Of a DNA stretch of 64,000 nucleotides, positions 1-64,000 are shown one piece after another. The position numbers and the translations under genes were made by a program. The notes beneath the pieces were generated by a model that was not told the DNA's origin, did not search any database, and saw only the letters and a program-made list of their open reading frames with translations. Where the stretch lies: contig NIVC01000838.1 of the NCBI GenBank assembly GCA_002269645.1, positions 124,001 through 188,000 of the forward strand. The letters are read 5' to 3'. This DNA comes from Macrostomum lignano. Its lineage: Eukaryota. Numbering within the stretch: the stretch's first letter is position 1; the number at the start of each line of letters is the position of its first letter.

Positions 1-589
1 CCCTCGTCGCATGTTGGAATCAAGTAGATTTTACCAGCTTGTCAGTACTCGTATTTCCTGTGGTGACGGAACTTCTCAGCAAGTGCTTTTAATATCCAGC
101 CTTTTAATTGTTGAAGTTAAAGAATCCAAAAGAATCTAGCTTGTACAAGAAGCAGTTTGTTAGCTGTATTTATCGTGGAAATATTTATATTAAGCTTGCA
201 CTACAATAAATTTGATCTACTTCAGAATTAGTGTTGAAAAAAGAAGAGCTTATTAAATTAGCTGCCACGTAACTAGGTGAGAAACTTATCTACTAGCGTA
301 AAATAGATAAAACAAAAAGCATCTCACAAGCACATGAAACAAAGCATTGTCAGCGTAGTTGGTAGGTCTTAGAAGCAAAAAAGTGCTATCAGCACTTTAC
401 ACTAAACTAGCATCTCGCATTGGCCTGTCAGGAATGTCCACTATACTAAAAATGAGTCGTCCTTATACAGTATTCGCTCGTATATCGGTCGTTAGGAATG
501 TTCTACCTAAAATTTCCAATGTTCATATACAAAAGTACTGTAACGTTCAACCTCTGCACACGCTCGATTCGAGCGCTTCGCGATTAAAG

Positions 590-3500
590 CTATTGGTCCA
601 AATTGGCCTTGGAAATGTTCGAGTCACCAAACCGATTCTCAATGACCTGAAACGATGAGTTAATATTTTGTAGACAGTTCTCATCCGCCGACAGCAAGCG
701 GCTTCTATCAGATAGCACCTGGAAAACTGCTGCGTCCGCACGCCGAACTTGAGCAGCCAAGTAATCCAGCATGTCGGCTGCGTCACCGGACTGCAGGTTC
801 CGCATCGACCTAGAATCTAGCTCAACAAACTCCTCCAACGGCGAAACCAAAGATGATGGTACACCAATACCAGATGAAGGCATTGAATATCCGTCAAGAG
901 TGGACAATGCCGAAACACCATCATAAAGCTCCGGACTAGGACTTGCAATGCCCTGCGAATACCGAGGACTAGACAAAGGGACCGGAAAAAGTGTCGACGC
1001 CGATTTCCGCTCCGAATCAATATCCTCCTCTTCTACTAGAGCTGAAGCAGCGCCTCTCTCATCTACGCGACGTCTGTACTCGCCCAGCTCCGAGTCGAGT
1101 CGCTGCAGCGCTACTCGCGTCGCATCTGGCTGCAGCGCCGCTCGCGACTGCTCGACCGAGGTCACGACCGAGTTGTCGAACGGGCCTCCGATGCTTCTAA
1201 GCCGCGACAGTCGATCCGCCATCAGTCTGGCCACTTCCTCGTTCATTGACCTGTCTGGCTGCGCCTGTTGTTCTACTACTGCTGCGTCGTCCGGTATCAC
1301 CTGCGTTTCCTCTTTCTCGTCCTCTGCTAAAGCGGCCGCCGTGGCGCCTCTCTCGTCTACGCGACGTCTGTACTCGCCCAGCTCCGAGTCGAGTCGCTGC
1401 AGCGCTACTCGCGTCGCATCTGGCTGCAGCGCCGCTCGCGACTGCTCGACCGAGGTCACGACCGAGTTGTCGAACGGGCCTCCGATGCTTCTAAGCCGCG
1501 ACAGTCGATCCGCCATCAGTCTGGCCACTTCCTCGTTCATTGACCTGTCTGGCTGCGCCTGTTGTTCTACTACTGCTGCGTCGTCCGGTATCACCTGCGT
1601 TTCCTCTTTCTCGTCCTCTGCTAAAGCGGCCGCCGTGGCGCCTCTCTCGTCTACGCGACGTCTGTACTCGCCCAGCTCCGAGTCGAGTCGCTGCAGCGCT
1701 ACTCGCGTCGCATCTGGCTGCAGCGCCGCTCGCGACTGCTCGACCGAGGTCACGACCGAGTTGTCGAACGGGCCTCCGATGCTTCTAAGCCGCGACAGTC
1801 GATCCGCCATCAGTCTGGCCACTTCCTCGTTCATTGACCTGTCTGGCTGCGCCTGTTGTTCTACTACTGCTGCGTCGTCCGGTATCACCTGCGTTTCCTC
1901 TTTCTCGTCCTCTGCTAAAGCGGCCGCCGTGGCGCCTCTCTCGTCTACGCGACGTCTGTACTCGCCCAGCTCCGAGTCGAGTCGCTGCAGCGCTACTCGC
2001 GTCGCATCTGGCTGCAGCGCCGCTCGCGACTGCTCGACCGAGGTCACGACCGAGTTGTCGAACGGGCCTCCGATGCTTCTAAGCCGCGACAGTCGATCCG
2101 CCATCAGTCTGGCCACTTCCTCGTTCATTGACCTGTCTGGCTGCGCCTGTTGTTCTACTACTGCTGCGTCGTCCGGTATCACCTGCGTTTCCTCTTTCTC
2201 GTCCTCTGCTAAAGCGGCCGCCGTGACGCCTCTCTCGTCTACGCGACGTCTGTACTCGCCCAGCTCCGAGTCGAGTCGCTGCAGCGCTACTCGCGTCGCA
2301 TCTGGCTGCAGCGCCGCTCGCGACTGCTCGACCGAGGTCACGACCGAGTTGTCGAACGGGCCTCCGATGCTTCTAAGCCGCGACAGTCGATCCGCCATCA
2401 GTCTGGCCACTTCCTCGTTCATTGACCTGTCTGGCTGCGCCTGTTGTTCTACTACTGCTGCGTCGTCCGGTATCACCTGCGTTTCCTCTTTCTCGTCCTC
2501 TGCTAAAGCGGCCGCCGTGGCGCCTCTCTCGTCTACGCGACGTCTGTACTCGCCCAGCTCCGAGTCGAGTCGCTGCAGCGCTACTCGCGTCGCATCTGGC
2601 TGCAGCGCCGCTCGCGACTGCTCGACCGAGGTCACGACCGAGTTGTCGAACGGGCCTCCGATGCTTCTAAGCCGCGACAGTCGATCCGCCATCAGTCTGG
2701 CCACTTCCTCGTTCATTGACCTGTCTGGCTGCGCCTGTTGTTCTACTACTGCTGCGTCGTCCGGTATCACCTGCGTTTCCTCTTTCTCGTCCTCTGCTAA
2801 AGCGGCCGCCGTGGCGCCTCTCTCGTCTACGCGACGTCTGTACTCGCCCAGCTCCGAGTCGAGTCGCTGCAGCGCTACTCGCGTCGCATCTGGCTGCAGC
2901 GCCGCTCGCGACTGCTCGACCGAGGTCACGACCGAGTTGTCGAACGGGCCTCCGATGCTTCTAAGCCGCGACAGTCGATCCGCCATCAGTCTGGCCACTT
3001 CCTCGTTCATTGACCTGTCTGGCTGCGCCTGTTGTTCTACTACTGCTGCGTCGTCCGGTATCACCTGCGTTTCCTCTTTCTCGTCCTCTGCTAAAGCGGC
3101 CGCCGTGGCGCCTCTCTCGTCTACGCGACGTCTGTACTCGCCCAGCTCCGAGTCGAGTCGCTGCAGCGCTACTCGCGTCGCATCTGGCTGCAGCGCCGCT
3201 CGCGACTGCTCGACCGAGGTCACGACCGAGTTGTCGAACGGGCCTCCGATGCTTCTAAGCCGCGACAGTCGATCCGCCATCAGTCTGGCCACTTCCTCGT
3301 TCATTGACCTGTCTGGCTGCGCCTGTTGTTCTACTACTGCTGCGTCGTCCGGTATCACCTGCGTTTCCTCTTTCTCGTCCTCTGCTAAAGCGGCCGCCGT
3401 GGCGCCTCTCTCGTCTACGCGACGTCTGTACTCGCCCAGCTCCGAGTCGAGTCGCTGCAGCGCTACTCGCGTCGCATCTGGCTGCAGCGCCGCTCGCGAC

Positions 3501-6500
3501 TGCTCGACCGAGGTCACGACCGAGTTGTCGAACGGGCCTCCGATGCTTCTAAGCCGCGACAGTCGATCCGCCATCAGTCTGGCCACTTCCTCGTTCATTG
3601 ACCTGTCTGGCTGCGCCTGTTGTTCTACTACTGCTGCGTCGTCCGGTATCACCTGCGTTTCCTCTTTCTCGTCCTCTGCTAAAGCGGCCGGGGCGCCTCT
3701 CTCATTTACGCGACGTCTGTACTCGCCCAGCTCCGAGTCGAGTCGCTGCAGCGCTACTCGCGTCGCATCTGGCTGCAGCGCCGCTCGCGACTGCTCGACC
3801 GAGGTCACGACCGAGTTGTCGAACGGGCCTCCGATGCTTCTAAGCCGCGACAGTCGATCCGCCATCAGTCTGGCCACTTCCTCGTTCATTGACCTGTCTG
3901 GCTGCGCCTGTTGTTCTACTACTGCTGCGTCGTCCGGTATCACCTGCGTTTCCTCTTTCTCGTCCTCTGCTAAAGCGGCCGCCGTGGCGCCTCTCTCGTC
4001 TACGCGACGTCTGTACTCGCCCAGCTCCGAGTCGAGTCGCTGCAGCGCTACTCGCGTCGCATCTGGCTGCAGCGCCGCTCGCGACTGCTCGACCGAGGTC
4101 ACGACCGAGTTGTCGAACGGGCCTCCGATGCTTCTAAGCCGCGACAGTCGATCCGCCATCAGTCTGGCCACTTCCTCGTTCATTGACCTGTCTGGCTGCG
4201 CCTGTTGTTCTACTACTGCTGCGTCGTCCGGTATCACCTGCGTTTCCTCTTTCTCGTCCTCTGCTAAAGCGGCCGCCGTGGCGCCTCTCTCGTCTACGCG
4301 ACGTCTGTACTCGCCCAGCTCCGAGTCGAGTCGCTGCAGCGCTACTCGCGTCGCATCTGGCTGCAGCGCCGCTCGCGACTGCTCGACCGAGGTCACGACC
4401 GAGCTGTCGAACGGGCCTCCGATGCTTCTAAGCTGCGACAGTCGATCCGCCATCAGTCTGGCCACTTCCTCGTTCAATAGCTCTTCTAAAGTGTCAAACT
4501 TAAGTGACATTTTCGTTGGATTAATAACGTCGAGTCCTTGATGGTGGACCTGGTCGTCAGCGATTTCGGAATGGCTGTCTATTTCGACTATTAGTGGCCC
4601 AAGTTGAGGTAGTTTTGAGACTGTGCGGTCTTGTTGCTCCCAAACTCCCGTAGATAGTATATACGTTTTTGTTGTATCGAAGTCGGTTGTGAAGTACTTT
4701 AATAGTTGTTTCATTCGAAAAATAGACCTTCTTGCCGCTCTAGCCTTCTTTTTATCTTGCATATGACAGTCTAACATTTCGTCTGCCTTAGCGAATAGCA
4801 TCGCGTACTTTTGCCAAGTGTTGCCTTGAAAGTTGGTACTTAGATACGCTTTAAGTAGCTTTTCTCTCGTTTCTTTCGAAAAATATCTTAACTCACGATG
4901 ATGAACTGGAATACGGCAGAGAGCGCACTGAATGACTTCAAGATGATTTTTGTCCGCCTGAACAATATATTGAATTGATTTTAGCAAAGCATACTCGAAT
5001 TTCGTCAAAGATTTGCTTAGCCTGGCGTATCTTTCAATAGCCAACACTGTCTCGCGGTAACTACGAGACGCTTCAGTTATATGGCTCTGCAGTGTCTCAC
5101 TTATTTTCAGGAGACATACGTGAACGCCAGACCAGTACTGACCGTACCGCTGAAATGTCTTCACGGCTGAGAAATATTGCTCAGAAAAATAATGCAGACC
5201 GACACAGGCAGCGTCTGCGGGAACAACATCCGCGTCACCGAACCTCTCAATCCACAATGAGAGATATGAAAATGATGCCTCGTTGCGCTTTCTAATCTCG
5301 GACCAAAGAGGTTCTTGCTGAACCGCGAAAAGAATTTCTTTAACAGGACCACAAACCAAATCCTCTCTAAACAATGAAGTCATTAGTTGAAGCTGACGCA
5401 CTAACTGTCGAAGGGCAGCTCCAACAAACTGTGCCTGAAGTACGCAGCAAAATGCCGTAAGACCACGATCAACCCTATAACGAAACCAATCAAAAACGCT
5501 CAAAAGCCGTTCAATGCTGCACACCATGGAATCCGTCAAATAAAAATGTTTAGAAAAAGATGTCAAATTTTCATCAAATGCTTCAGAGAGGATGTATGCT
5601 TCAGCATCTGCTTCTGGCTCTTCCTCCTCCTGTTCTGGCGCTGCAGCTTCCGCCTGTTCAGCTGCGGTGATCTCATCAAGGCGGCGCTTGTACTCTGCCA
5701 GCTCCGCGTTCAGTCGCTGCATCGCTCCGGGTCTAGCTGAATGCTGCAGCGCGGCTCGCGCCTGCTCCACCGACGTCAGCACCGAGGCGTCGAACAGTCC
5801 GATGCGATTCAGACGCGCCAGTCGCTCGATCGTAGCGTCAAACAGTGCCGCGTTCATTGCCGCGTCCTCGACGACCGGCTCAGCTTCTGGCTCTTCCTCC
5901 TCCTGTTCTGGCGCTGCAGCTTCCGCCTGTTCAGCTGCGGTGATCTCATCAAGGCGGCGCTTGTACTCTGCCAGCTCCGCGTTCAGTCGCTGCATCGCTC
6001 CGGGTCTAGCTGAATGCTGCAGCGCGGCTCGCGCCTGCTCCACCGACGTCAGCACCGAGGCGTCGAACAGTCCGATGCGATTCAGACGCGCCAGTCGCTC
6101 GATCGTAGCGTCAAACAGTGCCGCGTTCATTGCCGCGTCCTCGACGACCGGCTCAGCTTCTGGCTCTTCCTCCTCCTGTTCTGGCGCTGCAGCTTCCGCC
6201 TGTTCAGCTGCGGTGATCTCATCAAGGCGGCGCTTGTACTCTGCCAGCTCCGCGTTCAGTCGCTGCATCGCTCCGGGTCTAGCTGAATGCTGCAGCGCGG
6301 CTCGCGCCTGCTCCACCGACGTCAGCACCGAGGCGTCGAACAGTCCGATGCGATTCAGACGCGCCAGTCGCTCGATCGTAGCGTCAAACAGTGCCGCGTT
6401 CATTGCCGCGTCCTCGACGACCGGCTCAGCTTCTGGCTCTTCCTCCTCCTGTTCTGGCGCTGCAGCTTCCGCCTGTTCAGCTGCGGTGATCTCATCAAGG

Positions 6501-9500
6501 CGGCGCTTGTACTCTGCCAGCTCCGCGTTCAGTCGCTGCATCGCTCCGGGTCTAGCTGAATGCTGCAGCGCGGCTCGCGCCTGCTCCACCGACGTCAGCA
6601 CCGAGGCGTCGAACAGTCCGATGCGATTCAGACGCGCCAGTCGCTCGATCGTAGCGTCAAACAGTGCCGCGTTCATTGCCGCGTCCTCGACGACCGGCTC
6701 AGCTTCTGGCTCTTCCTCCTCCTGTTCTGGCGCTGCAGCTTCCGCCTGTTCAGCTGCGGTGATCTCATCAAGGCGGCGCTTGTACTCTGCCAGCTCCGCG
6801 TTCAGTCGCTGCATCGCTCCGGGTCTAGCTGAATGCTGCAGCGCGGCTCGCGCCTGCTCCACCGACGTCAGCACCGAGGCGTCGAACAGTCCGATGCGAT
6901 TCAGACGCGCCAGTCGCTCGATCGTAGCGTCAAACAGTGCCGCGTTCATTGCCGCGTCCTCGACGACCGGCTCAGCTTCTGGCTCTTCCTCCTCCTGTTC
7001 TGGCGCTGCAGCTTCCGCCTGTTCAGCTGCGGTGATCTCATCAAGGCGGCGCTTGTACTCTGCCAGCTCCGCGTTCAGTCGCTGCATCGCTCCGGGTCTA
7101 GCTGAATGCTGCAGCGCGGCTCGCGCCTGCTCCACCGACGTCAGCACCGAGGCGTCGAACAGTCCGATGCGATTCAGACGCGCCAGTCGCTCGATCGTAG
7201 CGTCAAACAGTGCCGCGTTCATTGCCGCGTCCTCGACGACCGGCTCAGCTTCTGGCTCTTCCTCCTCCTGTTCTGGCGCTGCAGCTTCCGCCTGTTCAGC
7301 TGCGGTGATCTCATCAAGGCGGCGCTTGTACTCTGCCAGCTCCGCGTTCAGTCGCTGCATCGCTCCGGGTCTAGCTGAATGCTGCAGCGCGGCTCGCGCC
7401 TGCTCCACCGACGTCAGCACCGAGGCGTCGAACAGTCCGATGCGATTCAGACGCGCCAGTCGCTCGATCGTAGCGTCAAACAGTGCCGCGTTCATTGCCG
7501 CGTCCTCGACGACCGGCTCAGCTTCTGGCTCTTCCTCCTCCTGTTCTGGCGCTGCAGCTTCCGCCTGTTCAGCTGCGGTGATCTCATCAAGGCGGCGCTT
7601 GTACTCTGCCAGCTCCGCGTTCAGTCGCTGCATCGCTCCGGGTCTAGCTGAATGCTGCAGCGCGGCTCGCGCCTGCTCCACCGACGTCAGCACCGAGGCG
7701 TCGAACAGTCCGATGCGATTCAGACGCGCCAGTCGCTCGATCGTAGCGTCAAACAGTGCCGCGTTCATTGCCGCGTCCTCGACGACCGGCTCAGCTTCTG
7801 GCTCTTCCTCCTCCTGTTCTGGCGCTGCAGCTTCCGCCTGTTCAGCTGCGGTGATCTCATCAAGGCGGCGCTTGTACTCTGCCAGCTCCGCGTTCAGTCG
7901 CTGCATCGCTCCGGGTCTAGCTGAATGCTGCAGCGCGGCTCGCGCCTGCTCCACCGACGTCAGCACCGAGGCGTCGAACAGTCCGATGCGATTCAGACGC
8001 GCCAGTCGCTCGATCGTAGCGTCAAACAGTGCCGCGTTCATTGCCGCGTCCTCGACGACCGGCTCAGCTTCTGGCTCTTCCTCCTCCTGTTCTGGCGCTG
8101 CAGCTTCCGCCTGTTCAGCTGCGGTGATCTCATCAAGGCGGCGCTTGTACTCTGCCAGCTCCGCGTTCAGTCGCTGCATCGCTCCGGGTCTAGCTGAATG
8201 CTGCAGCGCGGCTCGCGCCTGCTCCACCGACGTCAGCACCGAGGCGTCGAACAGTCCGATGCGATTCAGACGCGCCAGTCGCTCGATCGTAGCGTCAAAC
8301 AGTGCCGCGTTCATTGCCGCGTCCTCGACGACCGGCTCAGCTTCTGGCTCTTCCTCCTCCTGTTCTGGCGCTGCAGCTTCCGCCTGTTCAGCTGCGGTGA
8401 TCTCATCAAGGCGGCGCTTGTACTCTGCCAGCTCCGCGTTCAGTCGCTGCATCGCTCCGGGTCTAGCTGAATGCTGCAGCGCGGCTCGCGCCTGCTCCAC
8501 CGACGTCAGCACCGAGGCGTCGAACAGTCCGATGCGATTCAGACGCGCCAGTCGCTCGATCGTAGCGTCAAACAGTGCCGCGTTCATTGCCGCGTCCTCG
8601 ACGACCGGCTCAGCTTCTGGCTCTTCCTCCTCCTGTTCTGGCGCTGCAGCTTCCGCCTGTTCAGCTGCGGTGATCTCATCAAGGCGGCGCTTGTACTCTG
8701 CCAGCTCCGCGTTCAGTCGCTGCATCGCTCCGGGTCTAGCTGAATGCTGCAGCGCGGCTCGCGCCTGCTCCACCGACGTCAGCACCGAGGCGTCGAACAG
8801 TCCGATGCGATTCAGACGCGCCAGTCGCTCGATCGTAGCGTCAAACAGTGCCGCGTTCATTGCCGCGTCCTCGACGACCGGCTCAGCTTCTGGCTCTTCC
8901 TCCTCCTGTTCTGGCGCTGCAGCTTCCGCCTGTTCAGCTGCGGTGATCTCATCAAGGCGGCGCTTGTACTCTGCCAGCTCCGCGTTCAGTCGCTGCATCG
9001 CTCCGGGTCTAGCTGAATGCTGCAGCGCGGCTCGCGCCTGCTCCACCGACGTCAGCACCGAGGCGTCGAACAGTCCGATGCGATTCAGACGCGCCAGTCG
9101 CTCGATCGTAGCGTCAAACAGTGCCGCGTTCATTGCCGCGTCCTCGACGACCGGCTCAGCTTCTGGCTCTTCCTCCTCCTGTTCTGGCGCTGCAGCTTCC
9201 GCCTGTTCAGCTGCGGTGATCTCATCAAGGCGGCGCTTGTACTCTGCCAGCTCCGCGTTCAGTCGCTGCATCGCTCCGGGTCTAGCTGAATGCTGCAGCG
9301 CGGCTCGCGCCTGCTCCACCGACGTCAGCACCGAGGCGTCGAACAGTCCGATGCGATTCAGACGCGCCAGTCGCTCGATCGTAGCGTCAAACAGTGCCGC
9401 GTTCATTGCCGCGTCCTCGACGACCGGCTCAGCTTCTGGCTCTTCCTCCTCCTGTTCTGGCGCTGCAGCTTCCGCCTGTTCAGCTGCGGTGATCTCATCA

Positions 9501-12500
9501 AGGCGGCGCTTGTACTCTGCCAGCTCCGCGTTCAGTCGCTGCATCGCTCCGGGTCTAGCTGAATGCTGCAGCGCGGCTCGCGCCTGCTCCACCGACGTCA
9601 GCACCGAGGCGTCGAACAGTCCGATGCGATTCAGACGCGCCAGTCGCTCGATCGTAGCGTCAAACAGTGCCGCGTTCATTGCCGCGTCCTCGACGACCGG
9701 CTCAGCTTCTGGCTCTTCCTCCTCCTGTTCTGGCGCTGCAGCTTCCGCCTGTTCAGCTGCGGTGATCTCATCAAGGCGGCGCTTGTACTCTGCCAGCTCC
9801 GCGTTCAGTCGCTGCATCGCTCCGGGTCTAGCTGAATGCTGCAGCGCGGCTCGCGCCTGCTCCACCGACGTCAGCACCGAGGCGTCGAACAGTCCGATGC
9901 GATTCAGACGCGCCAGTCGCTCGATCGTAGCGTCAAACAGTGCCGCGTTCATTGCCGCGTCCTCGACGACCGGCTCAGCTTCTGGCTCTTCCTCCTCCTG
10001 TTCTGGCGCTGCAGCTTCCGCCTGTTCAGCTGCGGTGATCTCATCAAGGCGGCGCTTGTACTCTGCCAGCTCCGCGTTCAGTCGCTGCATCGCTCCGGGT
10101 CTAGCTGAATGCTGCAGCGCGGCTCGCGCCTGCTCCACCGACGTCAGCACCGAGGCGTCGAACAGTCCGATGCGATTCAGACGCGCCAGTCGCTCGATCG
10201 TAGCGTCAAACAGTGCCGCGTTCATTGCCGCGTCCTCGACGACCGGCTCAGCTTCTGGCTCTTCCTCCTCCTGTTCTGGCGCTGCAGCTTCCGCCTGTTC
10301 AGCTGCGGTGATCTCATCAAGGCGGCGCTTGTACTCTGCCAGCTCCGCGTTCAGTCGCTGCATCGCTCCGGGTCTAGCTGAATGCTGCAGCGCGGCTCGC
10401 GCCTGCTCCACCGACGTCAGCACCGAGGCGTCGAACAGTCCGATGCGATTCAGACGCGCCAGTCGCTCGATCGTAGCGTCAAACAGTGCCGCGTTCATTG
10501 CCGCGTTTTCTTTTTGGTTTCCTGCTTTTGTTCGTATTGGAATTCTATTGTGTCTGCGATTTCGTTTCGGAATGGTAGCATTTTTGGGAGTGAGTCTGTT
10601 GTTTTTTGTTGTATTTGCCATAATCCGGTCGAAAGTATGTAGTTTCTAGTGTGATCAAAGTCTTTGGTGTAAATATGCAGTAGTCGCTTGAACCTTCCCA
10701 GTGCTTGTCGTCCTACTGGTGCACTTTGACCTTTAGTGAGCTGATGCTGAAGGCCTTTCTCTGCATGCAAAAATATGGATAAAAACTTTTTCCAAGTGGA
10801 CCCCTCCGTTAATAGTAAACGAGGCGCTTGATAAAGAAAGCTTCTAGTTGACTCAGTTAGAAATTCATATCGGAGTTTTTTAAGAGGAATCCGGAGTAAA
10901 GAGCATTGGATCGCCTCACAATAGTAGTCTGTAGCTTCTGAGATATGGCCTATCGCAGTTTTCATTGACAGTTCAAAACGTACCATGTCGCTGTTTAGAA
11001 GTGCGTACTTGTTTAGCATGGCTAAACAATTAGACAATTCTGCTGAAAAATCTGCAACCAAGAATTTATTCATTGATACCATCGATATTTGAAGACCGTG
11101 CCAATATGATCTTCTACTATGTAAAATTTCCAGTTGACGATGTATCGAATTAAAAAATTCTGATAAATTCACGTTCCTACACGACGACAGTTGATTCTCC
11201 GAATTCGATGCAATTTCTATCCAATATGAGATTTGAGCAACTTCAGCAGTATGCCGTTCTGAGATCCATGACCAAAACTTACACCGCATTAGCTCTACCA
11301 TAGTCTGACGAAGAGGCGAAACAAGGAACTGGATCAACTCGGCAGACCTTGCGATACGTAGCTGCTGTAAAACTCCTTTCACAAGAAAACTCGAATGGCA
11401 AAGCTGGACCCCGGATGCTAGGCTACGAATGCCAGGCCGAAGCTCTTGCAAAAACATTGGGCGAGCGTCCACAGTTTATGGAGACCATGTACCAGAGGCA
11501 TAGGAGACAAGGAATCAGACGGATAAACAGAGCACAAGAAGTTAATCTGGTCCACTAAGTCTTTCCAACGCTGCTGCTCGGTTACCTTGTTTTCCTGACC
11601 AATAACCGTCAACATTGACGCTTGCTTCTTGTAAGAATCCAACGCACCGTCGAGGCGTTCCATCGATCCGGGTGTTGCACCACTCGACAGCAGAGCCCGT
11701 GCCATTCGACAGATGTCAGCACCGACTCGTCATACAGTCCAGACGCCTTCAACTTGTTCAGCCTCGAGATCATCAGCTCCGTCACAGCCGCGCTGGTCGG
11801 TGCTGCTTCCTCTGGCGGCTGCTTTGACTCGACACGCTTTCCAACCTCGTCCGTGGAAACCTGTGGCTTCTCGACCTCAGCTGCAGGAGCTTCTGACTTT
11901 GGAGTCTCGTCCGGTTGTACGCCATCTTCCTTGTCAACGACAGCCGCGGCCAGAAGAGCGTCTCTATCTGACGCTTGCTTCTTGTAAGAATCCAACGCAC
12001 CGTCGAGGCGTTCCATCGATCCGGGTGTTGCACCACTCGACAGCAGAGCCCGTGCCATTCCGACAGATGTCAGCACCGACTCGTCATACAGTCCAGACGC
12101 CTTCAACTTGTTCAGCCTCGAGATCATCAGCTCCGTCACAGCCGCGCTGGTCGGTGCTGCTTCCTCTGGCGGCTGCTTTGACTCGACACGCTTTCCAACC
12201 TCGTCCGTGGAAACCTGTGGCTTCTCGACCTCAGCTGCAGGAGCTTCTGACTTTGGAGTCTCGTCCGGTTGTACGCCATCTTCCTTGTCAACGACAGCCG
12301 CGGCCAGAAGAGCGTCTCTATCTGACGCTTGCTTCTTGTAAGAATCCAACGCACCGTCGAGGCGTTCCATCGATCCGGGTGTTGCACCACTCGACAGCAG
12401 AGCCCGTGCCATTCCGACAGATGTCAGCACCGACTCGTCATACAGTCCAGACGCCTTCAACTTGTTCAGCCTCGAGATCATCAGCTCCGTCACAGCCGCG

Positions 12501-15500
12501 CTGGTCGGTGCTGCTTCCTCTGGCGGCTGCTTTGACTCGACACGCTTTCCAACCTCGTCCGTGGAAACCTGTGGCTTCTCGACCTCAGCTGCAGGAGCTT
12601 CTGACTTTGGAGTCTCGTCCGGTTGTACGCCATCTTCCTTGTCAACGACAGCCGCGGCCAGAAGAGCGTCTCTATCTGACGCTTGCTTCTTGTAAGAATC
12701 CAACGCACCGTCGAGGCGTTCCATCGATCCGGGTGTTGCACCACTCGACAGCAGAGCCCGTGCCATTCCGACAGATGTCAGCACCGACTCGTCATACAGT
12801 CCAGACGCCTTCAACTTGTTCAGCCTCGAGATCATCAGCTCCGTCACAGCCGCGCTGGTCGGTGCTGCTTCCTCTGGCGGCTGCTTTGACTCGACACGCT
12901 TTCCAACCTCGTCCGTGGAAACCTGTGGCTTCTCGACCTCAGCTGCAGGAGCTTCTGACTTTGGAGTCTCGTCCGGTTGTACGCCATCTTCCTTGTCAAC
13001 GACAGCCGCGGCCAGAAGAGCGTCTCTATCTGACGCTTGCTTCTTGTAAGAATCCAACGCACCGTCGAGGCGTTCCATCGATCCGGGTGTTGCACCACTC
13101 GACAGCAGAGCCCGTGCCATTCCGACAGATGTCAGCACCGACTCGTCATACAGTCCAGACGCCTTCAACTTGTTCAGCCTCGAGATCATCAGCTCCGTCA
13201 CAGCCGCGCTGGTCGGTGCTGCTTCCTCTGGCGGCTGCTTTGACTCGACACGCTTTCCAACCTCGTCCGTGGAAACCTGTGGCTTCTCGACCTCAGCTGC
13301 AGGAGCTTCTGACTTTGGAGTCTCGTCCGGTTGTACGCCATCTTCCTTGTCAACGACAGCCGCGGCCAGAAGAGCGTCTCTATCTGACGCTTGCTTCTTG
13401 TAAGAATCCAACGCACCGTCGAGGCGTTCCATCGATCCGGGTGTTGCACCACTCGACAGCAGAGCCCGTGCCATTCCGACAGATGTCAGCACCGACTCGT
13501 CATACAGTCCAGACGCCTTCAACTTGTTCAGCCTCGAGATCATCAGCTCCGTCACAGCCGCGCTGGTCGGTGCTGCTTCCTCTGGCGGCTGCTTTGACTC
13601 GACACGCTTTCCAACCTCGTCCGTGGAAACCTGTGGCTTCTCGACCTCAGCTGCAGGAGCTTCTGACTTTGGAGTCTCGTCCGGTTGTACGCCATCTTCC
13701 TTGTCAACGACAGCCGCGGCCAGAAGAGCGTCTCTATCTGACGCTTGCTTCTTGTAAGAATCCAACGCACCGTCGAGGCGTTCCATCGATCCGGGTGTTG
13801 CACCACTCGACAGCAGAGCCCGTGCCATTCCGACAGATGTCAGCACCGACTCGTCATACAGTCCAGACGCCTTCAACTTGTTCAGCCTCGAGATCATCAG
13901 CTCCGTCACAGCCGCGCTGGTCGGTGCTGCTTCCTCTGGCGGCTGCTTTGACTCGACACGCTTTCCAACCTCGTCCGTGGAAACCTGTGGCTTCTCGACC
14001 TCAGCTGCAGGAGCTTCTGACTTTGGAGTCTCGTCCGGTTGTACGCCATCTTCCTTGTCAACGACAGCCGCGGCCAGAAGAGCGTCTCTATCTGACGCTT
14101 GCTTCTTGTAAGAATCCAACGCACCGTCGAGGCGTTCCATCGATCCGGGTGTTGCACCACTCGACAGCAGAGCCCGTGCCATTCCGACAGATGTCAGCAC
14201 CGACTCGTCATACAGTCCAGACGCCTTCAACTTGTTCAGCCTCGAGATCATCAGCTCCGTCACAGCCGCGCTGGTCGGTGCTGCTTCCTCTGGCGGCTGC
14301 TTTGACTCGACACGCTTTCCAACCTCGTCCGTGGAAACCTGTGGCTTCTCGACCTCAGCTGCAGGAGCTTCTGACTTTGGAGTCTCGTCCGGTTGTACGC
14401 CATCTTCCTTGTCAACGACAGCCGCGGCCAGAAGAGCGTCTCTATCTGACGCTTGCTTCTTGTAAGAATCCAACGCACCGTCGAGGCGTTCCATCGATCC
14501 GGGTGTTGCACCACTCGACAGCAGAGCCCGTGCCATTCCGACAGATGTCAGCACCGACTCGTCATACAGTCCAGACGCCTTCAACTTGTTCAGCCTCGAG
14601 ATCATCAGCTCCGTCACAGCCGCGCTGGTCGGTGCTGCTTCCTCTGGCGGCTGCTTTGACTCGACACGCTTTCCAACCTCGTCCGTGGAAACCTGTGGCT
14701 TCTCGACCTCAGCTGCAGGAGCTTCTGACTTTGGAGTCTCGTCCGGTTGTACGCCATCTTCCTTGTCAACGACAGCCGCGGCCAGAAGAGCGTCTCTATC
14801 TGACGCTTGCTTCTTGTAAGAATCCAACGCACCGTCGAGGCGTTCCATCGATCCGGGTGTTGCACCACTCGACAGCAGAGCCCGTGCCATTCCGACAGAT
14901 GTCAGCACCGACTCGTCATACAGTCCAGACGCCTTCAACTTGTTCAGCCTCGAGATCATCAGCTCCGTCACAGCCGCGCTGGTCGGTGCTGCTTCCTCTG
15001 GCGGCTGCTTTGACTCGACACGCTTTCCAACCTCGTCCGTGGAAACCTGTGGCTTCTCGACCTCAGCTGCAGGAGCTTCTGACTTTGGAGTCTCGTCCGG
15101 TTGTACGCCATCTTCCTTGTCAACGACAGCCGCGGCCAGAAGAGCGTCTCTATCTGACGCTTGCTTCTTGTAAGAATCCAACGCACCGTCGAGGCGTTCC
15201 ATCGATCCGGGTGTTGCACCACTCGACAGCAGAGCCCGTGCCATTCCGACAGATGTCAGCACCGACTCGTCATACAGTCCAGACGCCTTCAACTTGTTCA
15301 GCCTCGAGATCATCAGCTCCGTCACAGCCGCGCTGGTCGGTGCTGCTTCCTCTGGCGGCTGCTTTGACTCGACACGCTTTCCAACCTCGTCCGTGGAAAC
15401 CTGTGGCTTCTCGACCTCAGCTGCAGGAGCTTCTGACTTTGGAGTCTCGTCCGGTTGTACGCCATCTTCCTTGTCAACGACAGCCGCGGCCAGAAGAGCG

Positions 15501-18500
15501 TCTCTATCTGACGCTTGCTTCTTGTAAGAATCCAACGCACCGTCGAGGCGTTCCATCGATCCGGGTGTTGCACCACTCGACAGCAGAGCCCGTGCCATTC
15601 CGACAGATGTCAGCACCGACTCGTCATACAGTCCAGACGCCTTCAACTTGTTCAGCCTCGAGATCATCAGCTCCGTCACAGCCGCGCTGGTCGGTGCTGC
15701 TTCCTCTGGCGGCTGCTTTGACTCGACACGCTTTCCAACCTCGTCCGTGGAAACCTGTGGCTTCTCGACCTCAGCTGCAGGAGCTTCTGACTTTGGAGTC
15801 TCGTCCGGTTGTACGCCATCTTCCTTGTCAACGACAGCCGCGGCCAGAAGAGCGTCTCTATCTGACGCTTGCTTCTTGTAAGAATCCAACGCACCGTCGA
15901 GGCGTTCCATCGATCCGGGTGTTGCACCACTCGACAGCAGAGCCCGTGCCATTCCGACAGATGTCAGCACCGACTCGTCATACAGTCCAGACGCCTTCAA
16001 CTTGTTCAGCCTCGAGATCATCAGCTCCGTCACAGCCGCGCTGGTCGGTGCTGCTTCCTCTGGCGGCTGCTTTGACTCGACACGCTTTCCAACCTCGTCC
16101 GTGGAAACCTGTGGCTTCTCGACCTCAGCTGCAGGAGCTTCTGACTTTGGAGTCTCGTCCGGTTGTACGCCATCTTCCTTGTCAACGACAGCCGCGGCCA
16201 GAAGAGCGTCTCTATCTGACGCTTGCTTCTTGTAAGAATCCAACGCACCGTCGAGGCGTTCCATCGATCCGGGTGTTGCACCACTCGACAGCAGAGCCCG
16301 TGCCATTCCGACAGATGTCAGCACCGACTCGTCATACAGTCCAGACGCCTTCAACTTGTTCAGCCTCGAGATCATCAGCTCCGTCACAGCCGCGCTGGTC
16401 GGTGCTGCTTCCTCTGGCGGCTGCTTTGACTCGACACGCTTTCCAACCTCGTCCGTGGAAACCTGTGGCTTCTCGACCTCAGCTGCAGGAGCTTCTGACT
16501 TTGGAGTCTCGTCCGGTTGTACGCCATCTTCCTTGTCAACGACAGCCGCGGCCAGAAGAGCGTCTCTATCTGACGCTTGCTTCTTGTAAGAATCCAACGC
16601 ACCGTCGAGGCGTTCCATCGATCCGGGTGTTGCACCACTCGACAGCAGAGCCCGTGCCATTCCGACAGATGTCAGCACCGACTCGTCATACAGTCCAGAC
16701 GCCTTCAACTTGTTCAGCCTCGAGATCATCAGCTCCGTCACAGCCGCGCTGGTCGGTGCTGCTTCCTCTGGCGGCTGCTTTGACTCGACACGCTTTCCAA
16801 CCTCGTCCGTGGAAACCTGTGGCTTCTCGACCTCAGCTGCAGGAGCTTCTGACTTTGGAGTCTCGTCCGGTTGTACGCCATCTTCCTTGTCAACGACAGC
16901 CGCGGCCAGAAGAGCGTCTCTATCTGACGCTTGCTTCTTGTAAGAATCCAACGCACCGTCGAGGCGTTCCATCGATCCGGGTGTTGCACCACTCGACAGC
17001 AGAGCCCGTGCCATTCCGACAGATGTCAGCACCGACTCGTCATACAGTCCAGACGCCTTCAACTTGTTCAGCCTCGAGATCATCAGCTCCGTCACAGCCG
17101 CGCTGGTCGGTGCTGCTTCCTCTGGCGGCTGCTTTGACTCGACACGCTTTCCAACCTCGTCCGTGGAAACCTGTGGCTTCTCGACCTCAGCTGCAGGAGC
17201 TTCTGACTTTGGAGTCTCGTCCGGTTGTACGCCATCTTCCTTGTCAACGACAGCCGCGGCCAGAAGAGCGTCTCTATCTGACGCTTGCTTCTTGTAAGAA
17301 TCCAACGCACCGTCGAGGCGTTCCATCGATCCGGGTGTTGCACCACTCGACAGCAGAGCCCGTGCCATTCCGACAGATGTCAGCACCGACTCGTCATACA
17401 GTCCAGACGCCTTCAACTTGTTCAGCCTCGAGATCATCAGCTCCGTCACAGCCGCGCTGGTCGGTGCTGCTTCCTCTGGCGGCTGCTTTGACTCGACACG
17501 CTTTCCAACCTCGTCCGTGGAAACCTGTGGCTTCTCGACCTCAGCTGCAGGAGCTTCTGACTTTGGAGTCTCGTCCGGTTGTACGCCATCTTCCTTGTCA
17601 ACGACAGCCGCGGCCAGAAGAGCGTCTCTATCTGACGCTTGCTTCTTGTAAGAATCCAACGCACCGTCGAGGCGTTCCATCGATCCGGGTGTTGCACCAC
17701 TCGACAGCAGAGCCCGTGCCATTCCGACAGATGTCAGCACCGACTCGTCATACAGTCCAGACGCCTTCAACTTGTTCAGCCTCGAGATCATCAGCTCCGT
17801 CACAGCCGCGCTGGTCGGTGCTGCTTCCTCTGGCGGCTGCTTTGACTCGACACGCTTTCCAACCTCGTCCGTGGAAACCTGTGGCTTCTCGACCTCAGCT
17901 GCAGGAGCTTCTGACTTTGGAGTCTCGTCCGGTTGTACGCCATCTTCCTTGTCAACGACAGCCGCGGCCAGAAGAGCGTCTCTATCTGACGCTTGCTTCT
18001 TGTAAGAATCCAACGCACCGTCGAGGCGTTCCATCGATCCGGGTGTTGCACCACTCGACAGCAGAGCCCGTGCCATTCCGACAGATGTCAGCACCGACTC
18101 GTCATACAGTCCAGACGCCTTCAACTTGTTCAGCCTCGAGATCATCAGCTCCGTCACAGCCGCGCTGGTCGGTGCTGCTTCCTCTGGCGGCTGCTTTGAC
18201 TCGACACGCTTTCCAACCTCGTCCGTGGAAACCTGTGGCTTCTCGACCTCAGCTGCAGGAGCTTCTGACTTTGGAGTCTCGTCCGGTTGTACGCCATCTT
18301 CCTTGTCAACGACAGCCGCGGCCAGAAGAGCGTCTCTATCTGACGCTTGCTTCTTGTAAGAATCCAACGCACCGTCGAGGCGTTCCATCGATCCGGGTGT
18401 TGCACCACTCGACAGCAGAGCCCGTGCCATTCCGACAGATGTCAGCACCGACTCGTCATACAGTCCAGACGCCTTCAACTTGTTCAGCCTCGAGATCATC

Positions 18501-18580
18501 AGCTCCGTCACAGCCGCGCTGGTCGGTGCTGCTTCCTCTGGCGGCTGCTTTAAAGCTTTTTCGGAAGATTTTCTTTCCAT
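590..18580 (-). CDS. Giant intronless tandem-repeat protein of unknown family (~5997 aa if three 1-nt deletions are repaired); seen as ORFs 11609-18580, 11418-11705, 10495-11472 and 590-10621
   Basis: The four same-strand ORFs overlap and join by three -1 shifts. All array units are multiples of 3 (354, 273, 294 bp) and keep the frame. The three repeat families share a protein core, and the two spacer domains are homologous at the protein level. The ATG at 18580 follows an in-frame TAA two codons upstream. Confidence 0.75.
1050..4476 (-). repeat. Coding tandem array 3: 294-bp (98-aa) unit, 12 cores
   Basis: Periodicity of 294 seen directly (shadow ORFs at 1246, 1540, 1834 ...). One unit is 291 bp (variant near 3690). 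Point variants lie near 2226 and in the 4400-4435 copy. Confidence 0.95.
4480..5600 (-). other. Unique spacer domain copy A2 (~370 aa) of the giant protein
   Basis: Non-repetitive, AT-richer and fully open. Motifs YWSG, IQCALCRIP, TWQKY and DFDTTKTYILSTGVW match copy A1. Confidence 0.8.
5610..10506 (-). repeat. Coding tandem array 2: 273-bp (91-aa) unit, 18 copies
   Basis: Shadow ORFs every 273 bp from 5741 to 10382. Translated units are identical. Confidence 0.95.
10510..11610 (-). other. Unique spacer domain copy A1 (~365 aa), interrupted by indels
   Basis: Motifs YWHG, IQCSLLRIP, TWKKF and DFDHTRNYILSTGLW align with A2. Confidence 0.75.
11616..18551 (-). repeat. Coding tandem array 1: 354-bp (118-aa) unit, ~19.6 copies
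   Basis: Shadow ORFs every 354 bp. Units look identical except for one missing C near 11707 in the last copy (gccattcgac vs gccattccgac). Confidence 0.95.
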
Positions 18581-18738
18581 TGCTTTTTAGCTTTTTAATG
18601 CAAAGCAACGGTATTATAAAATCCGTATAGTTTGGTTACTTCAAGGAACATGTTTTAGACTTGTTATCTTGTGGCGTTGAAGTTAAATAACGTAATTTTT
18701 GGCCATAAAAATTAACGATGAATGTTGATTAGGAAAGG

Positions 18739-18746
18739 CTTTTATA
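18739..18746 (-). promoter_or_regulatory. Possible TATA box (TATAAAAG) about 160 nt upstream of the giant-ORF ATG
   Basis: Motif match only, in AT-rich DNA. Upstream ATGs lie between it and 18580. Confidence 0.2.
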
Positions 18747-19989
18747 AATTATGGCTCAGAGATCAAGCGCGACTTTTAGCGGTTGCGGCCTACATGTAAC
18801 CATAGACACTACTATATATGTAGGAGATTGCGTGTTTTTCAAACATTCCTATGCCTTGAGTCTTAGGAAGTGTTGTGTAGGGACCACACAGCATGCCGTG
18901 GTTGACTACAGAGAATTGAGCTAACACAGAGCGCCAATATTTGTATTTTAAGCCGAAGCCAAAATCCCAATTCCTCAGTCTCCTACTTCTCGACCATCGG
19001 CAAGAAGTCAAAAAGATAGGAGTACGAGTATATAGGGTATACAAAGCATTCATGCAATCTATTTCTTAATATGGAAGTATCAAGAAATTTAATGGGCTGA
19101 AGAAACTACAGATGTCCGTTCATTTATTCAATGTGTAGTGAGGCATCTGTCGTATTTGAAAATATCGTAAAAAGAACCGACTCGACATATAACAATCGGC
19201 TTTAAAGTTTGGGAAATTATGCTACAAATACTCGCAGACACAGGTAATAAATTAGTAAGTCGTTGAATTGCAAATATTTGTTTCTAGCCAGACCGACGGA
19301 GGAACTCTTCGACTGCGACTGGCTGTGTGTTGAGACCGTCTCATTGAACAAATTCAGCCGCTGAAGGCTATGCTGGAGCATTGGAAACCAGGCACTAAGC
19401 TGTATATAATGGAGAGGGCAAAGCCACAACGTACACCTGTCAATTATTCAATATGTCAGGCTGTGTGACTTTATAAACGCATCTTTTCGTCATTCAAGAC
19501 CCATTCTTTAGCCGCAGAATGCCGAATTGTCCTATGCTGCCAGCTACGAGTATTCGCTCGATATGCGCAAATAGACTACTAACGATGAGAAGCCTGTAAG
19601 TAGTTATACTAAATAAATAAACGCTAGAAAAGTACAAGAAAGTGTTTCGAAAGTTTAGACACATGCTAAACGTTTGTTCTCTTAATTGGTTCGCACTAAA
19701 TGAACAGGAAAAAAACTAGAGATAAGTATGTAAAATAGGAATAATAATTATTAGTTGGCCGAGAACAAGCATCTTTGAGGGCGGAGATAACGGTTTCGCT
19801 AAAACATAGTCAAATTTTGAAATTAATTGTGACGTTCGACACAAAGAAGCTTTTATATAAATGCGAGGCATTTAAAACATTTTTCGTTCAACAAAAAACA
19901 GAGTTCAAGATTTTTAGGTGGATGGATTTAGCAGGTTTAGGCTCGGTTTAGAAGGCTCAAGATTGAGGTGGTTCATGGGTTCAGTAGGT

Positions 19990-21145
19990 TCCAGGATCAG
20001 TGGGTTCAGGGATCAGTGGGTTAAGAGATCAGTGGGTTAAGAGATCAGTGGGTTCAGGGATCAGTAGGTTCAGGGATCAGTGGGTTCAGGGATCAGTTGG
20101 ATAAGAGATCAGTGGATTAAGAGATCAGTGGGTTCAGGGATCAGTAGGTTCAGGGATCAGTGGGTTCAGGGATCAGTGGGCTCAGGGATCAGTGGGTTCA
20201 GGGATCAGTTGGATAAGAGATCAGTGGATTAAGAGATCAGTGGGTTCAGGGATCAGTAGGTTCAGGGATCAGTGGGTTAAGAGATCAGTGGGTTCAGGGA
20301 TCAGTGGGCTCAGGGATCAGTGGGTTCAGGGATCAGTTGGATAAGAGATCAGTGGATTAAGAGATCAGTGGGTTCAGGGATCAGTGGGTTCAGGGATCAG
20401 TGGGTTAAGAGATCAGTGGGTTCAGGGATCAGTGGGTTAAGAGATCAGTGGGCTCAGGGATCAGTGGGCTCAGGGATCAGTGGGTTCAGGGATCGGTGGG
20501 TTCAGGGATCAGTGGGTTAAGAGATCAGTGGGCTCAGGGATCAGTGGGCTCAGGGATCAGTGGGTTCAGGGATCGGTGGGTTCAGGGATCAGTGGGTTAA
20601 GAGATCAGTGGGTTCAGGGATCAGTGGGTTAAGAGATCAGTGGGCTCAGGGATCAGTGGGTTAAGAGATCAGTGGGTTCAGGGATCAGTGGGTTCAGGGA
20701 TCAGTGAGTTCAGGGATCAATGGGTTCAGGGTTCAGTGGGTTCAGGGATCAGTGGGCTCAGGGATCAGTGAGTTCAGGGATCAGTGAGTTCAGGGATCAG
20801 TGGGTTCAGGGTTCAGCGGGTTCAGGGATCAGTGGGCTCAGGGATCAGTGAGTTCAGGGATCAGTGAGTTCAGGGATCAGTGGGTTAAGGGATCAGTGGG
20901 CTCAGGGATCAGTGAGTTCAGGGATCAGTGAGTTCAGGGATCAGTGGGTTAAGGGATCAGTGGGCTCAGGGATCAGTGGGTTCAAGGATCAGTGGGTTCA
21001 AGGATCAGTGGGCTCAGGGATCAGTGGGCTCAGGAATCAGTGGGTTCAAGGATCAGTGGGCTCAGGGATCAGTGGGCTCAGGGATCAGTGGGTTCAGGGA
21101 TCAGTGGGTTCAGGGATCAGTGGGCTCAGGAATCAGTGGGTTCAT
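19990..21145. repeat. 16-bp minisatellite (GGGATCAGTGGGTTCA)n downstream of the epsilon-tubulin stop
   Basis: Direct periodicity, about 70 copies. Confidence 0.95.
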
Positions 21146-21224
21146 ATGGTTCAAATTCAAGCGTGTTCATATTTCAGAAAGCTAAATTTTTCAAAGTTTA
21201 GAAGGCTCAATAGGTTCAGGTGAC

Positions 21225-24200
21225 TCAGGAGGCGATCTTCAGCCGAGGCAAAGGCGGCTCAGCCGAGGCCCCGGCCGCGTGGCGCCTCTCTAGAGCTGCG
21301 TAGTCCTCGCGCAGATCGTTGAGCGAAGCGAATGCGGAATCGAAGGTGGCGGCCTCAAAGCCGTCAACCTGCGCGGGCGAGGAAGCGAATAACGGAGAAA
21401 AGATATTTTAGAATTATGTAAGGCCGAAATTGTTACCAATATTTCCGATTGACTACTCATGACTCAATAATTATTTCACATGACTCAGTTCTGTATGATC
21501 CTCAATTACTGAAATACTCGTAACCCGGAACGATCCCAGACTACTGAAATGACTCAGAATCGTCTCAGGTGGCTAAGAAGGATCCATAAAGCTCAAATGA
21601 TGCAGAACCAAACTGGCTGGCTCAAACGGATTCCCAGCTGACTCAAACGGATTCCCAGCTGACTCAAACAGATTCCCAGCTGACTCAAACAGATTCCCAG
21701 CTGACTCAAACGGATTCCCAGCTGACTCAAACAGATTCCCAGCTGACTCAAACAGATTCCCAGCTGACTCAAACAGATTCCCAACTGACTCAAACAGATT
21801 CCCAGCTGACTCAAACGGATTCCCAGCTGACTCAAACAGATTCCCAGCTGACTCAAACGGATTCCCAGCTGACTCAAACGGATTCCCAACTGACTCAAAC
21901 AGATTCCCAGCTGACTCAAACAGATTCCCAGCTGACTCAAACAGATTCCCAGCTGACTCAAACGGATTCCCAGCTGACTCAAACAGATTCCCAACTGACT
22001 CAAACAGATTCCCAGCTGACTCAAACGGATTCCCAGCTGACTCAAACGGATTCCCAGCTGACTCAAACAGATTCCCAGCTGACTCAAACAGATTCCCAGC
22101 TGACTCAAGCAGATTCCCAACTGACTCAAACAGATTCCCAGCTGACTCAAGCAGATTCCCAGCGGACTCAAACAGATTCCCAGCTGACTCAAACGGATTC
22201 CCAGCTGACTCAAACGGATTCCCAGCTGACTCAAACAGATTCCCAGCTGACTCAAACAGATTCCCAACTGACTCAAGCAGATTCCCAACTGACTCAAACA
22301 GATTCCCAACTGACTCAAGCAGATTCCCAGCTGACTCAAGCAGATTCCCAGCTGACTCAAACAGATTCCCAGCTGACTCAAACAGATTCCCAGCTGACTC
22401 AAACAGATTCCCAACTGACTCAAACAGATTCCCAGCTGACTCAAACAGATTCCCAGCTGACTCAAACAGATTCCCAGCTGGCTCAAGCAGATTCCCAGCG
22501 GACTCAAACAGATTCCCAGCTGACTCAAACGGATTCCCAGCTGACTCAAACGGATTCCCAGCTGACTCAAACAGATTCCCAGCTGACTCAAACAGATTCC
22601 CAACTGACTCAAGCAGATTCCCAACTGACTCAAGCAGATTCCCAACTGACTCAAGCAGATTCCCAGCTGACTCAAGCAGATTCCCAGCTGACTCAAACAG
22701 ATTCCCAGCTGACTCAAACAGATTCCCAGCTGACTCAAACAGATTCCCAACTGACTCAAACAGATTCCTAGCGGACTCAAACAGATTCCCAGCTGACTCA
22801 AACAGATTCCCAGCTGTCTCAAACAGATTCCTAGCGGACTCAAACAGATTCCCAGCTGACTCAAACAGATTCCTAGCGGACTCAAACAGATTCCCAGCTG
22901 ACTCAAACAGATTCCCAACTGACTCAAACAGATTCCCAGCTGACTCAAACAGATTCCCAGCTGACTCAAACAGATTCCTAGCGGACTCAAACAGATTCCC
23001 AGCTGACTCAAGCAGATTCCCAGCTGACTCAAACAGATTCCCAGCTGACTCAAACAGATTCCTAGCGGACTCAAACAGATTCCCAGCTGACTCAAGCAGA
23101 TTCCCAGCTGACTCAAGCAGATTCCCAGCTGACTCAAGCAGATTCCCAGCTGACTCAAGCAGATTCCCAGCTGACTCAAACAGATTCCTAGCGGACTCAA
23201 ACAGATTCCTAGCTGACTCAAGCAGATTCCCAGCTGACTCAAACAGATTCCTAGCGGACTCAAACAGATTCCCAGCTGACTCAAACAGATTCCTAGCGGA
23301 CTCAAACAGATTCCCAGCTGACTCAAACAGATTCCTAGCGGACTCAAACAGATTAGCTGCAAACCTGCCTGGGTATAGTGATGCAGATGCGCCCTCCGCT
23401 TATAGAGCCGGCTGAACCTGTCCCCGAGCAGGTGCAGGCTGGCCCCAATGGCAGTGTTGTTGGCCAGACTGAGCAGCGCGAACTGCTGCCCAGCCGGGGG
23501 CACGGCGCAGTGCCCGATCTTCCAGCAGTCCGGATTCCAGTCCGCGAATGCCAGCCGATTTCCCAGCCGATCGACGCAGCGCCGGACGTCGCTTAGATCG
23601 ATTCGACCCCGCAGCAGGAGGGCGCAGGCCAGGTAGAGATGCGCCCGCGGCTCGGCCGAGAACAACTGAGCCTCCTTGCCGAACGACTCGTTGAATGCCT
23701 GATCCGGCCGCCTGGGCGGCAGGGCCGGGGACAGCGGACTCTGCGCGGCCAGCAGGTAGTGCAGGCGGGGGAACGGCACCAGGTTCATGCTGATCTCGTT
23801 CAGATCCACGTTCAGCGTGCCGGAGAAGCGGGCGGAAGCCGTGAGGTTCAGCAGCAGGTTGGCCACTATGCTGTTCATCGCGTCGAATGGCTTGGCGTCC
23901 TTCTGTTTAGGGTTGGAGTTGGAGTTGGAGTGAGCGCTTTCTAGTGTGCTTCTTGACGCATCCTTCCGCTCTCTCCCAGCTCCCAATCCTCAGTTATCCG
24001 CTCTCTCCCAGCTCCCAATCCTCAGTTATCCGCTCTCTCCCAGCTCCCAATCCTCAGTTATCCGCTCTCTCCCAGCTCCCAATCCTCAGTTATCCGCTCT
24101 CTCCCAGCTCCCAATCCTCAGTTATCCGCTCTCTCCCAGCTCCCAATCCTCAGTTATCCGCTCTCTCCCAGCTCCCAATCCTCAGTTATCCGCTCTCTCC

Positions 24201-26125
24201 CAGCTCCCAATCCTCAGTTATCCGCTCTCTCCCAGCTCCCAATCCTCAGTTAACCGCTCTCTCCCAATACCATCTCAGTTATCCGCTCTCTCCCAATACC
24301 ATCTCAGTTATCCGCTCTCTCCCAGCTCCCAATCCTCAGTTAACCGCTCTCTCCCAATACAATCTCAGTTATCCGCTCCCTCCCAATACCCTCTCAGTTA
24401 TCCGCTCCCTCCCAATACCCTCTCAGTTATCCGCTGTCTCCCAATACCCTCTCAGTTATCCGCTGTCTCCCAATACCCTCTCAGTTATCCGCTGTCTCCC
24501 AATACCCTCTCAGTTATCCGCTCCCTCCCAATACCCTCTCAGTTATCCGCTCCCTTCCAATACCCTCTCAGTTATCCGCTGTCTCCCAATACCCTCTCAG
24601 TTATCCGCTGTCTCCCAATACCCTCTCAGTTATCCGCTGTCTCCCAATACCCTCTCAGTTATCCGCTGTCTCCCAATACCATCTCGGTCATTCGCTCCCT
24701 CCCAGTCCTTAGCCATGAAGATCAGCCTTCATTCTTCCCCATCCATCACTCAAATCAGCTCAAATGCCCCGATGCAGCACTGACCGCCGCAGCCCCGGCA
24801 GCAGCAGCAGAAGACCCGGCAGCGGTGCGGCCCGAGTCCTGCACCCGCTGCGCGATGCCAGCCAGACAGGCATTGTCTATGGGCATAACGCAATCGGCGT
24901 AGTCTGTCAGGCAGCGCATTGCCAGCACGCTGTTGTATGGACTAGTGATGACGTCATCATCTTCAGACGGGTAGACAGCGGTGACGAACCTGAGTTAGCG
25001 GAGAGGTTGTACAGGGGTTGCGTTTGAGGTGTTGTTTTTGTGCACCAGGCCCAGATCAATGCCTAGCTCACTGCACCCCCACCTGTACACTTCGGGATAC
25101 TGGTCCCGCAGCAGCTGGAGGATGGCCGTGCCCAGGCCGGAGCCGGTGCCGCCGCCCATGGAGTGCAGCAGGAAGAAGCACTGCAGGCAGTCGCACTGCT
25201 CGGCGCATCTCCGAATGGACTCAGACAGGGCCTCCCGGTGCCTGAGGCCGTATTCGCAGTGCCCGACAGCCCAGTTGTTGCCGGACCCCGACACGTCCGT
25301 GATCAGCGCGGAATGATCGAACACACCGCGTAGTCGGCCTTTCAACAGTTCGCCGACCACGCCCTCCTCCATGTCCACCAGCACTGCGCGAGCTTTCAGA
25401 GCCTGCGGACAAGGAATTGTGGCTCGGAATCCTCATCCTGATCGCAACTAACCATGATAATTCACTCGCACCTGCGACACTTCTCCCTGACCGTTCCTGA
25501 CTCATGGCGATTCTCCCTGACCGTTCCTGACTCATGGCGATTCTCCCTGACTATTCCTGACTCATTGCGATTCTCCCTGACCATTCCTGATTCATGGCGA
25601 TTCTCCCTAACCGTTCCTGACTCATGGCGATTCTCACTGACCATTCCTGACTCATGGCGATTCTCCCTGACCATTTCTGACTCATTGCGATTCTCCCTGA
25701 CCATTCCTGACTCACTGCGATTCTCACTGACCATTCCTGACTCATTGCGATTCTCCCTGACCATTCCTGACTCATGGCGATTCTCCCTGACCATTTCTGA
25801 CTCATGAAAATCCCCTGACTATTTTTATCCCCTGTTTGAAAATTTTATTCTACCTGACGGTTGCTGGCCTGCTATCCTGACCGTTTCTTACCTAAATCCA
25901 GATAAGCTAAGCTTAAATTTCTCCCCAAAATCCCCCACAGCTTCCCTCCCTCACCTGACCCTCGCCGGGCTGCTGACGAAAAAACGTCCCCAGAGAATCG
26001 TCAAAGTCGCCCCGCCGGCTGACGGACGCGTGCTCCCGCAGTGCCAGATCCCAGAACCGGGACCCGATCTGGTTGCCGCACTGGCCAACCTGGACTACAA
26101 TGCTCTGCGTCTGCGGGATTTGCAT
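21225..26125 (-). CDS. TUBE1: Epsilon-tubulin, 457 aa; exons 26125-25955, 25402-25083, 24989-24785, 23902-23369, 21368-21225
   Basis: Diagnostic motifs: QSIVVQVGQCGNQIGSRFWDLALREHA, ARAVLVDMEEGVV, GSGNNWAVGH, HSMGGGTGSGLG, KPFDAMNSIVANLLLNLTASARFSGTLNVDLNEISMNLVPFPRLHYL, AHLHHYTQ and C-terminal PRLKIA. Exon phases (0,2,0,0) are consistent and total 1374 nt. Confidence 0.93.
21610..23355. repeat. 21-bp minisatellite (CAGCTGACTCAAACAGATTCC)n filling TUBE1 intron 4
   Basis: About 80 copies. It produces the spurious ICLSQLG heptapeptide run in ORF 21593-23986. Confidence 0.95.
23965..24690. repeat. Compound 32-bp then 29-bp minisatellite in TUBE1 intron 3
   Basis: CCCAGCTCCCAATCCTCAGTTATCCGCTCTCT grades into CCCAATACCCTCTCAGTTATCCGCTGTCT. 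Confidence 0.9.
25480..25805. repeat. 30-bp minisatellite in TUBE1 intron 1
   Basis: (TTCTCCCTGACCATTCCTGACTCATGGCGA)n, about 11 copies. Confidence 0.9.
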
Positions 26126-26189
26126 CCCCAATTCGCTTTAAGACAATGGCACTTCGAAACGAACCTGGGACAGCTAGATTAAACAAGCA

Positions 26190-26600
26190 ATATGATGGGA
26201 TAAAATCCTAATCTAAAACTTGCACAAAGGATGGGGATAAAAATCCAAATCTAGAACCCGTAAAAAAGGATGGGAATGAAATCTCAATCTAGAATCCAAA
26301 TAATGGATGGGGATAAAATCACAATCTAGAATATGACTAAAGAATGGGGATAAAAATCTTAATCTAGAACCCGCATAAATGATCGGGATAACATTCCAAT
26401 CTAGGATCTACTTAAAGGAAGGGGATAAAAATCCTAAACTATAATCTGACTAAAGGATGGGGATAAAAATCCCAAACTAGAATCTGACTAAAAGATAGGG
26501 ATAAAATCCCAATCCAGAACCCGCATTAAGGATAGGGATAAAAATGCTAATCTAGAATCTGCATACCCGTAAATAATGGGGATAAAAATCCCAATCTAAA
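26190..26600. repeat. Degenerate ~40-bp tandem repeat upstream of TUBE1
   Basis: Recurrent GGATGGGGATAAAAATCCCAATCTAGAA-like units. Confidence 0.75.
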
Positions 26601-27189
26601 GACACACGAGATCGGTAAATAACAAAAAGGTGAATCATTGTCTTGAAAAGTACAAACATTCACCACCGTATGTGTAAAAACAGTTTTACAAATCGTTTTC
26701 CGTGTATATTTTCAACGCCATGGAATGTACACGATAACAGTGGGAATAAGACGCGCTGATTTTTTATGTTGCTAGCAAAGCAAAGAAAACAAGCAAAGCC
26801 AGTAAAGAAGATCATACCGGGACGTACAAGCGTGAAAATTATTTAGATTTATTGGAAATACACTTATTACTATAATCAAAGCTTGGGCAGCATCAAATTC
26901 AACAAAAGTCAGAACAAACAAAATCTATCAATATTGCTTGGCAGCAGGCATGATTTGAGTTGAAAGTGAATACTCAGCAGGAATGTCATGTTTCCATGCA
27001 CTGCCCAGCTGAAGATTGCATGCCACACAGGCGGCGATAACTACAAGTATTAGTTAGAGTTAGAAATAAAATTAAATAATCGATCGAATAACCGTTTGAT
27101 ATTGAAGGGAGATAAGATGGAGTAGGGTAGAGGGAGAGAGAATAGAGGCGAAGAGGAGAGGAAGAGAAAGAGGTAAACAAGGAAAGTGG

Positions 27190-28200
27190 GAGAGGGAAAG
27201 GAGAAGGAGAGGAGAGGAGAGGAGAGGAGAGGAGAGGAGAGGAGAGGAGAGGAGAGGAGAGGAGAGGAGAGGAGAGGAGAGGAGAGGAGAGGAGAGGAGA
27301 GGAGGGGAGAAGAGAGAGAGAAGAGGGGAGAAAAGAGGGAGGAGAGGAGAGGAGAGGAGGGGAGAAGAGAGAGAGAAGAGGGGAGAAGAGAGGGAGGAGA
27401 GGGAGGAGAGGAGAGGAGAGGAGAGGAGAGGAGAGGAGAGGAGAGGAGAGGAGAGGAGAGGAGAGGAGAGGAGAGGAGGGAGAAGAGAGGGAGGAGAGGA
27501 GAGGAGAGGAGAGGAGGGGAGAAGAGAGAGAGAAGAGGGGAGAAGAGAGGGAGGAGAGGGAGGAGAGGAGAGGAGAGGAGAGGAGAGGATAGGAGAGGAG
27601 AGGAGAGGAGAGGAGAGGAGAGGAGAGGAGAGGAGGGGAGAAGAGAGGGAGGAGAGGAGAGGAGAGGAGAGGAGAGGAGGGGAGAAGAGAGAGAGAAGAG
27701 GGGAGAAGAGAGGGAGGAGAGGGAGGAGAGGAGAGGAGAGGAGAGGAGAGGAGAGGAGAGGAGAGGAGAGGAGAGGAGAGGAGAGGAGAGGAGAGGAGAG
27801 GAGAGGAGGGGAGAAGAGAGGGAGGAGAGGAGAGGAGAGGAGAGGAGAGGAGGGGAGAAGAGAGAGAGAAGAGGGGAGAAGAGAGGGAGGAGAGGGAGGA
27901 GAGGAGAGGAGAGGAGAGGATAGAAGAGGAGAGGAGAGGAGAGGATAGGAGGGGAGAAGAGAGAGAGAAGACGAGAGGAGAGGGGAGAGGGAGAAGAGAG
28001 GGAGGAGAGGGAGGAGAGGAGAGGAGGGGAGAGGAGAGAGAGAAGAGGGAGAAGAGAGGGAGGAGAGGGAGGAGAGGAGAGGAGAGGAGAGGAGAGGAGA
28101 GGAGAGGATAGGAGGGGAGAAGAGAGAGAGAAGACGAGAGGAGAGGGGAGAGGGAGAAGAGAGGAGAGAGGAGAGAAGAGAGGACAGCACAGGAGAGAAT
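27190..28200. repeat. (GGAGA)n purine-pure microsatellite, about 1 kb
   Basis: Seen directly. It explains the L/S/P and R/G/E pseudo-ORFs. Confidence 0.97.
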
Positions 28201-28278
28201 GTGAGGAAAGGAGAGGGGAGGATATTGAGCATCCCAAAGCCAGCAGTCCTGCACTTTCCCCAAGACTCAGACCGCCCC

Positions 28279-29701
28279 TCAATCACGCGGCGGAGGCGGC
28301 CTCAGCACTGTGCACTGCAGCGCGTCTGGCGAGCAGGCCTCGTAGACGGCCACCCTGCCGTCGGAGCGCATGTCCCGCAGGACGCAGGCGCAGCCAGATG
28401 TGGCGTCGAATTTATTATAGAAGATCCTCGGATACCGAGTGTTGGGCATCACGTTGTTCGGATCCAAGTTCAGGGCGCCGTTGCAATACACTACGGTTTT
28501 GCCGTCTATAGTGGTGGCATCGCACGGCGGAAAGTTTTCGGCTAGTTGAGATTTGCGCGCCAGGTGCGCGTCGGCGGCGGCTTTCATGCCGCGCAAGTAG
28601 TCGGTCTCCAGCAGGGAGGGGTGGTAGAACCGGCCGCGGCTGTAGCCAACGCACTTGTACTTGCTGAAGTAGAACCTGACGATGTGGTCCATCGGACAAT
28701 CAGTCATTCATCCCTCTATGACCCATTGGATTATCAGTCATCCACCCCTCTATGAACCATTAGCAATCAGTCATCCTTCTCTCCATGACCCATTAGACAG
28801 TCATCCACCCCTCTATGAACCATTAGACAATCAGTCATCCTTCTCTCCATGACCCATTAGACAGTCATCCACCCCTCTATGAACCATTAGACAATCAGTC
28901 ATCCTTCTCTCCATGACCCATTAGACAGTCATCCACCCCTCTATGAACCATTAGACAATCAGTCATCCTTCTCTCCATGACCCATTGGACAGTCATCCAC
29001 CCCTCTATGACCCATTAGACAATCAGTCATCCTTCTCTCCATGACACATTGGACAGTCATCCACCCCTCCATGACCCATGGGACAATCAGTCATCCATCC
29101 CTCCATGACCCATGGGACAATCAGTCATCCATCCCTCCATGACCCATGGGACAATCAGTCACCGTTAATTTCGAGCACCCAGAAAGCGCCCCCAAAAAAG
29201 CAACACGAACCTCTGCCACTCGAACAGGTCCGCTAGCTGAGCTCCGCTCAAGCCGTCCAAATTATCAGAGAAGCTGCCACTCTCGGCGCCCGTATCGCTA
29301 GTAGCGAAATTCCTCGAAGCGTCTCGTCCAGTGAACTGCTCGTACTCGCCCCCAGGCTTATAGAAGGCCGACTCGCTAACGTCGAACACGGTGCCCAGTA
29401 TGGACAGGTGCCTATTACGCTGCAGCTGGGTATCGTCGAACAGAAAGTACAAACAGCTGTTCTGCGCATTCTTCTCGGCAAATCCCTCTTTATTGCTGCG
29501 GCCAAACAATTGTCTGGAGAACTCGGCCACAAGCCGGTGCACTCGCAGGTACGCCGGGAGCAGGCGGCGGGTGAGGCCCGCAGAGCCGAGACCGCCAGTT
29601 GGCAACAGCACGGCAACTAGGCCGCATAGCAAAGCACCGAATAGCAACAGACACCAGGCTGAAGTGCGCATTGTACTTTCTGGCATGAGTAGAAATGCCA
29701 T
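28279..29701 (-). CDS. CYB5D2: Neuferricin-like cytochrome b5 heme/steroid-binding (MAPR family) protein, ~295 aa; exons 29701-29211 and 28675-28279
   Basis: N-terminal hydrophobic anchor, then LSILGTVFDVS, YEQFTGRDASRNF, spliced EWQR|FYFSKYKCVG, GRFY, FPPC and the C-terminal Cys pattern (CACV, YEACSPDALQC). The phase-2 GT-AG intron joins in frame. The start codon is uncertain among three ATGs. Confidence 0.88.
28695..29160. repeat. Alternating ~30/35-bp minisatellite filling the neuferricin intron
   Basis: GACAATCAGTCATCCTTCTCTCCATGACCCATTA alternates with GACAGTCATCCACCCCTCTATGAACCATTA. Confidence 0.9.
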
Positions 29702-29774
29702 TTAAAGTATTGCTTTCTTGGGTAATGGGATTAGCATTATTGCTACGATTTTAAAGTCTGACAGAAAGAAAGCT

Positions 29775-30340
29775 CAGGACCCTTCAGGTCCTTCTAATGG
29801 TCCTCCGCTGCCCCTCAGGCCCTTTTAATGGTCCTCTGATGCCCTTCAGGCCCTTCTAATGGTCCTCTGCTGCCCCTCAGACCCTTCTAATGGTCCTCTG
29901 CTGCCCCTTCAGGCCCTTCTAATGGTCCTCTGCTGCCCCTTCAGGCCCTTCTAATGGTCCTCTGCTGCCCCTGCAGGCCCTTCGCTACCCCTTCAGGCCC
30001 TTCTAATGATCCTCCGCTGCCCCTTAGGCCCTTTTAATGGTCCTCTGCTGCCCCTTCAGGCCCTTCTAATGGTCCTCTGCTGCCCCTCAGACCCTTCTAA
30101 TGGTCCTCTGCTGCCCTTTCTGGCCCTTCTATTGGTCTTCTGTTGCCCCTTCAGGCCCTTCTAATGGTCCTCCACTGCCCCTTCAGGCCCTTTTAATGGT
30201 CCTCCACTGTCCCTTCAGGTCCTTTTAATGGTCCTTCGCCACACCCTTCAGGCCCTTCTAATGGTCCTTCGCCACACTCTTCAGGCCCTTCTAATGGTTC
30301 TTTGCTACCCCTTCAGGCCCTTCTAATGGTCCTCCGCTGT
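29775..30340. repeat. ~32-bp minisatellite (GGCCCTTCTAATGGTCCTCTGCTGCCCCTTCA)n
   Basis: Direct periodicity. Confidence 0.9.
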
Positions 30341-31077
30341 CCCGCTCGGGTCATTAGAACGAATTTGCCCTACCCAAAAACGGAAATACAGCTAGAAATA
30401 TAAAATGACAGAAGTAGTTTCAAGCTCTCAAACAAGAACTGTGAAAGAAAAGAAAATGAAATAGTCACATTAAATTATATTAAGTAGTTGAATTTCGCAT
30501 GATATAAGCATAAACAAGTGCGGTATTCAAGAGGACTACCAGGTGGCCATAATTATTTACAGTCAGACACCGAATCTGCCGCAGAGAACTGAGTGAACGA
30601 CAGAGAGAGAAACAAGACAGACTAACCAGTCCTGTGCAAGCCGTATTAAATAAATGTTATAAAATCGCAATAAAGAATCTTGTGTGCTCTTTTGTTTTTT
30701 TAAAGTTGCCAAAATGTGCATCTTTACTGTAGTAACTACTCGATAAGTAGTATAGCAGCATTATTAAACAGAGTACATGTTGATAAGATAATTAGCGTAT
30801 AAAAAACGCACAAAATTACCGCAGTGTGAAACTGATAATTGCAGGGTAAATAAATGAAGACACTTGAGATCGACAGCGGAGAGAAAACTGCTTAACTTAA
30901 ACACGGCACAGGCTATAAAAGGAATTTTATGGTGCAGTTACTCGCTAACGATAATAACGCACTGATTTGAGAGACCGCGCCTCAGATGGCAGAATGTACT
31001 AAGAATGTTGCTCAGGAATTCAAGCGCAATCAGGGACATTATAGATTTTACGCGTACACAGAGGAGGCTGAGAGATG

Positions 31078-31214
31078 AGGACAGACAGACAGACAGGCAG
31101 GCAGGCAGACAGACAGACAGACAGACAGACAGGCAGACAGACAGACAGACAGACAGACACAGGCAGGCAGGCAGGCAGACAGACAGACAGACAGACAGAC
31201 AGACACAGGCAGGC

Positions 31215-31251
<37 letters not shown>

Positions 31252-31314
31252 GGCAGACAGACAGGCAGACAGACAGAAGGACAGAAGGACAGATTGACAG
31301 ACAGGCAGGCAGGC

Positions 31315-31379
<65 letters not shown>

Positions 31380-31404
31380 CAGGCAGGCAGGCAGGCAGGC
31401 AGGC

Positions 31405-31465
<61 letters not shown>

Positions 31466-31478
31466 CAGGCAGGCAGGC

Positions 31479-31511
<33 letters not shown>

Positions 31512-31545
31512 GGCAGACAGACAGAAGGACAGAAGGACAGATTGA
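31078..31545. repeat. (CAGA)n/(CAGG)n microsatellite
   Basis: Seen directly. Confidence 0.97.
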
Positions 31546-32109
31546 CAGAGATGCTGAGATGTACAGAAAGCCATAGCCAAACTCAAAGTGCGCATACGGT
31601 GCATATAAGACTCAGCAGAGGAAATGTTTTAATCGCAGCAGTTAGGCTACAGTAAATAGTAATGAATTAAAAGACAGCAATAAAAATTAATATAGCAAGC
31701 AATCTATAGACGGACAGAATATTACTGTTTGAATAGAGCAGCTTGTAACCACAGGTCGGGTAGGCATTCATTAAAAAGGCCCAATAACAGGACGCGCCCG
31801 CGCTGCAGTCAGACTTAGCAAAAATGACGAAATGCAACTACTATGAGTAGTAAGTCTGCTATTAGGCAGCTGCTAGCGTGGCGTAAAGCTTAATTGCACT
31901 GCCAAAATACGAGAGCTGCTTGCAACGAAAATTCAAACAATCTGTTGAATCAATCAAAAAGCCATTGCGAGTTTTGGAAATGGAATTATATTTAACCAAT
32001 AGTTCTTTATTTAATGCGGAATATTGCTTGTATCGATAGCTACGGGTTTTAAAGAACTATACGGAGCCACTCCGTTAGGAAGAGCTGCATTGAAGATGAA
32101 GATGGACTG

Positions 32110-32374
32110 AGATGGACAGACAGGCAGACAGACAGACAGGCTGACAGACAGGCTGACGGACAGACAGGCTGACAGACAGGCTGACGGACAGACAGGCTGA
32201 CAGACAGGCTGACGGACAGACAGTCAGACAGAGAGGCTGACGGACAGACAGACAGGCTGACAGACGGGCTGACGGACAGACAGGCTGACAGACAGGCTGA
32301 CGGACAGACAGTCAGACAGAGAGGCTGACGGACAGACAGACAGACAGGCAGACAACAGACAGACAGACACTAAT

Positions 32375-32461
<87 letters not shown>

Positions 32462-32462
32462 G
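32110..32462. repeat. (CAGA)n with GACAGACAGGCT variants
   Basis: Seen directly. Confidence 0.95.
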
Positions 32463-32630
32463 TAGAACACAAGCCAGAAATGCAGGCCTAGAAATAAGAG
32501 GATGGTCAAACTCAATTGACACTAGAAGCCCAAAACCCTCAATATCGAATAAGTAGTTGACAAAACCTATGTGCAATAACCAAAGTGACTTCCCAGAAAC
32601 CCCAAGAAAGTCAGCCAGCCAGCCAGCCAG

Positions 32631-35600
32631 TCAAGGCGGCCCCAAGGCGGCGTCGCAGTCCAGCCCGTTCTCCAGCACCTGCCTGGCCAATCTCAGCTGG
32701 TCGGAGGTGGAGCTGGAGCCTTGCAGAGAGGCCTCCAGCGGCTGGCGGGACTCCTCCAGGAACAGGTCCGGATGGTCGCGGGCGTAGGCGGCCAGAAAGT
32801 GGAAGGCGAAATGGTCGCCTCCGGGCGGGTGCTCCGGCCGGTAATCCAGGGTGCAGCCGGGCGGCACCTGCTCGGACAGCAGATGCGTGTCCTCCAGGGT
32901 GGCCGAAGCTTTGCCGGAATCGTAGCAGGGACCGAATGAGGAGAATGGATCGTAGTAGACTGGCCTGCGGGTGCGACAGCGACACTTTTTGAAATGCATG
33001 CTGCCGTCTTCTCTGCACTTAGCTTCGGGGGTTGGATGGTACTTTCGGGTTTGGATGGTAGTTTCGGGTTTGGATGGTAGTTTCGGGTTTGGATGGTAGT
33101 TTCGGGTTTGGATGGTAGTTTCGGGTTTGGATGGTAGTTTCGGGTTGGGATGGTAGTTTCGGGTTGGGATGGTAGTTTTGGGTTGGGATGGTAGTTTCGG
33201 GTTCGGATGGTAGTTTTGGTTTGGGATGGTAGTTTTGGGTTGGGATGGTAGTTTCGGGTTGGGATGGTAGTTTTTGGGTTGGGATGGTAGTTTCGGGTTG
33301 GGATGGTAGTTTCGAGTTTTGGATGGTATTTTTGGGTTGGGATGGTAGTTTCGGGTTGGGATGGTAGTTTCGGGTTGGGATGGTAGTTTTTGGGTTTGGG
33401 TGGTAGTTTCGGGTTGGGATGGTAGTTTCGGGTTGGGATGGTAGTTTCGGGTTGGGATGGTAGTTTTTGGGTTGGGATGGTAGTTTCGGGTTGGGAAGGT
33501 ACTTTTTGGGTTGGGATGGTAGTTTCGGGTTTGGATGGTATTTTCGGGTTGGGATGGTAGTTTCGGGTTGGGATGGTAGTTTCGAGTTTTGGATGGTATT
33601 TTTGGGTTGGGATGGTAGTTTCGGGTTGGGATGGTAGTTTCGGCGTTTGAATGGTAGTTTCGGGTTGGGATGGTAGTTTTGGTTTGGGATGGTAGTTTCG
33701 GGTTGGGATGGTAGTTTCGGGTTGGGATGGTAGTTTTGGGTTGGGATGGTAGTTTCGGGTTCGGATGGTAGTTTTGGTTTGGGATGGTAGTTTTGGGTTG
33801 GGATGGTAGTTTTTGGGTTGGGATGGTAGTTTCGGGTTGGGATGGTAGTTTCGAGTTTTGGATGGTATTTTTGGGTTGGGATGGTAGTTTCGGGTTGGGA
33901 TGGTAGTTTCGGGTTGGGATGGTAGTTTTTGGGTTTGGGTGGTAGTTTCGGGTTGGGATGGTAGTTTCGGGTTGGGATGGTAGTTTCGGGTTGGGATGGT
34001 AGTTTTTGGGTTGGGATGGTAGTTTCGGGTTGGGAAGGTACTTTTTGGGTTGGGATGGTAGTTTCGGGCTTGGATGGTATTTTCGGGTTAGTTTTTATGT
34101 TTATTTTTCGGGAATATTAACCACACTTTTCAAACTTTTTTACTCGTAAGTTAAATAAACAAGCGATGCTTACTTAAACGGCGCAACTCGATTCCGTTTA
34201 TCCTCTCTGAATCCCACCAGGCAAGGTGTGCCGCTCTGCAGCCGGCCCACCTGCTCGCCAATCGTCATGCCGCCGCCGCCTGCGCGACGCTGCTGCTGCT
34301 GAGACGCGGTGGTCAAAGTTGTCAGAGTTGTTGGCGGTTGATTCGACGAATCCCGACAGCCCGAGGCCGCCGCCGACTGGTCGACTTTGACAGTAGCTGT
34401 TGATGCAGCCGCAGACTCGGCTGTGCCAGGCTCAGGCTGGTCCGGATTGGCCAGCAGCTGGGGATTAAGGCCGAACTGGTTGGTGCCGTTGGCCGCTCGG
34501 ACTATCTGCGACTCCAGCGCGACCAGGTTCTCCGACATCACCTGCGGTTACATTGGCGAGTGGCCGTATCGCTTTATGGGGGCAGTTACCGATCGGGTAT
34601 GCGGGAGGCGGCGGTGTAAGGGGTGTAGGGGGGATCTCTTTGGGGTGTAAGAGGGCGGTCGGATCTCTTTGGGGTGTAAGAGGGCGGTCGGATCTCTTTG
34701 GGGTGTAAGAGGGCGGTCGGATCTCTTTGGGGTGTAAGAGGGGGCGGTCGGATCTCTATGGGGTGTAAGAGGGGGCGGGCGGATCTCTTTGGGGTGTAAG
34801 AGGGCGGTCGGATCTCTTTGGGGTGTAAGAGGGCGGTCGGATCTCTTTGGGGTGTAAGAGGGCGGTCGGATCTCTTTGGGGTGTAAGAGGGCGGTCGGAT
34901 CTCTATGGGGTGTAAGAGGGGGCGGTCGGATCTCTATGGGGTGTAAGAGGGGGCGGGCGGATCTCTTTGGGGTGTAAGGGAGGGAGCGGACCTCTATAGG
35001 GTGTAAGTGTAAGGGGGGCGGATCTCTATGAGGTGTAGTGGAGGGGAGCGGACCTCTATGGGATGTAAGGGGGCGGATCTCTATAGGGCGTAGAGGGGGC
35101 GGATCTCTATTGGGTGTAAGGGGGCGGATCTCTATAGGGTGTAAGGGGGCGGATCTCTATTGGGTGTAAGGGGGCGGATCTCTATTGGGTGTAAGGGGGC
35201 GGATCTCTATAGGGTGTAAGGGAGTGGATCTCGATGGGGTGTAAAAGGGAGGGCTGATCGCAGAGGCGGGCCAGTTTTGATAGGCTTTAAAGGCGTTGTT
35301 CATTATTTTCAAATCCCGAACCTGAGCGGCCTCGCGCAGAGCCGGATCCCGCGCGTGCCGCCGTCTGAACGCTTCCACCATGGCCAACAGGTCGCGCCGA
35401 AACGCGCCGTAGGTGACGTAGCGACCGGCGCGAATCATCAGCCGCATGCTGTGCAAATCGGTTGGCGGCCGGCTGCCGACAGTTGCGGCCGAAGCTCCAG
35501 CGGCGTCCAAAGGTGGATAAGCGAAATGCTGGCTTGGGTCGGTGCGCTGCAAAGCGTCGACCAGCCGTTCCAGAGCCTGGCGCAACGGCAAATAGCCGGT

Positions 35601-36308
35601 GGCTAGAGGTGCCTGGTGGGCCAACGGTGTTGTTACTGAAGGCGCCGCTGACGGAGGCGGCTGTGGCTGCGACGGCTGCGGCTGCGGTGGAGCTAGCGAC
35701 GAACCGGACGTTGGCGCCGGCGGCTGCAGCGGCGGAGGAGGCAGTGGCGGCGGCGGCGGAGGTGGAGGCGGCGACATCAAAGAATTGGACGCGGACGCCG
35801 GCCTCTTAGTTGGGGTTGAGGCGGGCGAGTCGCCGCAGCCGGCGCTCTGCATCACGCCAGGCGTTGGTGCGTCGTCATCGTCGGCAAAGATGGCGCCCTC
35901 GGGCAGCGGCTTGGGCGGGCCGTCGTGCACGCCGGGGTTCTTATTGGCCACGTGGCGATTCCGGGACCACTTGGTGTTGAACCAGAGCGGGCAGCGGGGC
36001 ACGGTGCACCTGTAAACAATCTTCAGGTGCACCGACTTGAAGTGGACGCGCAGTGCGGCTTTGTCATAAAGCGACTTGTCGCAGGACGGGCAGATAACGC
36101 GGGACTTGCCATCGGGACCGTCGGCATCGAGCACGACAGCCTCGTGCATCACCTGGGCCAGCTTGCGGCGCAGCGTCATCCGGCTGGGCGACAGAGAGGC
36201 CGCGTCGGCACCGACGTCGCTGTCGCCGCAGTCGCTGCCGGCGGCGCTGGCGCCAATAGCGGAGTTGGCCGCCGATCCGGTGCCATCAACTTCATCCATG
36301 TCGGACAT
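32631..36308 (-). CDS. Basonuclin/Disconnected-type C2H2 zinc-finger pair fused to a BRD7/9-like bromodomain and the BRD7/9 downstream conserved region; ~562 aa; exons 36308-35322, 34541-34174, 32964-32631
   Basis: RVICPSCDKSLYDKAALRVHFKSVHLKIVYRCTVPRCPLWFNTKWSRNRHVANKNPGVH is the basonuclin/Disco signature. PLRQALERLVDALQRTDPSQHFAYP resembles the BRD7 alphaZ helix. GRLQSGTPCLVGFREDKRNRVAPFK|PVYYDPFSSFGPCYDS resembles BRD7/9 GRLQSG..GFKEDKRNKV..YGPYSSYAPHYDS. GT-AG introns of phase 0 and 2 join in frame. The 3' end is uncertain. Confidence 0.82.
33030..34090. repeat. 19-bp G/T-rich minisatellite (GGGATGGTAGTTTCGGGTT)n in intron 2 of the ZnF-bromodomain gene
   Basis: About 55 copies. Confidence 0.95.
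34620..35235. repeat. 25-31-bp G-rich minisatellite in intron 1 of the ZnF-bromodomain gene
   Basis: GGATCTCTTTGGGGTGTAAGAGGGCGGTC grades into GGATCTCTATAGGGTGTAAGGGGGC. Confidence 0.92.
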
Positions 36309-38557
36309 GGCTGGCTGGCTGACACTAGCAAGCTGCAAGGTGGATTGTCAGATTAAATATAAGCTTTCATCTCCTTAAATAAATATTGCCTGCGGTGCTT
36401 AAATAGTACTGTCAATTAAATTCTTGTTGGCTGGCTAAAATTGTTCTATGTAATCTGTAGTGCCTACTAGTTAGTAGTTTTAAAAGTCCATTGTGATGCC
36501 AATTGGCTACCAACACAATTCAGACAATATAAACATAGCTAACTGGTAAGTACTTAGTAATAGTAGTAATAGTAGTAATAGTAATAGTAATAGTAGAAGT
36601 ATTAGTTATTGTTGTTATTATTATGGTTGAACAACTATTTATTTTATTAGCAAGTAAATTAAGTAGCATTCATATAAAAACATTAAAAATAAAGAAACTT
36701 GCACTTTGCAATCATCAATTACAATGATAAAAGCAATTCATAAAGGGTATAATCTTACACTAGGCTATTGAATTAAATTACTTCTTTGAATGATAATATA
36801 AAATTTTTGTACTATTGTACCCTTGTATTTTTCTTGCATATACTATCTTGTCTCTCCTAGTCTCTCCAAAAATATAGACCCTAGCCTTATAGTTTTCCTT
36901 AAATAATTAAGTAATTTAATAATTATCCCAACTCTATCCTCACTATACAAAGTGACATAAGATTTATCAACAAATGAAAAAATATAATTTGTTGGACATT
37001 TTTTCAATTCTCCCTTAATGAGAATATATATTATCTCACTTTGTAATCTGCTTTGCAATTATAACTTTCTTATTTCTCTTTGTATATCCCTTAGATATAG
37101 GACAAAAGCTCTGACTAGGGACTATAATTCATACACATGCAACCTCCAAAATTTAGTCAGCCGTGCAACTTAGTTTTAACAAAAAATGTGATATAGTTTT
37201 TGGCCAAAAATGCAACTTACATGTAAAAGAAAACTTGGAGCAAAATTAATGCTACTTGGGTAAACAGCAGGAATAACTATAACTGTCTTACCTGGTATCA
37301 AGGCAAAATGCCTCATTATCTATTTAGTACTACTTGGGTATTTATTTGGGTGGGCATTTTTGTGATTTACCTTGGTTGGCTGCCAAATCAGTGAGCCAGA
37401 TTGGCCGACTCAGCTGACTGTTGCGCATGTATGCTATGATTGTACCTCCCTAATAGATTAGGCTATAGACAAGCACTTCTATAGATAAGTATATAACCAA
37501 ACTAGCAAATCTATTAAGAAATATGCAAAAATATGGGTTCAATATTTTTAATATATACAAATATCATTAGTTATAATATTACTCTTACATAAGTGGATAA
37601 TTGCATTATTAATGATGCAATATATAATTACTTATATGAGTAGTAGCAATGATAGAAAATATATATTGCTAAATACTAGCAAGGTTATAGATTATAATAT
37701 TGGCATAAACAAAGTGCAAAACAAATAGAATTGCTATTAATTTAATGTTTTCTTGCTTAAAATTTTATAAGGTTTATTTTATAAAATTTTAAACTTTAAA
37801 TAGGCCTAAACAAAACATTTTAGGCCCTCAATCTCTTCAAAAAACTTTTGCTTTTGGATAATTCTAATAGATATAAATATAGATAATAAGTTTTGTTTAT
37901 ATTATAAAAAAACTAAAATAGAATTATAAATTAGGATACTCTAAACAAAACTATTTTCTAAAAAGTTTTATAGCATTTAGCTAGGGCCTATACTTAATAT
38001 AGCTTATTATTAGCTTATTAAAGTCAAAGATTTAATTCAACAAAGGCGAAGCACAAAGTAATAGCCAATTTTTTGGTTTGAAAGAATACTAGGCCTTAGC
38101 CTATAAAAATTTGCAAAAAGAGAAAAGCAAATATATAGCTAGCTAGCAAAAATATAGCAAAAATATATTATTAATAAAATATAGACCTAGCCTATTTCTA
38201 CTTTCTTCTAGATCTTAACATTATACTTAGATTTATATCTATTTTCCTAGCATATATATAACTTTGGCCAATTAGTTTTTATTAATATCAAATTAAACCA
38301 ACATTAAAATATATTAGCTAATGATGTATACAACAAACTAGGGCCTAAGCAAATGGTATGATTTTGCAATTTTGCATAATGATTTACTTACCCCTTATTC
38401 TTGATCAGCAACCCTATTCTGCTTGTTGTCTAGTGTATAGCCACCCCACTTTAATTATGTACATTTTAAATTTCAAATCAATTAATTTTGTTTTAATATT
38501 GGTAGACCTAAAAGGCAAAAACTGATTAGCCAACAAAGTTATGTACATGTCAATTGT

Positions 38558-39163
38558 GGCATAGTTCTAGTTTACTTTGCAATATTATTTCATAGTTCTA
38601 CTTTACTTCGCGATATTATTTTTGTGTTTATTGCATTTACATAGCATATTCTACATCTGTACCCAAACCACAACCCTTTCAGCTTAATCTGCACAATGGC
38701 CGGCCACCAGTGTGGCCACTACAGCAACCAAAGAAATTATCGCAGGATAAGAAAAAAATTGCAGGAACAAATTTCTTAATTGTCATAGAAAAAAGGCACA
38801 TAGTGAACCACTGGCTGCACTTTGTCGACCCAAACAATCCAATGGTGCACATAAACCACATCGAGGGCACCTAGGCCCTTGCCAAGAGGCGCCTGCGCGC
38901 AATGCATGGTACAAGCGATGCACTCTTCGAGAGTTATCTCGAAGAGTATATCTGGTGCCGCTTGTACCTGAACAATGCATTTGGCACTGTGCTTTACTGG
39001 GCTTCTGTGTATTACCCTGTTTAAGTGACTCGACAACTTCAACTGACTAGTGACTGTTTTTCTGACTTGTGACACTTAAGCCGAACCTGGAAAGTGACAA
39101 AAATAGGGTGAAATAATTTAGTGAAAGGCAAAATAATATTGCGAAATAAACTAGAACTATGCC
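38558..39163 (+). mobile_element. Non-autonomous Merlin (IS1016/IS1595-related) DNA transposon, 606 bp
   Basis: Imperfect ~34-bp TIRs begin GGCATAGTTCTAGTTTA. A perfect 8-bp direct repeat TCAATTGT flanks both sides (38550-38557, 39164-39171). There is a subterminal copy of the TIR near 38591. The internal transposase C-terminal fragment reads VNHWLHFVDP..HINHIEGT*ALAKRRLRAMHGTSDALFESYLEEYIWCR, with TAG where Trp is expected. Confidence 0.85.
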
Positions 39164-40252
39164 TCAATTGTCATAGGCCTATTTAATTTAATTTAGAAAA
39201 ACTGCAACTTGCAAGCTATGACTTTAACTGAGTCCCAAGCATTATTTCAATAAGTGGCAAGTGGGCAGGGCAGGGGCCTATACTACTAGGGCCTAGGGAG
39301 GGCCCAGATAGGGTCCAGGGGAATGTAGATCCACCTAAACTAAACAGCAAAAAATTTTGAAGCCTATTTTTCTAGTATATTTCGTTTTTCCCAACCTAGG
39401 GTTGGCCTATCCCTTCCCCGACCCTCCATAGGGGTGGCCTATCTTATCCTCACCCCAAAGGAAATTTCTGGCTATGCGCTTGCAAAAATGGATCTATTGA
39501 CATATTGTATTGCTTAGGCCTACTAGTAATAGGCCTAGATAAAGCAAAGATTGTTGTTTTAGGCCTACCCTTGAAATTCCAAAGGGACAAAATGTTAAGA
39601 AATTAGATCCATACATAAACACTATTATGAATAATTATATAGGCCCCCACTTAAGGAACTGGATTAATTTATTACGCTTGTACTTCCCAGGAAATGCTAC
39701 AATGTACAAATAAAAGTCTGGTACAAGCTTGCAAATCTAGAAACACCGGGCTTACCTTAAATTATTACGGGTTGGACCATAAATTATAGCAAAACTTAAG
39801 GCATAATTTTCTATAATGGCATAAATACTTATAATACTGCACTAAATTGATAACTGTGTTCTTTTATTTTAATAAAAAAATCTGTCTTTATAGCTATGGA
39901 CATTTCTTACGCGTATATCCAATTTTAATTTGTGTTTTCACGTTAAAAATTATTTAAAATCAGCCCATCAAGCTAGCTAGCTAGCCTACCGATCAGTAGA
40001 CTAGAGCTATAGTGCTGGTAGCTGAAAGTATACGTTAGTATTTGCTTCGGCTACTAAAATTTATTCACTTAACTGTGCATTAAGACAACTGAAATACTCG
40101 AGAGCATAATGATCGATTTTTATCCATGTATTCAGATCTTTTGTACGAGTTTCAGCACACTCTGCTAAAAAGTTGTGTAATGAGGGCATGAATAATCGCT
40201 TTTTATTCGTATATTTTTCTGCAAGTTGACTTGAGGATATATAATACAAAAC

Positions 40253-42825
40253 ATGAGCACTCTCAGTAATGATGATGTGACGGCATTAATAGCCCATGTT
40301 CACTCAAAGTCAATTGAAAAGGCTTTGTTTCCATTTGTAAAACATGTAAGTAAAGACAAATATTTTAATTCGAAATCACCAATGTGTTTCTTTCACCAAA
40401 TTTAGGCATCTTATGGTAGATTGTCTTTTTACCTTATTGCAAAGTAGGAGTACATCCTCAATTGTATAGTGAGTGATACATGTAGATACAAGAGGAGTAA
40501 ATTACTAAAATAATCAAATGATTTTATAATTAAATGCTTATTGTTGCTTAGATCATTTAAAATAAAAAATAATCTGAGTTTTCTCTTAGCTTACTTTTTT
40601 TTAAATCACTTAGTTCTACAGATTGTTTACAAAATATCAAAAGTAGCTAGGAATTTATGCAAAATAAATTATATATCTTTTAGGAATATATAAAAAGTTG
40701 CAAAGGGTCTGAAGGTGACATATTAGCTTCTTTATTAAAAAATTGATATTTTGATTATGCTTGTTATATCTAAGGGACATTCATTAAAATATATAAGGTA
40801 GGTAAGTGCTGGTTTTTATCAGCTCAACGCAATTTAGCTTTCAAGCCTGTTTCAGTGTTAGGGTGGGTCAAATGATTTTCATTGTTTCTAGCTGGGGTTT
40901 TGACAGCCTACAAAAGCTGAACTTGCTATAGAATTTGCCCAACTCCCCGCCTTAGATTCAAAGCCTGCTTAGCAGCCGATGCGACCTGGGCAAAACTGAG
41001 CGAACAGCTCAATTAGTCAGCGAGATGGGCGTCCGAGTTGGCCAAGCTGTTGAGCAATTTGTCTCGGCTGGTCAGCTGGTGGCCGGCGAGAATCCGCAAT
41101 TGGCAGCCGAGCTGAGCGAAGCCTGCCACCTGGCTAGGCAGGCTGGCCAGGCCATTGTCCAGCAGACTCAGTACCAGATGGAGCCGGGCAGGGGGGTTGT
41201 CTACGCCTGCGATCGGCACAGCTTAGTGCAAGCGGCTAAGCGGCTGGTGCAGGCGGTCACCAGGGTACTGGTGCTGGGCGATCAGGCTACTGTGCTGCAG
41301 CTGCTGGCCGCTAAGGACAGGGTGACCGCCTGCCTAACTGAGCTGGCCAAGCGGAGTAGGTGAGCTTCTAAACTGTAGAGTAGCTGCGGTTGAGTTGGCT
41401 ACCGATATGTTGCAACAATTGATATAGAAAGTCATAATCAAGCGGAGAATATTGGGAATTCGAGATAAATGGGATATTGTGGATTAGAGAGAGAATTAGG
41501 GACTGGATCCCAGCGAAAGGGGATCAGAGAACGTGAATGAGAGAATAGGAATCAGAGAACGTGAATGAGAGAATGGGGATCAGAGAGAGGGAACTTTGAA
41601 AATTTTTATCTGAGAGAGAATTGAGAGTAAGGATCATAAAGAGGGGATAGGATAAGAGATCCGACAGAGAGAATGGGAGACTATGAATCTGAGAGTGGGT
41701 AGAGAATGAGGATCTCATGACTGGATAGCGATCCCACACCCCGTCCGTCCCGCAGTTTCGCTGAGTTCATGTCTCAATTCGCGGAGCTCGGCCAGCACAT
41801 GGTGCAGCTCGGACAGCTGTCCGGGGAGCGGCAGGCGGACGTCAAATGTGAAATCGCCCGCTGCAAGCTGGCTCACATGCGCTCGGCCTTGGAGAAGGCG
41901 GTCGGGCTACAGCTGACAGCCTCCAAGCTGTACCTGCGGCATCCCGACAACACCTGCGCTCAGCGTCTGCGCGCCGACGTCCTTGCTCACATGCGGCTGA
42001 GCTTGGACAGTCTGGCCGATGTGGTGGCAAGGTGGGGCTCGCGCTAACCTTTGTCTTTTAAAAGGATCTGTGAGAGGTTTCAGCGGCGGCGCACACTGAG
42101 AACTCGGGGACTCAGAAGGGGGGGTTGGGCACCACGCGGCACACTGAAGACTCAGGGAGGGTGGCAGCAAGCGGCACATTGAAGATTCAGGGACTCACGG
42201 AGGGTGGCGTCAGGCAGAACACTGAAGACTCAAGGACTCAGGGAGGGTGGCGGCAGGCGGCAGGCTGAAGACTCCAGGGTGGCAGCAGGCGGCACACTGA
42301 AGACTCAGGGAGGATGGCAGCAGGCGGCACACTGAAGACTCATGGAGGGTGGCAGCAGGCGGCACACTGAAGACTCAGTAGTTCAACTCTCACCTTCCCG
42401 CCAGACGCCAGCAGGAGCGGCAGTCCCGCAGCAGTCCCCGCCTGCCCGATCACCAAATTCTCGGACAGCTGGCCAGCGAACGCGGTCTGATCGGCCACTC
42501 GGTGCAGGTGGCACAGGCGCTGGACTGGCATGGCTTCGAGCTGGCGTGGGAGCGCTGCCTGACCGTCTGCCTGCTGATCTCGCAGTTGCACTCCTGCCCG
42601 CCGTGCTGGTGGGCTGCCGCGGACTGGCTGGAGTACTACGTGCAAACCCTCGGCAACATGCTGCTGACCTCGATGCGCGCTCTGGAGGTGCTGACCCCGG
42701 CGTCGAAAGTGGCGCAGGAGAATCTTGACGCATTCCTGGACACTTGGAGATGCGTTGTGACTAACGAGCTGGGACACCTGCTGCTGACTGTGTTGGACCA
42801 GGCGTCTACTCTAGGTAGACGGCAG
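40253..42825 (+). CDS. CTNNAL1: Alpha-catulin (vinculin/alpha-catenin family), 5' part; exons 40253-40345, 40956-41359, 41756-42031, 42405-42825; downstream exons unresolved
   Basis: Motifs HSKSIEKALFPFVKH|IQSLL, RVGQAVEQFV, ENPQLAAELSEAC..ARQAG, AAKRLVQAVTRVLVLGD, SFAEF, LSGERQADVK, LEKAVGLQLTASKLYLRHPD and PASKVAQENLDAF. GT-AG introns with phases 0, 2, 2 join in frame. Confidence 0.82.
42085..42378. repeat. ~35-bp minisatellite in alpha-catulin intron 3
   Basis: GGAGGGTGGCAGCAGGCGGCACACTGAAGACTCAG-like units. Confidence 0.85.
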
Positions 42826-45137
42826 GTGAGCTGCTTAGCTAACTAATCAGCGCCCCCCCCCGTTGGGGAGCCAACAATGAATGGAATACAGCACTCATAC
42901 ACACGCTCACTCAGGGTGTACAGCGCCACATAAGCCCCAACCCCTCCCTCCCGATCCCGGGACTATCAATCCAGATATTTCTATTTACAAACGTTTATCA
43001 CTGCCAGTTTAGAGTTGAAGCCTGTTGATGCAGTGAGAGACTGGCTGGATGGCGGATGCTGAGGCTGGGACTGACAGGCCACTGAGGGATATTGCATGTG
43101 ACCCGGGGTTGCATGCCCTCCCACCCTGAACAAGACACAATGACAGACATTGTAGCCAGTATTATGAATTTTGCTTTTCGTAACGTCAGCGTACGCTCGT
43201 AGCGTCGAAAGACTTTTTGGCCAAATAATTATCACCAGTTCTGTCGATATTGGAAATTCAGCCAATGCTCTCAGCCACAGATTTCAATGGGAATCTTTAG
43301 GATTACCAGCTAATCCGGCATTTCTATCTAGCCACTTCATCCTTAAGATTATCTATCTGCTAGTCTGGCTTGCGGCTAAGGGTTAGTAGGTAAAGAATAG
43401 CAACTGAGATTCATTAATTTGCTAATGATTTCATGAAAGTAGAAACTCCGCCCAATTCCTGCACTTATTATATTAAGTCAGAATGTTCCAGTGGGCCGGG
43501 GTTCGACTCCCAGGCATGGCACGGTGAGGAGGCGACTTAACATGCTCTTCGCGAGTACGACTTACGGGAAAAAAGGCACAAAGGCAACTAAGCCGCCGCG
43601 AGGAAGGGAAAGTGGATTGAATCAATAATAGACGACAAAATCATAACGGTTAATTTTTTATGCAATATGCAGTTAGAATCGCGATGCCTAATAACGCGTG
43701 TGGGATCTCTGCCTGCGGGGCATCCCGAGGATGAGGCGGCGCAGCAAGTCCTGGGGCTTTCGTGTCATTGCGTTTTCAATGGCATGACGCAGCTCCGCAA
43801 CATTCTGTGATGGATTCTCTTTTCGAATGCTGCGTTTTAGGAAGTCCCCGACATGCTCGATGGGGTATAAAATTTCGTCTTATTGCTTTATTGATTTTTG
43901 CAAAGCTTTGTAAAGATTGTACATACGTTTTTAGTTAGAGGCAGGGGCTGTGTGCACCCTAGAGCACTTTAAGCGACATTGTCACACAACCGGTGAGATG
44001 CATTACTGCCCATTCTGCCGACTCCCCTGAGCAGGCACACAAGCGCGCGGATAGGTACGCAGTTACACAGGAGTGCACAGCGGCCCGTAACTTTATTTAT
44101 CATTATTAGGCATGTACACTTCACTGTGCCTTGGGGGGTTTGGCTCTCAAGGCCGTTAATTGCACGAGCAGAGCCAAGCCGAAACTCCAATTTAGCTCCA
44201 AATTAATGTGACTGCACTGGGAATCGAGCCTGGGCCGCTGGTACATCAGAGCGCCGCGCTGGACCACAACAGATGCGGCACTCCGGAGGGGGTGGGGCGG
44301 GGACGGAGGGCCTTCGCCGTGCTCGATCTTTTCTCCCAGTCCCGCTCGCTCTCTAAGCCGAGATCCGGCAGCTCTCCTCATCCTACCATAGCGCCCCGCT
44401 CCCTCTTTTTCTCTCATCTATCAGATTTCTCCGCCGCCTCGTGCGAGCGAGTGTGAATCTGTGCGGTCGGCCTTGATGATGCACCAACCCTCCTGCAGTC
44501 TCCCTCATCCTCCCCCATTCCAGCTGCTCGACCGGAGCAATATCGATTTTCTTCTCAGTGCCCTCTCCTTTCTCTCCTCTTCCTTCTTCTCGTAGTGCTC
44601 TGCAGACTCTACTGGCAGCAGCAGCAGCAGCTTAGATGCCATCAGGCGGCGGGTATTTAGCGCCGGGAAGCTGGCCGAGCCGATGATGAAGCTCGACTGC
44701 CACAATGTTGGATTCTTTTGTCTCCCGATGCAGTCAATCCTAGCTATTAGTTATTTGCATTCAACCTGCCCCAACCGCCTTCCCCTAAGATTTCCGGGCT
44801 TCTAGAAACGGACACGCAGGCAGATGAAGCTAATTTCCCCCTTCTACACCGGCCTGTCAATCAGTAGGTGGGGAAGCTGGGAGAGAAACACTGCGGGAGT
44901 GCAGCTACCTACTCTCCATGCTGGCTGTGCAAAGTGGCTGGGATCGACTATTTAGGAAATGGGGAGGAAAGGGGAGAAGGAGTGGAAGAGAGACGGCTTG
45001 GCAGAGAAGTTGGGTAGAGAGGGCGAGACGGACAGGCTGAGAGACTGATAGACGTAGACTGATTTTCGTGGACTAATTAATGGATTGATTGATTGGCCAA
45101 TTGGTTGAGTAATAGAGTATACTGAGATTGATTGACG

Positions 45138-45164
45138 CTAAGACAGACAGACAGACAGACAGAC

Positions 45165-45209
<45 letters not shown>

Positions 45210-45212
45210 GGC

Positions 45213-45265
<53 letters not shown>

Positions 45266-45309
45266 GGCAAACAGGCAGGCAGACAGACAGACAGACAGAT
45301 GGACAGACT

Positions 45310-45354
<45 letters not shown>

Positions 45355-45392
45355 ATAGACAGACTGACAGACAGACAGACAGGCAGGCAGGC

Positions 45393-45453
<61 letters not shown>

Positions 45454-45455
45454 GG

Positions 45456-45502
<47 letters not shown>

Positions 45503-45513
45503 ATGGACAGACT

Positions 45514-45558
<45 letters not shown>

Positions 45559-45596
45559 ATAGACAGACAGACAGACAGACAGACAGGCAGGCAGGC

Positions 45597-45653
<57 letters not shown>

Positions 45654-45672
45654 GGCAAACAGGCAGGCAGGC
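45138..45672. repeat. (CAGA)n microsatellite
   Basis: Seen directly. Confidence 0.97.
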
Positions 45673-46229
45673 AATAGGAAGGAGCAAACGGGCAATAAAA
45701 CGCCAGCACTGCAGGAAAAGATCAGCTGCAAACGGTTTATCCTTAATTTTATTGATTCTTTCAAATTTGCATTTTTTCGCATTGCCGCAGACTGTCAGTC
45801 TAAGAAAAATTGGCTTAGTTTAAAGCAATAACAATAAATAGATTTGGTCCGGTGCAGTTTCACTGCGGGCCTCTGCCTACCCAGCTGCAGTTGCGGGCGC
45901 TAAACTGTTTTGCCCGGCTCGTCTCCCTTATCTCTGTCCGCAGTCATCGGCTGAGGGCTGGCATGGGTGGCATGGTGCAGCGAAAATTTCTGCCTGGTGA
46001 ATCGATTTTTTGTGTCGTTTTATTTGGGATTTGTCTGCATGATGCAGCTGTGTGGGGCCGGTCAATGTGCCTGTGACATCGCTTGCTGTTTATGAAGGTT
46101 TTTTACGAGCGCAGAGTCGTTTAGACTGATACGTGTGAGATTTCAAGGTTGATTGTCACTCTCTGGTTGTCGGAATTCAAAGTCATTTTCACTCTCTGAA
46201 AGTCTGAATTTTAGGGTCATTGTCACTCC

Positions 46230-47490
46230 TTGAAGAGTGGAAGTTCAGAGTCATTGTCACTCTCTAGAATTTGGAAGTTCAGTCATCGTCACTCTCTAAA
46301 AGTCGGAATTTCAGAGCCATTGTCACTCCCTGAAAGTGGAAGTTCAGAGCCATTGTCACTCCCTGAAAGTGGAAGTTCAGAGTCATTGTCACTCCCTGAA
46401 AAGTGGAAGTTCAGAGCCATTGTCACTCCCTGAAAGTGGAAGTTCAGAGTCATTGTCACTCCCTGAAAAGTGGAAGTTCAGAGTCATTGTCACTCCCTGA
46501 AAAGTGGAAGTTCAGAGTCATTGTCACTCCCTGAAAAGTGGAAGTTCAGAGTCATTGTCACTCCCTGAAAGTGGAAGTTCAGAGTCATTGTCACTCCCTG
46601 AAAAGTGGAAGTTCAGAGTCATTGTCACTCCCTGAAAAGTGGAAGTTCAGAGCCATTGTCACTCCCTGAAAAGTGGAAGTTCAGAGTCATTGTCACTCCC
46701 TGAAAAGTGGAAGTTCAGAGCCATTGTCACTCCCTGAAAAGTGGAAGTTCAGAGTCATTGTCACTCCCTGAAAAGTGGAAGTTCAGAGTCATTGTCACTC
46801 CCTGAAAAGTGGAAGTTCAGAGTCATTGTCACTCCCTGAAAAGTGGAAGTTCAGAGTCATTGTCACTCCCTGAAAGTGGAAGTTCAGAGTCATTGTCACT
46901 CCCTGAAAAGTGGAAGTTCAGAGTCATTGTCACTCCCTGAAAAGTGGAAGTTCAGAGCCATTGTCACTCCCTGAAAAGTGGAAGTTCAGAGTCATTGTCA
47001 CTCCCTGAAAAGTGGAAGTTCAGAGCCATTGTCACTCCCTGAAAAGTGGAAGTTCAGAGTCATTGTCACTCCCTGAAAAGTGGAAGTTCAGAGTCATTGT
47101 CACTCCCTGAAAAGTGGAAGTTCAGAGTCATTGTCACTCTCTGAAAAGTGGAAGTTCAGAGCCATTGTCACTCTCTGAAAAGTGGAAGTTCAGAGCCATT
47201 GTCACTCCCTGAAAGTGGAAGTTCAGAGCCATTGTCACTCCCTGAAAAGTGGAAGTTCAGAGCCATTGTCACTCCCTGAAAGTGGAAGTTCAGAGTCATT
47301 GTCACTCCCTGAAAAGTGGAAGTTCAGAGTCATTGTCACTCTCTGAAAAGTGGAAGTTCAGAGCCATTGTCACTCTCTGAAAAGTGGAAGTTCAGAGCCA
47401 TTGTCACTCCCTGAAAAGTGGAAGTTCAGAGCCATTGTCACTCCCTGAAAAGTGGAAGTTCAGAGCCATTGTCACTCCCTGAAAAATGGA
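46230..47490. repeat. 33/34-bp minisatellite (TCATTGTCACTCCCTGAAAAGTGGAAGTTCAGAG)n
   Basis: Unit starts at 46450 and 46484; about 36 copies. Confidence 0.95.
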
Positions 47491-49552
47491 AGTTCAAAGG
47501 CATCGTTACTCCCTTCAGAGTGATAACTCAGAGATTTGTCTGTCTGTCTGTCTTAGCTGTTGCTCAAATTTGCTATTAGGCTGTATGAATAAAGTTGCTA
47601 ATGAGCTCTGCGGGTACTCGTATTCTCTTTAATTGCTACTATTGAAGTAAAAGAAGCCGCACAATGAGACGCAGTAGATGCTGCTCAGGTGTGTCTCTAA
47701 TTTACTCGCAGCAGACTCGGTAGAGCTACTCAACTCATTTGTCGGATCGCAGTTTGACAAGCGTGGGAACTTTTCTCCGCGCCTCTGCAATGTAATTGAT
47801 GATTAGAAGAGAGTAAGAGGCTGGACAGCCGTCGACTCTTTCTAAGAAAAACGATTAGTCTCGCTGTAAACCCGTGTTTCTGCTCAGTAAATAACTAGTG
47901 CGGACTGTTTGTCGTTTGGTTTGTGCCGCGTCTCCATGCGTGCGCTCCTCAGTGTGCGTGTTTTGATGCCGGCTCTTACTTATTTTCACTTTACGAGCTC
48001 GGAGCTGCTCAAATATTATGCGCGATCGAGAGAAATTGGATAGCAGCGAGGAGAGAAAGAACGAGGCCAAGGACTTTTGGATAGCTAGACTAGTATATGC
48101 ATTCCGAATTCAAAAAATTCACGCAAAACGACAACGAGTACTCTGTGATAGTCTGTGATAATTTTGTGATCTATGGAGAAATTATTGTTGAAGAGTTCGG
48201 CTGTTATAATCCGTTTGCTTGCTCTAGTCCAGGTCTTTTCATCCAGAGAACCCTGGAGAGTTTCCAGCCCCCCATTAGCTCGTGTTGACAGGTAAGATAA
48301 ATGAGATCCTCGCTTGCTTGAGCTGAGAAATTCGCGTGTCGAGAGCTCACTACTCTTCGTTTCCCTTAGTAACGCGGAGAGAAAAGTAAAGTTTCACTAA
48401 ATATTGTAGAGCAGGACTAACGCCTCGGAGTCGGGGAGCTTTAGTCAGGGGCGCTGTACACCCAGTGTGAGCATGGAGTTTGGGTCCCCCTTTGCGAACT
48501 ACTTGTAACTACCGAGCGTAATATCCAAGATCTCAGGCACTTGACTTGTGTCTTCGTCCACTCCTCCTTCAGTACCAGTCCGTAGGACATTTAGAATCCT
48601 TATATATATTATATCAAGTATTTTTAATAGGAACTGCCACTTTGGTAACTTTGCTCTGTTGACACAGTTAGCGGTAAGCCGAAGGCTACGCTATAACATA
48701 CGGCATCCCGCGATTTTCATCCAGCTCTTTTCTCCTCCTGTCCGCTCCTCTCTCGCTCACCGGGACTGTTGGATGAGGAGCTCCTGCAGTTTTTAATTAT
48801 TCAACAGCTGAGGCCCCCGCCTCTCCTACATGTAAACTGTGTTTTGTCACCCCCTGTGCTCCGTTTAATCCGCTCAATGCGAGTCCAAGTCTGATATTAG
48901 TTTGTTATAACTAATTCTGCGCTTCCAGTTAGGCATTGGTGATCTTTTATCGAAAATGCAGTATTTGTTGCGGTTTTATCAGCTTAACAACCAACATTCG
49001 GCATTATAATTTATGCGAGAGAGAGAGAGAGAGAGAGAGAGATCTTTAGGAAGCAATCTGCTAGATGCACTTTTATCGCCTCCTACCAGCTTCCAAAGTC
49101 TGCATGGCTGCTCTTCATCTTGGCCATCTCCTGCCTAACCCTACTCAGACAGCGGCGGATCCGGGGTCCCTGGTAGCCGTCCTGAATCCCCAGCGGACTC
49201 CGATAGGGGGGGGGGGCAGGCTCGTCGGTAAGGTGGCTGGTATCTATCCGCCATCCCCTCACCAATTCAATCTTGCCGATTCGCTCTCTCTTCTGAGAAG
49301 CCGCGTTCAACTTCCCTGCCGACCCGATTCCGGATCCCCTCCTTGCCGATCCCTCCTGGCAATCCGCTTTGAGCTCAGCCGAAAATTTGCCTGATTAATT
49401 CGTCCGTGGCCCGTTCACAACACAGGGCATTATAGCTGCGTCTGCTGGCCTCGTGTGTTATTTCTCCATGTGCACTGTGTTGAAGCTGAGTTTGCTTAAA
49501 ATGGGACTTCTGGGACTCGCATTTGGACTCAGAAATCCTCATGACACCCTCC

Positions 49553-49735
49553 GTTAGCTTACTGAGGTATCCTAGTGACGCCCACCCCACCTCCTCGTTA
49601 GCTTACTGAGGTATCCTAGTGACGCCCACCCCACCTCCTTGTTAGCTTACTGAGGTATCCTCATGACGCCCACCCCACCTCTTTGTTAGCTTATTGAGGT
49701 ATCCTAGTGACGCCCACCCCACCTCCTCGTTAGCT
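49553..49735. repeat. 44-bp tandem repeat, about 4 copies
   Basis: GTTAGCTTACTGAGGTATCCTAGTGACGCCCACCCCACCTCCTC at 49553, 49597 ... Confidence 0.9.
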
Positions 49736-49772
49736 CACTGCCCTATAACTACTTACAACCACTAATTGACAG

Positions 49773-49910
49773 AACACTCTCGCTACAAACGGCGGAAACG
49801 GCGCTGGCGGCTCGGGATCTGTTTCGCCGGAAACTTCCGCACCGGAAGGCGGCAGCAAGAAGGCAGCCAATCACGCGCAAGCTGGCCCGCTGCCATCGAA
49901 AGCTAATTAA
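49773..49910 (+). CDS. Candidate terminal exon (NTLATNGGNGAGGSGSVSPETSAPEGGSKKAANHAQAGPLPSKAN*) of an unresolved plus-strand gene
   Basis: Preceded by CTAAT branch-like motif and TGACAG acceptor, directly after a minisatellite. GC-rich and ends in TAA. No homology recognised. Confidence 0.3.
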   Translation, partial: NTLATNGGNGAGGSGSVSPETSAPEGGSKKAANHAQAGPLPSKAN

Positions 49911-49959
49911 TAATTTGATCGATTGCTGATCTAGGGTTGAGGTTTCTAGAGGCGAGACT

Positions 49960-50450
49960 CATTATGATGAGATTCATAGGGGTGAGATTCATGGGGTGAG
50001 ATTCATAGGGATGAGATTCATAGGGGTTAGAGCCATAAATGGTGAGATTCATCGGGATGAGATTCATAAGGAATATATTCATAGGTGTGAGACTCATAGG
50101 GGTGAGACTTCTAGTGATGAGATTCATAGGGGTGAGACTCATAATGGTGAGATTCATAGGGGTGAGCTTCATCGGGGTGAGATTCATATGGGTGAGGTTC
50201 ATAGGGGTTAGACTCATAGGGGTGAGATTCATAGGGTGAGACTCAAAGGGGTGTAGATCCATAGGGGTGAGATTCATAAGGATATATTCATAGGTGTGAG
50301 ACTCATAGAGGCGAGACTTCTAGGGATGAGATTCATAGGGGTGAGACTCATAGAAATGTGACTCATAATGGTGAGATTCATTGGGGTGAGATTCATAGGG
50401 TTGAGATTCATAGGTTGAGACTCATAGGAGTCAGATTTTGAGTGATGAGA
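49960..50450. repeat. Degenerate 15-bp minisatellite (TGAGATTCATAGGGG)n
   Basis: Seen directly. Confidence 0.88.
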
Positions 50451-50829
50451 TGTCGATTTTCTCATTCCAAGTGTGAGATTCGGGCCTGATATTCCCGTAG
50501 TCTAGATACCGCTTATTGCATAGCATTGATGAAAGCTTTTTTGGCAAAAAACGAACAATTTTACCTGTGACTTATCAAGCTGCATACTTTTATGGCAATT
50601 TTGCAATACATTTTTGTTTTTGCTTGCTGCTAATTTTTATAAATCGAATTGAGTTGACTCAGCTATACTCACCGTTGTTGAAAACTCGCGTTGTAAATAA
50701 CTTGCGAATTATACGCGCTCAGCTGTCAATATTGTTTTTTTTCTATTGTCTCTGGACTCGCTCGCCTCTCAGTGTCATGTGCGCCTCGATTCCCATGTTG
50801 CATGCTGTTAATTTGATTTTGAAAACTCT

Positions 50830-51785
50830 CACTCTCCATATTTCACCCTCTCTCCCATATCTCACCCTCTCTATCTCCACATCTCACCCTCTTTCTCCAT
50901 ATCTCACCCTCTCTCTCCATATCTCACCCTCTCTCTCCCTATCTCACCCTCTCTCTCCTTATCTCACCCTCTCTATCTGCATATCTCCCCTTCTCTCTCC
51001 ATATCTCCCCCTCTCTCTCCATATCTCACCCACTCTCTCCCTATCTCACCCTCTTTCTCCATATCTCACCCTCTCTCTCCCTATCTCACCCTCTCTCTCC
51101 TTATCTCACCCTCTCTATCTGCATATCTCCCCTTCTCTCTCCATATCTCACCCTCTTTATCTCCATATCTCCCCCTCTCTCTCCATATCTCACCCACTCT
51201 CTCCCTATCTCACCCTCTCACTCCCTATCTCACCCTCTCTCTCCCTATCTCACCCTCTGTCTCCATATCTCACCCTCTCTCTCTCCATATCTGACCCTTC
51301 CCTCTCCATATCTCACCCCTCTCTCTCCATGTCCCCCTCTCTCTCTCCATGTCTCACCCTCTCTCTCCATATCTCACCCTCTCTATCTCCATATCTCCCC
51401 CTCTCTCTCCATATCTCGCCCTCTCTCTCCATATCTCACCCTCTCTCTCCATATCTCACCCCCTCTAGCTCTCCCTCCATATCTCACCCTCTCTCTCTCC
51501 ATATCTGACCCTTCCCTCTCCATCTTCCCTTCTCTCTCCATATATCACCCTCTTTATCTCCATATCTCCCCCTCTCTCTCCATATCTCACCCACTCTCTC
51601 CCTATCTCACCCTTTCACTCCCTATCTCACCCTCTCTCTCCCTATCTCACCCTCTCTCTCCCTATCTCACCCTCTCTCTCCATATCTCACCCTCTCTCTC
51701 TCCATATCTGACCCTTCCCTCTCCATATCTCCCCCTTCCCTCTCCATAGCTCACCCTTTCCTCTCTATAGCTCACCCTGCCTCCC
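50830..51785. repeat. ~20-bp CT-rich minisatellite (CTCCATATCTCACCCTCTCT)n
   Basis: Seen directly. Confidence 0.92.
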
Positions 51786-52529
51786 TCCGTCAGTCGCGGA
51801 TCTCTATATGTACAACAAAGTCGATTGATACTAATTATGATGGATATTAATTAGTTATTTATTGTTGTCGAACAAATTTATACTCCAATTAGAAAAATCA
51901 ATAAACTGTCTTATTGCCACGTGTTAGAAATTCGCTCATATTCTATCGTCTGTTCGGACTGAATTGTAGAAAATTTTCTATAAAACTCACAAGACACTCG
52001 AGAAATTTATCGATTTACGAGCGCATGATGTTTTCATCAACCTTAATCACTCCTCTGTGTTTGTTTTCCTCCGTCTGCCTCTTTTGCTTAAATGAAACCC
52101 AGTTCGCATCTGTTGCATTGCAAAAGCATTTCTCACTCTTAATAACGAGGTCTCAGCTACATATTAATTTATTCATTAGTTAGAATAATTTTTAATGGAT
52201 GGCAACTCTTTACTCAAAATGCAAGCTTAAGTGTACTACTTACTCAAATATTTATTAAATATGTGTGCGTTTTTGTTTTATTTTTCTCTTTTGTTATTAA
52301 ATAAAGTTGTTATAAATAGGCTGGCACACTAATATAACCCGCTTATTGTGAATGCTTGGAGTGTTGAATGCGGCTCATGTAATTACTAATTATATATGAA
52401 ATATTACATTACTTAATATACAGCTATTTATAATATGCAACTGTATTGTGATACAAGAATGTTTTTATTTAATTCTATTCATATTGTCTTCCGAGTGCCT
52501 TTGCTTTGTTTGGCTATTATAAATACTAG

Positions 52530-55500
52530 ATTTCTAATGCAGTTTCTAATTCACATTCTATAAATTTCTAATGCAGTTTCTAATCCAGATTCTATAAATT
52601 TCTAATGCAGTTTCTAATCCAGATTCTATAGATTTCTAATGCAGTTTCTAATCCACATTCTATAGATTTCTAATGCAGTTTCTAATCCAGATTCTATAGA
52701 TTTCTAATGCAGTTTCTAATCCACACTCTATAGATTTCTAATGCAGTTTCCAATCCAGAGTCTATAGATTTCTAATGCAGTTTCTAATCCACACTCTATA
52801 GATTTCTAATGCAGTTTCTAATCCAGATTCTATAGATTTCTAATGCAGTTTCTAATCCAGATTCTATAGATTTCTAATGCAGTCTCTAATCCAGAGTCTA
52901 TAGATTTCTATTGCAGTTTCCAATCCAGAGTCTATAGATTTCTAATGCAGTTTCTAATCCACATTCTATAGATTTCTAATGCAGTTTCTAATCCACATTC
53001 TATAGATTTCTAATGCAGTTTCTAATCCAGATTCTATAGATTTCTAATGCAGTTTCTAATCCAGAGTCTATAGATTTCTGATGCAGTTTCTTATCCACAT
53101 TCTATAGATTTCTAATGCAGTTTCTAATCCACACTCTATAGATTTCTAATGCAGTTTCTAATCCACACTCTATAGATTTCTAATGCAGTTTCTAATCCAG
53201 AGTCTATAGATTTCTGATGCAGTTTCTTATCCACATTCTATAGATTTCTAATGCAGTTTCTAATCCACACTCTATAGATTTCTGATGCAGTTTGCAATCC
53301 ACACTCTATAGATTTCTGATGCAGTTTGCAATCCAGAGTCCATAGATTTCTGATGCAGTTTGCAATCCACACTCTATAGATTTCTGATGCAGTTTGCAAT
53401 CCAGAGTCCATAGATTTCTAATGCAGTTTCTAATCCAGAGTCTATATATTTCTATTGCAGTTTCTAATTCACATTCTATAGATTTCTAATGCAGTTTCTA
53501 ATCCACACTCTATAGATTTCTAATGCAGTTTCTAATCCAGAGTCCATAGATTTCTAATGCAGTTTCTAATCCACACTCTATAGATTTCTGATGCAGTTTC
53601 TAATCCACACTCTATAGATTTCTAATGCAGTTTCTAATCCAGAGTCTATAGATTTCTAATGCAGTTTCCAATCCAGAGTCTATAGATTTCTATTGCAGTT
53701 TCCAATCCAGAGTCTATAGATTTCTAATGCAGTTTCTAATCCACATTCTATAGATTTCTAATGCAGTTTCTAATCCAGATTCTATAGATTTCTAATGCAG
53801 TTTCTAATCCAGAGTCTATAGATTTCTGATGCAGTTTCTTATCCACATTCTATAGATTTCTAATGCAGTTTCTAATCCACACTCTATAGATTTCTAATGC
53901 AGTTTCTAATCCACACTCTATAGATTTCTAATGCAGTTTCTAATCCACACTCTATAGATTTCTAATGCAGTTTCTAATCCACACTCTATAGATTTCTGAT
54001 GCAGTTTCTTATCCACATTCTATAGATTTCTAATGCAGTTTCTAATCCACACTCTATAGATTTCTGATGCAGTTTGCAATCCACACTCTATAGATTTCTG
54101 ATGCAGTTTGCAATCCAGAGTTAGATTTCTGATGCAGTTTGCAATCCAGAGTCCATAGATTTCTGATGCAGTTTGCAATCCACACTCTATAGATTTCTGA
54201 TGCAGTTTGCAACCCAGAGTCCATAGATTTCTAATGCAGTTTCTAATCCAGAGTCTATATATTTCTATTGCAGTTTCTAATTCACATTCTATAGATTTCT
54301 AATGCAGTTTCTAATCCACACTCTATAGATTTCTAATGCAGTTTCTAATCCAGAGTCCATAGATTTCTAATGCAGTTTCTAATCCACACTCTATAGATTT
54401 CTAATGCAGTTTCTAATTCACACTCTATAGATTTCTAATGCAGTTTCTAATCCACACTCTATATATTTCTAATGCAGTTTCTAATCCACACTCTATAGAT
54501 TTCTAATGCAGTTTCTAATCCACACTCTATAGATTTCTAATGCAGTTTCCAATCCAGAGTCTATAGATTTCTAATGCAGTTTCTAATCCACACTCTATAG
54601 ATTTCTAATGCAGTTTCTAATCCACATTCTATAGATTTCTAATGCAGTTTCTAATCCACATTCTATAGATTTCTAATGCAGTTTCCAATCCAGAGTCTAT
54701 AGATTTCTAATGCAGTTTCTAACCCAGAGTCTATAGATTTCTAATGCAGTTTCTAATCCACACTCTATAGATTTCTAATGCAGTTTCTAATCCAGAGTCC
54801 ATAGATTTCTAATGCAGTTTCTAATCCAGATTCTATAGATTTCTAATGCAGTTTCTAATCCAGAGTCCATAGATTTCTATTGCAGTTTCTAATCCAGATT
54901 CTATAGATTTCTAATGCAGTTTCTAGTCCACACTCTATAGATTTCTAATGCAGTTTCTAATCCACACTCTATAGATTTCTAATGCAGTTTCTAATCCACA
55001 CTCTATAGATTTCTAATGCAGTTTCTAATCCACACTCTATAGATTTCTAATGCAGTTTCTAATCCACACTCTATAGATTTCTGATGCAGTTTCTTATCCA
55101 CATTCTATAGATTTCTAATGCAGTTTCTAATCCACACTCTATAGATTTCTGATGCAGTTTGCAATCCACACTCTATAGATTTCTGATGCAGTTTGCAATC
55201 CAGAGTCCATAGATTTCTGATGCAGTTTGCAATCCAGAGTCCATAGATTTCTGATGCAGTTTGCAATCCACACTCTATAGATTTCTGATGCAGTTTGCAA
55301 TCCAGAGTCCATAGATTTCTAATGCAGTTTCTAATCCAGAGTCTATATATTTCTATTGCAGTTTCTAATTCACATTCTATAGATTTCTAATGCAGTTTCT
55401 AATCCACACTCTATAGATTTCTAATGCAGTTTCTAATCCAGAGTCCATAGATTTCTAATGCAGTTTCTAATCCACACTCTATAGATTTCTAATGCAGTTT

Positions 55501-58190
55501 CTAATCCACACTCTATAGATTTCTGATGCAGTTTCTAATCCACACTCTATATATTTCTAATGCAGTTTCTAATCCACACTCTATAGATTTCTAATGCAGT
55601 TTCTAATCCACACTCTATATATTTCTAATGCAGTTTCTAATCCACACTCTATAGATTTCTAATGCAGTTTCTAATCCACACTCTATAGATTTCTAATGCA
55701 GTTTCTAATCCACATTCTATAGATTTCTAATGCAGTTTCTAATCCACATTCTATAGATTTCTAATGCAGTTTCCAATCTAATGCAGTTTCTATAGATTTC
55801 TAATGCAGTTTCTAACCAGAGTCTATAGATTTCTAATGCAGTTTCTAATCCACACTCTATAGATTTCTAATGCAGTTTCTAATCCAGAGTCTATAGATTT
55901 CTAATGCAGTTTCTAATCCAGATCTATAGATTTCTAATGCAGTTTCTAATCCACACTCTATAGATTTCTAATGCAGTTTCTAATCCACACTCTATAGATT
56001 TCTAATGCAGTTTCTAATCCACACTCTATAGATTTCTAATGCAGTTTCTAATCCACACTCTATAGATTTCTAATGCAGTTTCTAATCCACACTCTATAGA
56101 TTTCTAATGCAGTTTCTAATCCACACTCTATAGATTTCTAATGCAGTTTCTAATCCACACTCTATAGATTTCTAATGCAGTTTCTAATCCACACTCTATA
56201 GATTTCTAATGCAGTTTCTAATCCACACTCTATAGATTTCTAATGCAGTTTCTAATCCACACTCTATAGATTTCTAATGCAGTTTCTAATCCACATTCTA
56301 TAGATTTCTAATGCAGTTTCTAATCCACATTCTATAGATTTCTAATGCAGTTTCTAATCCAGAGTCTATAGATTTCTAATGCAGTTTCTAACCAGAGTCT
56401 ATAGATTTCTAATGCAGTTTCTAATCCACACTCTATAGATTTCTAATGCAGTTTCTAATCCAGAGTCTATAGATTTCTAATGCAGTTTCTAATCCAGATC
56501 TATAGATTTCTAATGCAGTTTCTAATCCACACTCTATAGATTTCTAATGCAGTTTCTAATCCACACTCTATAGATTTCTAATGCAGTTTCTAATCCACAC
56601 TCTATAGATTTCTAATGCAGTTTCTAATCCACACTCTATAGATTTCTAATGCAGTTTCTAATCCACACTCTATAGATTTCTGATGCAGTTTCTTATCCAC
56701 ATTCTATAGATTTCTAATGCAGTTTCTAATCCACACTCTATAGATTTCTGATGCAGTTTGCAATCCACACTCTATAGATTTCTGATGCAGTTTGCAATCC
56801 AGAGTCCATAGATTTCTGATGCAGTTTGCAATCCAGAGTCCATAGATTTCTGATGCAGTTTGCAATCCACACTCTATAGATTTCTGATGCAGTTTGCAAT
56901 CCAGAGTCCATAGATTTCTAATGCAGTTTCTAATCCAGAGTCTATATATTTCTATTGCAGTTTCTAATTCACATTCTATAGATTTCTAATGCAGTTTCTA
57001 ATCCACACTCTATAGATTTCTAATGCAGTTTCTAATCCAGAGTCCATAGATTTCTAATGCAGTTTCTAATCCACACTCTATAGATTTCTAATGCAGTTTC
57101 TAATCCACACTCTATAGATTTCTAATGCAGTTTCTAATCCACACTCTATATATTTCTAATGCAGTTTCTAATCCACACTCTATAGATTTCTAATGCAGTT
57201 TCTAATCCACACTCTATAGATTTCTAATGCAGTTTCTAATCCACATTCTATAGATTTCTAATGCAGTTTCTAATCCACATTCTATAGATTTCTAATGCAG
57301 TTTCCAATCCAGAGTCTATAGATTTCTAATGCAGTTTCTAACCCAGAGTCTATAGATTTCTAATGCAGTTTCTAATCCACACTCTATAGATTTCTAATGC
57401 AGTTTCTAATCCAGAGTCCATAGATTTCTAATGCAGTTTCTAATCCAGATTCTATAGATTTCTAATGCAGTTTCTAGTCCACACTCTATAGATTTCTAAT
57501 GCAGTTTCTAATCCACACTCTATAGATTTCTAATGCAGTTTCTAATCCAGATTCTATAGATTTCTAATGCAGTTTCTAGTCCACACTCTATAGATTTCTA
57601 ATGCAGTTTCTAATCCAGAGTCCATAGATTTCTAATGCAGTTTCCAATCCAGAGTCTATAGATTTCTAATGCAGTTTCTAACCCAGAGTCTATAGATTTC
57701 TAATGCAGTTTCTAATCCACACTCTATAGATTTCTAATGCAGTTTCTAATCCAGAGTCCATAGATTTCTAATGCAGTTTCTAATCCACACTCTATAGATT
57801 TCTAATGCAGTTTCTAATCCACACTCTATAGATTTCTAATGCAGTTTCTAATCCAGAGTCCATAGATTTCTAATGCAGTTTCTAATCCACACTCTATAGA
57901 TTTCTAATGCAGTTTCTAATCCACACTCTATAGATTTCTAATGCAGTTTCTAATCCACACTCTATAGATTTCTAATGCAGTTTCTAATCCACACTCTATA
58001 GATTTCTAATGCAGTTTCTAATCCAGATTCTATAGATTTCTAATGCAGTTTCTAGTCCACACTCTATAGATTTCTAATGCAGTTTCTAATCCAGAGTCCA
58101 TAGATTTCTAATGCAGTTTCTAACCCAGAGTCCATAGATTTCTAATGCAGTTTTCAATCCAGAGTCCATAGATTTCTAATGCAGAATAAT
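52530..58190. repeat. 34-bp satellite (CTCTATAGATTTCTAATGCAGTTTCTAATCCACA)n, about 165 copies
   Basis: Period measured as 55991 to 56025. The unit has an internal TTTCTAAT doublet and a TCTATAGA palindrome. Confidence 0.97.
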
Positions 58191-59291
58191 GGCTCTTGGG
58201 TGCTAGTATTCGAACAATGGATAGCAGTCGTGTACCATTCAATCATTATCATCTGAGTCTGTTTTCGTCGAGTCCATACAGCCATGGGTTCCGCCCGCCC
58301 GTCTGTCCGCCAGGCCTTGCAGCCGGGCAGGGCATTTGTCAGAAAATTGGTCCAAAGCTTTAATTACGCAGCCTGGGTGCTGGGGGGGGGGGGCGATGAA
58401 GGGGGGGGCACTGCACAGTTATGTTTGCCAGAGTGTGCCATACTAAAGCGAGTTGGCTATAGATAAAATTGGTCGACCAGTCCGGGATCTCGGCTAAAGT
58501 GGGCGGATTGGAAATGAAGGTCTTCCGTCTCCTCCAACCCCCACTAGTTCTCGGCCGGTCTATCCGCTTAATCCCATCCTCCCTTATGCGGTGTGCCTGC
58601 AAGAATTGCTGGCAGCGTCTTCTGCCGAGCACTTTCTGTCCCAGACTGCGGCAGGCCGAGTATTTCTGGCAAACTCGATCATTTCGCGGCGTCCCCTGCT
58701 GGTAGAAAGCTAAATAATAAAATTGTTCAGTGCGGTGAGCGAGGTGCACGGCTTATATTGGGCGTTTGATGCTTATTTTTAAAATAGAATATTACTGGTG
58801 AATTAATGTCTCCATTTTACTACTAATGGCTTTGTCAGTAGGATGATGAAAAAATGTTAGGCTAATTTAGTTTGGGGCCAAAATCGTGTCGCAATCTAGC
58901 ATGCTAACTTGAATTCAGTGGCGCCAAACAAACTGGAATTGAATGGCTTGGAAAATTGCCCTAAATAAAGATTCAATCAACATTGATTATAGCTTTTTCA
59001 CCTAAATACGCTCGTAATTAATGAAAAGTGAACTAAATAACAAATAACTTAAATTAAAAAGCTGTTGCAAATTCGCACATAAAAATTTCCATGCAGCGTC
59101 ACATTGGCGGACTCAAGTCAGCCGAGTCGCCCGCCAGATGTCTATGGCCAATAGTGCGCCGCAATCGTGTCCAGTACCAGAGCCGACTTAGACTTTCGTC
59201 TGGCTCAATAGTCGAGGATTTAATATTATATTAGAGAAGCTTTAATTCAATCGATAGAGCGAGAGATTAAGAGTGAGAGTGAGAGATAGCC

Positions 59292-59744
59292 ATGTCCAGG
59301 CCAGATAAACAGCAGCTTCTGCGCTGGTTCACCGAGATCGACACCGAGGGCAACGGCTTTATCACATTCGAGGGTCTCAAGGCCGTCTGCCAGCGCGACG
59401 GCCTAGACGAATCGTCAGCCGTTGAGATGTTCGAGATTCTTGACGCAAACCGCGACGGCAAGATCACAAAGCGGGAGTACATGCTGCTTCTGGACATCTA
59501 CCCGGAGAATGAACGCGAAGAGGAGACCTGGCGACTTGTGTTTGAAAGCGTCGACGAGGAGGGCACGGGCCAGACGACTTTCGCCGAGGTGGAGCGCTAC
59601 TTCGCCACGAATGTCGGCCAGAGAGTGGCCCTCGGCGTCTACAAAAACGACCTGCGGCGGTTTCACCACGCGGTTGGTCGTTCGGTAACCACCTTCAACA
59701 CAGAAGACTTCATCACCTGGTTTCGCAAGGAGCGACGCGCTTGA
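59292..59744 (+). CDS. Small intronless EF-hand calcium-binding protein, 150 aa
   Basis: Loops DTEGNGFITFEG, DANRDGKITKRE (canonical) and DEEGTGQTTFAE. GC3-rich codons. AATAAA at 59883-59888. Confidence 0.85.
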   Translation: MSRPDKQQLLRWFTEIDTEGNGFITFEGLKAVCQRDGLDESSAVEMFEILDANRDGKITKREYMLLLDIYPENEREEETWRLVFESVDEEGTGQTTFAEVERYFATNVGQRVALGVYKNDLRRFHHAVGRSVTTFNTEDFITWFRKERRA

Positions 59745-60019
59745 AACGAGACAGAATCGCTCCGTTTGATTAACAGCGGGAAATTTTCTTTTTAATTTGC
59801 GTTTCATGACAATACACGACGGTGACTAATCGTCTGTGTGAAGGCGTGTAGTTTTAAACCGAATGTGTTTGATTTTCAATTCAATAAAAATTCATCGTTT
59901 GTTCTTTCATTACAAATATTTTTAATAATGGCTGGCCTTCGATCATCAGCGAATCCCACCAGCCAAAATCTTATATGCTCGTAGAAAATGTGGATCGTTT
60001 AAAACAAAAATTAACCAAT

Positions 60020-60290
60020 CCTAGCCAATCAGCGATTTAATGGAGTTAGCGAGGATAGAAATTACAGGTTTGAGGGGATAAGCAGGAAAACTGATAAGCC
60101 TCCACCCAATTCTAGCCAATCAGCGATAAAGTGGGGTTGGCGAGGATAGAAATTACGGGTTTGAGGGGTAGGCAGGAAAACTGATAAGCCTCCACCCAAT
60201 TCTAGCCAATCAGCGATAAAGTGGGGTTAGCGAGGATAAGATTACGGGTTTGAGGGGTAGGCAGGAAAACTGATAAGCTTCCTTCACCCA
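60020..60290. repeat. 90-bp tandem repeat, about 3 copies
   Basis: CTAGCCAATCAGCGAT recurs at about 60021, 60112 and 60202. Confidence 0.85.
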
Positions 60291-60648
60291 TCCCGACCAA
60301 TCAGAGACAGTGGTTCAGAAGGGCCATTCAATGTTAGGCAGCTAGTCATAAAAAGCAATAACTCAGTTCTTCAGCACAGCTTCCTACAAAAACAACCAAG
60401 TCTTTATACGACAAACAGTTTAGGATATTTGCTTCGAAAAAATCACCTTTCAAAGAATCTAACAAATACATTAGCTCTTTTACTAATGGACTTATTTATA
60501 AGTAATTTGGATGCACTACTGTACAAAATGGCTACAATAACAGTTGCAATCTGCACAGGAAAGATTTCGGTAAACTGTTTTGCTGCCAATTATATATCCA
60601 AAAAGACTTGGCAACAATAAACTTGTTTACACTCAGTTGAGACCCCAG

Positions 60649-60815
60649 GCCACGGGTTCCGGCATCGCCCTAAGCCACGGGTTCCGGCATCGCCCTAAGC
60701 CACGGGTTCCGGCATCGCCCTAAGCCACGGGTTCCGGCATCGCCCTAAGCCACGGGTTCCGGCATCGCCCTAAGCCACGGGTTCCCGCATCGCCCTAAGC
60801 CACGGGTTCCGGCAT
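60649..60815. repeat. 25-bp tandem repeat (CCCTAAGCCACGGGTTCCGGCATCG) x ~7 overlapping the stop of ORF 60795-61475
   Basis: Seen directly. Confidence 0.93.
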
Positions 60816-61475
60816 TGCCGGCGCCGGCGGTCTCAGCTCCGACATGGACATGGCCGGACTGTGCGCCGTCACCGCGGCCGCTCCATAGTAGTCGGCCACA
60901 ACGGCAGACGGGACATTCAGGTCCGTCATCCACGACGACGACTGCGGCCAGCGACTATCGACTTCGTTTCGCCTGTCGTTGACGGCGTCGGTTTCTCGGT
61001 GACGCTTTCGTCGACGTCGAAAAGCGCCCAATCGACGTCCCCGGAGGTCGATGGCCAGGACGTACGCGGCCAGCAGGAGGCCGACACCGGCCACGGCGCC
61101 GCCCAGCAGACTGAGCGGGTAAACCTCCGCCCGCTGCTGCGATGCTTCGGCACCCCGCTCAGGCCATCGCGGATGCTGCAGCGCCAGCAGCACCGACAGG
61201 GCGGCTGCCGAGGCCAACAGGGCGGCCAGGCCGGTGTAGAAAGTCAGGAGAAACAGCGCCAGATGGCAGCGCTGACGGCGGCGTCGACACCACAGGCTGG
61301 GCGGCGGGCAGCAAAGAAGTCGGGGCAGCGGCTGCTGCTGCTGCTGCTGCTGATGCTGATGCTGATGCTGATGCTGATGATGATGCTGCTGATGCTGATG
61401 ATGATGCTGATGCTGATGCTGATGCTGATGCTGATGCTGATGATGCTGATGATGATGCTGAGGCTGGATATGCAT
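60795..61475 (-). CDS. Putative two-transmembrane protein with an N-terminal His/Gln tract (possibly a terminal exon)
   Basis: Two hydrophobic segments (LALFLLTFYTGLAALLASAAALSVLLAL; LSLLGGAVAGVGLLLAAYVLAI) are followed by a basic cluster RGRRLGAFRRRRKRHR. GC-rich. A possible acceptor CACATACACAG lies just upstream. Confidence 0.55.
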   Translation of the reverse strand: MHIQPQHHHQHHQHQHQHQHQHQHHHQHQQHHHQHQHQHQHQQQQQQQPLPRLLCCPPPSLWCRRRRQRCHLALFLLTFYTGLAALLASAAALSVLLALQHPRWPERGAEASQQRAEVYPLSLLGGAVAGVGLLLAAYVLAIDLRGRRLGAFRRRRKRHRETDAVNDRRNEVDSRWPQSSSWMTDLNVPSAVVADYYGAAAVTAHSPAMSMSELRPPAPAMPEPVA

Positions 61476-61499
61476 TGAGTGCGGCCTGTGTATGTGGTT

Positions 61500-61760
61500 G
61501 ATTGATAGATCGATAAATTGTTATTTGATTGATTGATCGATTGGTCGATTCATTGATTGATTGATTGAGCGACTGATTTATTGATTGATTGATTGATTGA
61601 CTGGTTGATTAATTGAGCTACTGATTGATTGATTTGTTGATTGATAGATTGATTGATCGATTGATTGCTAGATTTTTTTGATTGGTTCATTCGTTGAATG
61701 GTTGACTCAATCATTAATTTGTTCGTTTAATTTCTTAATTGGCCAATTATACGTGATAGG
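61500..61760. repeat. Degenerate (GATT)n microsatellite
   Basis: Seen directly. Confidence 0.85.
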
Positions 61761-62702
61761 CCGACAGCTGATTGATCCAGAGAATTTCCATCTCCTACAC
61801 TCAATTATCTATTAATTGACGCTCCTATAACTAATATCTCCAATTCATAAGTTACTGGGTGTATTGCGAATGAACAGCTGGGAACTTATTATTTTTTATT
61901 CTGCAATCAGAAAGAACGAGAGAATTCATGTCTACTCGGACACAACTCGGACACTCACCCAACGGTAGACGGTCGCTCGTGTTCGCGCCTGTCGAATGCT
62001 TCTCCAATTTCAGTAGACATGCAGACTCAGCTCCGGAATTCAAAGTCTGCCAGCAAACAGCCAACACAGACTTTAAACGTTTTTGGGGCCAAAAGTATTT
62101 TTAGAGCCATTCATTGGCGGAATTTCGTGACTCCCTGCTCTGGCTAAAACCTGTTGGAAACGGCTGAGCAAACTTTCTATCCAACTCAAGTAGCTTCCGC
62201 TGTGCCCGCACACCCATGCGCGCCAAGCCTTGAGAGCTTGATTGATCCGACGCCTCTCAGCGTGCGATTTTGGTTGCTATAGAAACCATAAGCGTGTAGA
62301 ATCATTGTACACTTAACTAACCTTTGCTGTTGTATTGAATACTATCGACACATATCGGCACCAGCTGCTCATCATTGTCATTGCTCAAGTGTCCCTTTTC
62401 GGGGTATCAATGAATGAAATTTCGTCTCGATTTCCCAAAAACCTAAAAACCCCATGATTTTATAGCCGAAAAATGATTTAACCTAAAATGGCCTCTTTCT
62501 CCGATATGTTGTGTAAAAAACTTTTTTGGTTTAAGTAGAGCTTAACGCAAGAATATTACCAGAAATTTAATTAAAATCGATTATACGCTCGTAGTTATAG
62601 AAGAATAAAATTACTATAAGGAAAACTATTCAATTGAGAACTCTTAAATAGCAGTTAATGTTTACTGAAAAAAAACATAATAAGACAATTAAAGAAAAAA
62701 GT

Positions 62703-62709
62703 AAAAAAA
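62703..62709 (-). terminator. Pol III oligo-T terminator (T7) just downstream of tRNA-Ala
   Basis: The A7 run on the plus strand lies 4 nt past the discriminator base. Confidence 0.75.
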
Positions 62710-62713
62710 TTCA

Positions 62714-62786
62714 TGGAGTACCAGGGCATCGATCCCTGTACCTCTCGCATGCTAAGCGAGCGCTCTACCATTTGAGCTAGTACCCC
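62714..62786 (-). tRNA. trnA-AGC: tRNA-Ala (anticodon AGC)
   Basis: GGGGTACTAGCTCAAATGGTAGAGCGCTCGCTTAGCATGCGAGAGGTACAGGGATCGATGCCCTGGTACTCCA: 73 nt, paired acceptor stem with the G3:U70 Ala identity pair, loop TTAGCAT, and the GGATCGA T-loop typical of eukaryotic tRNA-Ala. Confidence 0.95.
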
Positions 62787-63183
62787 TGACTAGTGGGGCA
62801 GAACAAAGACCCGTTATGAAATCAGTCGGCGAAATATATTACGTAATTTTAAATAGGTCTTTTGCGTTCAACGCATTTTCATTTAATACTCGACGACAAA
62901 GAAAAAATAATACTAGTTATTGTTTTTTTCGAATTCGACGACTTTATCATCACTAAAACTACAATCTTTACTCCTGCTTTTCAATACTTTAGACGAAAGA
63001 CACCCATCAGAAAATGCGGTCTTCAACTATCTTCATGGAACGAGTCCGAGTTGCCTTGTCGACGCGCGAACCGCCTCCGTCTGCGTCTGGCCTCTCGGGC
63101 ATTTGGCGGACCTGAGGGAATTAATTTTAATTTGCAATACATTTTACTAGTAGTAGGGTTGCACTGTTGGTACAGTATTATTT

Positions 63184-64000
<817 letters not shown>

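What the first reader, a model, noticed from the sequence alone, without database searches (positions are those of the whole stretch)
1050..18551. Three differently sized repeat families share one homologous ~55-aa three-helix core
Seen: R1 ELMISRLNKLKASGLYDESVLTSVGMARALLSSGATPGSMERLDGALDSYKKQ, R2 DATIERLARLNRIGLFDASVLTSVEQARAALQHSARPGAMQRLNAELAEYKRR, R3 RLMADRLSRLRSIGGPFDNSVVTSVEQSRAALQPDATRVALQRLDSELGEYRRR. Shared pattern: RL..L...G.[FY]D.SV[LV]TSV..[AS]RA.L...A......RL...L..Y[KR][KR]. Only the acidic linkers differ in length and sequence. Conservation of this pattern across diverged DNA indicates selection on the protein and identifies the minus strand as the coding one. Inference: a new small amphipathic three-helix-bundle domain, loosely reminiscent of GA/FIVAR-type modules, with linker length setting the spacing.
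Basis: partly seen in the sequence, partly recalled or inferred. Interest (0 to 1): 0.75.

Follow-up and report, generated by a model that had tools for sequence, protein, structure and literature searches.

The report
Giant orphan helical-repeat protein gene, flatworm
The three repeat arrays are parts of one very large gene of the flatworm Macrostomum lignano that strings about 50 copies of a small, previously undescribed three-helix module on acidic flexible linkers; it is real and species-restricted, and its function is unknown.

Summary
Three near-perfect tandem arrays lie on the minus strand: R3 98 aa x11.7, R2 91 aa x17.9 and R1 118 aa x19.6. They share a homologous core of about 57-69 aa. 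Core alignments score z = 17-25 above shuffled controls, while the linkers score z of about 0.4.

Between families, third codon positions diverge most and dN/dS is 0.36-0.62. The minus strand is therefore coding and the core is under purifying selection.

The window is Macrostomum lignano, 99% identical to assembly GCA_002269645.1. The arrays are separated by two homologous non-repeat, predicted all-helical domains, D1 and D2 (26% identity, E 2e-32). The three frame breaks around D1 are single missing bases at short base runs, and other genome copies read through them. The locus is most likely one gene of about 5,997 codons: R1-D1-R2-D2-R3-tail.

AlphaFold2 predicts three helices per unit (pLDDT 72-88) and disordered acidic linkers. 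Pfam, PDB sequence search and Foldseek gave no significant match. An exhaustive search of 1.84 billion proteins found clear relatives only among M. lignano hypothetical proteins. Bundle packing, amphipathicity and any GA/FIVAR relationship were not demonstrated. Function is inferred only: an intracellular multivalent scaffold or spacer.

The parts
18578..18580 (-). Putative start codon (MERKSSEKALKQPPEE...), three codons downstream of an in-frame stop. AT-rich sequence with stops in all frames lies upstream.
   Evidence: No hydrophobic N-terminal segment. An unrecognised 5' exon cannot be excluded.
11616..18551 (-). R1 array: 354 bp = 118 aa x 19.6. All 19 complete cores are identical at the DNA level.
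10507..11615 (-). D1: non-repeat, homologous to D2, about 330 aa. In this window it is read in three frames because of single-base gaps at 11707 (G where other copies have GG), 11472 (G versus GG) and 10511-10515 (A5 versus A6).
   Evidence: P0012 (PAA54916.1) reads R1 into D1 in one frame.
5610..10506 (-). R2 array: 273 bp = 91 aa x 17.9, 100% identical units.
4477..5609 (-). D2: non-repeat, predicted all-helical domain of about 380 aa containing Cys and Trp. It is in frame with both R2 and R3.
   Evidence: P0016 reads R2-D2-R3 identically in another genome copy.
1050..4476 (-). R3 array: 294 bp = 98 aa x 11.7. One 97-aa unit and three amino-acid variants.
590..1049 (-). C-terminal tail of about 150 aa (Ser/Pro-rich, then a helical end) plus the stop codon at 590-592. 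AATAAA/ATTAAA motifs lie about 480-500 nt downstream.
   Evidence: No homologue found and no Pfam hit.

Best explanation
Window 590-18580 (minus strand) is one very large, probably intronless protein-coding gene of the free-living flatworm Macrostomum lignano. Its layout is R1 array (20 units) - D1 - R2 array (18 units) - D2 - R3 array (12 units) - C-terminal tail, about 5,997 codons and about 640 kDa, pI about 4.6.

Each unit has two parts. The first is a slightly basic module of about 60-70 aa, predicted as helix (20 aa) - loop with the invariant G.[FY]D.S - helix (14 aa) - loop - helix (about 30 aa). The second is a strongly acidic Pro/Glu/Ala-rich linker predicted to be disordered.

Shown: the three unit types descend from one ancestral unit. 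The core is kept by purifying selection while the linkers have diverged beyond recognition. Each array is homogenised to about 100% identity, and array lengths differ between genome copies. Together these point to unequal crossing-over or replication slippage, that is, concerted evolution. D1 and D2 are ancient duplicates, so the gene grew by duplication of an [array + D domain] super-unit.

Inferred: the product is a soluble intracellular 'beads on a string' protein. The about 50 helical modules act as multivalent binding or self-association sites, and the acidic linkers act as flexible, self-repelling spacers. This would make it a scaffold, spacer or elastic element rather than an enzyme.
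For: Species: 99% DNA identity to GCA_002269645.1 contig NIVC01002842.1.

Homology of cores: z = 17-25 against shuffles and 19-22 invariant columns.

Coding strand and selection: the third codon position is least conserved and dN/dS is 0.36-0.62. All periods are multiples of 3. The plus-strand ORFs stop at the array edges, whereas the minus ORF runs through D2.

D1/D2 homology: BLASTP E 2e-32 over 288 aa.

One gene: the three frame breaks are single missing bases at GG, GG and A6 runs relative to the other assembly. That assembly has its own, different single-base deletions in D1 and D2. P0012 reads R1-D1 and P0016 reads R2-D2-R3 in one frame.

Transcription: public gene models BOX15_Mlig011518, Mlig002418 and Mlig012374 cover the locus. 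That annotation is RNA-seq based (PMC5730564).

Structure: AlphaFold2 gives three helices per unit with pLDDT 72-88 and linkers below 50.

Charge: cores +1 to +3, linkers -8 to -13.

No signal peptide or transmembrane-like segment: maximum KD19 is 1.39.

Concerted evolution and copy-number change: within-array identity is about 100%, against 50-68% nucleotide identity between cores. R2 has 17.9 copies here versus about 47 elsewhere, R3 has 11.7 versus 17.5 and at least 23.6, and R1 has 19.6 versus 16.6.
Against: Function is not tested by anything here. There are no expression, localisation or interaction data, and no homologue of known function.

Bundle packing is unverified, and the hydrophobic moments of the predicted helices do not exceed shuffles. 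The AlphaFold2 alignment held only three sequences. D2 folded with pLDDT 38, so its fold is unknown.

The three frame breaks could be real, making this copy a pseudogene or split gene. Only assemblies were compared, not reads. Perfect within-array identity and copy numbers may be partly products of long-read assembly and polishing. A missed 5' exon with a signal peptide would change the cellular compartment.
Confidence: 0.6

Rival explanations
1. The frame breaks are real. This copy is then either two genes (an R1-only protein of 2,323 aa and an R2-D2-R3 protein of 3,343 aa) or a decaying pseudogene copy in a genome with many duplicated segments.
For: As assembled, the window has stops after R1 and within D1. 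M. lignano DV1 carries extensive duplication, with 180-312 Mb in duplicated blocks (PMC5730564), so redundant copies could decay. Public annotation splits the locus into several partial models.
Against: All five indels seen in D1 between the two assemblies are single-base deletions relative to the in-frame version, and they fall at different sites in each assembly. A third copy reads R1-D1 uninterrupted (P0012). The D1 sequence between the breaks is otherwise open and conserved with D2.
Confidence: 0.15
2. The arrays are non-coding satellite DNA. The long ORFs, which are open on both strands, are a by-product of repeating a stop-free unit.
For: The window is full of satellites. Plus-strand ORFs of 1,197-2,305 aa also span the arrays. 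Tandem repeats make up 15% of this genome.
Against: Three arrays with only 50-68% DNA identity keep the same amino-acid pattern, with third-position divergence highest and dN/dS below 1. Unit lengths are all multiples of 3. The minus ORF continues through 1.1 kb of unique sequence (D2), and D1/D2 are protein-level homologues. RNA-based gene models exist.
Confidence: 0.03
3. The protein is secreted through an unrecognised 5' exon carrying a signal peptide. It would act as a large polyanion in an extracellular matrix or secretion such as mucus, rhabdites, eggshell or seminal fluid, or as a counter-ion to the extremely basic adhesion protein Mlig-ap1 during release.
For: Overall pI is 4.6 and linkers carry -8 to -13 per unit. 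M. lignano secretes other giant proteins with adjacent arrays of two repeat sizes: Mlig-ap2 has 21 x 255 aa followed by 25 x 221 aa. Detachment in that species is proposed to use a negatively charged substance of unknown identity (PMC6410801).
Against: No signal peptide or hydrophobic segment is present in the ORF as read. The released factor was proposed to be a small molecule. No Cys-rich or extracellular domains were found. There is no evidence of tail or gland expression.
Confidence: 0.1
4. The units do not fold as independent three-helix bundles. The long third helix (a 3-4-3-4 hydrophobic spacing, M/L-x2-L-x3-L-x2-Y-x3-L) pairs between units or between molecules, giving a fibrous coiled-coil assembly.
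For: Helix 3 is predicted to be about 30 residues long and to run into the linker. It has the highest hydrophobic moment of the three helices in R2 (0.41 versus 0.24 for shuffles). Foldseek finds no compact three-helix domain match.
Against: Helices are broken every 14-30 residues by conserved Gly/Pro loops and are followed by Pro-rich linkers, which is unfavourable for long coiled coils. pLDDT within units is reasonable for a compact arrangement.
Confidence: 0.12

Closest known systems
Macrostomum lignano hypothetical proteins PAA54909.1, PAA54916.1, PAA54910.1 and PAA71394.1 (BOX15_Mlig011518, Mlig002418, Mlig012374)
   Same: They are the same gene or its genomic duplicates. They hold fragments of R1-D1, D2-R3 and R3 with about 99-100% identity.
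   Different: They are partial, fragmented, uncharacterised models. None shows the full R1-D1-R2-D2-R3 architecture or recognises the shared core.
Mlig-ap2 adhesion protein of M. lignano (PMC6410801)
   Same: It is a giant species-restricted protein with two adjacent arrays of different unit size (21 x 255 aa, then 25 x 221 aa) and no homologues in NCBI nr.
   Different: Mlig-ap2 is secreted, Cys-rich and carries vWD, TIL, LDL-receptor and TSP1 domains. The protein here has none of these, has units of 91-118 aa and is acidic.
Spectrin repeat (Pfam PF00435)
   Same: It is a tandem all-helical three-helix module. It gives the best weak Pfam hits for R2 and R3 (19.4 and 14.9 bits).
   Different: The hits are below the gathering score of 29.9. 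Spectrin repeats are about 106 aa and are joined by continuous helices, not by disordered acidic linkers.
GA module and FIVAR repeats of Gram-positive surface proteins
   Same: They are small helical modules of about 45-60 aa, repeated in tandem and separated by linkers.
   Different: No Pfam match even at E <= 1. Those are bacterial, wall-anchored and secreted, whereas this is an animal gene without a signal peptide. No fold match was found.
Giant tandem-repeat cytoskeleton-associated proteins of protists, such as trypanosome MARP and FRA/H49-type repeat antigens (from general knowledge, not tested here)
   Same: They have dozens of near-identical units of 38-120 aa in very large, lineage-restricted proteins. 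The arrays are homogenised and variable in copy number.
   Different: There is no sequence relationship and the organisms are different. Binding to microtubules or any other polymer is not shown here.
Titin PEVK-type entropic-spring segments (from general knowledge)
   Same: The Pro/Glu/Ala/Val-rich linkers are acidic and predicted disordered, and they sit between folded modules.
   Different: Linkers here are short (about 15-60 aa) and alternate regularly with helical modules. No homology was detected.

Membership tests
Spectrin repeat (PF00435) | Score at or above the Pfam gathering threshold (29.9 bits) | tested here: not met
   19.4 bits for R2x2 and 14.9 bits for R3x2
Spectrin repeat (PF00435) | Unit of about 106 aa with helix C continuous into helix A of the next unit | tested here: not met
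   Units are 91-118 aa, but only about 60-70 aa is helical. Consecutive cores are separated by segments of pLDDT below 50.
GA module (PF01468) / FIVAR (PF07554) | Sequence match to the family profile | tested here: not met
   Neither family is listed at E <= 1 for any of the three two-unit queries
GA module (PF01468) / FIVAR (PF07554) | Occurs in secreted, cell-wall-anchored bacterial surface proteins | tested here: not met
   The locus is from the flatworm M. lignano. No signal peptide or hydrophobic segment.
GA module (PF01468) / FIVAR (PF07554) | Compact three-helix bundle fold | tested here: inconclusive
   Three helices per unit are predicted, but packing could not be inspected and Foldseek gave no match with E < 0.38
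M. lignano adhesion proteins Mlig-ap1/ap2 | KR-rich regions with pI above 14 (ap1), or 255/221-aa repeats with vWD/TIL/TSP1 domains (ap2) | tested here: not met
   pI 4.6, no such Pfam domains, units of 91-118 aa. The defining features are taken from PMC6410801.
Uncharacterised M. lignano protein cluster (PAA54909, PAA71394 and others) | Near-identical sequence and the same locus in the public assembly | tested here: met
   99% DNA identity over 8.7 kb and across D1. Profile hits at E 0 to 1e-30.
Concertedly evolving coding tandem arrays (protein VNTR) | Within-array identity far above between-array identity, and copy number varying between genomic copies | tested here: met
   About 100% within arrays versus 50-68% between cores. 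R2 17.9 versus about 47, R3 11.7 versus 17.5 and at least 23.6. Caveat: these are assemblies, not reads.

The most novel reading that the evidence does not exclude
The core is a new protein fold or family that arose within the Macrostomum lineage and was amplified into about 50 copies. The polyanionic giant protein would have a lineage-specific mechanical or charge-based role. One example would be the still unidentified negatively charged partner that neutralises the extremely basic adhesion protein Mlig-ap1 during rapid detachment.
Probability: 0.05. Interest if true: 0.7.

Novelty: new variant of a known kind. Interest (0 to 1): 0.35.

Why it matters
This is a clean natural example of how a giant repeat protein is built. 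An [array + domain] super-unit was duplicated. Single founder units were then amplified and homogenised independently, with selection visibly holding a module of about 60 aa while the linkers diverged freely.

The module has no clear relative among 1.84 billion representative proteins, so it is a candidate lineage-restricted domain. M. lignano is a tractable laboratory model with RNAi, in situ hybridisation and transgenesis, so the function is directly testable.

The practical lesson for annotation is that public models of this locus are fragmented by repeat collapse and by single-base errors at base runs. Without functional data the finding remains a well-described orphan, of moderate interest.

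Tried and rejected
Pfam scan of two-unit queries, D2 and the tail: nothing above the cut-offs. The best hits were HBM 22.3 bits against a cut-off of 29.8, and Spectrin 19.4 against 29.9.

PDB sequence profile search: only KDPG-aldolase and designed-cage chains at E 0.008-0.5, taken as chance.

Foldseek of the three-unit model against PDB: best E 0.38. The weak hits to MIT and Vta1 three-helix domains at E of about 2 are not usable.

AlphaFold2 of D2: pLDDT 38.5, so no fold search was run on it.

Word-index searches with the unit profile, the D1/D2 profile and the tail found only M. lignano proteins or nothing.

The exhaustive HMMER search gave seven weak non-flatworm hits (E 1e-7 to 6e-4). These are short partial matches summed over repeats in unrelated repeat proteins (TPR-like, villin-headpiece repeats, a Mycobacteriaceae protein) and were rejected as homologues.

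Test of whether D domains are degenerate cores: hhalign E 0.018, probability 2.5%, not significant.

Hydrophobic-moment test for amphipathicity: not above shuffles.

Literature search for the gene identifiers: none in main texts or in the held supplements of PMC5730564.

Identity with Mlig-ap1 or Mlig-ap2: rejected on composition, repeat size and domains.
Full report
**1. What is in the sequence**

- 1050-4476: period 294 bp, 11.7 copies, 99% matches.
- 5610-10506: period 273 bp, 17.9 copies, 100% matches.
- 11616-18551: period 354 bp, 19.6 copies, 99% matches.

All three periods are multiples of three.

The minus strand has an ORF of 3,343 aa (590..10621) and one of 2,323 aa (11609..18580). 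The plus strand also has long ORFs, but they are confined to the arrays.

**2. Is the shared core more than chance?**

Yes.
- Local alignment scores of the cores are 97-132, against 21-22 +/- 4 for 5,000 shuffles (maximum 55). This gives z = 17.6-24.9.
- The linkers alone score like their own shuffles, with z 0.3-0.5.
- A profile scan of all six reading frames finds 50 full cores plus one partial, all inside the arrays.

**3. Coding strand and selection**

I codon-aligned the three consensus cores (69 codons). Nucleotide identity is 0.50-0.68. By codon position it is 0.59-0.72, 0.50-0.71 and 0.40-0.60 for positions 1, 2 and 3, so third positions are least conserved in the minus-strand frame.

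Nei-Gojobori dN/dS is 0.53 for R1-R2, 0.36 for R1-R3 and 0.62 for R2-R3. dS is 0.6 to 1.8. This indicates moderate purifying selection on an old divergence.

Within arrays the picture is the opposite. All 19 complete R1 cores and all 18 R2 cores are identical at the DNA level. R3 has three amino-acid variants and one 97-aa unit.

**4. Surroundings: one gene, with two further homologous domains**

The 3,343-aa ORF runs R2 array - about 380 aa of unique sequence (D2) - R3 array - a tail of about 150 aa.

The 1.1-kb spacer between R1 and R2 (D1) translates, in pieces, into a protein homologous to D2. BLASTP gives 26% identity over 288 aa, E 2e-32, including the shared stretch D-F-D-x-T-x-x-Y-I-L-S-T-G-[LV]-W.

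In the window, D1 needs three frame changes. Each is a single missing base relative to the public M. lignano contig:
- G instead of GG at 11707.
- G instead of GG at 11472.
- A5 instead of A6 at 10511-10515.

That contig has single-base deletions of its own, at other sites in D1 and D2. A third genomic copy reads R1 into D1 in one frame (P0012), and another reads R2-D2-R3 exactly as the window does (P0016).

The simplest reading is that these gaps are assembly errors and the locus is one ORF: (17,991 + 3)/3 = 5,998 codons including the stop. A real split or a pseudogene copy remains possible. I give that about 15%.

**5. Organism and relatives**

The window is 99% identical to Macrostomum lignano assembly GCA_002269645.1, contig NIVC01002842.1.

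Searches for relatives gave the following:
- The word-indexed search of 5.8 billion proteins with the unit profile and with the D profile returned only M. lignano hypothetical proteins.
- The tail returned nothing.
- The exhaustive HMMER search of 1.84 billion representatives with the core profile found three strong hits, all M. lignano (E 0, 1.5e-65, 1.5e-29).
- It also found seven weak partial hits (E 1e-7 to 6e-4) in unrelated repeat proteins.

The most suggestive weak hit is a Mycobacteriaceae protein with repeats such as LKNLNASGLFDASQLTNI. It reaches only 42% hhalign probability. I treat it as a short convergent motif.

The libraries used are weak on flatworm transcriptomes, so 'restricted to M. 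lignano' means restricted within what was searched.

The public gene models at this locus come from an RNA-seq-guided annotation (PMC5730564). That is indirect evidence of transcription.

**6. Structure**

AlphaFold2 was run on three consecutive R2 units, with R1 and R3 as the only alignment rows. For each unit it predicts helix 2-21, helix 26-39 and helix 45-74, with pLDDT 72-88. The acidic linker falls below 50. Mean pLDDT is 72.4 and pTM 0.32, as expected for units joined flexibly.

The invariant residues sit at the helix 1 / loop / helix 2 junction (G.[FY]D.SV.TSV) and on one face of helix 3 (RL...L..Y).

I could not inspect the model coordinates, so packing into a bundle is not shown. Further negative or inconclusive results:
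- Foldseek against PDB gave nothing better than E 0.38.
- PDB sequence search gave only chance-level hits.
- Pfam gave nothing above its cut-offs, and GA and FIVAR did not appear at all.
- A simple Eisenberg hydrophobic-moment test did not lift any helix above its own shuffles, so 'amphipathic' is not established.
- D2 is predicted all-helical, but at pLDDT 38.5 this gives no usable fold.

**7. Physical character**

- Cores carry +1 to +3 net charge and linkers -8 to -13.
- Linkers are 57-79% Pro/Glu/Asp/Ala/Gln.
- Both ORFs have pI of about 4.6.
- There is no N-terminal hydrophobic segment and no transmembrane-like stretch; maximum 19-residue Kyte-Doolittle mean is 1.39.

**8. How it evolved (shown) and how it probably works (inferred)**

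Shown:
- An ancestral [units + D domain] block was duplicated. This follows from D1/D2 being homologous and each following an array.
- In each block one unit type has been amplified and is kept uniform.
- Array lengths differ strongly among genomic copies: R1 19.6 versus 16.6, R2 17.9 versus about 47, and R3 11.7 versus 17.5 and at least 23.6.
- That pattern is the signature of unequal crossing-over or replication slippage. The caveat is that long-read assemblies can distort arrays.

Inferred: the protein is a soluble, intracellular 'beads on a string' molecule. About 50 small helical modules act as multivalent interaction sites. The acidic linkers act as flexible, mutually repelling spacers. 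This would be a scaffold, spacer or elastic element. Nothing here tests that.

**9. Comparison with known systems**

- It is not Mlig-ap1 or Mlig-ap2. Their composition, repeat sizes and domains differ (PMC6410801). Mlig-ap2 does show that adjacent arrays of two unit sizes in a giant orphan protein have a precedent in this species.
- It fails the membership tests for spectrin repeats and for GA/FIVAR.
- Its closest functional analogies are giant homogenised repeat proteins of protist cytoskeletons and PEVK-like spacers. These are analogies from general knowledge only.

**10. Verdict**

The GA/FIVAR likeness, amphipathicity and bundle packing are not shown.

Novelty: a new variant of a known kind, namely an orphan helical module in a concertedly evolving giant repeat protein. 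Its fragments are already deposited as hypothetical proteins. Interest is moderate, at 0.35.

Noticed in passing
window 19970-63848: The rest of the window is packed with mini- and microsatellites: 16 bp x73 (19970-21144), 21 bp x83 (21616-23354), GGAGA x210 (27189-28222), GACA/AGAC/TAAC runs (31080-31549, 45141-45670, 63419-63848), 34 bp x40 (46172-47514) and an AT-rich 34-bp satellite x166 (52527-58184). The 16-bp and 21-bp arrays also lie upstream of the gene in the public contig (L002 790-3365).
   Followed up: partly
window 41025-41363 (+): An ORF fragment matches the Pfam Vinculin family (PF01044, 39.6 bits, cut-off 38.1). It is probably an exon of a vinculin or alpha-catenin-like gene.
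   Followed up: partly
window 59292-59744 (+): An ORF of 150 aa encodes an EF-hand calcium-binding protein (EF-hand_6, _1 and _7 hits, E about 1e-12).
   Followed up: partly
window 35157-36338 (-): An ORF of 393 aa has a weak C2H2 zinc-finger hit (24.1 bits, below the cut-off of 27) and a long Pro-rich stretch.
   Followed up: partly
L001 about 12161-12420; L003 about 8560-8575: The public Mlig_3_7 contigs break (runs of N) inside the R3 array. One scaffold (L003) joins an inverted R3-D2-R2 copy head-to-head with a forward R3-tail copy, probably a scaffolding artefact at the repeats.
   Followed up: partly
P0006 (MBY0442813.1, Mycobacteriaceae MAG), residues about 414-466: A bacterial repeat protein carries repeats of about 22 aa, 'L..L.A.GL[FY]DAS.LTN', resembling the helix 1-loop-helix 2 motif of the core. 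HMMER E is 1.6e-5 summed over six stretches and hhalign probability is 42%. This is probably convergence of a short motif, and it remains unexplained.
   Followed up: partly
window 4970-5038 (-), within D2: The D2 segment VLAIERYARLSKSLTKFEYALLKSIQYI resembles core helix 1-2 (IERLARLNRIGLFDASVLTSVEQ). hhalign E is 0.018 and tblastn E is 1.9, neither significant. It hints that D domains may contain a degenerate unit.
   Followed up: partly

What the first reader, a model, noticed from the sequence alone, without database searches (positions are those of the whole stretch)
590..18580. An ~18-kb intronless gene for a ~6000-aa beads-on-a-string protein of no recognisable family
Seen: one minus-strand frame organised as short N-term, (118 aa) x ~20, domain A1, (91 aa) x 18, domain A2, (98 aa) x 12, then a Ser/Pro-rich tail. 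That is about 50 helical modules joined by acidic, Cys-free linkers. There is no signal peptide at the 18580 ATG and no intron, although most neighbouring genes have them. Inference: a giant filamentous or elastic structural/scaffold protein, or a multivalent binding polymer. It is unlike titin, spectrin or mucin repeats, or the flatworm adhesive proteins I recall. This is the best candidate for an undescribed system in the window.
Basis: partly seen in the sequence, partly recalled or inferred. Interest (0 to 1): 0.9.

Follow-up and report, generated by a model that had tools for sequence, protein, structure and literature searches.

The report
Giant orphan repeat-protein gene, Macrostomum
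A real gene of about 18 kb in the flatworm Macrostomum lignano encodes a roughly 6,000-residue acidic protein built from 50 near-identical three-helix modules, with no relatives in any database; its reading frame in this assembly is broken by three probable sequencing errors, and its function is unknown.

Summary
The window is contig NIVC01000838.1 of the M. lignano Mlig_3_7 assembly. The three minus-strand tandem arrays are real: 354 nt x19.6, 273 nt x17.9 and 294 nt x11.7, with units 99-100% identical. Two homologous all-helical domains (26% identity) and a Ser-rich tail are also there.

The region is not one frame as sequenced. It reads as three ORFs in three frames. Each break is a single-base deletion in a mononucleotide run (11707, 11472, 10511-10515). 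A sister contig has those bases and is open through R1-A1-R2 for 6,743 codons. Restoring the three bases gives one ORF of 5,997 codons (650 kDa, pI 4.6).

The repeat core is predicted with good confidence as a three-helix bundle (pLDDT 82). The linkers are acidic and predicted disordered. There is no signal peptide and no membrane segment. Pfam, PDB sequence and fold searches, and four large protein searches found only fragmentary "hypothetical protein" models from the same species.

My best reading is a lineage-restricted cytoplasmic beads-on-a-string scaffold or elastic protein. The function is inferred, not shown. Copy numbers differ widely between contigs and should not be trusted. Interest is moderate.

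The parts
18554..18580 (-). Start codon (ATG at 18578-18580) and unique 9-residue N-terminus, MERKSSEKA. There is an in-frame TAA 9 nt upstream.
   Evidence: The ATG is conserved in sister contigs L003 and L004. No hydrophobic signal-like segment.
11616..18553 (-). R1 array: 354-nt (118-aa) unit, 19.6 copies and 20 cores. Each unit is a three-helix core plus a P/E/V/K/A-rich acidic linker of about 40 aa.
   Evidence: TRF. 19 of 19 complete units identical. Translation. Core counts.
11707..11707 (-). Frame break 1: a single G where sister contigs have GG (GTCGGAATGG -> GTCGAATGG) in the last R1 unit. It shifts the frame and creates the stop at 11609-11611.
10505..11615 (-). Domain A1: about 371 aa, all-helical, Cys-containing, homologous to A2. 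In the window it sits in a different frame from both flanking arrays.
   Evidence: 325-codon ORF 10495..11472. tblastn against A2: 26% identity over 288 aa. Alignment. In-frame versions in P0005 and L004.
11472..11472 (-). Frame break 2: CTGGTGG in sister contigs reads CTGTGG here (one G missing), near the N-terminus of A1.
   Evidence: P0003 and P0005 read HKLVDARPMF straight through.
10511..10515 (-). Frame break 3: an A5 run where sister contigs have A6, at the A1-R2 junction.
   Evidence: L004 reads ...EFQYEQKQETKKENAAMNAALFD... in one frame.
5609..10504 (-). R2 array: 273-nt (91-aa) unit, 17.9 copies and 18 cores, with a Glu/Ala-rich linker of about 15 aa.
   Evidence: TRF. 17 of 17 complete units identical. 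Translation.
4475..5608 (-). Domain A2: 378 aa, all-helical, in frame with both the R2 and R3 arrays.
   Evidence: AF2 predicts it helical but at low confidence. Against sister copy L002: 9 synonymous and 14 non-synonymous changes, no indels.
1052..4474 (-). R3 array: 294-nt (98-aa) unit, 11.7 copies and 12 cores. Three variant units, one of them 291 nt long.
   Evidence: TRF..
590..1051 (-). C-terminal tail of about 153 aa (Ser 17.5%, one Cys) and the stop codon at 590-592.
   Evidence: The tail is 98.8% identical without gaps in L002.

Best explanation
One intronless gene of Macrostomum lignano encodes a very large, acidic, soluble intracellular protein of about 6,000 aa in this contig; the true length is uncertain.

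Architecture: N-terminus of 9 aa, then (R1)x20, A1, (R2)x18, A2, (R3)x12, then a tail.

- Each repeat is a three-helix bundle of about 75 residues, followed by a disordered acidic linker of 15-45 residues. The protein is therefore a string of about 50 small folded beads on flexible tethers, interrupted by two paralogous all-helical domains of about 370 aa.
- The three frame breaks in the window are most likely uncorrected single-base homopolymer deletions of the PacBio-based assembly, not biology.
- The arrays are kept near-identical by unequal crossing-over or gene conversion, and they change copy number quickly.

Inferred mechanism: a cytoplasmic structural or elastic scaffold, or a multivalent binder. 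Its identical modules would each present the conserved G-L/P-Y/F-D-x-S-V-L/V-T-S-V surface to the same partner. The PEVK-like and poly-Glu linkers would act as entropic springs and spacers.

Shown: the anatomy, the paralogy of the parts, the predicted module fold, and the absence of detectable relatives. Inferred: that it is a single mRNA and protein, its cellular location, and its function.
For: Origin and assembly:
- The window is 100% identical to NIVC01000838.1 of GCA_002269645.1.
- Mlig_3_7 was assembled from PacBio reads with Canu and polished with Pilon. It contains 180 Mb of redundant blocks that are at least 95% identical (PMC5730564).

Frame breaks look like errors:
- The window's three breaks are 1-nt deletions in mononucleotide runs, absent from L004.
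- L004 is open for 6,743 codons through 26 R1 units, A1 and at least 37 R2 units.
- Each sister contig carries its own private 1-nt run deletions elsewhere: L003 has two in A1, L001 has two in A2, and L004 has one at the 5' end.
- Between the window and L004 across the 1.3-kb A1 segment and the 5' end of the gene (320 nt compared, the last ~140 coding) there are 4 indels in coding sequence against 1 substitution. That ratio is typical of consensus error, not of divergence.
- Restoring the three bases gives one 5,997-codon ORF.

Evidence that it codes:
- A1 and A2 have diverged to 26% identity, yet both keep ORFs of 325-378 codons.
- The R1, R2 and R3 cores are 35-51% identical, with 20 invariant positions, while the linkers share nothing.

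Fold and location:
- AF2 on the 78-aa core gives three helices, pLDDT 82.3 and pTM 0.71. The linkers have pLDDT 27-35.
- No signal peptide or TM segment; pI 4.6.

Gene models and precedent:
- The deposited gene models come from an RNA-seq-based annotation pipeline. They cover the R1-A1, A1, R2-A2-R3 and R3 pieces, and those spanning the R1-A1 and R2-A2-R3 junctions have no introns.
- In the same species, giant repeat genes have been recovered only as unconnected transcripts (PMC6410801).
Against: - In the sequence as given the frame is broken three times within 1.2 kb and nowhere else in 18 kb. No contig examined is intact from end to end.
- I had no reads, cDNA or peptides, so expression as one mRNA is inferred from fragmentary gene models.
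- The DV1 line carries redundant chromosome copies, so real decay of one copy cannot be excluded.
- Recent divergence of A2 between copies shows only weak constraint: 14 non-synonymous against 9 synonymous changes, roughly dN/dS 0.5.
- GC3 of A1 and A2 (0.39-0.40) is close to the non-coding background.
- The A-domain model has low confidence (pLDDT 25-50).
- Function rests on architecture alone. No expression site is known: identifier searches of the literature and of two supplements found nothing.
Confidence: 0.6

Rival explanations
1. The frame breaks are real. This copy of the locus is split or decaying. It would encode a 2,323-aa R1-only protein ending at 11609 and a separate 3,343-aa R2-A2-R3 protein starting at 10621, with A1 untranslated or translated on its own. 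Other genomic copies of the redundant DV1 karyotype would carry the intact gene.
For: - The ORFs as sequenced.
- The annotators called a separate 309-aa model starting at the Met after break 2 on this very contig (P0006).
- Mlig_3_7 has 180 Mb of duplicated blocks, which could relax selection on one copy.
- There is an ATG at 10621 upstream of the R2 array.
Against: - All eight indels seen among four contigs are private 1-nt deletions in mononucleotide runs.
- Indels outnumber substitutions 4 to 1 between the window and L004.
- About 17 kb of array and the A2 domain remain perfectly open in the same copy.
- The A1 ORF itself is intact in the window.
Confidence: 0.17
2. It is a polyprotein precursor. 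The giant chain would be cut in the linkers into about 50 small three-helix proteins of 9-13 kDa. Known parallels are profilaggrin, which is processed intracellularly, and the nematode polyprotein antigens, which are secreted.
For: - Near-identical units in one uninterrupted coding block, with variable copy number.
- Each R1 linker contains a dibasic K-R (…DEVGKR/VESK…), and R2 and R3 contain KRR and RRR.
- The units are autonomous small folded domains separated by accessible disordered linkers.
Against: - No signal peptide, so the furin-type secretory route is unlikely.
- In R2 and R3 the basic triplets lie inside predicted helix 3, not in the linker.
- No S100 or other known precursor head domain.
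- The two large A domains have no counterpart in known polyproteins.
- No evidence of cleavage.
Confidence: 0.1
3. It is a transcribed but functionless, recently expanded coding-like satellite. The arrays would be young expansions in a very satellite-rich genome, and the long ORF a by-product of stop-free units.
For: - The window is full of satellites.
- The antisense strand of each array is also open.
- Units are 100% identical, so expansion or homogenisation is recent.
- No homologue outside the species.
Against: - Three different array types share a conserved core at 35-51% identity, while their linkers have diverged completely.
- A1 and A2 are at 26% identity and both are still open.
- The module fold is predicted with confidence.
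- GC1>GC3>GC2 periodicity in the sense frame.
- Arrays and unique domains are in a common frame in L004 and from R2 to the tail in the window.
Confidence: 0.06

Closest known systems
Mlig-ap2 and Mlig-ap1, the giant adhesive proteins of M. lignano (PMC6410801)
   Same: - Same species, and no homology outside the lineage.
- Giant size: 5,407 and 14,794 aa.
- Mlig-ap2 also has two successive arrays of long repeats (21 x 255 aa, then 25 x 221 aa).
- Their transcripts were assembled as several unconnected pieces and needed manual curation on Mlig_3_7.
   Different: - The adhesives are secreted gland products with vWD, TIL, C8, EGF, LDL-receptor, TSP-1 and lectin domains. Mlig-ap1 has Lys/Arg-rich basic regions and a Cys-rich (11%) domain region.
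- The present protein is acidic (pI 4.6) and has no signal peptide.
- It has none of those domains at Pfam E<=1, and has Cys only in the A domains and once in the tail.
Spectrin-superfamily rods (spectrin, dystrophin, nesprin) and the bacterial Ebh FIVAR-GA rod
   Same: Long tandem arrays of three-helix-bundle modules in very large, non-secreted structural proteins (established knowledge). The module here is predicted as a three-helix bundle.
   Different: - No Pfam Spectrin, GA or FIVAR hit at E<=1, and no significant Foldseek hit (best E 0.9).
- The modules are about 75 aa rather than 106 aa.
- They are separated by disordered acidic linkers of 15-45 aa, rather than joined by a continuous helix.
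- There are no CH, EF-hand, PH or KASH domains.
- Copies are 99-100% identical, whereas spectrin repeats are highly diverged from one another.
Titin PEVK and poly-E elastic segments
   Same: The R1 linker is rich in P, E, V, K and A, and the R2 linker is a Glu/Ala/Pro run. These compositions are associated with entropic-spring behaviour (established knowledge).
   Different: - No Ig or Fn3 domains and no kinase domain.
- The resemblance is in composition only, and elasticity has not been tested.
Polyproteins of near-identical units: profilaggrin and other S100-fused proteins, and nematode polyprotein allergens (ABA-1 family)
   Same: Many near-identical units in one uninterrupted coding block, copy-number variation, and helical units of about 10-15 kDa (established knowledge).
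   Different: - No S100 head domain and no signal peptide.
- No regular linker cleavage motif common to all three arrays.
- Two large non-repeat domains are embedded between the arrays.
Trypanosomatid giant repetitive cytoskeletal proteins (MARPs and FAZ-type proteins)
   Same: Lineage-restricted, very large, intronless, dozens of almost identical repeats, cytoplasmic, and thought to bind a cytoskeletal polymer through many sites (established knowledge).
   Different: - No sequence similarity was found in any search.
- The repeat here is a folded bundle of about 75 aa plus a linker, not a short 38-aa motif.
- No cytoskeletal association is known for this protein.

Membership tests
Spectrin repeat family (Pfam PF00435) | Sequence-profile match to the 106-aa spectrin repeat | tested here: not met
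   hmmscan of the R1, R2 and R3 units against Pfam-A at E<=1 lists no Spectrin hit.
Spectrin repeat family (Pfam PF00435) | Three-helix-bundle module | tested here: met
   The AF2 model of the 78-aa core has helices 4-25, 30-43 and 49-77, pLDDT 82.3. The fold is generic: Foldseek against the PDB gives no significant match (best E 0.9).
Spectrin repeat family (Pfam PF00435) | Contiguous repeats joined helix-to-helix, plus CH, EF or PH accessory domains | tested here: not met
   The modules are separated by low-pLDDT acidic linkers of 15-45 aa. No accessory domains were found.
Titin/twitchin-type elastic proteins | Ig and Fn3 domain arrays | tested here: not met
   No Ig or Fn3 hits in any unit, in A2 or in the tail.
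[quoted passage not shown] | vWD, TIL, EGF, TSP-1 and lectin domains, Lys/Arg-rich basic regions in Mlig-ap1, and secretion from adhesive glands | tested here: not met
   No such Pfam domains. pI 4.6. No signal-like N-terminus. Family features taken from PMC6410801.
Mucins | Pro/Thr/Ser-rich tandem repeats, a signal peptide, and Cys-rich terminal domains | tested here: not met
   The repeats are Ala/Glu/Leu/Arg-rich helical units. No signal peptide.
Polyprotein precursors (profilaggrin; nematode polyprotein allergens) | Head domain (S100) or signal peptide, and a regular cleavage site in every linker | tested here: not met
   No S100 domain or signal peptide. K-R occurs in the R1 linker only; KRR and RRR in R2 and R3 lie within predicted helix 3.
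Polyprotein precursors (profilaggrin; nematode polyprotein allergens) | Proteolytic release of monomer units | not testable with these tools
   Needs a Western blot or MS of worm extracts.
KDPG aldolase (TIM barrel), the only PDB sequence hit | Full-length TIM-barrel homology | tested here: not met
   Only a 50-residue local match around TSVEQxRxA, E 0.0088 and 19 bits. All the hits are derivatives of one T. maritima enzyme. The same segment is modelled as helices here. I judge it a chance match.
   Three ORFs in three frames.
   L004 is open from nt 1511 to the locus end, through R1 x26, A1 and R2 x37 or more. The window itself is open from R2 to the stop. No single contig was seen intact from ATG to stop.
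   Only fragmentary gene models from the RNA-seq-based annotation pipeline are available.

The most novel reading that the evidence does not exclude
A previously unrecognised class of giant cytoskeletal spring or scaffold, specific to macrostomid flatworms. About 50 or more identical three-helix beads, of a fold family with no detectable relatives, are tethered by PEVK-like and poly-Glu linkers. Rapid copy-number change in three independently homogenised arrays would tune the length of the protein, and so its reach or compliance. A more speculative variant: this very acidic polymer is part of the still unidentified negatively charged releasing activity that detaches the basic adhesive Mlig-ap1. 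That would require a secretory exon which I did not find.
Probability: 0.2. Interest if true: 0.7.

Novelty: new variant of a known kind. Interest (0 to 1): 0.45.

Why it matters
If the single-gene reading holds, this is one of the largest proteins of a regeneration and bioadhesion model animal, and it is currently invisible in the annotation, where it is split into at least seven hypothetical fragments.

- It adds a new small three-helix module and a new all-helical domain of about 370 aa, neither with any detectable relative.
- It is a clean natural example of concerted evolution of three paralogous arrays within one gene: the cores are conserved while the linkers have been replaced.
- It is a cautionary case for annotation. 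Homopolymer errors in redundant regions of long-read assemblies, together with repeat collapse in short-read transcriptomes, can hide giant genes.
- Functionally, it may point to an unstudied structural element of flatworm cells.

Tried and rejected
- **Intron test.** I checked whether the frame changes could be introns. Break 1 is an exact one-base loss inside an otherwise perfect repeat unit. Break 2 could be bridged by a 38-nt GT..AG segment. The sister contigs read straight through with one extra base, so I rejected introns.
- **Pfam.** Scanning the units, A2 and the tail gave only sub-threshold noise: HBM E 0.004, Ish1, DUF7853, RF-1.
- **PDB sequence profiles.** The only hits were a local KDPG-aldolase motif (E 0.009) and GroEL (E 0.8). 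I rejected both as chance.
- **Foldseek against the PDB.** The 567-aa model gave TM about 0.1, which is meaningless at pLDDT 45. The core model gave only generic three-helix bundles such as MIT/LIP5 and a tRNA-synthetase fragment, E>=0.9.
- **Large protein searches.** Three word-indexed searches and one exhaustive phmmer run returned only M. lignano fragments.
- **Literature.** Searches for the locus tags and accessions, and for the locus tags in two supplements, returned nothing.
- **Upstream conservation.** I hoped it would reveal extra 5' exons. It was uninformative because the copies are 97-100% identical throughout.
- **Neighbouring tubulin gene.** I found no evidence of a functional link with it.
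Full report
**Origin of the window.** The best protein hits are hypothetical proteins of Macrostomum lignano. The locus fetched for one of them (L005, contig NIVC01000838.1 of GCA_002269645.1, assembly Mlig_3_7) is 100% identical to the window over every unique segment tested. According to its authors, that assembly was made from PacBio reads with Canu and polished with Pilon. It contains 15% simple and tandem repeats and 180 Mb of redundant blocks at least 95% identical, because the DV1 line carries extra chromosome copies. Its gene models were derived from RNA-seq (PMC5730564).

- Tandem Repeats Finder reports three minus-strand arrays: 11616-18551 (354 nt x19.6), 5610-10506 (273 nt x17.9) and 1050-4476 (294 nt x11.7), at 99-100% identity.
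- All 19 and all 17 complete units of the first two arrays are identical. In the third array, 8 of 11 are identical.
- Translated on the minus strand, the units are 118, 91 and 98 aa, and there are 20, 18 and 12 cores.
- Two unique segments lie between the arrays: A1 (10505-11615) and A2 (4475-5608). They are homologous, at 26% identity over 288 aa.
- A 153-aa Ser-rich tail follows the last array, and the stop codon is at 590-592.
- Cys occurs only in A1, A2 and once in the tail. The linkers carry a net charge of -8 to -11. There is no signal-like or membrane-like hydrophobic segment.

**What does not hold as written.** The region is not one frame. It reads as three ORFs: 11609..18580 (2,323 aa), 10495..11472 (325 aa, a different frame) and 590..10621 (3,343 aa). 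A three-frame display shows where the frame changes:
- Inside the last R1 unit, GTCGGAATGG has become GTCGAATGG.
- Near the start of A1.
- In an A-run at the A1-R2 junction.

**Sister copies explain the breaks.** Sister copies of the locus lie on three other contigs of the same assembly (L003+L001 = NIVC01002842.1, L004 = NIVC01002841.1, L002 = NIVC01001166.1).
- Aligning the A1 region shows that the window lacks exactly three single bases that L004 has: a G at 11707, a G at 11472, and an A in the run at 10511-10515.
- L004 is open for 6,743 codons through 26 R1 units, A1 and at least 37 R2 units.
- The deposited model P0005 reads R1 into A1 without interruption.
- Each sister contig has its own private one-base deletions in mononucleotide runs elsewhere: two in A1 of L003, two in A2 of L001, and one just after the ATG of L004.
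- Between the window and L004 there are four coding indels against one substitution, across the 1.3-kb A1 segment and the 5' end of the gene (320 nt compared, the last ~140 coding).

This pattern fits residual long-read consensus errors in regions where short-read polishing fails because the copies are redundant. Restoring the three bases yields one ORF of 5,997 codons, 650 kDa, pI 4.6. I therefore accept the single-gene reading as the most likely one (about 0.75 for one gene). I note that no contig examined is intact from start to stop, and that real decay of this copy cannot be excluded.

**Is it coding, and on which strand?** ORF length inside the arrays proves little, because the antisense strand also has one open frame per array. 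The better evidence is this:
- The unique A domains are open on the minus strand, and A2 is in frame with both neighbouring arrays.
- A1 and A2 have diverged to 26% identity, and both remain open.
- The three core types keep 35-51% identity and 20 invariant positions, including the hydrophobic pattern and the motif G-L/P-Y/F-D-x-S-V-L/V-T-S-V, while their linkers are unrelated.
- The sense frame shows GC1>GC3>GC2.
- Intronless gene models cover the R1-A1 and R2-A2-R3 junctions.

Recent constraint is only moderate. A2 differs from the L002 copy by 14 non-synonymous and 9 synonymous changes, with no indel.

**Structure.** AlphaFold2 on the alignment of the three 78-aa cores gives a three-helix bundle (helices 4-25, 30-43 and 49-77) with pLDDT 82.3 and pTM 0.71. 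In the 567-aa construct the two cores score 64-83, the linkers 27-35, and the A domain 25-50. The A domain is predicted all-helical but is not reliably modelled. The picture is about 50 small folded beads on flexible acidic tethers, plus two larger helical domains.

**Relatives.** No search found anything outside M. lignano.
- Pfam at E<=1 gives only noise.
- PDB sequence profiles give one local 50-residue match to a KDPG-aldolase strand-loop-helix (E 0.009), which I treat as chance.
- Foldseek against the PDB gives nothing significant. The core resembles generic three-helix bundles such as MIT domains, at E>=0.9.
- Three searches of the 5.8-billion-cluster collection and one exhaustive phmmer run over 1.84 billion representatives returned only M. 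lignano fragments of this locus and its sister copies.
- The tail has no deposited model at all.

**Function.** Nothing was tested directly.
- The architecture argues for an intracellular structural, elastic or scaffolding role, or for multivalent binding of one partner. It is very large, soluble and acidic. It has identical folded modules with a conserved polar surface on helix 2, linkers of P/E/V/K/A or poly-Glu composition, and no secretion signal.
- A polyprotein reading is possible but weaker. Only the R1 linker has a dibasic site, and there is no signal peptide and no known head domain.
- A junk-satellite reading is unlikely, given the deep paralogy with preserved frames.
- Searches for the locus tags and accessions in the literature, and for the locus tags in two supplementary data sets, found nothing, so the site of expression is unknown.

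**Comparison with known systems.**
- The closest precedent in organisation is Mlig-ap2 of the same animal. It is giant, lineage-specific, and has two successive arrays of long repeats, and it was assembled only from unconnected transcripts (PMC6410801). It is, however, a secreted adhesive with classical extracellular domains. None of those features is met here.
- The closest analogies in likely physics are spectrin-type three-helix rods and titin PEVK springs. Membership of those families was tested by profile and fold search and is not met.

**Caveats on size.** Copy numbers differ greatly between contigs: 20/18/12 here, 17/about 47/at least 18 on NIVC01002842.1, and 26/at least 37 on NIVC01002841.1. 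Arrays of 5-13 kb made of identical units are hard to size with the reads used, so 5,997 aa is an assembly-dependent figure. The perfect identity of the units may also be partly a consensus effect.

**Verdict.** This is a real, probably single, giant orphan gene with a new module and a new domain. It is broken in this assembly by probable errors and fragmented in the public annotation. It is worth a targeted experiment, but with no evidence yet of what it does I score interest at 0.45. I class it as a new variant of a known kind: a lineage-specific giant tandem-repeat protein.

Noticed in passing
window 21228-26137, minus strand: An epsilon-like tubulin gene lies directly upstream on the same strand. 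Exon-like ORFs are at 26137-25916, 25432-24998 (Pfam Tubulin, E 2.4e-27), 24994-24758 and 21407-21228. The gaps between exon-like segments, which look like introns, hold satellite arrays: 21-nt x83 at 21616-23354, 29-nt at 23965-24704 and 30-nt at 25481-25806. The epsilon assignment rests on my recollection of TUBE1 motifs, not on a test.
   Followed up: partly
window 29168-29701, minus strand: A 178-aa ORF with an N-terminal hydrophobic segment and a cytochrome b5-like heme/steroid-binding domain (Pfam PF00173, E 3.7e-5, just above the gathering score). It may be a neuferricin- or PGRMC-like gene.
   Followed up: partly
window 19970-63848: Very high satellite load. Examples: a 34-nt unit x166 at 52527-58184, 34-nt x40 at 46172-47514, 16-nt x73 at 19970-21144, 19-nt x55 at 33029-34089, (GGAGA)n at 27189-28222, and (GACA)n, (AGAC)n and (TAAC)n runs. 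Several create spurious long ORFs in both strands.
   Followed up: no
window 590-18580: Strong compositional split inside one gene. The arrays have GC 0.58-0.64 and GC3 0.59-0.68. The A1 and A2 domains have GC 0.42 and GC3 0.39-0.40, close to the flanks (0.37-0.38). The neighbouring tubulin exons have GC3 0.66-0.76. This may reflect GC-biased gene conversion during array homogenisation, or weaker constraint on the A domains.
   Followed up: partly
L002 (NIVC01001166.1, 112498-135325 reversed): This contig holds an inverted partial duplicate of the locus: R2 x19, A2 and R3 x8 on one strand, facing R3 x17 and the tail on the other. It is either a real palindromic rearrangement or a misassembly.
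   Followed up: no
L001/L003 (NIVC01002842.1), L004 (NIVC01002841.1): Array copy numbers differ widely between sister contigs: R1 17, 20 and 26; R2 18, at least 37 and about 47; R3 12 and at least 18. In L001, similarity to the window's tail stops after the R3 array (about 13726), although more R3 cores follow up to 17071.
   Followed up: partly
window 948-4541, 5592-10649 and 11713-18630, plus strand: Antisense ORFs of 1,197, 1,685 and 2,305 aa (Ser/Ala/Cys-rich) span each array and end at its edges. They are by-products of stop-free repeat units, not genes.
   Followed up: yes

What the first reader, a model, noticed from the sequence alone, without database searches (positions are those of the whole stretch)
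4480..11610. Nested duplication: an ancient [repeat + ~365-aa domain A] cassette was duplicated, then each repeat expanded independently
Seen: spacer A1 (YWHG..FELS..IQCSLLRIP..TWKKF..DFDHTRNYILSTGLWQ..LPKM) aligns colinearly with A2 (YWSG..FEYA..IQCALCRIP..TWQKY..DFDTTKTYILSTGVWE..LPQL). They are highly diverged, yet units within each array are almost identical. This implies two very different time scales in one gene. Domain A looks like a globular all-alpha domain I cannot assign, and it may carry the catalytic or binding function.
Basis: partly seen in the sequence, partly recalled or inferred. Interest (0 to 1): 0.7.

Follow-up and report, generated by a model that had tools for sequence, protein, structure and literature searches.

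The report
Giant repeat-array gene of a flatworm
The region is the middle of one very large gene of the flatworm Macrostomum lignano, found only in that species. Three internally identical repeat arrays are separated by two old, diverged copies of an unassigned helical domain; this is a clear but ordinary case of repeats being kept identical by recombination.

Summary
A1 (10507-11615) and A2 (4477-5609), both on the minus strand, are homologous (BLASTP E=8e-33, 26% identity over 288 aa). The array between them has 17 full 273-nt units that are 100% identical.

The window is contig NIVC01000838.1 of the Macrostomum lignano assembly Mlig_3_7. The whole feature is larger than the finding. It starts at the ATG at 18580 and runs R3 x19.6, A1, R2 x17.9, A2, R1 x11.7, a 154-aa tail, and a stop at 590.

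Three frame breaks around A1 are 1-nt deletions private to this contig. Two other copies of the locus carry the missing bases. With them the reading is one 5,997-codon intronless ORF (650 kDa, pI 4.6).

R units of the three arrays are homologous (38-56% identity). AlphaFold2 predicts a three-helix core, and an acidic linker follows it. Copy numbers differ up to 2.6-fold between contigs.

Neither A nor R has any Pfam, PDB or out-of-species relative, even in an exhaustive HMMER scan. The only relative is a small neighbouring gene that shares A's last ~90 residues.

The best reading is unequal crossing-over: it duplicated A once long ago and still homogenises each array. No evidence supports a catalytic role. 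This is a known kind of evolution acting on a new orphan gene.

The parts
18578..18580 (-). Start codon of the giant gene (MERKSSEKALKQPPEE...). It leads straight into the first R3 unit. The upstream 1.3 kb is AT-rich (GC 0.38) with no ORF and no third A domain.
11616..18551 (-). Array R3: a 354-nt (118-aa) unit x19.6. All 19 full units are 100% identical in DNA. Each unit is a ~62-aa helical core plus a ~55-aa acidic/Pro-rich linker. GC3 is 0.59.
11707..11707 (-). Frame break 1: a 1-nt deletion (GG>G) in the last R3 unit, relative to the array consensus and to contigs NIVC01002842.1 and NIVC01002841.1.
10507..11615 (-). Domain A1 (~370 aa, pI 9.5, GC3 0.38). The 325-codon ORF 10495-11472 covers most of it. 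It is predicted all-alpha by homology with A2.
11472..11472 (-). Frame break 2: a 1-nt deletion (ACTGGTGG>ACTGTGG) near the N-terminus of A1. It is absent from both other copies.
   Evidence: proteins P0002 and P0008 read through it
10515..10515 (-). Frame break 3: a 1-nt deletion in an A run (A6>A5) at the A1-to-R2 junction. It is absent from both other copies. With the extra A the reading is ...QETKKENAAMNAALFD...
5610..10506 (-). Array R2: a 273-nt (91-aa) unit x17.9. All 17 full units are 100% identical. GC3 is 0.67.
4477..5609 (-). Domain A2 (~378 aa, pI 7.7, GC3 0.40), in frame with R2 and R1. It is homologous to A1 (E=8e-33).
1050..4476 (-). Array R1: a 294-nt (98-aa) unit x11.7, 99% identical. 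The first (edge) unit carries two substitutions that are also seen in contig NIVC01002842.1. One unit has a 3-nt deletion. AlphaFold2 gives three helices (residues 2-19, 25-38, 44-77), with pLDDT about 90 over residues 1-60.
590..1054 (-). Non-repetitive acidic C-terminal tail (154 aa, pI 4.2) and the TAG stop at 590-592. It has no similarity to A, to R, or to Pfam.
948..18630 (+). Three long antisense ORFs confined to the arrays (948-4541, 5592-10649, 11713-18630). They are Ser/Ala/Cys-rich mirror readings of stop-free units and are not considered genes.

Best explanation
The region is part of one intronless gene of Macrostomum lignano on the minus strand (ATG 18580 to stop 590). It has about 5,997 codons at this contig's copy numbers.

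The encoded protein is about 650 kDa, acidic (pI 4.6), and has no signal peptide or membrane segment. Its layout is [R3]x19.6 - A1 - [R2]x17.9 - A2 - [R1]x11.7 - tail.

Each R unit is a ~60-aa three-helix module followed by a 25-55-aa acidic, probably disordered, linker. This gives about 49 'beads on a string'. The beads are interrupted by two ~370-aa helical domains, one basic and one near-neutral.

Inferred history:
1. An ancestral R-A-R gene underwent one unequal crossover between its two flanking arrays. That produced R-A-R-A-R.
2. This was long ago, because synonymous sites between A1 and A2, and between the arrays, are saturated.
3. Since then A1 and A2 have been single-copy and diverged to 26% identity.
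4. Each array has been kept internally identical by continuing unequal sister-chromatid or allelic exchange and gene conversion (concerted evolution). The same process changes the copy number.
5. The high GC3 of the arrays (0.59-0.68, against 0.38-0.40 in A and 0.37-0.38 total GC in the flanks) fits GC-biased conversion.

The three frame breaks around A1 in this contig are most likely consensus errors of the PacBio/Canu assembly.

Function is inferred only, with low confidence (~0.25). The protein may be a cytoplasmic, multivalent structural or scaffolding protein in which many identical helical modules give avidity or length, and the A domains are unique interaction sites. The last ~90 residues of A form a module also used by a small neighbouring gene.
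For: Shown:
- A1/A2 homology.
- Homology of R units between arrays, with R2 intermediate (56%, 47.5%, 38% identity).
- 100% identical units within R2 and R3, and an edge-unit variant in R1 shared by two contigs.
- The same unit sequence but different copy numbers in three contigs of the same assembly: R3 is 19.6, 16.6 and 25.6; R2 is 17.9, 46.9 and at least 36.5; R1 is 11.7 and 23.6.
- All three frame breaks are 1-nt deletions missing from both other copies, and each other copy has its own private 1-nt deletions.
- Adding the three bases gives one ORF of 5,997 codons with no stop.
- The third copy is open for 6,743 codons through R3-A1-R2.
- A1 differs between contigs by 5 synonymous and 3 non-synonymous changes (my count from the differences listed).
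- The sense frame has pN/pS of 0.65 between arrays.
- Codon identity at conserved residues is near the codon-usage expectation for A1-A2 and R2-R3, so synonymous sites are saturated.
- GC3 contrast between arrays and A domains.
- Three-helix prediction for R, with pLDDT about 90 over the core.
- No hydrophobic segment: the maximum Kyte-Doolittle 19-residue score is 1.39.
- The GenBank gene models over the locus come from RNA-seq-based transcript assembly, so the locus is transcribed.
- The assembly method was Canu plus Pilon, and the assembly is known to be redundant.
Against: - Perfect unit identity and the copy numbers come from a 2017 PacBio CLR assembly polished with short reads. Polishing with multi-mapping reads can erase rare unit variants. 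Arrays of 5-13 kb can be mis-sized.
- No full-length transcript or peptide was seen. The annotated models are fragments (187-1,010 aa).
- With only three arrays, 'R2 is intermediate' is weak support for the unequal-crossover origin.
- pN/pS of 0.65 shows only mild constraint on R. The wobble-aligned antisense frame scores similarly, so the coding strand is fixed by A1, A2 and the tail, not by the arrays.
- The functional statement rests on architecture alone.
Confidence: 0.75

Rival explanations
1. A single [one R unit + A] cassette was duplicated, and each R unit was later amplified independently and recently into an array. Under this model, within-array identity measures the age of the expansion.
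For: Zero divergence within R2 and R3. The arrays are mutually diverged. A1/A2 are old.
Against: - There are three arrays but only two A domains, and an array lies on both sides of each A.
- Copy number differs up to 2.6-fold between copies of the locus that share exactly the same unit and differ by 0.5% or less in A1. The arrays therefore expand and contract continuously, so identity does not date a single expansion.
- An edge-unit variant is retained in two contigs. This is the usual mark of homogenisation by unequal exchange.
Confidence: 0.2
2. The locus in this contig is a decaying pseudogene, or three separate genes. On this reading the three frame breaks are real: the R3 ORF ends at 11609, A1 is a stranded fragment, and a new ORF starts at ATG 10621.
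For: The window as sequenced has the three breaks. The annotators called separate partial proteins (P0009, P0012) on this contig.
Against: - All three breaks are single-base deletions in short base runs or adjacent repeated bases (GG, a GG doublet within ACTGGTGG, A6). They sum to -3.
- Both other copies have the bases. One of them (L004) differs from the window by only one substitution in 1.7 kb but by these three indels.
- Every contig has different private deletions, which is typical of consensus error.
- A1 keeps a 325-codon open frame at 41% GC, and 5 of its 8 differences between contigs are synonymous.
Confidence: 0.08
3. The arrays are essentially non-coding satellites that happen to lack stop codons. 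Only the A-like segments, or nothing, are protein-coding.
For: The window is saturated with satellites. Both strands are open across every array. pN/pS between arrays is only 0.65, and an antisense frame matches it.
Against: - The same frame runs from an ATG through three arrays of different unit length (354, 273 and 294 nt, all multiples of 3), both A domains and the tail, to a single stop.
- The units keep a conserved 62-aa core across arrays while the linkers vary.
- The core is confidently predicted as three helices.
- RNA-based gene models lie on this strand.
Confidence: 0.04
4. Domain A is itself a fossil stretch of about six R units that escaped homogenisation. On this reading the whole gene is one ancient R array with two degenerate islands.
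For: A is predicted all-helical. One stretch of A2 (IERYARLSKSLTKFEYALLKSIQ) resembles the R core (IERLARLNRIGLFDASVLTSVEQ): hhalign E=0.016, and 8 of 500 shuffles score as well.
Against: hhalign probability is 2.8%. The aligned A1 segment does not score (-4.2 bits). No internal repeats were found in A1 or A2 by self-BLAST. Composition is very different (pI 9.5/7.7 against 4.5; GC3 0.4 against 0.6-0.7).
Confidence: 0.07

Closest known systems
Protein-coding tandem arrays (VNTR/macrosatellite type) kept uniform by concerted evolution. Examples are the kringle IV-2 array of human LPA, mucin VNTR domains, spider silk spidroins and Chironomus Balbiani-ring genes (from my own knowledge, not tested here).
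   Same: In-frame head-to-tail units of hundreds of nucleotides. Near-zero divergence within an array, but large divergence between paralogous arrays. Variable copy number. Non-repetitive domains flank or interrupt the arrays. The gene is very large and intron-poor.
   Different: No sequence or domain relationship to any of them. The protein lacks a signal peptide, whereas those examples are secreted. Three separately homogenised arrays of one unit family sit in a single ORF, interleaved with two old copies of a unique domain.
BOX15_Mlig024800 (P0003/P0004, 376-442 aa), an uncharacterised M. lignano protein encoded about 5.6-7.5 kb downstream on the same strand of the same contig.
   Same: It shares the C-terminal ~90 residues of domain A (TW.K[FY]...R..R[FYM]K.LL..[FY]...FD[TH][TD]..Y...(11-14 residues)...LP.[LM].P). 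Scores: hmmsearch E=1.2e-5 against 1.84 billion proteins, hhalign probability 93% with E=3e-7, BLASTP against A1 E=1e-9. It is followed by an acidic stretch, as in the giant gene.
   Different: It has no R unit. No similarity to the first ~250 residues of A was detected. It has introns. It is outside the window.
Repeat proteins built of three-helix bundles (spectrin repeats, staphylococcal protein A domains, MIT domains).
   Same: The R core is predicted as three helices of about 60 residues, repeated many times along one chain.
   Different: No Pfam hit. No significant PDB sequence hit (best E=0.016, to designed cages/KDPG aldolase). No significant Foldseek hit (best E=1.0). The units are separated by long acidic linkers rather than by continuous helices.

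Membership tests
Coding tandem array under concerted evolution | Head-to-tail units whose length is a multiple of three, all in one reading frame | tested here: met
   Units are 354, 273 and 294 nt. One frame is open across all arrays.
Coding tandem array under concerted evolution | Identity within an array far exceeds identity between paralogous arrays | tested here: met
   99-100% within arrays, against 50-70% nucleotide and 38-56% protein identity between array cores.
Coding tandem array under concerted evolution | Copy number varies between alleles or copies while the unit sequence is shared | tested here: met
   R3 is 19.6/16.6/25.6, R2 is 17.9/46.9/at least 36.5, and R1 is 11.7/23.6, with identical R2 and R3 units. 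Caveat: all are contigs of one CLR assembly.
Coding tandem array under concerted evolution | Edge units escape homogenisation | tested here: met
   The first R1 unit carries 2 substitutions in both contigs. Terminal partial units diverge into A or the tail.
Any curated protein family for domain A (Pfam-A) | Score above the gathering threshold of a Pfam model | tested here: not met
   0 families for A2. The best hit for A1 is GN3L_Grn1 at 15.6 bits, against a cut-off of 22.3. No PDB sequence match with E<1.
HeH/SAP/Ish1-type helix-extended-helix motif (considered for the R core) | Significant match to the Ish1 or SAP profile | tested here: not met
   Ish1 E=0.19 at 12.5 bits, against a cut-off of 26.6. 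SAP was not reported.
Spectrin-like or other known three-helix repeat | Sequence-profile or structural match to a solved three-helix repeat | tested here: not met
   Best Foldseek E=1.0. No Pfam hit.
Processed or decaying pseudogene | Disabling mutations shared by independent copies, and loss of constraint | tested here: not met
   The breaks are private to each contig. Synonymous to non-synonymous changes in A1 are 5:3.
Secreted repeat protein (mucin/adhesive/silk type) | N-terminal signal peptide | tested here: not met
   The N-terminus MERKSSEKALKQPPEEAAP is hydrophilic. The maximum 19-residue hydropathy anywhere is 1.39. No dedicated signal-peptide predictor was available.

The most novel reading that the evidence does not exclude
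A and R form a gene family found only in Macrostomum, with no detectable relative among 1.84 billion representative proteins. On this reading the giant gene grew from a small local gene like its neighbour Mlig024800, by fusion with a helical repeat and one unequal crossover. Its module number now differs two- to three-fold between the redundant (allelic or homeologous) copies within a single inbred, neopolyploid line. It would then be a natural case of very fast, possibly functional, length evolution of a 6,000-9,000-aa intracellular protein.
Probability: 0.3. Interest if true: 0.45.

Novelty: new member of a known kind. Interest (0 to 1): 0.3.

Why it matters
This is a clean example of two evolutionary clocks in one ORF. 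Single-copy domains are saturated with change, next to arrays with no change at all. It sits in a tractable, transgenic, neopolyploid flatworm.

It shows that current annotation breaks a ~6,000-codon gene into five or more partial 'hypothetical proteins'. The causes are assembly indels and repeat collapse.

It also defines two new orphan modules: the R three-helix unit, and domain A with a separable C-terminal sub-module.

The mechanism (concerted evolution of coding repeats) is well known, and no function is established. It is useful for annotation and for studies of repeat dynamics, but it is not a conceptual surprise.

Tried and rejected
- Pfam on A1, A2, the R1-R3 units, the tail and the neighbour P0004 found nothing above threshold.
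- Word-indexed searches of 5.8 billion proteins with A2, the A1+A2 profile and the R profile returned only M. lignano fragments of this locus.
- An exhaustive HMMER scan of 1.84 billion representatives with the A profile returned only the locus itself and the neighbour family.
- PDB sequence searches with the A and R profiles gave nothing significant.
- The AlphaFold2 model of A2 from a 2-sequence alignment had pLDDT 39 and pTM 0.23. I did not use it for fold search, because the matches would be meaningless.
- Foldseek of the confident R model against the PDB gave a best E of 1.0, to generic helical bundles.
- I looked for a third A domain upstream of R3 or in the C-terminal tail. There is none.
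- I looked for an R unit in the neighbour protein P0004. There is none.
- I tested whether A is made of degenerate R units. The result was not significant.
- I considered introns as the cause of the frame breaks. I rejected this because the breaks are single-base differences from the other contigs.
- The lower pS between arrays than between A1 and A2 first suggested younger arrays. It is explained by biased codon usage.
- I searched papers and supplements for gene IDs Mlig002418, 011518, 024800, 027191 and 012374 to find expression data. There were no occurrences.

Full report
**Origin of the window**

The only database protein matching domain A2 was a hypothetical protein of the flatworm Macrostomum lignano (BOX15_Mlig002418g1, 100% identity). 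A locus fetched through a neighbouring gene (L003, from contig NIVC01000838.1 of assembly GCA_002269645.1, Mlig_3_7) is 100% identical to window 1-4962 over 4,962 bases. The window is therefore part of that 435-kb contig.

The assembly was made from PacBio reads with Canu. It was polished with Pilon using Illumina DNA and RNA reads. It is known to be redundant, with 180 Mb in duplicated blocks of at least 95% identity (PMC5730564).

**Check of the observation**

On the minus strand there are three large tandem arrays:

| Array | Window coordinates | Unit (nt) | Copies |
|---|---|---|---|
| R3 | 11616-18551 | 354 | 19.6 |
| R2 | 5610-10506 | 273 | 17.9 |
| R1 | 1050-4476 | 294 | 11.7 |

- All 19 full R3 units and all 17 full R2 units are identical base for base.
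- R1 has a few variants. One is the first, edge unit.
- Between the arrays lie A1 (10507-11615) and A2 (4477-5609).
- A1 and A2 align colinearly with BLASTP E=8e-33 (26% identity, 51% positives, 288 aa).

**The full feature**

The reading frame starts at an ATG at 18580, directly in front of the first R3 unit. The 1.3 kb upstream is AT-rich and closed in all frames, so there is no third A domain. After R1 comes a 154-aa acidic tail and a stop at 590-592. The tail has no similarity to A or R. The architecture is R3-A1-R2-A2-R1-tail.

**Is it one gene?**

In the window the frame is broken three times around A1. Comparison with a second copy of the locus (NIVC01002842.1; L002) shows that each break is a single-base deletion in the window:
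- GG>G at 11707.
- ACTGGTGG>ACTGTGG at 11472.
- A6>A5 at 10515.

The second copy has its own, different single-base deletions, in A1 (10667, 10540) and in A2 (5208, 5051).

A third copy (NIVC01002841.1; L004) carries all three bases that the window lacks. It has none of the second copy's deletions. It differs from the window by one substitution in 1.7 kb. It is open for 6,743 codons through R3, A1 and R2. It has yet another private GG>G deletion 40 nt after the ATG.

Private one-base deletions, mostly in short base runs and different in every contig, are what consensus error in a CLR assembly looks like. Inserting the three bases in a script gives one ORF of 5,997 codons with a single terminal stop.

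A1 differs between contigs by five synonymous and three non-synonymous substitutions (read from the differences). It also keeps a 325-codon open frame at 41% GC.

The GenBank models over the locus (P0001, P0002, P0008-P0013) are partial. They derive from RNA-seq-based transcript assembly, so the locus is transcribed. I conclude, with about 0.9 confidence, that this is one gene and that the breaks are artefacts.

**The repeat unit**

The consensus units of the three arrays are homologous:

| Pair | BLASTP E | Identity |
|---|---|---|
| R1-R2 | 2e-19 | 56% |
| R2-R3 | 1e-17 | 47.5% |
| R1-R3 | 6e-14 | 38% |

- The shared part is a ~62-aa core. The rest is an acidic, Ala/Glu/Pro-rich linker of 25-55 aa that differs between arrays.
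- AlphaFold2 on the three-sequence alignment predicts three helices (residues 2-19, 25-38, 44-77). pLDDT is about 90 over residues 1-60 and drops below 60 in the linker.
- Nothing known matches: no Pfam family, no significant PDB sequence, no significant Foldseek hit (best E=1.0), and no protein outside M. lignano.

**Domain A**

- No Pfam family matched, and no PDB sequence.
- An exhaustive HMMER scan of 1.84 billion representative proteins with the A1+A2 profile found only the locus itself and one other family, P0003 (E=1.2e-5).
- The AlphaFold2 model is all-helical but unusable (pLDDT 39). I did not run a fold search on it.
- P0003/P0004 is BOX15_Mlig024800, a 376-442-aa uncharacterised M. 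lignano protein.
- It shares only the last ~90 residues of A: hhalign probability 93% with E=3e-7, and BLASTP against A1 E=1e-9.
- One of its copies lies about 5.6-7.5 kb downstream of the giant gene, on the same strand of the same contig, just outside the window.

Domain A therefore has a separable C-terminal sub-module, which has a stand-alone relative next door. No catalytic motif or known fold was found.

**Time scales**

- Between A1 and A2, dN is 0.95 and pS is 0.76, which is saturated.
- Between array cores pS is lower (0.40-0.69). This reflects the strongly GC-biased codon usage of the arrays.
- At residues conserved between two sequences, codon identity is close to what codon usage alone predicts: A1-A2 26 observed against 25.1 expected, R2-R3 16 against 16.0, R1-R2 25 against 20.7.
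- All between-cassette comparisons are therefore old. Within R2 and R3 there is no difference at all across 4.6 and 6.7 kb.

**Mechanism**

The R-A-R-A-R layout is what a single unequal crossover between the two arrays flanking one A would produce. Three observations fit this:
- R2 is intermediate between R1 and R3.
- Both A-to-R junctions enter the unit at the start of helix 1.
- The R-to-A exits are at different phases (read directly from the translations).

Since then each array has been homogenised on its own. Three contigs share exactly the same R2 and R3 units, but their copy numbers differ:

| Array | NIVC01000838.1 (window) | NIVC01002842.1 | NIVC01002841.1 |
|---|---|---|---|
| R3 | 19.6 | 16.6 | 25.6 |
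| R2 | 17.9 | 46.9 | at least 36.5 |
| R1 | 11.7 | 23.6 | not seen |

An edge-unit variant of R1 is retained in two contigs. GC3 is 0.59-0.68 in the arrays, against 0.38-0.40 in A1 and A2 and 0.37-0.38 total GC in the flanks. That fits GC-biased gene conversion in recombining arrays, but this is an inference.

Caveat: Pilon polishing with multi-mapping reads can make units look more uniform than they are, and array lengths from CLR assemblies are uncertain.

**Strand and coding**

Between arrays the sense frame has pN/pS of 0.65 and no stops. The wobble-aligned antisense frame scores similarly. The long antisense ORFs are not excluded by the arrays alone. They are excluded because they end at the array borders, whereas the sense frame continues through A1, A2 and the tail.

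**Function**

Function is not established. The protein has no signal peptide and no hydrophobic segment. It is acidic overall (pI 4.6), while A1 is basic (9.5) and A2 near neutral (7.7). My best guess, at about 0.25 confidence, is a cytoplasmic multivalent structural or scaffold protein. No expression data were found for the gene IDs in the papers and supplements searched.

**Verdict**

The phenomenon (concerted evolution of coding tandem arrays beside diverging single-copy domains) is a known kind. The gene and its two modules are new and restricted to this lineage. Interest is moderate to low.

Noticed in passing
window 19970-64000: The rest of the window is packed with short-unit satellites and microsatellites. 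Examples: a 16-mer x73 at 19970-21144, a 21-mer x83 at 21616-23354, a 34-mer x166 at 52527-58184, a 34-mer x40 at 46172-47514, and GACA/AGAC/TAAC/GGAGA runs. The same 16-mer and 21-mer arrays lie upstream of the gene in contig NIVC01002842.1.
   Followed up: partly
window ~23400-23986 (-): A tubulin C-terminal domain exon (Pfam Tubulin_C, E=5e-18). Its open frame runs on into the 21-mer satellite, giving a spurious 797-aa ORF.
   Followed up: partly
window 29165-29701 (-), 59292-59744 (+), 35157-36338 (-): Other probable exons or genes: a cytochrome b5-like heme/steroid-binding domain protein, a three-EF-hand protein, and a Pro-rich protein with one C2H2 finger and a weak bromodomain-like match.
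   Followed up: no
L003 10001-12424 (contig NIVC01000838.1, ~5-7.5 kb beyond window position 1): The small intron-containing gene BOX15_Mlig024800g3 shares the C-terminal ~90-aa module of domain A. It lies on the same strand, downstream of the giant gene. Further copies (g1/g2) are on another contig of 347 kb.
   Followed up: partly
L001 10001-13739; L003 1-3353: The deposited annotation cuts the giant gene into at least five partial 'hypothetical proteins'. Apparent introns are placed inside the arrays; for example, a 470-aa product is called from a 3.7-kb span. This is probably an artefact of short-read transcript assembly over identical units.
   Followed up: partly
window 5040-5110 (-), inside A2: A 23-residue stretch of A2 (IERYARLSKSLTKFEYALLKSIQ) resembles the R core (IERLARLNRIGLFDASVLTSVEQ). 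The match is statistically weak: hhalign E=0.016 with probability 2.8%, and 8 of 500 shuffles score as well.
   Followed up: yes
L004 ~1605 (contig NIVC01002841.1): The third copy of the gene has its own single-base deletion (GG>G) 40 nt after the ATG. Every one of the three contigs therefore carries different private 1-nt deletions, mostly in short base runs.
   Followed up: yes
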